The notes beneath the pieces are model-generated. The model made no database searches. It was not told the origin of the DNA and saw nothing but the letters and a program-made list of their open reading frames with translations. Positions 1 to 32,000 of a stretch of DNA of 32,000 bases are shown piece after piece. Made by a program: the position numbers and the translations under genes. Source of the DNA: Geotalea daltonii FRC-32 (GTDB lineage Bacteria; Desulfobacterota; Desulfuromonadia; Geobacterales; Geobacteraceae); assembly GCF_000022265.1 (NCBI RefSeq), contig NC_011979.1, forward strand, positions 3,930,001-3,962,000. The letters run 5' to 3'. Within the stretch, counting starts at the first letter, position 1; each line of letters opens with the position of its first letter.

Positions 1-8
1 CAGGAAAA

Positions 9-872
9 TTAGAGATATTTTCCGATGATGATATCCAGATTCGCCCTCGTTTGCGGGGGAATCACTGCCCTGTCGGTGATAACCGCATACTGCATGGCAG
101 AAGCGCAACTACATTTTCTATCTCTGCCAATACGGCCGACGGCATTTTTGATTATGGCCTTTGCCATGGTAACGTTCTTTCGGACTATTTCCAGTATGGC
201 ATCAATGGATACGTCCTCATGGGATTCATGCCAGCAGTCATAATCGGTAGCCAGAGCTATGACTCCGTAACAGATTTCTGCCTCCCTGGCCAGCTTGGCT
301 TCGGGGACATTGGTCATTCCGATAATCGAGGCGCCAAAAGAACGATACATGACAGATTCTGCCCGAGTTGAAAATGCCGGGCCCTCCATGCAGATGTAGG
401 TTCCCCCCCTGTGAACAGTCGCGCCTGCGGCCTGAGCTGCGGTATAGAGGCTGTCCGAAAGCTCGGAGCAGACCGGATCGGCAAACTGGGCATGGGCAAC
501 AATGCCATTGCCGAAAAAGGTATTGACACGGCTGGCATTGGTGCGGTCTATAAACTGATCAGGTATGACAATATGGCCGGGAACGATTTCTTCCTTCATG
601 CTCCCCACCGCTGAAACGGAAATCAGGTGTGTCACGCCCAGCTTTTTCATTCCGTATATATTTGCACGAAAATTGATCTCTGAAGGCAAGAGCCGGTGCC
701 CTTTGCCATGGCGTGGTAAAAAAACCATCCGCACTCCATCCAGAGTACCGGTAATAAAATCGTCGGAAGGATCTCCAAATGGGGTTGTCATGGAAACACT
801 TCGTACATCTGTCAGCCCATCCAGCTCATAAAGGCCACTACCGCCAATTATACCTATTACCTGTCCGCTCAT
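9..872 (-). CDS. mtnP: S-methyl-5'-thioadenosine phosphorylase (PNP/MTAP family)
   Basis: ORF 9..905 carries MTAP-type motifs (GIIGGSGLY, FLPRHGKGH, ISVSAVGS, IGMTNVPEA). I moved the start to the ATG at 872 (MSGQVIGIIGG) because AAGGAGG (revcomp of 877-883) lies just upstream. Confidence 0.9.
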   Translation of the reverse strand: MSGQVIGIIGGSGLYELDGLTDVRSVSMTTPFGDPSDDFITGTLDGVRMVFLPRHGKGHRLLPSEINFRANIYGMKKLGVTHLISVSAVGSMKEEIVPGHIVIPDQFIDRTNASRVNTFFGNGIVAHAQFADPVCSELSDSLYTAAQAAGATVHRGGTYICMEGPAFSTRAESVMYRSFGASIIGMTNVPEAKLAREAEICYGVIALATDYDCWHESHEDVSIDAILEIVRKNVTMAKAIIKNAVGRIGRDRKCSCASAMQYAVITDRAVIPPQTRANLDIIIGKYL

Positions 873-914
873 ACCGCCTCCTTGAATTAATTGCAGCCAT
901 AACAACGAAACCGG

Positions 915-1952
915 CTAATTGCCTCCTGTCGTCACCTTATCCAGTCGCCCTTTCAACTGCCCACATGCTGCGGAAATATCGCTGCCCCGACTTGAGCGGG
1001 TAATGACCGTCACATGCTTATCGAGAAGAAATTTGTGGAACCGGTCAATGGAGTCCTGCGTCGGCGTCCTCAGATCACAGCCTTCATGCTCATTGAATGG
1101 TATCAGATTCACCTTTGACGGGAATGTGCTGATGAGTCTCACCAGGCGCTTTGCATCGTCGAGCGAATCATTAACCCCTTTGATCATCACGTATTCAACG
1201 GTTATCCAGCGTCGCGAAGGGAGAGGAAAAGCTTTGCAGGCTGCAAGAAGTTCCTTCAGGGGATAGCGACGGTTGACCGGCATGATCCTGTCACGGACCT
1301 CGTCGGTAGTGGCATTCATCGAAATGGCAAGATTTACCATAACCGCGGCCCCCAGTTCTGCCATCTCGGGTACAAGGCCGGCTGTAGACAAGGTCACTTT
1401 GCGGGTTGAGAATTGAAAGCCATCCGGATCGGTCAGAATGCGCAACGCGCCGATAACATTTTCAAGATTGGCCAAAGGCTCGCCCATCCCCATAAAAACA
1501 ATGTTGCGGACAGGTTCATTCTTTTTAACCGCACAAACCTGATTGACAATCTCGGCAGTAGTCAAATTTCGTGTCAGCCTGAAGGTGCCGGTAAGGCAGA
1601 ACTCGCAGCCCATGGCACAGCCAACCTGGCTGGAAATGCAAAGGGTATTGCGATCTTCATCGGGGATAAGTACCGATTCGACAGCATTGCCATCTGACAA
1701 ACGGAAGAGATATTTCTTTGTCCCATCGGCAGAGGACTCCACCGCCTCCGCTTCCAGGTTGCTGATCCGGGCAGTTTTTTCCAGCTCAGCCCTGAAATCC
1801 TTGGAGAGATTGGTCATCTGGGCGAATGAGGTGGCATTTTGCTGGTAAAGCCATTTGAAAATCTGTTTGGCTCGGAAACGTTCCTTGCCTTGACCGGTAA
1901 TATGGGCTTCCAGCTGGGACAGGGTAAAGTTTTTTATATCTACTTTTTCCAT
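915..1952 (-). CDS. rlmN: 23S rRNA/tRNA adenine-C2 methyltransferase RlmN (radical SAM)
   Basis: 345 aa with the RlmN/Cfr N-terminus ([11 protein letters not shown]), the radical-SAM cluster CAMGCEFC and a C-terminal [10 protein letters not shown] motif. Confidence 0.92.
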
Positions 1953-1964
1953 TACAAATATAAA

Positions 1965-1989
1965 AGAGCCCTTCAGGTCGAAGGGCTCT
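1965..1989 (-). terminator. Stem-loop downstream of ndk (candidate intrinsic terminator)
   Basis: AGAGCCCTTC (1965-1974) and GAAGGGCTCT (1980-1989) form a perfect 10-bp stem with a 5-nt loop. On the minus strand it is followed by TTTTATATTT. It lies between the ndk stop and the rlmN start. Confidence 0.5.
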
Positions 1990-2014
1990 TTTCCTTACTT
2001 TATTTTGAAATCTA

Positions 2015-2428
2015 CTAAACCAGTTCGAGCGAGCTGAAGAAGTATGGGATCTCAAAAGCAGCAGATTCGGGGGAATCGGACCCATGAACGGTATTTTCTT
2101 CGATGCTTACACCAAGATCCTTTCTAATCGTTCCGGCATCGGCATTGGCAGGGTTGGTGGCGCCCATCAATTCACGCCAGGCGGCAATGGCATTATCTTT
2201 TTCAAGAGCAAGCACTATAACCGGATTCCTGGACATAAAAGTACAGAGGTCATTAAAAAAAGGACGTTCTTTGTGGACGTAGTAAAATCCCTCAGCCTCT
2301 TTTTTTGTCAGATGAATTTTTTTCATGCCGACAATCTTGAATCCTGCTCCTTCTATCCTATCGAGAACTTTGCCGGATATATTTCTTTCCACGGCATCAG
2401 GTTTAATAATTGCAAATGTTCTTTCCAT
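2015..2428 (-). CDS. ndk: Nucleoside diphosphate kinase
   Basis: 137 aa with [12 protein letters not shown] at the N-terminus and the active-site region [17 protein letters not shown] upstream of the ATG at 2428. Confidence 0.95.
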
Positions 2429-2519
2429 TCTTTCCTCCGTAGCATTATAGTAAACAGACCGTTCTCAATAACATTTTGCATCTGGAATGTCAATGAACTT
2501 GATAGGCACAAATGAAAAT

Positions 2520-2544
2520 AGCCTACAGAACTAAATTCTGTAGG
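2520..2544 (-). terminator. Stem-loop downstream of the small lipoprotein gene
   Basis: GCCTACAGAA (2520-2529) and TTCTGTAGGC (2535-2544) form a perfect 10-bp stem with a 5-nt loop. A T-rich tract (TATTTTCATTT) follows on the minus strand. Confidence 0.5.
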
Positions 2545-2574
2545 CCATTTGGATCCAAACTGACTGAAGAAAAA

Positions 2575-2775
2575 TTATTTCTTCTCAGCAGGAGCTGCCG
2601 GAGTTGCTTCAGGAGCTGCAGGAGCAGACTTAGCAGTCATAGGTTCCTGAACCGGAGCAGCAGCAGGAGCTTCAGTTTTTGCGGGCTCAACAGGAGCCTC
2701 TTCCTTCTTTTTGCAGCCAGCGGCGAAAGCAAGAGCCAAAGCCAGGCACAGTGCCAAAGAGATCAGTTTTTTCAT
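2575..2775 (-). CDS. Small Ala/Pro-rich lipoprotein (66 aa)
   Basis: Within ORF 2575..2883, the internal ATG at 2775 gives MKKLISLALCLALALAFAAGC, a signal peptide plus lipobox (AAG|C). GAGGTG RBS upstream. The mature part is low-complexity and A/P/E/K-rich. Confidence 0.6.
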   Translation of the reverse strand: MKKLISLALCLALALAFAAGCKKKEEAPVEPAKTEAPAAAPVQEPMTAKSAPAAPEATPAAPAEKK

Positions 2776-2950
2776 TGACGATATCACCTCTTTTCTTTTT
2801 TGATTACCATTCTTGTGCGCATGGCGCATGGTTTTTTCGGTCACAACAAAGCGCAAATATACTATTAAAATTTCAAAAGTCAAGATTTTTTTAACTCGTT
2901 AAAATATATATTCTAAAACACCACAGAGCACGATGAAAGGGGCTGAAAGA

Positions 2951-4378
2951 CTATAGATTGATGCAGACCATTTTTATATTTGTCATTTCTTCCATGGCAT
3001 ATTTTAGCCCTTCACGGCCAAGGCCACTCTCCTTGTTACCGCCATAGGGCATGTGATCCACACGGAAGGTGGGCACATCATTGATGATAACGCCCCCCAC
3101 ATCCAGCTTTTTGATTGCCTTGAATGCCTTGTTAATGTCACGGGTATAGATACCGGCCTGAAGGCCGTAAACCGAGTCATCTGCCATCTCCAACGCTTCA
3201 TCGAACGTGTCATAGGGCAGCACCGAAACAATGGGAGCGAAAACCTCGGAACACATCACCTTCATCTCCCTGGTAACGCCGGTAAGAATGGTCGGTTCCA
3301 GGCAATTTCCAATCGCATTGCCACCTGCTGCCACCACAGCACCGAGATTTTTTGCTTCTTCAAGCCATTCCAGTGCCCTATTCAATTCCTTTGTCGTTAT
3401 CATGGGACCGATATCCGAAGATTTATCAAACGGGTCCCCAACCTTAAGGGCACAGGTCGCCTCGACGAATTTGGCAATAAATTCATCGTAGCGATCTTTA
3501 TGAACAAAGATACGCTGCACGGAAATGCAGACCTGCCCTGAGTTGGCAAAACTCCCGACGACACATCTCGATACGGCTTTATCCACATCACCGTCTTCTT
3601 CGATGATAGTCGGAGAATTTGAGCCAAGCTCCAGGGTCACCCTTTTCAGCCCGCTTCGGGATTTGATTCCACGCCCAACAGGGGGACTGCCGGTAAAGGT
3701 GATCATTGCAAGCCGGTTATCCTCCACCAGACGGTTTCCGACAGTCGATCCACTGCCGATCAAGACATTAAGAGCTCCTGCAGGCAAGCCTGCTTCCATC
3801 AGCAATTCGGCAAGTTTGAGGGAGGTAAGCGGCGTTTTGGTAGCCGGCTTCAGCACCACGGCATTGCCTGTGGCAATGGCCGGAGCAAGCTTGTGGGCCA
3901 CCAGGTTCAATGGGAAGTTAAAAGGAGTTATGGCTCCAATAATACCGATAGGAGTCCGGATGTAAAAACCGAAACGCCCTGCAGAAACCGCGGATGCATC
4001 CATTGGAACAATTTCACCATGGCTTGCCTTTGCCTCGATGGCTGCAAACTTGAAAGTCTCTGCACTTCGTTCGGCCTCGGCGACAGCATATTTCCAAGAC
4101 TTTCCGGCTTCCCGTGCGATTATACCGGCAATCTCATCCTTGTCCCGAAGAATTAATTCAGCAGTTTTCTCAAGAATATCGGACCTTTTATGGGCAGGCA
4201 TAGCGGAAATCCGCTCGAAGCCCTTAGCGGCAGCAATGATGGCAGCCTCTACATCTTCAGCAGTTGCCTCGGGGACCAACCCTATCAATGAATCATCAAA
4301 CGGATTGATCACCTCTATGCCAGAACGGTCATCCCCCAGCCATTCTCCGTCAATAAGCATTCTATAACGTTTGGCCAT
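2951..4378 (-). CDS. NAD(P)-dependent aldehyde dehydrogenase family protein
   Basis: ALDH motifs are present: FTGSPPVG, catalytic Glu context LELGSNSP and catalytic Cys context SGQVCISVQR. I moved the start to the ATG at 4378 (MAKRYRMLIDGEW) with GGAGGAGG upstream. The 48-aa upstream extension in the ORF track has no family signal. Confidence 0.9.
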   Translation of the reverse strand: MAKRYRMLIDGEWLGDDRSGIEVINPFDDSLIGLVPEATAEDVEAAIIAAAKGFERISAMPAHKRSDILEKTAELILRDKDEIAGIIAREAGKSWKYAVAEAERSAETFKFAAIEAKASHGEIVPMDASAVSAGRFGFYIRTPIGIIGAITPFNFPLNLVAHKLAPAIATGNAVVLKPATKTPLTSLKLAELLMEAGLPAGALNVLIGSGSTVGNRLVEDNRLAMITFTGSPPVGRGIKSRSGLKRVTLELGSNSPTIIEEDGDVDKAVSRCVVGSFANSGQVCISVQRIFVHKDRYDEFIAKFVEATCALKVGDPFDKSSDIGPMITTKELNRALEWLEEAKNLGAVVAAGGNAIGNCLEPTILTGVTREMKVMCSEVFAPIVSVLPYDTFDEALEMADDSVYGLQAGIYTRDINKAFKAIKKLDVGGVIINDVPTFRVDHMPYGGNKESGLGREGLKYAMEEMTNIKMVCINL

Positions 4379-4467
4379 TAGCCCCTCCTCCATCGTTAAC
4401 CCTTGTAAATATTCGCCGAATATATTACATTGGCAACCAATTATCAACTGATAACAAGGAAACCACC

Positions 4468-5025
4468 GTGAACAACTCCAAACTTTCCGCTGCTGAAAAG
4501 AAGTCTCTCCTGAAAATAGCAAGGGTTACCATTAACGAATATATAACCGATGGCAAAATATCCAGGCTCGAAATATCGGACAAGGGTCTCCTCACACAGG
4601 CCGGATGCTTCGTCAGCATAAAAGCGAAAGGAACATTGCGCGGTTGCATTGGTAATTTTATCTCTGATAAGCCACTGTTTCAACTGGTGCAGGAAATGGC
4701 CGTTTCTGCCGCAACCCGCGATCCACGCTTTTACCCCATGAAAGAGGAAGACCTGGCCGATTACGATCTGGAGATCTCGGTGCTCTCCCCATTACAAAAG
4801 ATCTCCTCCACAGAAGAGATTGAAGTGGGAAAACATGGTCTATATATAGAAAAGAACTTTTCCCGTGGCGTGCTGCTACCCCAGGTTGCAGTTGAGTTCG
4901 GCTGGGATCGCGAAACCTTTCTCCGGCAGACCTGCCTCAAAGCAGGACTAAAACAGGAAGGCTGGAAAGAGGGAACAGATATTTACATCTTCAGCGCCGA
5001 AGTATTCAGCGAAAAAGATGCATAA
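4468..5025 (+). CDS. AMMECR1 domain protein
   Basis: 185 aa with the AMMECR1 core GCFVSIKAKGTLRGCIGN, DPRF and LEISVLSP. GTG start with AAGGA 7 nt upstream. Divergent from the aldehyde dehydrogenase gene. Confidence 0.8.
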   Translation: MNNSKLSAAEKKSLLKIARVTINEYITDGKISRLEISDKGLLTQAGCFVSIKAKGTLRGCIGNFISDKPLFQLVQEMAVSAATRDPRFYPMKEEDLADYDLEISVLSPLQKISSTEEIEVGKHGLYIEKNFSRGVLLPQVAVEFGWDRETFLRQTCLKAGLKQEGWKEGTDIYIFSAEVFSEKDA

Positions 5026-5081
5026 AGAAGCTTTTGCAGCCATGGTTCGCCTCTGATTGCAATGATTCAATCATAATAAAA

Positions 5082-5110
5082 GGGAGATGCCGAAGCATCT
5101 CCCTTTTTTT
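5082..5110. terminator. Bidirectional intrinsic terminator between the AMMECR1 gene and gltA
   Basis: GGGAGATGC-CGAA-GCATCTCCC hairpin (5082-5103), followed by TTTTTTT on the plus strand and preceded by AATAAAA (T-run on the minus strand). It sits between convergent genes. Confidence 0.7.
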
Positions 5111-5131
5111 GCAACCATATCTGCAATCGGT

Positions 5132-6454
5132 TTAGAACTTGCGACCACCTTCAGCAGCCCACTTCTCGAGCATGTCGGTAGTAACAGATTTCGGACGCTC
5201 GATTGCATAGCCGAGACCACGGTCCCAAGTGATGTTCGCCATGCAGCCAAGAGCGCGACCAACACCGAAAAGAACAGTGTAGAAGTCCCACTCCTTGACG
5301 CCGTAGTACCACTGGATAACGCCGGACTGTGCATCGACGTTCGGCCAAGGATTTTTGGTTTTACCGTGCTCGGTAAGAACACCGGGGGCGGTTTCAAAGA
5401 TCATGGCTACCAGTTTGAACAGCGGATCGTCTTTCAGGCCCGGGGTGTTGAGGCAGAACTCACGCTGTGCTGTATAACGGGGGTCGGTTTTGCGGAGAAC
5501 GGCATGACCATATCCCGGAACGACCTGGCCTGCATTGAGTGTATCCCAAAGGGCCTTGGTAACGTTTTCTTTGGTGGGTTCGGCACCATTGAGCTTTTTC
5601 TGGAATTCCATGATCCAACCGAGAACTTCCTGGTTGGCAAGGCCGTGGAGCGGGCCGGCAAGACCGTTGAGGCCTGCAGAATATGCATAATAAGGATCGG
5701 ACAGAGCTGAATGAACAAGGTGAGTCGTGTGGGCAGAGACATTGCCGGACTCATGGTCGGAATGGAGAATGAAGTACATACGGGCAACGTCTTTATACTG
5801 GTCACTCTGGCCGATCATATGGGCGAAGTTGGCACCCATGTCGAGTTTCGGATCGATAGCGATCTGCTTGTCACCCTTGTACTTCAGGTTATAAATGAAT
5901 GCAGCAACAATGGGGATACGGGCAACGATGTCGCTGGCATCCTCATACACGCTTTCCCAAGCTACCATTTTGTTGAACTTGCCTGAGTTGTAGAAAGCTG
6001 CAAATTTGGAATCCTTCTGCATGGCCATAATACCAACAGAAAGCATTACCATGGGGTGACTGTCTCTCGGCAGGGCACGGATAGCATCAAAGACATAGGA
6101 GGGCACGTTCTGGCGCGTTTTCCACTCGGCGACGACCTCATCTACCTGAGCCTGAGTAGGAACATCACCAGTCAAAAGGAAGTACCAGAAGGACTCAACT
6201 GTAGGATATGCTGAACCGGCAGCCTTCGGCAGTGCTTCGAAAGTCTCAGGGATCGTCTTGCCACGGAAACGGATGCCTTCCTGCGGATCAAGATAGGAAA
6301 TATCGGTAACCAGGCTGCGAATGTCGCGGGCGCCGCCAATGCACTGGTCGATCGTCACCTGATCGATTATTACTTTACCGAATTCTTTGGTCAGCCTGGT
6401 GGTACGGGGACGGTGGGCTTCAATCTTCTGCTTCAGGGTGTCCTTAAGTGCCAT
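5132..6454 (-). CDS. gltA: Citrate synthase, eukaryote-like type
   Basis: GGARDIRSLVTDISYLDPQEGIRFRG, HSDHE and GYGHAVLRKTDPR are citrate synthase signatures, and the N-terminal half reads like the mitochondrial-type enzyme. I moved the start to the ATG at 6454 (MALKDTLK) with AAGGAGA upstream. Confidence 0.93.
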   Translation of the reverse strand: MALKDTLKQKIEAHRPRTTRLTKEFGKVIIDQVTIDQCIGGARDIRSLVTDISYLDPQEGIRFRGKTIPETFEALPKAAGSAYPTVESFWYFLLTGDVPTQAQVDEVVAEWKTRQNVPSYVFDAIRALPRDSHPMVMLSVGIMAMQKDSKFAAFYNSGKFNKMVAWESVYEDASDIVARIPIVAAFIYNLKYKGDKQIAIDPKLDMGANFAHMIGQSDQYKDVARMYFILHSDHESGNVSAHTTHLVHSALSDPYYAYSAGLNGLAGPLHGLANQEVLGWIMEFQKKLNGAEPTKENVTKALWDTLNAGQVVPGYGHAVLRKTDPRYTAQREFCLNTPGLKDDPLFKLVAMIFETAPGVLTEHGKTKNPWPNVDAQSGVIQWYYGVKEWDFYTVLFGVGRALGCMANITWDRGLGYAIERPKSVTTDMLEKWAAEGGRKF

Positions 6455-6735
6455 GGTGTTTGCTCTCCTTGTCTTTTGGGGTGATAAATTAAATGATATG
6501 AACATTACAACCGAAAGTTGCCTGGCAGCTACTACCTCCTTTCATGCACTGAAAGCTAAGAAACTTGGCAATTTGGGTTAGATTGCAACGAAAAATAAGT
6601 ACAGGAAACGGCCAGGAGAAAGACACAATAAAACTTCTGCTGCTCATTATAAAATATACTGTATACAATTTGGCTAAGACTTATACCACCCCACAGTGCA
6701 GATTTCAACAAAAAAAATATGCAATTAAGTTATTT

Positions 6736-7926
6736 TCATAAGATTGTCAATTCTTCACTGGAAAAGGTCAGCTGTTTAAGACCGGACTCGGTGAGATAGA
6801 AGGTATTTTCGATACCGACAGCACCTTCTCCGACAAAAACCACCTTAGGTTCAAAAGCAAAGGCCATTCCAGGTTCCAGGACCATATCATCGAATCCCTT
6901 GGCTATAAAAGGATACTCATCGATTTCGACACCAAGGCCGTGCCCTATGAAGCTGACCTGTGCCCCTTTGTTTCCCATGAAGGTGTCGGCATATCCCAAT
7001 TTGAAGGCAAGAGCCAGACATTCTTCGTATATGAGCCCCCAGGAAGGTCTCTCGGGTACCAACTCCATCATCCTTGCCTGTATCTTCAGCATGTCATCAT
7101 AGCCCTTTTTCATTCTGTCAGACAGGTGACCAATGGCGAAGATCCTGGTCTGATCCACCAGGTAACCGTCACAGCAGCCCGCAAAATCAACGATGACGGG
7201 CTCGTTCCTTTCGATCCGCTTGTAGCCTGCGCCCTGGCTGAAACTGGTACTGAGCCCCATCCCCCCAAGGGGTGTATCCACATAGGTAGGCACAGCCGCA
7301 TCCGTGCCGGAAAAGACATGGCCGAAGAACATCACGCCATTGAAGGCCCTCATGCGCACCAACCCTTGATGCCCCTCTTTCCGTGCCACGTATTCAAGCT
7401 CGGCAGCAAGATCCAGATCGGTCATCCCCTCGCGAAGCACATCCCTGACCCGGCGATTGACCCTGTCCACCTGTTCAGCCGCATCCTGCAGGAGATGTAT
7501 CTCATAGTGGCTCTTGATCATGCGGACCTTGCGCACAATTGGCGTGGCATCCCTGAATCTGGCCTCTGGAAAGACTTTTTCGTAGCGGGCAAAGAAATTC
7601 ACGGGAAGGACGTCCAGCTCCATGCCAATGCTAGCAGGTAATGGGTAGCCGTGGGCGGCCAGGACGGAGGGAATATCCTTCATGGAGCCGAAGGGAACAA
7701 CATTTTTCAGGCCACATTCCATGCGAGCCCGCATTAAATCCTTTCTCACCATGTAAACAGGCTCACCCTCAACAGGAATATACAGATTGCCGTTCTGAAT
7801 GGTGCCGGTAAAGTAGAACAGGTCCGCATTCTGCAGTATTATGACCGCATCGAGCCCCTGTGCTGCCATGTGGTGTTGAAGTTTTTTATATCGATGCTCA
7901 AGCTCTGTTGCCGGTGTAAGTCGCAT
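6736..7926 (-). CDS. M24 family Xaa-Pro peptidase / creatinase-like metallopeptidase
   Basis: 396 aa with a creatinase-type N-domain followed by the pita-bread fold and metal-ligand contexts (VDFAGCCDGY, IGHGLGVEIDEYP, FAFEPK). AAGGAAG RBS. Confidence 0.85.
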   Translation of the reverse strand: MRLTPATELEHRYKKLQHHMAAQGLDAVIILQNADLFYFTGTIQNGNLYIPVEGEPVYMVRKDLMRARMECGLKNVVPFGSMKDIPSVLAAHGYPLPASIGMELDVLPVNFFARYEKVFPEARFRDATPIVRKVRMIKSHYEIHLLQDAAEQVDRVNRRVRDVLREGMTDLDLAAELEYVARKEGHQGLVRMRAFNGVMFFGHVFSGTDAAVPTYVDTPLGGMGLSTSFSQGAGYKRIERNEPVIVDFAGCCDGYLVDQTRIFAIGHLSDRMKKGYDDMLKIQARMMELVPERPSWGLIYEECLALAFKLGYADTFMGNKGAQVSFIGHGLGVEIDEYPFIAKGFDDMVLEPGMAFAFEPKVVFVGEGAVGIENTFYLTESGLKQLTFSSEELTIL

Positions 7927-7942
7927 TTACACTTCCTTGAAA

Positions 7943-8089
7943 TTAATGTTGTGACACGTGCTGTTTTTCCCTTGCCTCACGCAGTAGTTTGCGCTTTTTT
8001 CGCCCACCGAGAAACGTTTCTTCAACGATAATGGCAATGAAACAGAGAATAAAAAGAAAAAATATTACACCCAGCGCCGTTTCCCTCAC
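7943..8089 (-). CDS. Candidate 48-aa small membrane protein (absent from the ORF track because it is under 60 aa)
   Basis: My hand translation of the minus strand gives GTG(8089)-MRETALGVIFFLFILCFIAIIVEETFLGGRKKRKLLREAREKQHVSQH-TAA(7943). AGGAG lies 6 nt upstream. It has one hydrophobic helix followed by a basic tail. It fits exactly between the acyl-CoA synthetase stop (8132) and the peptidase RBS. Confidence 0.35.
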   Translation of the reverse strand: MRETALGVIFFLFILCFIAIIVEETFLGGRKKRKLLREAREKQHVSQH

Positions 8090-8131
8090 ACTGTGCTCCT
8101 TTATAACGGGCACTCGCCCGTGAATAGCCTA

Positions 8132-9784
8132 TCAGTCTTTGGCATCTTCCAGCTGCAGTTCCTTGATTGCCATCTCCCGCAGCTTGAATTTCTGAATCTT
8201 GCCACTGGCTGTCATGGGATAGCTGTCGACGAACTTGACATACTTGGGGATTTTATAGTTGGCAATCCGGCCTTTGCAAAAATCCTTCACCTCATCCTCA
8301 GTCATGATCTCACCCTTCTTGAGAATGACCGCCGCCATGACCTGTTCGCCAAATTTGCGGTCAGGCACACCGTATATCTGCACGTCGGAGATCTTCGGAT
8401 GGGTGTAGAGATACTCTTCGATCTCCTTGGGATAGATGTTTTCGCCGCCACGGATGATCATCTGTTTGATCCGTCCGGTAATCTTGCAATAGCCGCTCTC
8501 ATCCATTACCGCCAGATCACCGGTATGCAGCCAGCCGTCGTTGTCGATGACTTTGGCCGTCTCCTCCGGCATCTTGTAATAACCTTTCATGACCATATAG
8601 CCCCGGGCACACAGCTCCCCCTGCTTTCCAGGCGGCAGAGTTGCACCGGTTTCTATATCGACAATCTTTACCTCGGCACCGGGAAGCGCCCTTCCCACTG
8701 TGGCGACCCGCAATTCGACGGGATCATCGGTGCGGCTTTGGGTGATACCGGGAGAAGATTCAGTCTGGCCGAAAACAATGGTGATGTCTCTCATGTTCAT
8801 GTCCTTGACAACCCGTTTCATGACCTCGATCGGGCAGACGGACCCAGCCATGATGCCGGTACGAAGGGTCGAGAGGTCGAACTTGCTGAAGTCCGGATGC
8901 TCCAATTCGGCAATAAACATGGTGGGAACACCATGAACCGCCGTACAGCGCTCCTTCTCAATGGTCTGCAGCACCTTCAGCGGATCGAAGAGTTCCACTG
9001 GCACCATTGTCGTGCCATGGGTGACGCTGGCCATAACTGCCAGAACAGAGCCGAAGCAGTGGAAAAACGGTACAGGAATGCAAAGACGGTCCAGTTCTGT
9101 AAATTTCATGCACTCGCCGATGTTGAAACCGTTGTTGACCAGATTGTGATGAGTCAGCATAACTCCCTTGGGAAAGCCGGTTGTGCCTGAAGTATACTGC
9201 ATGTTTATGGTGTCATGGATATCCAGTGTCGACTCTACAGCAGCGAGTTCAGCGTCGCTGATATCCTTCCCGCTTTCCACAAGGCTATGGAAATTAAGCA
9301 TGCCGGAAGGGGTCCCTTCACCAATATAAACAAGGTTTTTCAGGAAAGGAAGTTTGGGCGTATGGATGCGTCCATTATCGGCTGTAGCCAATTCGGGCAC
9401 CACTTCCCCCAGGGTTGCCACATAATCCGTATCTTTCCACGATTTGACCAGGAACAGCGTAGTTGAATCGGACTGATCGAGAAGATATTCAAGTTCTGCC
9501 GATTTGTAAGCGGTGTTAACCGTAACCAGGACAGCACCAATCTTGGCCGTGGCAAATTGGAGAATTACCCATTCCGGGACGTTGTAGGCCCAGATGGCCA
9601 CATTCTCTCCCTTCCGGATGCCGAGTTTCAAAAGCCCCTTGGCCACCTGGCGGCAGACTTCATTGAACTGCCGATAGCTGTAGCGCAAGCCCAGCTCAGG
9701 GTAAACCAAGGCATCATTATCAGGATAGGTGGCGGCGATGTGGTCCAGTAAACCACCAATGGTAAAATCAAGCTGGGTCGACAT
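8132..9784 (-). CDS. AMP-dependent acyl-CoA synthetase/ligase
   Basis: AMP-binding signature MQYTSGTTGFPKGVMLTH, plus GWLHTGD and GRIKQMIIRGGENIYP. I moved the start to the ATG at 9784 (MSTQLDFT) with AGGAGG upstream. Confidence 0.9.
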   Translation of the reverse strand: MSTQLDFTIGGLLDHIAATYPDNDALVYPELGLRYSYRQFNEVCRQVAKGLLKLGIRKGENVAIWAYNVPEWVILQFATAKIGAVLVTVNTAYKSAELEYLLDQSDSTTLFLVKSWKDTDYVATLGEVVPELATADNGRIHTPKLPFLKNLVYIGEGTPSGMLNFHSLVESGKDISDAELAAVESTLDIHDTINMQYTSGTTGFPKGVMLTHHNLVNNGFNIGECMKFTELDRLCIPVPFFHCFGSVLAVMASVTHGTTMVPVELFDPLKVLQTIEKERCTAVHGVPTMFIAELEHPDFSKFDLSTLRTGIMAGSVCPIEVMKRVVKDMNMRDITIVFGQTESSPGITQSRTDDPVELRVATVGRALPGAEVKIVDIETGATLPPGKQGELCARGYMVMKGYYKMPEETAKVIDNDGWLHTGDLAVMDESGYCKITGRIKQMIIRGGENIYPKEIEEYLYTHPKISDVQIYGVPDRKFGEQVMAAVILKKGEIMTEDEVKDFCKGRIANYKIPKYVKFVDSYPMTASGKIQKFKLREMAIKELQLEDAKD

Positions 9785-10036
9785 AATATCCTCCTGTTTA
9801 ACCATATCAAACACAAGTTTAACCAATTTAACTTATTGATTTAAAAAGGGATTTACCACTTATCACAGCATTTATGACAAGTCAAGAAGTTTAAGGCAAT
9901 AAAATTATCAAGATTTGCTGCCGCTTTCTTCGGCATTCTGTTACAGACACTATTTATCATTACCCTTTTTCTCCCAATTCACATATTATCAACAGGTGTT
10001 ATCAACAGCGTTTGTGGAACAACACCGTCAGCAATA

Positions 10037-10220
10037 GCTAGTTTCCATACGGAAACTTCGGATGAGAAACTAGTGGTTTCCGATTCGGAAAGAGGGGATT
10101 TTTTGTTCTGGCAAGGAAATCAAGGGCTTGCGCGGAGACGTACATCGGTACGTCGCACAAGTAAGCCCGCAGATTGACGCCGCCAGGGCAGAAAAGAACC
10201 CTTTCCGGATGGAAACTAGC
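10037..10220. repeat. MITE-like palindromic element E1 (184 bp) with 19-bp terminal inverted repeats
   Basis: The left end GCTAGTTTCCATACGGAAA (10037-10055) matches the reverse complement of the right end (GCTAGTTTCCATCCGGAAA) at 18 of 19 positions. TA dinucleotides flank both ends (10035-36 and 10221-22). A third, internal copy of the end motif lies at about 10069-10091. The interior is a long imperfect hairpin centred on a CGTAC/GTACG mini-stem. Confidence 0.6.
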
Positions 10221-10250
10221 TAGTGTCCGGTGCGGTTAGCTCACCGCAAG

Positions 10251-10353
10251 AATTCTGAGGGATTTTGGTTCCTGGCAAGGCGCGGCGACGCAGGCCTGGC
10301 AGGGCCTGAACCAAGGAGACGCAACGCAGCCAGGGGCCCAAAGAGCCAGAATT
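10251..10353. repeat. Imperfect palindromic element E2, related to the interior of E1
   Basis: AATTCTG (10251-57) and CAGAATT (10347-53) form the termini. The arms GGGATTTTGGTTCCTGGCAAGG and CCAGGGGCCCAAAGAGCC resemble GGGGATTTTTTGTTCTGGCAAGG and CCAGGGCAGAAAAGAACCC inside E1. Confidence 0.4.
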
Positions 10354-10395
10354 GTAAGGAATGAATTAACCGATCGGGACACAAGTGAGGGGACT

Positions 10396-11073
10396 ATGAA
10401 AACGATCCTTGTTATAGAGGATGAGCGGGATCTGGCAGAATTGATAGCCTTCAACCTGGAAAAGGAAGGTTTCCGCTGCCTGCGGGAAGCCGATGGGACC
10501 TCGGGACTCGAAACGGCACGCAGTGAATTACCGGATCTGATACTACTCGATCTGATGCTGCCTGGTCTCATGGGCACCGAAATCTGCAAGATACTTAAGA
10601 AAAATGAAAAAACCGCCACCATTCCCATCATGATGCTGACAGCGCGCGGTGAAGAGATCGACAGGGTTGTTGGGTTCGAGGTGGGAGCCGACGACTATAT
10701 CGTCAAGCCGTTCTCTATCAGGGAGCTGCTTCTGCGGATCAGAGCAGTTCTGCGGCGTGCCGCTCCCGCCGCACCAGCCTGCAAACTGGTCATAGGTCCG
10801 GTGCATATGGATACCGAACGTCACCAGGTTCTCATTGAAAATGAAGAAATTACCCTTACCACAACCGAATTCAAGCTGCTCCTCAACCTGGTCGAACGCC
10901 GCGGCCGGGTGCAGAGCAGAGAAACGCTGCTCCAGGATGTCTGGGGGTATAACTACGTGGGTGACACACGGACCGTGGACACCCACGTGACAAGGCTAAG
11001 GACTAAACTGGGGCAGGCAGGGGAAATGATCAAGACCATCAGGGGCTTCGGTTATAAGATGGAGGAGCAATGA
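10396..11073 (+). CDS. OmpR/PhoB-family response regulator (receiver plus winged helix)
   Basis: Receiver motifs are present (VIEDE, LILLDLMLPG, VKPF), followed by a winged-helix C-terminus (TTTEFKLLLNLV, VDTHVTRLRTKL, IRGFGYKM). GAGGGGA RBS. Confidence 0.9.
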   Translation: MKTILVIEDERDLAELIAFNLEKEGFRCLREADGTSGLETARSELPDLILLDLMLPGLMGTEICKILKKNEKTATIPIMMLTARGEEIDRVVGFEVGADDYIVKPFSIRELLLRIRAVLRRAAPAAPACKLVIGPVHMDTERHQVLIENEEITLTTTEFKLLLNLVERRGRVQSRETLLQDVWGYNYVGDTRTVDTHVTRLRTKLGQAGEMIKTIRGFGYKMEEQ

Positions 11074-12845
11074 GAGCAAGCTTCCGCCTGAAACTGATGC
11101 TCTCCTATCTCTGTCTGGTTCTGCTCATGGGGGCAATCATTTATGCATATCTCAACAATGCCCTGGAAAGATACGTGCTGGCGGAAATCAGAAACAACCT
11201 GATCAGCGAAACAAAGCTGGCTGCCCTAATAGCCGACAAGTCCGGAGAAAACCTGCACCGGGATGCACCGGCCATTGCTGCAGCTGTCGGCAAAGAGATC
11301 AAGGCCAGGGTAACCATCATCTCCAGCGACGGTCAGGTAGTCGGTGATTCCGAACTCAGCCCTGTTCAGCTCAAAGACCTGGAAAATCACCTTTATCGAC
11401 CGGAAGTACAGGCATCGCTGAAAGATGGCACCGGTACCGCCATTCGTTATTCATCGACCCTGCAGATGCCCATGCTATATGTTGCCCGCCCCTTGGCCCT
11501 TAAAAACGGGGAAACGGCTACCTTAAGACTCGCACTGCCCTTGGCCCAGCTCCAGAAAGCGCGTTCCCACATGCACCTGATGCTGGGCATTGCTTTATTC
11601 CTGGCAGTCCTGGCAGTCCTCTTTTTCAGTTACGTCATGTCCAACATTACATCACGCTCCCTGCGCACCATATCCGCCATCGCAGCCAGAATCGGCAAGG
11701 GAGAATACGGTCTCAGGGTTCCCAGGGAAAGCAGCGATGAGGTGGGAGAACTGGCCGTGGTGATGAATGACATGTCGGAGAGGATCGAGGCCCAGTTGTC
11801 AAGCATTATGGCAGAAAGAAACAGGCTTGACACTATTCTTCGCGGCATGGGCGAGGGGCTGATGGTGACAGACGCCCAAGGCATTATTACTCTGGTCAAT
11901 CCGGCCTTCCGCAAGGTGTTTTCCGTCGATGAAGATGTTGAAGGCAGACCTCTGATCGAGGTGAGCAGGCAACCGGCCCTCCATGCCGCCTACAGAAAGA
12001 TCATGGCCGATGGTATCGAACGGCAGGAAGAGATGAGCCTGAACGGAGAAAAGGACGGCAATATCCTGACCCACTGGGTGCCGCTCATTGACGGCAACAG
12101 ACTTACTGGGGTAGTGGCGGTTTTTCACGACATATCCGACCTGAAGAGGCTGGCCGCTACCCGTCGGGATTTTGTGGCCAACGTCTCCCATGAGCTGAGA
12201 ACCCCGGTCTCCGTCATCCAGGGGTATGCAGAAACCCTCCTGGCTGGTGCTCTGGAAAGTGACCCCGACCGGGCACGTAGGTTCATTCAAGTAATCCATA
12301 ATCATGCGGAGCGACTATCAGCCCTTATCGCCGACCTGTTGACCCTGTCCGAACTTGAGTCCGGCAAGGTCCTTCTTGAACCTCACCCCCTGAATCTCCG
12401 GTCGGCAGTAAAGCAGGCAATGTCCCTTCTCAGTCAGAGGGCAACTGACAAGGGAATAACCCTGGATACAGGGAATATCGAGGCAAGCCGATTTGTCCTT
12501 GCCGACAAGGGGAAGCTGGATCAGGTACTGGTCAACCTGCTGGATAATGCGATCAAATACACCCCTGGCAATGGCAAGGTAACAGTCACTGCCGAGGATG
12601 AGGCAGAAATGCTGAAAATATCCGTGACTGACACCGGCCTGGGTATTCCAGCCAAAGACCTGCCCCGGATCTTTGAACGTTTTTACCGTGTCGATGAAGC
12701 GCGAAGCCGTGACAAGGGGGGAACCGGTCTCGGACTTTCCATAGTAAAGCACATTGTACAGTCTCACGGCGGCATGATCTCGGTAAAAAGCATTCCGGGA
12801 GAGGGGTCGACCTTTTCATTCACCCTGAAGAAAGGCGGAAAATAA
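11070..12845 (+). CDS. PhoR-type sensor histidine kinase (TM, periplasmic domain, TM, HAMP, PAS, HisKA, HATPase)
   Basis: ATGA overlap with the upstream regulator gene. H-box DFVANVSHELRTPVS. N, G1 and G2 boxes (LLDNAIKYTP, TDTGLGI, GGTGLGLSIVKHIV). Confidence 0.88.
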   Translation: MRASFRLKLMLSYLCLVLLMGAIIYAYLNNALERYVLAEIRNNLISETKLAALIADKSGENLHRDAPAIAAAVGKEIKARVTIISSDGQVVGDSELSPVQLKDLENHLYRPEVQASLKDGTGTAIRYSSTLQMPMLYVARPLALKNGETATLRLALPLAQLQKARSHMHLMLGIALFLAVLAVLFFSYVMSNITSRSLRTISAIAARIGKGEYGLRVPRESSDEVGELAVVMNDMSERIEAQLSSIMAERNRLDTILRGMGEGLMVTDAQGIITLVNPAFRKVFSVDEDVEGRPLIEVSRQPALHAAYRKIMADGIERQEEMSLNGEKDGNILTHWVPLIDGNRLTGVVAVFHDISDLKRLAATRRDFVANVSHELRTPVSVIQGYAETLLAGALESDPDRARRFIQVIHNHAERLSALIADLLTLSELESGKVLLEPHPLNLRSAVKQAMSLLSQRATDKGITLDTGNIEASRFVLADKGKLDQVLVNLLDNAIKYTPGNGKVTVTAEDEAEMLKISVTDTGLGIPAKDLPRIFERFYRVDEARSRDKGGTGLGLSIVKHIVQSHGGMISVKSIPGEGSTFSFTLKKGGK

Positions 12846-12878
12846 AAAAGGACCGGCTTGTTATGCCTGGTCCTTTTT
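12845..12878. terminator. Bidirectional intrinsic terminator
   Basis: AAAAAGGACCGGC ... GCCTGGTCCTTTTT hairpin with A-run and T-run flanks on both sides. It lies between the convergent kinase gene (ends 12845) and receiver gene (ends 12911). Confidence 0.7.
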
Positions 12879-12910
12879 ATGCCTTTTTTACAGGTGACGC
12901 CAATCCGTTG

Positions 12911-13282
12911 TCAGCTCAACATCTCCCGAACCTTATCCACCATGTTGCGAGCTATGAAAGGCTTGCGGATGAATCCGTCGGCTCCGGAATCGGTTACCAG
13001 GCGGGCCAGTTCATCTGCCGGCTTCGATGAGAGCAAAAGGATCGGAATACTTTTGGTCTGGGGATTGTCCTTTAGCATTTTTGCCTTTTTGTCCCCGTCG
13101 AGGATAGGCAACATCACATCGAGAATAATCAAATCCGGTTTTCTCTCGGAGTGAATGTATTTATCCGCCGCCTTTGCATTGGGTGCAGTGATAACCGTGA
13201 AACCACCCTCTTCAAGGGCATCGCTGGCCATGGCCACCACGATCTCGCTGTCATCCACGACCAGGACCGTCTTCTTTTTCAT
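12911..13282 (-). CDS. Single-domain CheY-like response regulator
   Basis: Receiver fold motifs are present (VLVVDDS, DLIILDVMLP, LLLSSK, IRKPF). I moved the start to the ATG at 13282 (MKKKTVL) with GGAGG upstream. Confidence 0.85.
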   Translation of the reverse strand: MKKKTVLVVDDSEIVVAMASDALEEGGFTVITAPNAKAADKYIHSERKPDLIILDVMLPILDGDKKAKMLKDNPQTKSIPILLLSSKPADELARLVTDSGADGFIRKPFIARNMVDKVREMLS

Positions 13283-13467
13283 CACTTTCCTCCACCCTTC
13301 CTTGTTACATTGCAAACGTTATTTTATTAACGCTACAGGAACTCCTCAAAGTAGTCAAGGTCCTTGTGAAACGTCTCCTTCAGACACCACATGATAGCAT
13401 TAGGTTTTTTTCAAGGACAAGGTTGTTTTTCAGATGATCCACAACACAGGTGTGAATCTGATTTCTC

Positions 13468-13496
13468 TTGACCCGCCGTTCCCCTCCCATTAGACT
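13468..13496 (+). promoter_or_regulatory. Candidate sigma70-type promoter TTGACC-N17-TAGACT placed for a leaderless transcript
   Basis: TTGACC at 13468-13473, a 17-nt spacer, TAGACT at 13491-13496. The ATG of the next gene is at 13503, 6 nt after the -10 element. No Shine-Dalgarno sequence is visible in between. Confidence 0.3.
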
Positions 13497-13502
13497 CTGC
13501 CC

Positions 13503-14228
13503 ATGGCAAACCAGAACCAGTGGCAGATATTGCGGGAAGAAATAAGGAGGCAGTACGAGCTGTTCGACAGCCTGACCCTGCGTTGCATCGAGGAGTACAG
13601 CAATTCCGGCAAACGTATCCATTGCGGGAAAGGATGCTGCGAATGTTGCAATCTGGCCGTGAACAGCACCTATAGCGAAGCGCTCTGTGTGGCGGAAATC
13701 CTGACGGAAGCACAGACCGCACTGATTAAAGCCCACGCCGACAAGCTTCTGAAGCACATCGCGGAAGTGTCGGACCTGAAATCTTACCTGGGCATGCAGC
13801 GCAAAATTATCGGCTTCTGCCCGCTGCTCACCGACAACAGGGCCTGCGGCGTCTATGGGCAAAGACCTTTTTCATGCCGCTCATTACTCTCAACCCTGGA
13901 TAATGCCTGGTGCGCTACTGACTTTGCCCTGCTCTCCCCAGCCGAAAAAACGGCCTTTATGGAGAGTCTTGACCGGCAGGCGGTCGCCTTTCCCATGCAC
14001 TACCTGGCAGCAAGCCGGGACCTGGGACAGCAGTTTGAATCCCGGTCGGCATTGGCCCTGGCGGCCACCTTCGGTTTCACCCTGTCCGGCAACCTTCCCT
14101 TTCTCATCTATCTGGAAAAGGAATATGGACTCGGCAGCATCATGTGCCATGGCTACAGCGTCACCATGGACTTTCTGCGCCAGGCCGGCCTTTTCAACCC
14201 CTTCCTGGTCACAGTGGAAAAGATCTAA
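13503..14228 (+). CDS. YkgJ-type cysteine-cluster (zinc/iron-chelating, CxxCxxCC family) protein
   Basis: 241 aa with CGKGCCECCNLAV and FCPLLTDNRACGVYGQRPFSCRS, the two Cys-rich blocks typical of the YkgJ/UPF0153 family. Confidence 0.75.
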   Translation: MANQNQWQILREEIRRQYELFDSLTLRCIEEYSNSGKRIHCGKGCCECCNLAVNSTYSEALCVAEILTEAQTALIKAHADKLLKHIAEVSDLKSYLGMQRKIIGFCPLLTDNRACGVYGQRPFSCRSLLSTLDNAWCATDFALLSPAEKTAFMESLDRQAVAFPMHYLAASRDLGQQFESRSALALAATFGFTLSGNLPFLIYLEKEYGLGSIMCHGYSVTMDFLRQAGLFNPFLVTVEKI

Positions 14229-14397
14229 CAGGTTGTAGAAAAACGTGATGGGTCGCCCGGGATGCAAGGCTCAAGTGAAGGAGGGAGCGAATCGTACCGT
14301 GATGTACGTTATGTACGTTGAGTTTCCGAGTGAGCGGCAACACAGCAGACCGGCCCTTCAGGCCCCGCGGGTCCGCAATAGTTTTTCAACAGCCTGC
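14228..14397. repeat. MITE-like element R1 (about 170 bp), same family as 19612-19760
   Basis: Terminal inverted repeats ACAGGTTGTAGAAAAAC and GTTTTTCAACAGCCTGC. TA(A) flanks both ends (14226-28 and 14398-400). The sequence can be aligned with R2 along its whole length, apart from two internal insertions that include a tandem ATGTACGTT duplication. It fills the entire gap between convergent genes. Confidence 0.7.
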
Positions 14398-14403
14398 TAA
14401 GGT

Positions 14404-14760
14404 CTATTCCTCCTCGATGGTACTTCTCGATCGTCTTGTCCCGCGCCTGCGTTCCTCTCTCTGCGTCCGGGCCGGAACTGCCACCGTTGGCGGACCGGGC
14501 GGTGCGACCTGCAACTGTGCACCCGCGCCTGGAGCAGCAGGTGCAGCTGCCGGAGCCGACGAAGGAACCGGCTGATTAGAAGGCTGATCCTTTTGCTCCG
14601 GGCCCAGGTTCAATACCTTTGCCTTCGCCTTGTATCTGGCTGGAATCTCAACCATACTGTTCGTATAGTGAGTGGTTCCCTTTGAATCCCTCCAGGCGTA
14701 AATTTCACCTTGGGCAGAGGATGCGACCAACACCAGCATAATCAGCAACTTTTTCACCAT
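14404..14760 (-). CDS. Secreted DUF4124-like protein with a Pro/Ala-rich linker and basic tail
   Basis: The internal ATG at 14760 gives MVKKLLIMLVLVASSAQG (signal peptide), followed by EIYAWRDSKGTTHYTNS (DUF4124-like). GAGGGGGA RBS. Confidence 0.6.
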   Translation of the reverse strand: MVKKLLIMLVLVASSAQGEIYAWRDSKGTTHYTNSMVEIPARYKAKAKVLNLGPEQKDQPSNQPVPSSAPAAAPAAPGAGAQLQVAPPGPPTVAVPARTQREERRRGTRRSRSTIEEE

Positions 14761-14864
14761 TTCCCCCTCGTCTTGATCTTCCCCATTAATAGATAAAAAA
14801 AGCCTGCTGTTCAATGTAATTTTCGCAAAAGAAAGGTTTAATGATTAAAAAGAAGAGCCGACTG

Positions 14865-14890
14865 GTTTTTCAGCCGGCTCTTTGCAGTTT
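14865..14890 (-). terminator. Intrinsic terminator downstream of the rhomboid gene
   Basis: GAGCCGACTG (14865-74) and CAGCCGGCTC (14881-90) pair at 9 of 10 positions with a 6-nt loop. On the minus strand it is followed by TTCTTTTTAAT. It lies 28 nt after the stop at 14918. Confidence 0.6.
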
Positions 14891-14917
14891 TGGGAAACGC
14901 TTACCTGTGGAAAAGCG

Positions 14918-15748
14918 TCAAGAGCCACCCTTGATCATGACAGCAGTGAACGCCGCCCAGCCAAGCACCGCAATTGTTGTCACCGCACAGATAAGCGCCA
15001 GCAGATGATGGAAAGAATTCTCCCGGCGCCGTTCCCCATAGCCGAGAAGCTTTCCCAGCACAATGCCGCCAAGGATCCCGCCGCCGTGTCCCCAGTTGTT
15101 GATGCCCGGCATCACCAGCCCGAAAAGGACCAGCCCCACCACCCAACCGCTCACCTCCCGGTAAACGGCTGCGCCGTAGGTTCCACCCCGGCTTTTGCCG
15201 AAATAGAGCAAGGCTCCGATCAGACCGCAGATTGCCGCCGAGGCGCCGATGGTAAAAGGGACACCGACGATGTATGAGACCCAGAATCCACAGACACCCC
15301 CCAGGGTGTAGATGATGAACATGCGGCTGGAGCCATATTCCTGAATCACCCAGGGAGAAATCTGGCGCAGGGCCATCAGGTTGAAAAATATATGGAGGAT
15401 GCCGCCGTGAAGATAGTTGGCGGAAACCAGGGACCAGAGGCGGCCAAAACGGTCGATGGGAATGGTACCGGTTGCGCCCATGAGCATCAGGCCTGTCTGG
15501 TTGGGTGACAGCATGCTGAACGGGTTCCCTGTCGGCTGGAGCCCCCCCATGAGCAGAGACAGCAGATAGAAAGCGATATTGGCAGTTATTATGGCTTTGA
15601 CCAGCCAGTCCCCGTCAAGGGCGCCCCTGGTCCAGGCAGATATGCGCCACAGGCCTTTGGGTCGCGGAGTACCGCACCAGGAACAGGAGGATTCGCTGCT
15701 GCCGATCAGGCGCCGGCAGCGTGGACAAAGCATGGCTCGTTGCGACAT
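14918..15748 (-). CDS. Rhomboid-family intramembrane serine protease with an N-terminal zinc ribbon
   Basis: CPRCRRL...CSWCG ribbon, then the rhomboid motifs HIFFNLMAL, GASAAICGLIGA (catalytic Ser context) and WGHGGGILGG (catalytic His context). I moved the start to the ATG at 15748 with GAGGTGG upstream. Confidence 0.85.
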   Translation of the reverse strand: MSQRAMLCPRCRRLIGSSESSCSWCGTPRPKGLWRISAWTRGALDGDWLVKAIITANIAFYLLSLLMGGLQPTGNPFSMLSPNQTGLMLMGATGTIPIDRFGRLWSLVSANYLHGGILHIFFNLMALRQISPWVIQEYGSSRMFIIYTLGGVCGFWVSYIVGVPFTIGASAAICGLIGALLYFGKSRGGTYGAAVYREVSGWVVGLVLFGLVMPGINNWGHGGGILGGIVLGKLLGYGERRRENSFHHLLALICAVTTIAVLGWAAFTAVMIKGGS

Positions 15749-15804
15749 TTCCACCTCAAAGAACTTTTTGCGCAATATAGCTGCATAAGCCCATAAGGTC
15801 AAAT

Positions 15805-16767
15805 CTAGAGTGGCATGCTCATCTCCTCCACACACACAAGAGCCTCAAGGGCATCGACCAACCTGCTGTTAAAGGAGTCCTTCATCTCCTGCCTGATTAT
15901 GTTGATGGAGATGTGGGGGGGCAGAGCCTTGCGACCGGTACGATCTATGGTCAGAGTGCAATACAGATCGCAGAGGGCACAAACCTGGGCACTGCGCGGA
16001 ATAAGCGCTGCCTTGAGACCATTGGGATAGCCAGTGCCGTTATTCCGCTCGTGGTGAAAGCGGACGACGTCCAGGGAAACTTCACTGAGCCGTGTTTTCT
16101 CCTTCAGATACCGGTATCCCTCCTCCGGATGCTTCTTGAACTGAGCAATTTCAGTCTCCGTCAGCTTCCCGGACTTGTTCAGGATATCCTGGGGAACGAA
16201 GATCTTGCCGAAATCATGGAGCAGGGTGCCGATGCCCACGTCTTCCAGTTCGTCACGTGAAAGAAGATAAACCTCCGAATGGAGCAGAATTGAAAGGGCC
16301 GTCACCTGCAGGCTATGGACAAAGGTATGGTAGTTATAGGACATGACCGTTTCCAGGGAACGCAAGGCTTCTTTATCATTGGCCAGATAGAGCAGAAGAT
16401 TTTCGATGAGGCGCCGGCTCCGGTCAAAATCCTCCACCTTCTCCGGATGTTGAAAAAGGTCGCCGACGAAATTGATAGAGGTCTGGTAAATGATCTTGCC
16501 TTTGGTCTTGCTGTCAAATGAATCGCTCTTCAATAACCGCTCGGCATTATTTTCCATGTAGTCGGTGAGAACCTCCAGGTCAGCCGGCCTCACATAGAGA
16601 CAGGCAACGCTGTTGCCCATGAGCCTGGCGGCATCTTCCCGATCAAAATTTCGTCCATGGCTCTTATACAGCACATAGTTGTTGCCGCTTTTCAAAAACA
16701 GGGCAACATCAGGAAAAATTTCTGGTTCAATGCTCTCAATTGCTACCGGAACATAGAATTCTCCCAT
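15805..16767 (-). CDS. HD-GYP domain c-di-GMP phosphodiesterase with a DUF3391-like N-terminus
   Basis: HDFGKIFVP (HD) and HHERNNGTGYPNGL (GYP). I chose the ATG at 16767 (MGEFYVPV) because GGAGGTGGGAGG lies directly upstream. The ATG at 16809 is an alternative start. Confidence 0.88.
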   Translation of the reverse strand: MGEFYVPVAIESIEPEIFPDVALFLKSGNNYVLYKSHGRNFDREDAARLMGNSVACLYVRPADLEVLTDYMENNAERLLKSDSFDSKTKGKIIYQTSINFVGDLFQHPEKVEDFDRSRRLIENLLLYLANDKEALRSLETVMSYNYHTFVHSLQVTALSILLHSEVYLLSRDELEDVGIGTLLHDFGKIFVPQDILNKSGKLTETEIAQFKKHPEEGYRYLKEKTRLSEVSLDVVRFHHERNNGTGYPNGLKAALIPRSAQVCALCDLYCTLTIDRTGRKALPPHISINIIRQEMKDSFNSRLVDALEALVCVEEMSMPL

Positions 16768-16891
16768 CCTCCCACCTCCACAGATCTTCGCCGGCTTTCT
16801 TTTCGCCATTTGCCTTACCTTATCGGCAGGAGGGGCGGGCAACTCAAGGATCTGAATATGGATTACCCCCTTTCAAGCATTGCCGGCGCCG

Positions 16892-18976
16892 TCACTGCTT
16901 GTCCCGGAACTCCACCACATTGCCGGCAGGAGAAAATGTTCCTTTACGCCTGTTTTCTCCACCGCTGAAGACAAGATAGCCGTACTTGCCATAATGGGTA
17001 ATCTTGAGGGCATATTTTTGTGCCGCATCTTGGGAAAGGGGGAGCAAAAGGGCTGCCAGCTTGCCCACCGCCAACGGGTGCTGCGTAACGACGAAAAGCA
17101 GGTCGTAATAATCCTTGTAGCGGATGTCATCAATGGTGAATTCTTTCGGCGCGGCCTTGATGCCGGCGGGAAAATCCAGTGAGAGATGTTTTTGCTGCGG
17201 AACGCCGCAGAAAAGGAGATCGTGGTCGGCAAGGCGTACTTTCCCAGGGTTCTTCTCGGTTACTATCGGCGCCCGGCCCTGCCCCAGGGATTCCAGAAGG
17301 TCATGAAGTGTCCCCTCATCGGCCTGACAATTGTCGGTCACCACCAGGGCAACATCCTTTGCCCCCTTGATCAGGTTTACCGCCGGCGGAAGTTCTTCGG
17401 CCGAGAGGATGCGAAAGACGTCGGCGCCAGGGTCAAGAATGATTCTTTTGGGACGGTAGCGGACCGGCAGATTGAAAGCCGTCCGCTTTGCACTTAACAC
17501 AAGAGTCCTCTGGACATTCCCCCGTTCGGTCTCGATCAGAAGCGGCAGGGTAAGCTCATAGGCTGGGGAGGCTTCCTGGACAATGGTACCGGATAGTTGC
17601 CACCCTCCCCCCTTGCGCCTGCGGGTGACCTTGTCAAAGGAGAGTGCCGGTCCGCCGAATCTGGTTAGCCACTGTCGCATGAAAGGGCCCAGGTCCTGCC
17701 CCGAGGTTTTGGAAAAGGCACGGATAAAGTCGCTCCAGGTTGCTGCTCTGAATAAAAAATCTCTGTTCAGTGTTTTAAGAGCATGAAAGAATGCCCGGTC
17801 ACCGATTCTGGTTCTGACCATGTGAAACACCATCGCTCCCTTGCCATAGCCTATGGCACGGGAAGCAGGATCGACTCGACCCATGAACTTCTGCAGGGGA
17901 AAGTCCCGATCAGCTTTGACCAGGGAGGAATAATCACTCAAGAGGCGCAGACGGTAATCTCTGGCAGCGGCAGGGGATTTTTTCTCTTCCAGGAGGTAAT
18001 CGGCCAGATACGTGACAAGACCTTCGGACCAGTTTCCTTCCCGGTAGTCGACCTGCACTCCGTTCCCCCACCAGCAGTGGGCGATCTCATGGGGAAAACT
18101 CGTGTCGACGATGAACGGCAAGCGGATGACGGTACTACCCATAAGCGTGTAAGACGGATAGCCGTAGCCGGTAGGGAAGAAATTCTCCACGGCAGCAAAT
18201 TTGTCGAATGGGTAAGGGCCAAAAAGCTCTGTGTACATGCCGATGTATTTGACAGCCGCATCCAGATATTTTTTGCCCAGTCCGGCATTTTGCGGGTAGA
18301 GGTAGGTATAGATATCCACATGGCCCAGTTGCCGTTCCTGAACGACGTAAGGGCCGGCAGACAGGGAAAGCTCCCCAACCGGCCTGGCCTCTTCCCAGAC
18401 AGAATGCGATACATTATGGGCGGTACTACGCTCAAGACGCTTGCCGGAAGTAATTGCCTCCATCCCTGCCGGGGCAAAGATCTCAGTCCTGCGATACTCC
18501 GGCAATACCTGGGGCGCCGGATACCAGCCGGCATCGCTGCCGAGGAAGACTCCGGCAGAGGTAATAGCGCCGGTCACGCCATAGGTGGGATCCTCGCTGC
18601 TTACCGGCCGTTCCGGCACCTTGGCACCATAGGCTGCATGGTAGGTTATATGCACCGTAGCCGAAGCCTTTTTCCCCCCTCCCGGGAGATCAACGGCAAG
18701 TGCGCCGCCGGAAAAGGTATAATGCACCTCTTTTCCGGCCACGGAGACCGTGTCGATGGCGGCAACAGAGGAAAGGTTCAGGAATACCCGCCCGGAAGAA
18801 GCAGCAAAGGTGACGAGACTTTCCCCCTTCAGGAGCTGCCGGTCCGGGACAAGGGTTACTTTAAGCTCCTGGCGTTCCACCGCCGGCATTCCCGCAGCAA
18901 GGACTGTAATGTGGCATGGCAAGACAAGAAGCAGACCAATGATAACTTGAATGGCAACCCTCACAGCTCCCTCCAT
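16892..18976 (-). CDS. Secreted M1-family (gluzincin) metallopeptidase with a long C-terminal extension
   Basis: HEIAHCWWGN followed 18 residues later by E (WSEGLVTY), giving the HExxH-x18-E pattern. N-terminal hydrophobic signal-like segment. Confidence 0.85.
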   Translation of the reverse strand: MEGAVRVAIQVIIGLLLVLPCHITVLAAGMPAVERQELKVTLVPDRQLLKGESLVTFAASSGRVFLNLSSVAAIDTVSVAGKEVHYTFSGGALAVDLPGGGKKASATVHITYHAAYGAKVPERPVSSEDPTYGVTGAITSAGVFLGSDAGWYPAPQVLPEYRRTEIFAPAGMEAITSGKRLERSTAHNVSHSVWEEARPVGELSLSAGPYVVQERQLGHVDIYTYLYPQNAGLGKKYLDAAVKYIGMYTELFGPYPFDKFAAVENFFPTGYGYPSYTLMGSTVIRLPFIVDTSFPHEIAHCWWGNGVQVDYREGNWSEGLVTYLADYLLEEKKSPAAARDYRLRLLSDYSSLVKADRDFPLQKFMGRVDPASRAIGYGKGAMVFHMVRTRIGDRAFFHALKTLNRDFLFRAATWSDFIRAFSKTSGQDLGPFMRQWLTRFGGPALSFDKVTRRRKGGGWQLSGTIVQEASPAYELTLPLLIETERGNVQRTLVLSAKRTAFNLPVRYRPKRIILDPGADVFRILSAEELPPAVNLIKGAKDVALVVTDNCQADEGTLHDLLESLGQGRAPIVTEKNPGKVRLADHDLLFCGVPQQKHLSLDFPAGIKAAPKEFTIDDIRYKDYYDLLFVVTQHPLAVGKLAALLLPLSQDAAQKYALKITHYGKYGYLVFSGGENRRKGTFSPAGNVVEFRDKQ

Positions 18977-19120
18977 CGCTCAGGTGGGAAAATACCTGTA
19001 AAGTATACCAAACGAACCTGCCTTTACACGCTTTGCATTACCTCTGAAAAATTATCGTATTTGGCTTTTAATTTTTATCTTTCATGCCGATAAATATGGA
19101 TAAAGGCCTTGGGGTGATCT

Positions 19121-19612
19121 ATGGGCAAAGGCAAGGAAGTAGACTACAACACGGTAAGAATACTTGAATTGTGCCGGGATGTGGAACTGCATGGTGCGGA
19201 GATCTACAGGTATTTCTCCGAGATATTCGCCAATGATCCGATGATTTCCAACCTATGGTTCAAGACATACCAGGAAGAGCTGAACCATGCCCACCAATTT
19301 GTCATGGCTATCAACATGAGAAAAGAAAACATCGTCCAGAGCGTGAAAATAGACCTCTACTCCGCACAGAACATGCTTAAGGTGATCCAGTCAATCTATG
19401 ACAGTGTCAGAAAAAACAGGCCGACCATCCTCGATGCCTTTAGATCGGCCATCAAGCTGGAGGAAAAGCTGGCAGACATGCACATGCATGCCATTTCGGA
19501 ATTCACGGATCAAAGCTTAAAGGCGCTGTTCAAGGCACTGATGAACGCAGACAAGGAGCATGTGGAAACGCTCCGCAATGCCTATACCAGCCTGCTGAAG
19601 GTAAACGTGTAA
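19121..19612 (+). CDS. Ferritin-like / rubrerythrin-like four-helix-bundle protein (putative di-iron site)
   Basis: 163 aa, predicted all-helical, with repeated E...ExxH-like ligand patterns (ELHGAEIY, EELNHAHQF, LEEKLADMH, DKEHVETL). GGGGTGA RBS. The functional call is tentative. Confidence 0.6.
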   Translation: MGKGKEVDYNTVRILELCRDVELHGAEIYRYFSEIFANDPMISNLWFKTYQEELNHAHQFVMAINMRKENIVQSVKIDLYSAQNMLKVIQSIYDSVRKNRPTILDAFRSAIKLEEKLADMHMHAISEFTDQSLKALFKALMNADKEHVETLRNAYTSLLKVNV

Positions 19613-19760
19613 CAGGTTGTTGAAAAACGTCGCTATGCAAGGCTCAAGCGAGCGAGGAGACGAGGCGTACCCTCTGTACGTTGAGTTTCCAAGCGAGCGG
19701 TAACGTAGCAGAGTGACCCTTTAGGCCCCGCGGGTCCGCAATAGTTTTTCAACAACCTGA
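19612..19760. repeat. MITE-like element R2 (about 149 bp), same family as 14228-14397
   Basis: Terminal inverted repeats ACAGGTTGTTGAAAAAC and GTTTTTCAACAACCTGA. TA(A) flanks (19610-12 and 19761-63). A block of more than 30 nt, AGGCCCCGCGGGTCCGCAATAGTTTTTCAACA, is identical to R1. Confidence 0.7.
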
Positions 19761-19818
19761 TAATATTGCAGCAGAGATTCCACCGCAAACGCCAAGCCCC
19801 CATAGACCAGGAACAACC

Positions 19819-20526
19819 ATGACCTTATCTGCTTACAGGGAAGTCATCCTCTCTTCCAAAAGTGATGACGAAGCCGCAATTCTTGCCATTTTCCGCGATG
19901 TTTTCGCACGGGAACCCAACGCCCTGTTCTCTCTCCTCAACATCTACAAGGAACTTCCCATCTGCAACAACGCCACTATTTTCGACATAAAGGGAAAAAA
20001 TATCGAGTTCCAGGCAACCCCTCTGCAGATAGCGGCTATCGCTAACGGTACTGAAACCATTATCCAGGCCCCGTTCTTCAATATGAGCGTTATGGGGCAG
20101 ATGGTATACCTGGACCTGCCCCACCAGCTGGTTTCCCTGGGGAAATTTTCCTACGCCGAGGTCCTGATCGACAAGCGCAACACCGTCAGGGTCAAGCTGC
20201 GAATTCCCCTGAATGTCATGTTGCACGCTGACGGCAAAACGATCCCCGGGGTTGTCCGAGACATTTCCCTGGGGGGGTGCAGCCTGACTACCCTCCTTGG
20301 AGCGGACCTGGAAGCAGCGGAAGACCTGAGCCTGCATATCAAGATCTTGAATGAGGGAAAGGTGGTGGAGATAGATGTGCCTGCTAAAGTGGTGCGCGTA
20401 GGTCCCGGGCCACCCCACGATTGCGCCATGATGTTTCAGCACACATCAGAGTCGGAACGGATCCTTTCCGTTTTCATCTATCAGCGTCAACTGGAGATAA
20501 TCCGGGAACTGCGGGAAAAAGCCTAG
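19819..20526 (+). CDS. PilZ domain (c-di-GMP receptor) protein
   Basis: The C-terminal half has the two PilZ motifs, RNTVR (RxxxR) and, 23 residues later, DISLGG (DxSxxG). The N-terminal domain is of unknown type. Confidence 0.75.
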   Translation: MTLSAYREVILSSKSDDEAAILAIFRDVFAREPNALFSLLNIYKELPICNNATIFDIKGKNIEFQATPLQIAAIANGTETIIQAPFFNMSVMGQMVYLDLPHQLVSLGKFSYAEVLIDKRNTVRVKLRIPLNVMLHADGKTIPGVVRDISLGGCSLTTLLGADLEAAEDLSLHIKILNEGKVVEIDVPAKVVRVGPGPPHDCAMMFQHTSESERILSVFIYQRQLEIIRELREKA

Positions 20527-20575
20527 GTTTCCAAAGATGAGCAGGCCCATGATGGACATTTGTTTCATAGACCGG

Positions 20576-21739
20576 CTACGCTCTGGACACGGTAAAGCGA
20601 AAAATGGTTCCCTCGGCAGAGGATGTAAATCGCACCTTGCCGTTAAGGGCCCTTTCCCCCAGGTACTTCATCATAAAGGTTCCTATGCCCCGGCCATGTT
20701 TCGCCTTGGTGCTGAAATAACGCTGAAAGATCCGGCCCGAAATCTGATCGGGAATGGGCTGACTGTTCCAAACGCAGAAGGTAACATCCCCCTCACCCTC
20801 CTCCAGCCACAACCTCACCTCATCACCGTTGTCACTCCCCTCCAGAGCATTGGTAATCATATTGGATAGCACCCGCAACAACAAAGGCAGGTCAGTGGCA
20901 ATCCTTCCCTCGACGGTGGATGGAAGTTGAATGTGCTTATGTATTGACATGGGATGGGAAATGAAGACGTCTCTCAGGCAATCAATCACTTCAGCTATGG
21001 CCACAGGCCTGAGTTCAGGCCGGAAAGCGCCGGTTTCAACCTGAATAAGGTTCTGCTGTATCCTCAGCTCACTTTCCAGTCGCAACGAAAGGCGGTGCAC
21101 CGATTCCGCCAATGGCCCACCTGCATAACCGGAGCAGGCCAGCAATTCGCTGGCCCCCACAAGCCCGGTGGCCATGTTGCGTATATCGTGGAAAAAAATT
21201 GACTGAATTTCCGCCCAATTTTCCTGTTCGCTTATGTCCTGGAGCATGAGCACCAGAAAACATCGCCCACTGATGTAAAAGGGTGTTGCCCGGACATTCA
21301 GGCAGATGTCAGCCGTGCCGCCGTTACGCCAGACGGTTGCCACACATTTTCTCTCCTCGCCGGTCCTTCGCAAGAGGCTGACAACAATGGCTATGGCCGT
21401 ACCACAACTGGCACAGGTCCTGCCGGTACCGCAACCGCCAGGGGAATCGCCGGCATGAACACAGTGGATCGCCTCTCCTGGCCGCAAACCGATCACCTCA
21501 AGAGCATCCTTCACACCCGTACCCTTTAAAAAGGTGTCATTGGCAGCGAGTATCTGCCGTGACTCGTTCAGCACCGCGAAGAGGCCACCGACCGTCTGCA
21601 TCAGCCCATCGACCACAGGACTGGAGGCAATGATCGCAATATCCCTCTGTAGTTCTTCAGGGTCGGCACGTTCATATAAAGCCGCAATGTCCGAATCAGA
21701 AAGGTTAAGATAAGTGCAGAGGTAATCCATATCAGCCAT
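20576..21739 (-). CDS. Cytoplasmic sensor histidine kinase with a four-Cys insertion in its N-terminal sensor domain
   Basis: H-box-like FFHDIRNMATGL and a HATPase C-terminus (ITNALEGS, HGRGIGTFMMKYL). No TM segment is evident. HCVHAGDSPGGCGTGRTCASC is encoded at 21404-21466. I moved the start to the ATG at 21739 (MADMDYL) with GGGAGGG upstream. Confidence 0.8.
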   Translation of the reverse strand: MADMDYLCTYLNLSDSDIAALYERADPEELQRDIAIIASSPVVDGLMQTVGGLFAVLNESRQILAANDTFLKGTGVKDALEVIGLRPGEAIHCVHAGDSPGGCGTGRTCASCGTAIAIVVSLLRRTGEERKCVATVWRNGGTADICLNVRATPFYISGRCFLVLMLQDISEQENWAEIQSIFFHDIRNMATGLVGASELLACSGYAGGPLAESVHRLSLRLESELRIQQNLIQVETGAFRPELRPVAIAEVIDCLRDVFISHPMSIHKHIQLPSTVEGRIATDLPLLLRVLSNMITNALEGSDNGDEVRLWLEEGEGDVTFCVWNSQPIPDQISGRIFQRYFSTKAKHGRGIGTFMMKYLGERALNGKVRFTSSAEGTIFRFTVSRA

Positions 21740-21898
21740 TAAGCCCTCCCATAAACCCCACCTGGCTAAATACCAACTTATTAAACTAAGATAATATAGC
21801 AAACCGGTTTTTTTATCCAGAGAGAAACTGCGCGCCTTCCAAATGGAAGCCGTTGTTATCGTTTGGCCAGAGGGTAAAATTATAATAGTTTTTAATTG

Positions 21899-21932
21899 TT
21901 ACATGATCTGTAAAATTACATGATCTGTAAAA
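21899..21932. repeat. Perfect tandem duplication of a 17-mer (TTACATGATCTGTAAAA x2) directly upstream of a kinase gene
   Basis: Copies at 21899-21915 and 21916-21932 are identical. Each contains TACA-N5-TGTA. The repeat abuts the GGGAGA RBS and the GTG start at 21949. Confidence 0.8.
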
Positions 21933-21948
21933 GGGAGAATGTCCTCGG

Positions 21949-24162
21949 GTGAAACGGAAAGATCTTTTTATCTCATCAGCAAAAAAAAGGGGATATGCCA
22001 AACTGCTGCCGGCAGGAATCAGGGCGCGGCTGTTTTTGCTCATCATCCTCGTGCTGCTGCCCCAAGGGCTGTTTTTGACATGGATCTACAATGAACGGTA
22101 TCAGACACAACGGACTCAGGCAATGAACACGGAACTGGAGGTGGCACAGGGCGTTGCCATGGCCTTTTCCGGATACGTGGAGGGAATATGGCGTGAAAAT
22201 CATGCCATCGGCGAGGCGATCCGCATGTTTTCATCGCCGGTATTACCTAAGGCCAGAAAGCTCCTGACCATTACCGCCACCCAGCATGCTTCCATCCGAA
22301 GTTTCAACTGGGTGAGCCCCCAAGGGGTCATCCTTGCTTCCAGCCAGCCTGTACTCGAGGGAAAAGATCTTTCTTCTCTCCCTTATTTCATCAAAATCGT
22401 CACAGGCGCTGAATGGAGCATCAGCGATCTCACCAGCAGAGGGATAAAGGTCCAAGCACCGACCTTCGCCATTGCCACAGCTTGCCGCGATGGCCACGGC
22501 AAGCTGCATGGGATTGTCGTAGCTGTCATAGAGCCTGAGCGGCTCGGCGAGTTGACCCTCACCCAACGCCGTCTCGGCAAAGGAGCCTATGCCATCTTCG
22601 ATAGCCGGGGCGTCATTGTCTACCACAGCATCTATCAAAAACTTGCCTGGGAAGATCGGGCCGGGTGGAGAAAGATGGATCCCATTTTACAAGCTGCACT
22701 GAAAACTCGAACTCCCCAGGTGGGAATAGCGGTACCGGTGCTGCGCAAGAGCGAATGGGTTTCGGCGCGAGTACCTATGCAGGATCTGGGATGGGTGGTG
22801 GGAGCAGGAAAGCCGGTTGAAGTGGTATTCGGACCGGTCCGACAAGCACTGGTCCGTGAAATAGGCTTTTCACTTCTGGCTCTGGCACTGGCTTTTCTCT
22901 CCGCATACATGGTGGCACGCACCATTGCCCTTCCACTGCAGCGTCTGGAAAAGGCGACAACAGGCATGGGAAGCTCCCCACAGGCAGCACCTGAAGATCC
23001 CCTGGCTCCCATGGAGGTCAGCCGGTTGCGCCACGTTATCATGGAAATGGCGGACAACCTGCGCGCCGGCGAAAAAAGATTTCGCCTGGCCCTGGAAAGT
23101 ATTCCCGACATGATCGCCATCTGTGATCAGCAACTACGCATCCAGTATGTGAATCCCGCCACAATCAGTGCCACCGGCCTGCCCTCCTCGAAGCTGGTTG
23201 GGCGGCTGGACTCGGAAATATGGCCGGAACTGTACAAGCTGTGGCGCCCCGTTTTGGAAAAGGCGTTAGAAACGGCAAAGGTGCAGAATCTGGAATTGGA
23301 ACTCCCTTCCCCGAAAGGCAGCCGTCACTTCCACGTCACCTATGTGCCCCTGATGGAAGAGGACGGTCATGTCAAGGAACTTATGGGCATCACCCATGAT
23401 TATACGGTAAGGAAGCAGGCAGAAGATGAACTGAAGAGGACCCTTGAGGAATTGATCCGCTCCAACAGGGATCTTGAGCAGTTCGCCTATGTTGCGTCCC
23501 ACGACCTGCAGGAACCGTTGCGGATGGTGGCAAGCTATGTCCAGTTGCTGGACAAGCGGTACAGGGGGCAGCTCGATCAAAAGGCGGACAGATATATAAA
23601 TTATGCGATACAAGGGGCAAAAAGGATGCAGACCCTGATCGAGGATCTGCTCGCCTACGGACGGATCAATCGCGTTGTTGAATTTCAACAGGTGGATCTT
23701 AATTTGGTCTGTGCCGAAGCGGTAAAGGCCATGGAGACTGCCATCAGTGAGAGCGGAGGAGCTGTCCAGGCCGCGGATCTCCCGGTGGTCTGGGGAGACA
23801 AGATACAGCTGTTCATCCTGTTCCAGAATCTGATCGGCAATGCCATCAAGTATCGACGGCAGGATGTTCAGCCCCTTGTCCTAATTTCAGCACGGCAAAC
23901 GGAAGATGCCTGGGTCATCTCGGTGCAGGACAACGGCATTGGCATAGAGAAACAATATTTCGACCGCATTTTTCAGATTTTCCAGCGGCTCCACGCACGG
24001 GAAGAATATCCCGGTACCGGCATCGGTCTTGCCTCATGCAGGAAAATTGTAGAGCGTCATGGCGGCCGGATCTGGGTCGAGTCCATGCCCGGCAACGGCT
24101 CAACCTTTTTTTTCACGATTCCGGACCGAATTACTAGCCCAGGGGACCGACAATACCCATAA
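21949..24162 (+). CDS. Membrane sensor histidine kinase (TM, Cache-like periplasmic domain, TM, HAMP, PAS, HisKA, HATPase)
   Basis: 737 aa with hydrophobic segments near residues 25-45 and 305-325, and a PAS region (ALESIPDMIAICD ... ITHDYTVRK). Phytochrome-type H-box FAYVASHDLQEPLRMV. C-terminus GTGIGLASCRKIVERHGGRIWVES. GTG start. Confidence 0.88.
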   Translation: MKRKDLFISSAKKRGYAKLLPAGIRARLFLLIILVLLPQGLFLTWIYNERYQTQRTQAMNTELEVAQGVAMAFSGYVEGIWRENHAIGEAIRMFSSPVLPKARKLLTITATQHASIRSFNWVSPQGVILASSQPVLEGKDLSSLPYFIKIVTGAEWSISDLTSRGIKVQAPTFAIATACRDGHGKLHGIVVAVIEPERLGELTLTQRRLGKGAYAIFDSRGVIVYHSIYQKLAWEDRAGWRKMDPILQAALKTRTPQVGIAVPVLRKSEWVSARVPMQDLGWVVGAGKPVEVVFGPVRQALVREIGFSLLALALAFLSAYMVARTIALPLQRLEKATTGMGSSPQAAPEDPLAPMEVSRLRHVIMEMADNLRAGEKRFRLALESIPDMIAICDQQLRIQYVNPATISATGLPSSKLVGRLDSEIWPELYKLWRPVLEKALETAKVQNLELELPSPKGSRHFHVTYVPLMEEDGHVKELMGITHDYTVRKQAEDELKRTLEELIRSNRDLEQFAYVASHDLQEPLRMVASYVQLLDKRYRGQLDQKADRYINYAIQGAKRMQTLIEDLLAYGRINRVVEFQQVDLNLVCAEAVKAMETAISESGGAVQAADLPVVWGDKIQLFILFQNLIGNAIKYRRQDVQPLVLISARQTEDAWVISVQDNGIGIEKQYFDRIFQIFQRLHAREEYPGTGIGLASCRKIVERHGGRIWVESMPGNGSTFFFTIPDRITSPGDRQYP

Positions 24163-24185
24163 CCAGCGCCTGCCAAGAGGATGCA

Positions 24186-27100
24186 ATGGCCAATCAAGAC
24201 AAGGAGCACGATCAGCGGGAGATTTCCAGCAGCAAATACAGCGATGCCCTGAACCACATCAATATGCTGATCCATTCAAAACTGGATTTCGACAGCATCA
24301 TGAAAAAGGTGGTGGTGGAGGTTGCGCGGACCATAGATGCTGAATCGGCAGTCATCTACCTGCCGGAAGGGGATGGTTGGATCGCAAAATACATTTACGG
24401 ATTTCCTGGAGAACTGCAGGACAGGCAGATCAAGGCCGAGGAGATTTCCTTTTCCATAGAAGCAGCCAGGCAGAGGAAAGCTGTGGTCATCAACGACGTT
24501 CTCCATGATAACCGGGCAAACAACAAGTTTAATGAGCGATACGGCATAAACGCCCTTCTTGACGTGGCCCTGACCATTGGTGAAAAGGTGGTCGGCAACT
24601 TTTCCATCCATTACCATCATCCCGAGCGGAAATTTTCCCACAAGGAAGTGGACTTCGCCAATAAGGCAGCATCCACCATAACGCTGGCCCTGAAAAACGC
24701 ACTGCTGCTCCAGGAGCGAATAAATGCAGAGGAAGCCGCCCGTGCCAATGAGCAGAAGGTGCTGCAGACCCTTGACCGGCTTATGATCCTGGTAGGTGTT
24801 TCGTCGGCTGTCCTAAGCGAGACGACCATTCAGGGCACCCTCAACCGTGCAGTAGAAGGAGCCATTGCCGTCACCGATGCACAGGTAGCAACCTCAGGCC
24901 ATGGCTACAAGGAAGGAAGCATCACTATCGGTGCCCTCGCTTATGATGCCCCATTATCCCCCTGCCCTACGGATGTCACCTTTACCATCAACCGTGGCGG
25001 CGTCTACATGGAACTTCTGCAAAAATCATCAACCATCCGCTTTACCCAAAAGGAACTGGAAAACCACCCGGAGTGGTGGGGACTGCCCGAAGGACATGCG
25101 CCGCTGAAGGGCCTTTTGGGCGCAAGACTGGAGGGGACGGGAGGCGAAGCCTGTGGCATGATCCTGGTTTCCCACAAGCGGCATGGGGAATTCACCGAGG
25201 AAGACGAAGTCATGCTCACCCAGCTCTGCCAGCTCACTTCTCTGGCCATCAGACATATTGAAGCCCGTAATGTTGTCGAAAAACATGCCACCGAGCTGGA
25301 AAGCCTCAGCAAAAAGCTCCGGGAAAGCGAAGAACTGTTCAGGGAGTTCTTTGCCAATGCCCCGATCGGCTTGGCAATATTTGGACTTGATGGCCGATTC
25401 CAGGAAGTAAACCAGGCCTACTGCCGCATCATAGGGTATGACCGGGAAGAGGTCTTTCAGCCCGGTTTCACCTTCATGAAGGTTACCCATCATGACGATA
25501 TTGAAGAGAATCTGGCCGAACTGAATCGGGTGCTGAAAGGTGAAACAAGCAGCTTTTTCATCGAGAAACGCAACATCCGCAAAGACGGCAGCATTATCTG
25601 GGTGAGGGTCAGCGCCACCCAGTGCCGTGACCCGGAAGGTAAATCCGCAAGGTTAATTGCCATAGTCGAGGACATTCATGACCGTAAACAGGCTGAGGAG
25701 GCCCTTAGAGTCTCGGAGGCAAACTACCGGACCATCTTCGATTCTGCCAACGACGGCCTCTTCATCCAGTGTGCAGAGTCTGGAGCCATTTTGGACGTGA
25801 ACCAAAGGGTGCTGGAGATGTACAAATACCGTTACGATGAAATTCTGCGCCTGAATATAGGAGAGTTGAGCGCCTACTCGGCAGGCTACACCCAGGAACG
25901 GGCCATGGAGGTCGGTCGTCGCGCCGCATCCGGCGAGCCCCAGCTGGTGGAATGGCTGGCCCTCGCCAAGGACGGAACCCAATTCTGGGTCGAAGTTAGC
26001 CTGAAAAAGGTGATACTCGGCGGCAAAGACCGCCTTCTGGCAGTGGTGCGGGATATTTCCGAGCGGAAAAGGGTACTGGAAGCCCTGCAGCAGAACGAAG
26101 AAAGACTGCGCGTCAGCGAGGACCGGCTGGTCCTCGCCCAGTCCGCGGCAGGCATCGGCATGTGGAATGTGAACCTGCTGACGCGGGAAAGCACCTTCTC
26201 CAATCAATACCTGTCCCTTCTCGGCATCGATCGTCCCCCCGGATCCTATGAAGATTTCCTGGCATTGCTTCATCCCGATGACCGATACCAGGTTATGATG
26301 GAAACGGATCAGGCCATCGCCCAGTGCAGACAGTTCCAGGCAATGTTCCGTGTCAACTGGAATAATGGCTCCCTGCGCTGGATCATGGGCCGGGGTGGAG
26401 TTTTCTGCGACAGCAGGCAGCAACCCTTGCGCATTACCGGCGTCATCTTCGATGTCACGGACCGGAAAAAGGCGGAAGAAGACCTGAAAGCAGCCATGGA
26501 TGAGCTGGAACGTTCAAACCGGGAACTGGAGCAGTTCGCCTACATCGCCTCCCACGACCTGCAGGAACCGTTACGGATGGTGGCCGGATACGTGAAGCTT
26601 TTGGAAAGAAGATACAAGGAAAGTCTGGACGAGAAGGCGCAGACTTATATTAATTTTGCCGTCGATGGCACGAGCCGGATGCAGAAACTGATTGAAGGGC
26701 TACTCACCTACTCCCGCATTTCCCGCGGCATCAGCTTGCTGCCCGTGGACACCAACATACCCTTTGCAGCAGCACTGGCTAACCTGGATTCGGCAATCCG
26801 GGAGAGCAACGCCAGGATCACCAGTGAAACCCTCCCCGTGGTGGAAGGGGATGAGACACAATTGATGCAGCTTTTCCAGAACCTCCTGGCCAACAGCCTG
26901 AAGTACCGGAAAAAGTGCATACCTCCCCAAATATATGTGTCGGCCAGAAGGGAGGGTAATGAATGGCTGTTTTCGGTGCAGGACAATGGTATAGGCATTG
27001 AAAGGGGATATTACGACGAGATATTCCAGATATTCAGGAGACTGCACGCACAGGACGAATACCAGGGAACCGGCATCGGCCTGGCATCCTGCAAGAAAAT

Positions 27101-27191
27101 CGTCGAACGCCATGGTGGCAAAATATGGGTAGAATCGGAACCGGGTGAAGGGTCGACCTTCTTTTTTACCATGCCGGCTGCAAGAAGTTGA
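24186..27191 (+). CDS. Soluble multi-sensor histidine kinase (GAF-GAF-PAS-PAS-PAS-HisKA-HATPase)
   Basis: 1001 aa. It starts 23 nt after the previous kinase gene, with an AAGAGGA RBS. Two GAF-like blocks are followed by three PAS/PAC blocks, each ending in a D(I/V)(T/S/H)(D/E)RK motif. H-box [16 protein letters not shown]. C-terminus [24 protein letters not shown]. Confidence 0.9.
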   Translation: [1001 protein letters not shown]

Positions 27192-27217
27192 TAAGTTGCG
27201 GCCAGTAATGGGATACC

Positions 27218-27380
27218 AGGAGTCTGTCGGACTTAGGGATCGAAGCGAGAGAATGGAAAATCGAGGACGGATATTTGGAAATTTGAGAGCGAATAGTGGA
27301 CCTATTTGTCGAAAATTTACGGAGATCCGGACCGATTTGCCATTTTCGCAGCCGATTCATTCTAAGTCCGACAGACTCCT
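27218..27380. repeat. Palindromic MITE-like element E3 (163 bp) with perfect 19-bp terminal inverted repeats
   Basis: AGGAGTCTGTCGGACTTAG at 27218-27236 is the exact reverse complement of CTAAGTCCGACAGACTCCT at 27362-27380. The interior arms are also largely self-complementary. It lies between two convergent operons, and its right end overlaps the TAG stop (27379-81) of the receiver gene by 2 nt. Confidence 0.75.
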
Positions 27381-27774
27381 AGCATTCAATCAGAGCTTTT
27401 ATGGTCGCCAATCCATGCTCCAGATCCAGCGGCTTGGTGAGATAGGCATCCATACCGGCAGCATATCCTTTCTCCTCGTCTTCACTGAAGGTATGGGCCG
27501 ACATGGCAACGATCGGAATATGCCCCCCCGTTGCTTTCTCCTTTTCACGAATGATGCGGGTAGCGGTTAAACCATCCATCCGCGGCATCTGCACATCCAT
27601 GGTTATCAGGTCATACTCCCCCTGTTCCCACATTTTCACCGCTTCAGCCCCGGTCTGTGCCACGTCAGTGTCGAACCCGATCAGGTCGAGCATGTTCTGC
27701 AACAAATTGCTGGCCATTGGGTCGTCTTCGGCAATGAGAATCCGCGCCTTTTTTTCATTTTTGGCTGAGGCCAT
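27379..27774 (-). CDS. Single-domain CheY-like response regulator (last gene of the kai operon)
   Basis: Receiver motifs are present (ILIAEDD, DLITMDVQMPRMDG, VAMSAH, TKPL) and there is no output domain. I moved the start to the ATG at 27774, 2 nt after the kinase TGA stop, with GAGG upstream. The ORF track uses the TTG at 27780. Confidence 0.88.
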   Translation of the reverse strand: MASAKNEKKARILIAEDDPMASNLLQNMLDLIGFDTDVAQTGAEAVKMWEQGEYDLITMDVQMPRMDGLTATRIIREKEKATGGHIPIVAMSAHTFSEDEEKGYAAGMDAYLTKPLDLEHGLATIKALIEC

Positions 27775-27776
27775 TG

Positions 27777-29057
27777 TCAAACCTCGATCCGGAATTCAGC
27801 GCCTGCTCCGGTATTGCGTACGGTAATCCTGCCGTTCATGTTCTTTTCGATAATCGTTTTCGACATGAATAATCCGACCCCGGTCCCCTTATCCGGCCCT
27901 TTGGTGGTGAAATACGGGTCGAATATCCGAATCATGATATCTTCGCCAATCCCCCCGGCGTTATCGACTATACAGACAACAGTCTTTCCCTCTTCCATGT
28001 ATATTCTCACAGTGACAAGACGGGGTCCACTGATATCTCGCTGCACAAAAGCATCCCGTGCGTTGAGAAAGATGTTGAGGAGCACCTGGGAGTACTCGTT
28101 TGGATAGCCGTTGACGGCTGGATCACCTGCAGCGTCAAGCTGGATACTGATTTGATTCTGGGTGAAGGTTCCCTCGACAAGAGAGATTGTTTTATTAATA
28201 ACATCGAGAAGGCGGAATGAAGTCTTTTCCTTATCAGCCCTGAAAAAATTCCTGAAGTCATCGATAGTTTTGGACATATGCATGATGGTATCCATGGATT
28301 TCCTGCAGTAATCGTCAAGCTCTTCTTCGTTGAATCTGCCGGTGTTGTGCAAAAGCTGCAGCTTCTGCACCATCAGTCCCAAGGTGTTCAAAGGCTGGCG
28401 CCATTGATGGGCAATGTTGCCTATCATCTCTCCCATGGCTGCCTGCCGCCCCTGATGCATGAGCAGTTGCTCGCTTTTGCGCAGTTCTTCAGCCGTCTGC
28501 AGACGCCGCACGATTTCCGCCTGCAGAGCCTGCTGGGCCGATTTCTGCTCCGAAAGATCCGTCACCACCATATTCTGCCCCCGGCTGTTGCCTGCTACCA
28601 TGGCAGAGCATGAGAGCAGTACGGGAAAGGGCTCCCCATTCCCGGTTACCAGATCCATATCCCCTTTGCTTACCTGTGTGCATTTTCCCAGCAGGGAAGC
28701 AAAATCAGCGGCATCTGCAGTGGAAACGAAATTAGCAAATGCCACGCCGATGATCTTTTCCAGCGGGACCTTGAGCATGTCCGCCAGCGCCTTGTTGCAG
28801 TAGATGATGGTCCCATCTGGCGCCAGGGTCACCGCTCCCTCGTTCATGGATTCCACGAGGAGGCGATAGGGATAATCCGCCCCCTCAAGGGTGAATATCC
28901 TTTCTCCCTCGGGGGCGTTCACTACCAGGGCATCCACTTCACCGCCAAAGATGGCACGCAGCGTCTCCTCTGCTTCTTCGAGGCGCAGACGTAGATCCTC
29001 ATTCTCTGCCAGGATATCTTTCACTGCTCTTTTAACCATTGCCATGCCATTACCCAT
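27777..29057 (-). CDS. PAS-domain histidine kinase (kai operon)
   Basis: N-terminal coiled segment, a PAS block (LLVESMNEGAVTLAPDGTIIYCNKA), H-box NIAHQWRQPLNTL and a HATPase C-terminus (LLNIFLNARDA, DNAGGI, GTGVGLFMSKTII). The start is ambiguous among the ATGs at 29057, 29045 and 29039. Confidence 0.88.
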   Translation of the reverse strand: MGNGMAMVKRAVKDILAENEDLRLRLEEAEETLRAIFGGEVDALVVNAPEGERIFTLEGADYPYRLLVESMNEGAVTLAPDGTIIYCNKALADMLKVPLEKIIGVAFANFVSTADAADFASLLGKCTQVSKGDMDLVTGNGEPFPVLLSCSAMVAGNSRGQNMVVTDLSEQKSAQQALQAEIVRRLQTAEELRKSEQLLMHQGRQAAMGEMIGNIAHQWRQPLNTLGLMVQKLQLLHNTGRFNEEELDDYCRKSMDTIMHMSKTIDDFRNFFRADKEKTSFRLLDVINKTISLVEGTFTQNQISIQLDAAGDPAVNGYPNEYSQVLLNIFLNARDAFVQRDISGPRLVTVRIYMEEGKTVVCIVDNAGGIGEDIMIRIFDPYFTTKGPDKGTGVGLFMSKTIIEKNMNGRITVRNTGAGAEFRIEV

Positions 29058-29065
29058 ATCAGAGG

Positions 29066-29425
29066 CTACTTTTTCGTGCGCACATCAAGCCCCAGGAGAA
29101 TTTTATCCGTTTGCGACATGTCGCCGATGAACTTCCGTAGCGGCGGCGGGAGTTCCTTGACCAGAGTGGGAGCTGCAACTATCTGGCCCTCCCTGGCGTA
29201 TATCGGCTGTTGGTAAATATCGATGATTTCCAACTCGTATCGTCCATTGAGATGTTCCTCGCAGATCTTCCGTACATTCTCGATGGCGCGCTGTGAATTG
29301 GGGGTTGTCCCGGTGACGTAGAGACGCAGGATGTATTTCCCCTTCTTCGTCTTTTCTACGGCCAGTTCGAAGTCCTTGAGCGCATTCCCCGCTGCCGAGC
29401 CTTCATCCTTTTTTTTCTTCCCCAT
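29066..29425 (-). CDS. kaiB: KaiB-family protein, copy 2 (119 aa)
   Basis: The core YILRLYVTGTTPNSQRAIENVRKICEE ... APTLVKELPPPLRKFIGDMSQTDKILLGLD aligns by eye with cyanobacterial KaiB (LKLYVAGNTPNS ... [28 protein letters not shown]). It has a Lys-rich N-terminal extension of about 30 aa. GGAG RBS. Confidence 0.9.
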   Translation of the reverse strand: MGKKKKDEGSAAGNALKDFELAVEKTKKGKYILRLYVTGTTPNSQRAIENVRKICEEHLNGRYELEIIDIYQQPIYAREGQIVAAPTLVKELPPPLRKFIGDMSQTDKILLGLDVRTKK

Positions 29426-29459
29426 TACAAGCTCCGGATACTATTAAATGTGATTCGGC

Positions 29460-29789
29460 TCATTTGACCGGCCGGATGTCAAGACCGACCAAGACCTTTT
29501 CGGTGTTGGACAGGTCGCCGATTATCTTCTTCACCGGCTCGGGCAGTTTCCGCACCAGGGTCGGCAGGGCCAGAATCTGATCACCTTTGGCCAGCTCCGG
29601 ATTTATCAACAGGTCTATAATTTCGATCTGATATTGCCCGGCCAAGTGCTCCTCGCAGATTTTTTTCAGGTTGGCAAACGCAGTCAGACATTTTGGTGTC
29701 TGCCCAGCCACGTACAATCTCAGGGTCCAGTGCTCCTGGTCCGTTTTGCGGCTTTCTCCCGCTGATTTGGCTTCCTTCACGGCACTCAT
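29460..29789 (-). CDS. kaiB: KaiB-family protein, copy 1 (109 aa)
   Basis: [27 protein letters not shown] ... [30 protein letters not shown]. The start ATG overlaps the kaiC stop as ATGA (29786-29789). Confidence 0.9.
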
Positions 29790-31528
29790 TGCGTCCCTTC
29801 CCCCTTTGAGCTTTTCCTGTTGATAGCCGAAGAGGCCACGCTGTCCGCTTGCCGCGCCTTCGCCAACTCCAGGCTTTCCCTCATCAGTGCCTCGTCGTTT
29901 AATTTTTCATGGGTTACAATTCGTTGCAGTTCTTCCTGCTCAATCTCAAATTCCTCCTGCAGAGAGGCAATCTGGGCTTCCACAATCTTTTTCCGGCGTT
30001 CCAGCTCGCGCTGTTTCCGCTCTGTCTCCTGTCGTCGATCAATGGCAGAGGCCCTGTCCTTGGCCTCTTGGGCGATCCGAGCCGCGCCGGTTAACACCCC
30101 CCCCTGGCCCACATATACGTCACGCAGGTTAACTCCTTGATCCGTCAGCAGAAATTCCCGCACCTGGTTGGAATGGGCTATGCCACGGGCTTTGAGTATG
30201 TACAGGCCACGGTTGCGCTCTCCGCTGGACTCAATGTTCTGAAGCAGGAGCCAGGCGTCCATGAGTGATGAGATGCCGACTTCCGTCCTTTCCAGGCTGG
30301 CACTAGTAGTGGTCAAGTCAGTGCAAAAAGCGGTGATCTGTTTCAATTTCAGATAATCTACCAACCGGCAGAGCATGGACTTGACCTCGCTCTCAGTGGC
30401 TGTGGTCACCAGATTTGAGATGGGATCGATGACGACAATGGCTGGAGAAAAGCCTTCAACTGCTTTGTGCATGGTTACCAGGTGCATCTCCAGGCCATAA
30501 ATGGTGGGACGGGTAGTATGAAACCTGAGAAGTCCCTTCTCCACCCACTGTTCCAGATCCAAGCCGATGGAGCGCATATTGCGGAGAATCTGGCTCTGGG
30601 ATTCCTCGAAGGCGAAGTAAAGACAGCGCTCCCCCCGGCGACAGGCAGCATTGACAAAATGTGCAGCCATGCTGCTCTTGCCGGTTCCCGCCGTACCGGT
30701 AACCAGGATACTGCTCCCCCGGTAATACCCTTTTCCCCCGAGCATGGTGTCAAGGCGCGGAATACCTGTAGAGACTCGCTCGGTAGAAGCTCGATGATCA
30801 AGGCCGAGAGAGGTAATTGGCATGACGGAGAAACCCTGCTCGTCGATCAGGAATGGATATTCGTTGGTCCCGTGGGAGGAGCCGCGATATTTGATGATCC
30901 GCAGGCGCCGGGTAGCAACCTGCTCGACCACCGTATGGTTGAGGAAGATCACACAGTCGGCCACATACTCTTCCAAACCGTAACGGGTCAGGGTCCGCTC
31001 ACCCTGCTCTCCGGTAACGATGGCGGTGACCCCTTTGGCCTTCAGAAACCGGAACAGCCGCCGCAACTCAGCCCGCAGGATAGATTCGCTGGAAAAGCCC
31101 GAGAACAGTGCTTCAACCGTATCCAAAACTACCCGCTTCGCACCAACGGAATCTATGGCATGGCCGAGACGGATGAAAAGCCCTTCCAGGTCGTATTCGC
31201 CCGTTTCCTCAATCTCGCTTCGCTCGATGTGCACGTAATCCAGGGCAAGAAGATGTCTTGCCAGAAGGTCCTTGAGATTGAAACCGAGGGAAGCATAATT
31301 CTGCACCAGTTCATCCGGTTTCTCTTCAAAGGACATGAAGACCCCCGGCTCATCGTGATGCAAAGCGCCACGCAGCAGGAACTCCATAGCAAAGAGTGTT
31401 TTACCGCAACCCGTGCCACCACAGACCAAAGTTGGCCGACCCTGCGGCAAGCCACCACCCGTTATCTCGTCCAGCCCCCTTATCCCGGTGGGGCATTTGA
31501 GTAAGACCTCATTCTTCACTTTCATCAT
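29786..31528 (-). CDS. kaiC: KaiC-family double-domain ATPase/autokinase with a C-terminal coiled-coil extension of about 100 aa
   Basis: Two RecA-like halves carry Walker A GGTGCGKT and GTAGTGKS, catalytic EE pairs (MSFEEK, FAFEES) and Walker B motifs (VVLDTV, VVIDPIS). TEVGISS lies at the position of the cyanobacterial T426/S431/T432 phospho-sites. The start is ambiguous (TTG 31546 after GGAGGAG, or ATG 31528/31525). Confidence 0.93.
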
Positions 31529-31870
31529 CTTTCCTTTCCCAGCCAATCTGCTCCTCCCGCCGCCACCATGATAATGAACTTTGGATTAATAACACAGTCG
31601 ACAATGATTTTGAAGAAAACATTGAATAAGTTTATCTAAAAAAAACCCACGGCATCTCCACCGGAGGTTAGTTTATTCAGTCCGTTACCCCGGCCATATG
31701 GCCGTCACCAGCATCCTTCAAGGTGCCAACCAGAAGCTGAGAAAATGATGGATCATGTACAGGTCATCGGCAGGCTGGCATGAATTGGGTGATGGGAAAG
31801 CGCGTAAAGAGCAAGGTATAAGGTGCTTCATATTCAGCGGCTAAACACCATGAAAAAAAAGAAGTACTAT

Positions 31871-32000
31871 TCAAATCGTGAAATAAAAAGTAGCGCCGCG
31901 GCCCGGTTCCCCATGGCCCCGGATATCTCCCCCATGGCGTCTGATGGCAGCCTTTGCCAGTGTGAGACCGATACCATTGCCCGAGGATCCAGCCAGCTCA
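31871..32000 (-). CDS. 3' end of another histidine kinase gene (partial, runs off the window)
   Basis: My hand translation of the minus strand gives ...GNGIGLTLAKAAIRRHGGDIRGHGEPGRGATFYFTI, with a TGA stop at 31871-31873. This is a typical HATPase G2-box and C-terminal strand. Confidence 0.55.
   Translation of the reverse strand, partial: ELAGSSGNGIGLTLAKAAIRRHGGDIRGHGEPGRGATFYFTI

Follow-up and report, generated by a model that had tools for sequence, protein, structure and literature searches.

The five genes analyzed in our study make up a KaiA-free KaiC/KaiB timer cassette, found here in Geotalea daltonii and very widespread elsewhere, that is coupled to a PAS histidine kinase. The cassette is an ordinary representative of an already known type of system, yet it carries a conserved pair of KaiB paralogues. 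In the window, i.e. the whole 32-kb stretch of DNA that was analyzed, the minus strand holds tightly packed open reading frames for KaiC, two KaiB proteins, a histidine kinase with a PAS domain and a response regulator that consists of a receiver only. The features are as follows.

29786-31546, minus strand: kaiC, 586 aa, TTG start behind GGAGG
29460-29789, minus strand: kaiB-a, 109 aa, start overlapping the kaiC stop (ATGA)
29066-29425, minus strand: kaiB-b, 119 aa
27777-29057, minus strand: PAS-HisKA-HATPase kinase, 426 aa
28503-29057, minus strand: Kai-associated module at the N-terminus of the kinase, residues 1-185
27777-28502, minus strand: kinase core, HisKA and HATPase_c, same gene as the N-terminal module
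27379-27780, minus strand: receiver-only regulator, 133 aa from TTG or 131 aa from ATG at 27774
31547-31872, minus strand: upstream intergenic region of kaiC, covered by sequence and by a terminator and promoter scan
27205-27390, no strand: long palindromic element between the receiver gene and a convergent kinase gene

After the ATGA overlap of kaiC and kaiB-a, the next genes are separated by 34, 8 and 2 nt, the same figures as in the original prediction. The kinase/receiver junction is a 2-nt gap with the GenBank receiver start (ATG at 27774) or a 4-nt overlap with the TTG start. The GenBank names for these genes already match the identities given here. That they form one cassette, as had been proposed, is borne out by dozens of relatives in which the same order and tight spacing recur. 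Downstream sequence was sufficient in 70 loci of the closest genomic relatives, and in 53 of them kaiC is followed by kaiB(a), kaiB(b) and a gene for a PAS protein, always in this order. Carriers of the cassette comprise Geobacteraceae, methanotrophs, Methanoperedens archaea, Bacteroidales, Acidobacteriota and Planctomycetota; the cassette is a horizontally widespread KaiC2-type KaiBC. Most carriers lie outside groups known as phototrophs, and the host and most of its relatives are sediment or soil organisms. The Geobacter-type host suspected earlier is Geotalea (Geobacter) daltonii FRC-32 of the Geobacteraceae, in which phototrophy is not known.

The KaiC protein is 100% identical to the G. 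daltonii protein of that name and contains two RecA-like domains (PF06745, E 3e-109 in the domain search). Motif inspection found the catalytic motifs of KaiC, the PAS kinase and the receiver intact. For KaiC this agrees with the original prediction: the Walker A motifs were located at residues 43-50 and 284-291, the EE pairs at 74-75 and 314-315 and the phosphosite triad at T421-x4-S426-S427, with T421 upstream of the Ser-Ser phosphosites. KaiC scored 770 bits against NF006799 (cut-off 408), whereas the cyanobacterial model TIGR02655 gave 363 bits, below its cut-off of 546. The best PDB matches were 8dba, 8fwi and 8db3. The proposed relationship to the KaiA-less purple-bacterial hourglass is supported by the first of them, R. 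sphaeroides KaiC (E 2e-202), which aligned unbroken over residues 17-576, tail included, with identities of 54% overall, 58% in the core and 27% in the tail. The C-terminal extension of about 70 residues (about residues 490-586) is homologous to the R. sphaeroides coiled-coil tail; a crude heptad count in the G. daltonii tail was weak. Nearly all of the 120 KaiC homologues among the matches listed are 572-612 aa long, and therefore the extension is kept. Pitsawong et al. (2023) described SS sites and the C-terminal extension as the two traits of the KaiC2 clade. By PDB match, SS sites and extension, G. daltonii KaiC belongs to the KaiC2 / R. sphaeroides type.

No KaiA and no SasA-type protein was detected by domain search among the 26 ORFs scanned in the window, as stated before. 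A winged-helix regulator had also been reported missing; however, the window has one of OmpR/PhoB type (10396-11073), and the gene for its own kinase comes next (11070-12845). It is 16 kb away from the kai genes, and no link to them was found. Moreover, the absence of KaiA is no puzzle; the C-terminal extension had been overlooked. In R. sphaeroides, autophosphorylation of KaiC is independent of KaiA owing to the tail, and the CI ATPase is sped up by KaiB in a manner controlled by ATP/ADP (Pitsawong et al. 2023). The extension of the G. daltonii protein would stand in for KaiA in the same way, and this accounts for the lack of kaiA.

Both KaiBs matched PF07689 in the domain search (E 7e-27) and share 53% identity with each other. 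The kaiB-a product (GenBank ACM21910) matched 8fwj_M with 108 bits, and the kaiB-b product is named KaiB domain protein. First-position KaiBs of the cassette loci form one clade with 78% mean identity, and second-position KaiBs form a separate clade with 65% mean identity across phyla. The single R. sphaeroides KaiB shares 64% identity with the KaiBa clade vs 55% with the KaiBb clade; kaiB-a is the conserved one of the two paralogues and, in type, the orthologue of this R. sphaeroides protein. The more divergent kaiB-b product has its own N-terminal extension with a conserved F-E-x-A-L motif (DFELAV in G. daltonii). It keeps the ordinary KaiB core residues, and a domain search detected no KaiA-like domain in it; its AlphaFold2 model was of poor quality. 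All two-kaiB loci (56/56) have the a-then-b order. Since a natural KaiBa-KaiBb fusion occurs in an otherwise identical cassette, with the exact protein on three contigs, the two KaiBs are suggested to act together. KaiBa and KaiBb constitute an ancient conserved pair. The original prediction had listed both genes correctly and did not recognize that this pair of distinct paralogues is the interesting part. Our literature search found no paper on the KaiBa/KaiBb pair or on any two-KaiB cassette, and none with Kai experiments in G. daltonii.

The kinase (GenBank ACM21908, PAS domain-containing sensor histidine kinase) comprises PAS_9, HisKA and HATPase_c domains, with H217 in HQWRQPL, an N-box at 328 and a G2 box at 391-396. 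An output consisting of a PAS kinase with this H-box and a receiver lacking a DNA-binding domain had been anticipated, and the domain search agrees. The N-terminal module is built from a long helix (3-37), a β-hairpin (43-56), the PAS domain (61-167) and a linker helix (169-184), and was modeled by AlphaFold2 with a pLDDT of 91. It is 35-54% identical to the protein following kaiB in about 70 loci, whatever the output domain, with the consensus ...EAEETLRAIRxGEVDALVV... and invariant D42 and N88. All five independently chosen module homologues (5/5) sit directly after kaiB, and the R. sphaeroides kinase matches the module with 34% over 165 aa (E 2e-19). The first ~185 residues represent a Kai-specific module. 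Both KaiBs co-vary with it about equally. Behind the module come kinases of the HisKA, HisKA_2 or HWE class, sigma-54 activators, GGDEF-EAL or HD-GYP outputs, or no effector at all. Because the module is conserved while the effectors vary, signaling is likely to run from Kai via PAS to the output.

In the regulator, only Response_reg was detected by domain search, and its phospho-acceptor pocket (D19/D20, D62, S94, K116) is intact. Its best NCBIfam matches are the receivers of the hybrid kinases BarA, RcsC and TorS, and an identity as chemotaxis CheY was rejected on these matches. Among the cassette loci the best matches are fused receivers of cassette kinases (45% each at loci L008 and L080), and 20 of the 58 downstream proteins contain a fused receiver. 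The stand-alone receiver is therefore the equivalent of the receiver fused to the kinase in many relatives, i.e. part of a split hybrid kinase.

Upstream of kaiC, a terminator-like hairpin with a T-run at 31650-31663 on the minus strand would serve as the terminator of the kinase gene before it, whose stop lies near 31873. It is followed by a leader of ~100 nt and GGAGG before the TTG start. The sequence scan of this region revealed no sigma-70-like site on the minus strand and no promoter, and no Rfam family matched. At the other end, the palindromic element fills the spacer with perfect 18-bp arms at 27219-27236 and 27362-27379, the latter abutting the receiver stop codon; 0 such matches are expected by chance. 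Its predicted fold is a single hairpin (-76.9 kcal/mol, z = -8.7), and it was not found at the other cassette loci. The element may be a 3' stem (terminator or stabilizer) or a MITE-like insert, and it is uncertain whether it belongs to the operon. The c-di-GMP genes of the window (HD_5 at 15805-16842, PilZ at 19819-20526) had been named as possible targets. This idea rests only on the shared 32-kb window, and these neighbors do not recur beside the cassette in relatives.

Similar operons have been described before. Outside cyanobacteria, a kaiC-kaiB pair with a kinase or GGDEF/EAL gene behind it was reported in 2011; papers from 2016 and 2022 mention kaiC-B-PAS/HK operons and PAS genes co-operonic with kaiBC, respectively. 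Terrettaz et al. reported a network of KaiC, PAS kinase and single-domain regulator with stress phenotypes in non-phototrophic Pseudomonas, and stress roles are cited for the Legionella kai operon. Both kaiBC-PAS/kinase operons and KaiC-kinase-single-domain-regulator networks in non-phototrophs are hence already published, which contradicts the suggestion that no such system has been described beyond light-driven organisms.

Among the closest known systems is that of R. sphaeroides KD131 (Rhodobacter / Cereibacter; Pitsawong et al. 2023; PDB 8DBA, 8FWI, 8FWJ), a kaiC-kaiB-HWE kinase operon on plasmid pRSKD131A. It shares the KaiC subgroup, the SS phosphosites, the homologous extension, the absence of KaiA, a KaiB of KaiBa type and a next gene whose kinase product starts with the same helix/β-hairpin/PAS module. 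In contrast, it has one KaiB instead of two distinct paralogues, an HWE/HisKA_2 instead of a classical HisKA core and no separate receiver gene, and its phototrophic host experiences a day/night swing in ATP/ADP. Rhodopseudomonas palustris, likened to G. daltonii by description, has a KaiA-less kaiC-kaiB-PAS/kinase operon with one predicted promoter, yet a single KaiB and a phototrophic host; this proto-circadian system is hourglass-like with a fitness effect under cycles (Ma et al. 2016). With Synechococcus elongatus KaiABC the cassette shares a KaiC of two domains in which the catalytic motifs agree and the phosphosite triad is in register, the KaiB G-L-D fold-switch residues and output via a histidine kinase (SasA/CikA-RpaA there). 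However, G. daltonii lacks KaiA, a SasA-type KaiB-like kinase domain and an operon-linked RpaA, and its KaiC has S-S instead of S-T sites and an extra C-terminal tail. In cyanobacteria the PAS protein KidA binds fold-switched KaiB via its PAS domains.

We consider it reasonably probable that the cassette is a KaiA-independent hourglass or metabolic-state timer that is read out to a two-component pathway. Every biochemical step of this mechanism is taken from homology, mainly to R. sphaeroides KaiBC. KaiC would assemble through its C-terminal extension, speculatively as a dodecamer, and the extension would keep the A-loop exposed, so that KaiC would autophosphorylate on S426/S427 whenever the ATP/ADP ratio is high. 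KaiB on the CI ring would speed CI ATP hydrolysis and drive dephosphorylation as ATP/ADP falls; the phospho-state would thus integrate recent energy status over hours. KaiBa would retain the ancestral KaiC-binding role, and KaiBb might be a modifier or adaptor in the same complex. This complex would contact the helix/β-hairpin/PAS module of the next protein and switch its effector, in G. daltonii the HisKA kinase, which would phosphorylate D62 of the stand-alone receiver. [quoted passage not shown] The phosphorylated receiver might serve as a step in a phosphorelay, as a sink for phosphate or as a switch that binds proteins. The cycle tracked may be one of energy or electron-acceptor feast and famine, of temperature or of stress duration. 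In the G. daltonii setting, without an obvious daily ATP/ADP swing, a period and even the term timing are speculative.

A stress or stationary-phase switch without real time-keeping, in which KaiC phosphorylation reports growth arrest or stress and modulates the kinase, is possible but rather unlikely. It has been proposed for Pseudomonas and Legionella homologues and would suit sediment or soil hosts not known as phototrophic. In P. putida and P. protegens, the kaiC gene lies with genes for a PAS kinase and for a regulator that is only a receiver, proposed to be a phosphate sink or relay; KaiC binds the N-terminal PAS domain of the kinase, as reported for P. putida (Terrettaz et al.). In stationary phase these KaiCs undergo phosphorylation, and they influence resistance to osmotic and oxidative stress; a circadian function was not found. 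However, they belong to other KaiC groups and act without any KaiB, whereas G. daltonii KaiC resembles the hourglass protein of R. sphaeroides far more (54% identity with the tail counted in). Moreover, the strong constraint on both KaiBs across phyla is hard to explain without a KaiB-dependent delay or reset. The two readings overlap, as an hourglass timing an energy-poor period is a stress timer.

We regard it as improbable that the kinase is instead an input that senses redox state, oxygen or a metabolite via PAS and feeds KaiBC. PAS domains are classic sensors, the nearest folds are LOV, FixL and DosP sensors, and two papers repeat the idea that the R. sphaeroides kinase may relay a redox signal to KaiBC. 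An input device, however, would need a conserved part acting on Kai, but here the N-terminal module is conserved and the effector is swapped or missing, as expected of alternative outputs, and the kinase has its own receiver partner encoded alongside or fused. Besides, comparison by eye with the fold matches revealed neither a LOV flavin-cysteine motif nor a histidine at the FixL haem position. It is highly improbable that the cassette oscillates freely and sustains itself, with KaiBb as the source of the delay or antagonism that comes from KaiA in cyanobacteria: the tail-driven constitutive kinase of R. sphaeroides-type KaiC removes the KaiA-regulated step, and KaiBb is an ordinary KaiB in its core. 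Nevertheless, a pair that is ancient, ordered, conserved and once fused points to a specific two-component KaiB function, which is absent from the single-KaiB R. sphaeroides hourglass.

The kai operon of Geotalea daltonii FRC-32 consists of five open reading frames (ORFs) on the minus strand which together occupy 27379-31546:

29786-31546, minus strand: kaiC, 586 aa, with a TTG start seven bases past GGAGG
29460-29789, minus strand: kaiB-a, 109 aa, the first of two kaiB paralogues
29066-29425, minus strand: kaiB-b, 119 aa, the second paralogue
27777-29057, minus strand: PAS kinase, 426 aa
27379-27780, minus strand: receiver-only protein; the GenBank start is the ATG at 27774, which gives 131 aa

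The Pfam and NCBIfam assignments of all five proteins were unambiguous. The junctions are, in order, an ATGA overlap and gaps of 34, 8 and 2 nt, exactly as read in the original prediction. Public records already contain the operon in annotated form: there, the protein of G. daltonii FRC-32 named 'circadian clock protein KaiC' (4.30-Mb contig) is 100% identical to the KaiC of the window and has ACM21907 ('response receiver'), ACM21908 ('sensor histidine kinase, PAS domain-containing') and ACM21910 ('circadian clock KaiB domain protein') as neighbours. Since G. daltonii is a member of the Geobacteraceae, the guess of a Geobacter-type host was right as well. Upstream of the operon lies a kinase gene which ends near 31873, and a terminator-like hairpin with a T-run follows past this end at 31650-31663. 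Therefore, the kai genes probably start their own transcript. A promoter scan of the operon strand was negative for sigma-70-like sites. By eye, a TGGCAC upstream of kaiC was dismissed as a sigma-54 promoter because its spacing is wrong and it precedes the terminator-like hairpin. The upstream kinase was discarded as a conserved partner, as a kinase gene stands before kaiC in only 6 of 61 relatives.

On the downstream side a convergent kinase gene ends at 27191. The spacer between this gene and the receiver gene (27205-27390) is a single long palindrome with perfect 18-bp arms (GGAGTCTGTCGGACTTAG) at 27219-27236 and 27362-27379, one of which abuts the receiver stop codon. Its RNA folds into a single hairpin (-76.9 kcal/mol, z = -8.7). 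The palindrome is missing from the 87 other loci compared; it may have arisen as a MITE-like insert or serve as a 3' stem. Rfam gave no match in the whole window at gathering thresholds; at relaxed thresholds around the operon the lone hit, a miRNA precursor on the palindrome, was regarded as spurious.

KaiC matched PF06745 in two stretches (E 3e-109) and passed the general model NF006799 with 770 bits (cut-off 408). As had been claimed, it carries both Walker A motifs (43-50 and 284-291), both EE pairs (74-75 and 314-315) and the phosphosite triad T421/S426/S427, and the motif check also found the expected catalytic elements of the kinase and the receiver intact. The closest solved relative by far is KaiC of Rhodobacter sphaeroides (8dba, E 2e-202), whereas the cyanobacterial KaiC structures reached about 1e-101 to 1e-105. 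Over residues 17-576 the alignment with 8dba has no gap; identity is 54% as a whole, 58% for the core and 27% for the tail. The serines S426-S427 correspond to S413-S414 of the R. sphaeroides protein (LSSLMD vs ISSLMD), so that Ser-Ser replaces the Ser-Thr pair. The protein also has a C-terminal extension past CII (586 aa, with the 8dba alignment reaching 576), which the original prediction overlooked, and nearly all KaiC homologues listed are 572-612 aa long. In a crude count the tail gave a weak heptad signal, and a coiled coil is predicted by homology. According to Pitsawong et al., the KaiC2 clade is typically marked by Ser-Ser sites together with an extension of roughly 50 residues. Judged by its sequence, the G. 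daltonii protein is of the KaiC2 or R. sphaeroides type. The same authors reported that its tail assembles R. sphaeroides KaiC into a coiled-coil dodecamer whose A-loop is exposed, so that autophosphorylation is fast and KaiA-independent, that KaiB binding speeds the CI ATPase, and that KaiBC works as an hourglass which the ATP-to-ADP ratio resets.

The system differs from cyanobacterial KaiABC in several respects. KaiC failed the model of that group (TIGR02655, 363 bits vs a cut-off of 546). The cyanobacterial system has KaiA, whereas none of the 26 window ORFs scanned matched the KaiA family, in agreement with the reported absence of kaiA. This absence is expected and no puzzle, because the tail of this KaiC type confers KaiA-independent autophosphorylation in R. 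sphaeroides. Likewise, no SasA-like protein was found among these ORFs, as noted before: the kinase and KaiBb scored 50 and 27 bits against NF006800 (cut-off 342). The statement that the window holds no winged-helix regulator was incorrect in the letter, since there is one at 10396-11073; as a counterpart of the cyanobacterial RpaA output, this sole winged-helix regulator is PhoB-like and 16 kb off. Other signalling genes of the neighbourhood are listed with it:

10396-12845, plus strand: PhoB-like OmpR-family regulator (10396-11073) and HAMP-PAS kinase
12911-13315, minus strand: second receiver-only protein
15805-16842, minus strand: HD_5 (HD-GYP-like) protein
19819-20526, plus strand: PilZ protein
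20576-21802, minus strand: another kinase

The original prediction had also linked the operon to neighbouring c-di-GMP genes. This tie is one of proximity only and was rejected, as the linkage is not conserved. Two large sensor kinases lie in tandem on the plus strand at 21949-24162 (dCache-PAS) and 24186-27191 (GAF-PAS-PAS-PAS). They share a nearly identical C-terminal kinase core (…ELEQFAY[VI]ASHDLQEPLRMV…) and look like tandem paralogues. Both are convergent with the kai operon, and no kai linkage is conserved in relatives.

The kinase of the operon has H217 in HQWRQPL, the N-box at 328 and the G2 box at 391-396, and the receiver has D19/D20 (acidic pocket), D62 (phospho-acceptor), S94 (Ser/Thr) and K116 (Lys). 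Together they carry the full set of HisKA and receiver two-component residues, and phosphotransfer is predicted. The receiver had been labelled CheY. It reached only 57 bits against the CheY model (cut-off 200), the families that it matched best are hybrid-kinase receivers, and the operon holds no che genes; a chemotaxis CheY was therefore rejected. In related loci its best matches are receivers fused to cassette kinases, with 45% identity in an uncultured Geobacter. Thus, the kinase and receiver of G. daltonii are a split form of the hybrid kinase that many relatives have. No Hpt partner for the receiver was found among the window ORFs, and no output regulator is encoded near the kai operon.

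The first 185 residues of the kinase turned out to be a Kai-associated module. At about 70 loci the protein following kaiB matches residues 1-185 with 35-54% identity (E 1e-30 to 1e-55), independent of what follows the module. The consensus starts with L..E..ELR.RL.EAEETL.AIR.GEVDA.VV (motif ...EAEETLRAIRxGEVDALVV...), and G39, D42 and N88 are invariant in a set of 58 proteins. Behind the module, a census of 58 complete proteins following kaiB found HATPase_c kinases in 38 (29 HisKA, 5 HisKA_2, 2 HWE), a fused receiver in 20, a sigma-54 activator domain in four, and GGDEF-EAL and HD-GYP in one each; about a dozen short Bacteroidales proteins have no further domain. That the N-terminal module stays constant while the effectors behind it change speaks for intake of the Kai signal by the module and for the C-terminal part as the output. 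A protein search with residues 1-185 gave 527 homologues, and all five sampled, for which long contigs were the sole criterion, directly follow kaiB. Moreover, the HWE kinase of the R. sphaeroides operon (kaiC, one kaiB, HWE kinase) carries the module at its N-terminus (34% over 165 aa, E 2e-19), and the two-kaiB form occurs, with a hybrid kinase, on a Pararhizobium plasmid.

AlphaFold2 modelled the module with a pLDDT of 91 as helix 3-37, β-hairpin 43-56, PAS 61-167 and linker helix 169-184. Foldseek against the PDB returned generic PAS, LOV, FixL and DosP structures only (14-25% identity), and no PDB structure found by it reproduces the add-on of helix and hairpin. A reading of the PAS domain as light or haem sensor was set aside, as inspection by eye found neither a LOV cysteine motif nor the FixL histidine in the window sequence. 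At eleven loci of Bacteroidales and related MAGs (L026, L034, L035, L037, L039, L040, L045, L048, L051, L067 and L069) two kaiB genes are followed by a 232-250-aa protein which consists of the module and has no recognised effector domain; at L026 and L039 a receiver-containing protein of 650-690 aa comes next. Two Thermoanaerobaculia loci (L046, L077) lack kaiB and have a hybrid kinase directly after a close KaiC homologue; only the first ~60 residues of this kinase match the module.

The scan for relatives, with one genome per species, yielded 547, of which the best 80 are 60-75% identical. These 80 come from Geobacteraceae, other Desulfuromonadales, Methylococcaceae, Gallionellaceae and Syntrophaceae, from Planctomycetota, Bacteroidales, Acidobacteriota, Verrucomicrobiota and Nitrospirae, and from Ca. 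Methanoperedens and MAGs labelled Bathyarchaeota, Euryarchaeota and Methanobacteriota. Most of these groups are not known as phototrophic. All ORFs of the relatives' loci were compared with the five window proteins, and 70 loci, in which 900 nt or more follow kaiC, were informative. Among these, 53 have two kaiB genes, 14 one, two none, and one is irregular. The median gaps at the three junctions of the cassette (kaiC, kaiBa, kaiBb, PAS protein) are -1, 22 and 7 nt. Its spread across domains points to horizontal transfer. The same cassette is found at eight archaeal MAG loci (L016, L017, L018, L022, L044, L064, L073 and L078; labelled Ca. Methanoperedens, Bathyarchaeota, Euryarchaeota or Methanobacteriota), and their KaiC proteins are 60-66% identical to that of Geotalea, which implies transfer between domains.

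KaiBa and KaiBb each matched PF07689 with 93.5 bits, and both remained below the NCBIfam equivalog cut-offs of models built on cyanobacterial KaiB. Neither type has lost the KaiB core, in which the G-L-D of the fold-switch region is invariant, and KaiBb has an extra N-terminal stretch with a conserved F-E-x-A-L motif. Their order is fixed: each of the 56 two-kaiB loci has a KaiBa-type gene in first and a KaiBb-type gene in second position. Neighbour-joining separated the types into two unmixed clades; mean identity is 78% inside the KaiBa clade and 65% inside the KaiBb clade, against 56% across the two. The one KaiB that R. sphaeroides has groups with KaiBa (64% vs 55%). The experimentally studied R. 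sphaeroides and R. palustris have one KaiB each, whereas there are two here. A natural fusion of both paralogues (P0242, L088 5001-5615) consists of a KaiBa domain, an 8-residue linker and a KaiBb domain (204 aa) in a locus with the order kaiC, fusion, PAS kinase, receiver. Three contigs encode exactly this protein, and no second fusion of the kind was seen among the 88 loci compared. The fusion is a Rosetta-stone hint that KaiBa and KaiBb may act in one complex.

One tentative reading, to which we give rather less than even odds, is that KaiBa and KaiBb form an obligate two-protein unit in a portable timer cassette. KaiBa would bind the CI ring and KaiBb would be an adaptor or a delay element: placed beside KaiBa and bearing an N-terminal F-E-x-A-L helix of its own, it might dock the module of helix, β-hairpin and PAS domain or set the hourglass delay. 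The gene order (56/56), the two clean clades, the one fusion and the variable outputs behind a constant module would fit such an obligate pair. The AlphaFold2 model of KaiBb (48 close homologues) had a pLDDT of 45, too low to tell the ground-state from the fold-switched fold. On which KaiB co-evolves with the PAS module, a mirror-tree comparison over 49 loci did not discriminate, as it gave similar KaiC-controlled partial correlations for KaiBb (0.35) and KaiBa (0.31).

By homology, which underlies all biochemical steps, KaiC would autophosphorylate free of KaiA, enabled by its tail. KaiB would speed hydrolysis and the reset would depend on ATP/ADP, both taken from R. sphaeroides. The Kai complex would contact the PAS module of the kinase, for which there is precedent in the KidA PAS domains that bind fold-switched KaiB and in a Pseudomonas putida kinase whose PAS domain binds KaiC. 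The kinase would pass the phosphoryl group on to D62 of the receiver.

The literature already describes kaiC-kaiB followed by a kinase or GGDEF/EAL gene in organisms other than cyanobacteria, and for purple bacteria kaiC-B-PAS/HK operons. Also published are KaiB2/KaiC2 pairs of Bacteroidetes and archaea, PAS genes that share an operon with kaiBC, and non-phototrophs in which a network of KaiC, kinase and single-domain regulator has stress phenotypes. The claim that the function of the operon is undescribed was thus too strong, as every element has a published counterpart; it holds in so far as the system is apparently unstudied in Geobacteraceae. A literature search with incomplete coverage of subscription journals returned nothing relevant on kai genes of Geobacter or G. 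daltonii and no paper on the tandem kaiB pair. The G. daltonii locus itself adds little, being an annotated KaiBC operon of a type catalogued in non-phototrophs. Overall, the observation behind the original prediction is confirmed and its interpretation partly supported. The part that had no match in the literature found is the fixed KaiBa/KaiBb pair.

A structural explanation for the KaiA-independence of this KaiC type has already been published. Sediment and soil organisms that are not known as phototrophs, among them Geobacteraceae, Syntrophaceae, Bacteroidales and Methanoperedens, hold most of the closest relatives of the one hourglass KaiC with a solved structure, and most of these organisms combine two fixed KaiB paralogues and a Kai-specific PAS module with interchangeable outputs. 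If the obligate pair is real, it would be without counterpart in any studied Kai system, and the cassette would amount to a portable 'timer plus adaptor' for use with kinases, sigma-54 activators or c-di-GMP enzymes, which has travelled between bacterial phyla and reached archaea. The KaiBa/KaiBb pair is a concrete and cheap question for biochemistry, and a Geobacteraceae strain that can be cultivated, and whose output is a simple kinase plus receiver, is a sensible choice for asking what KaiBC systems measure in the dark.
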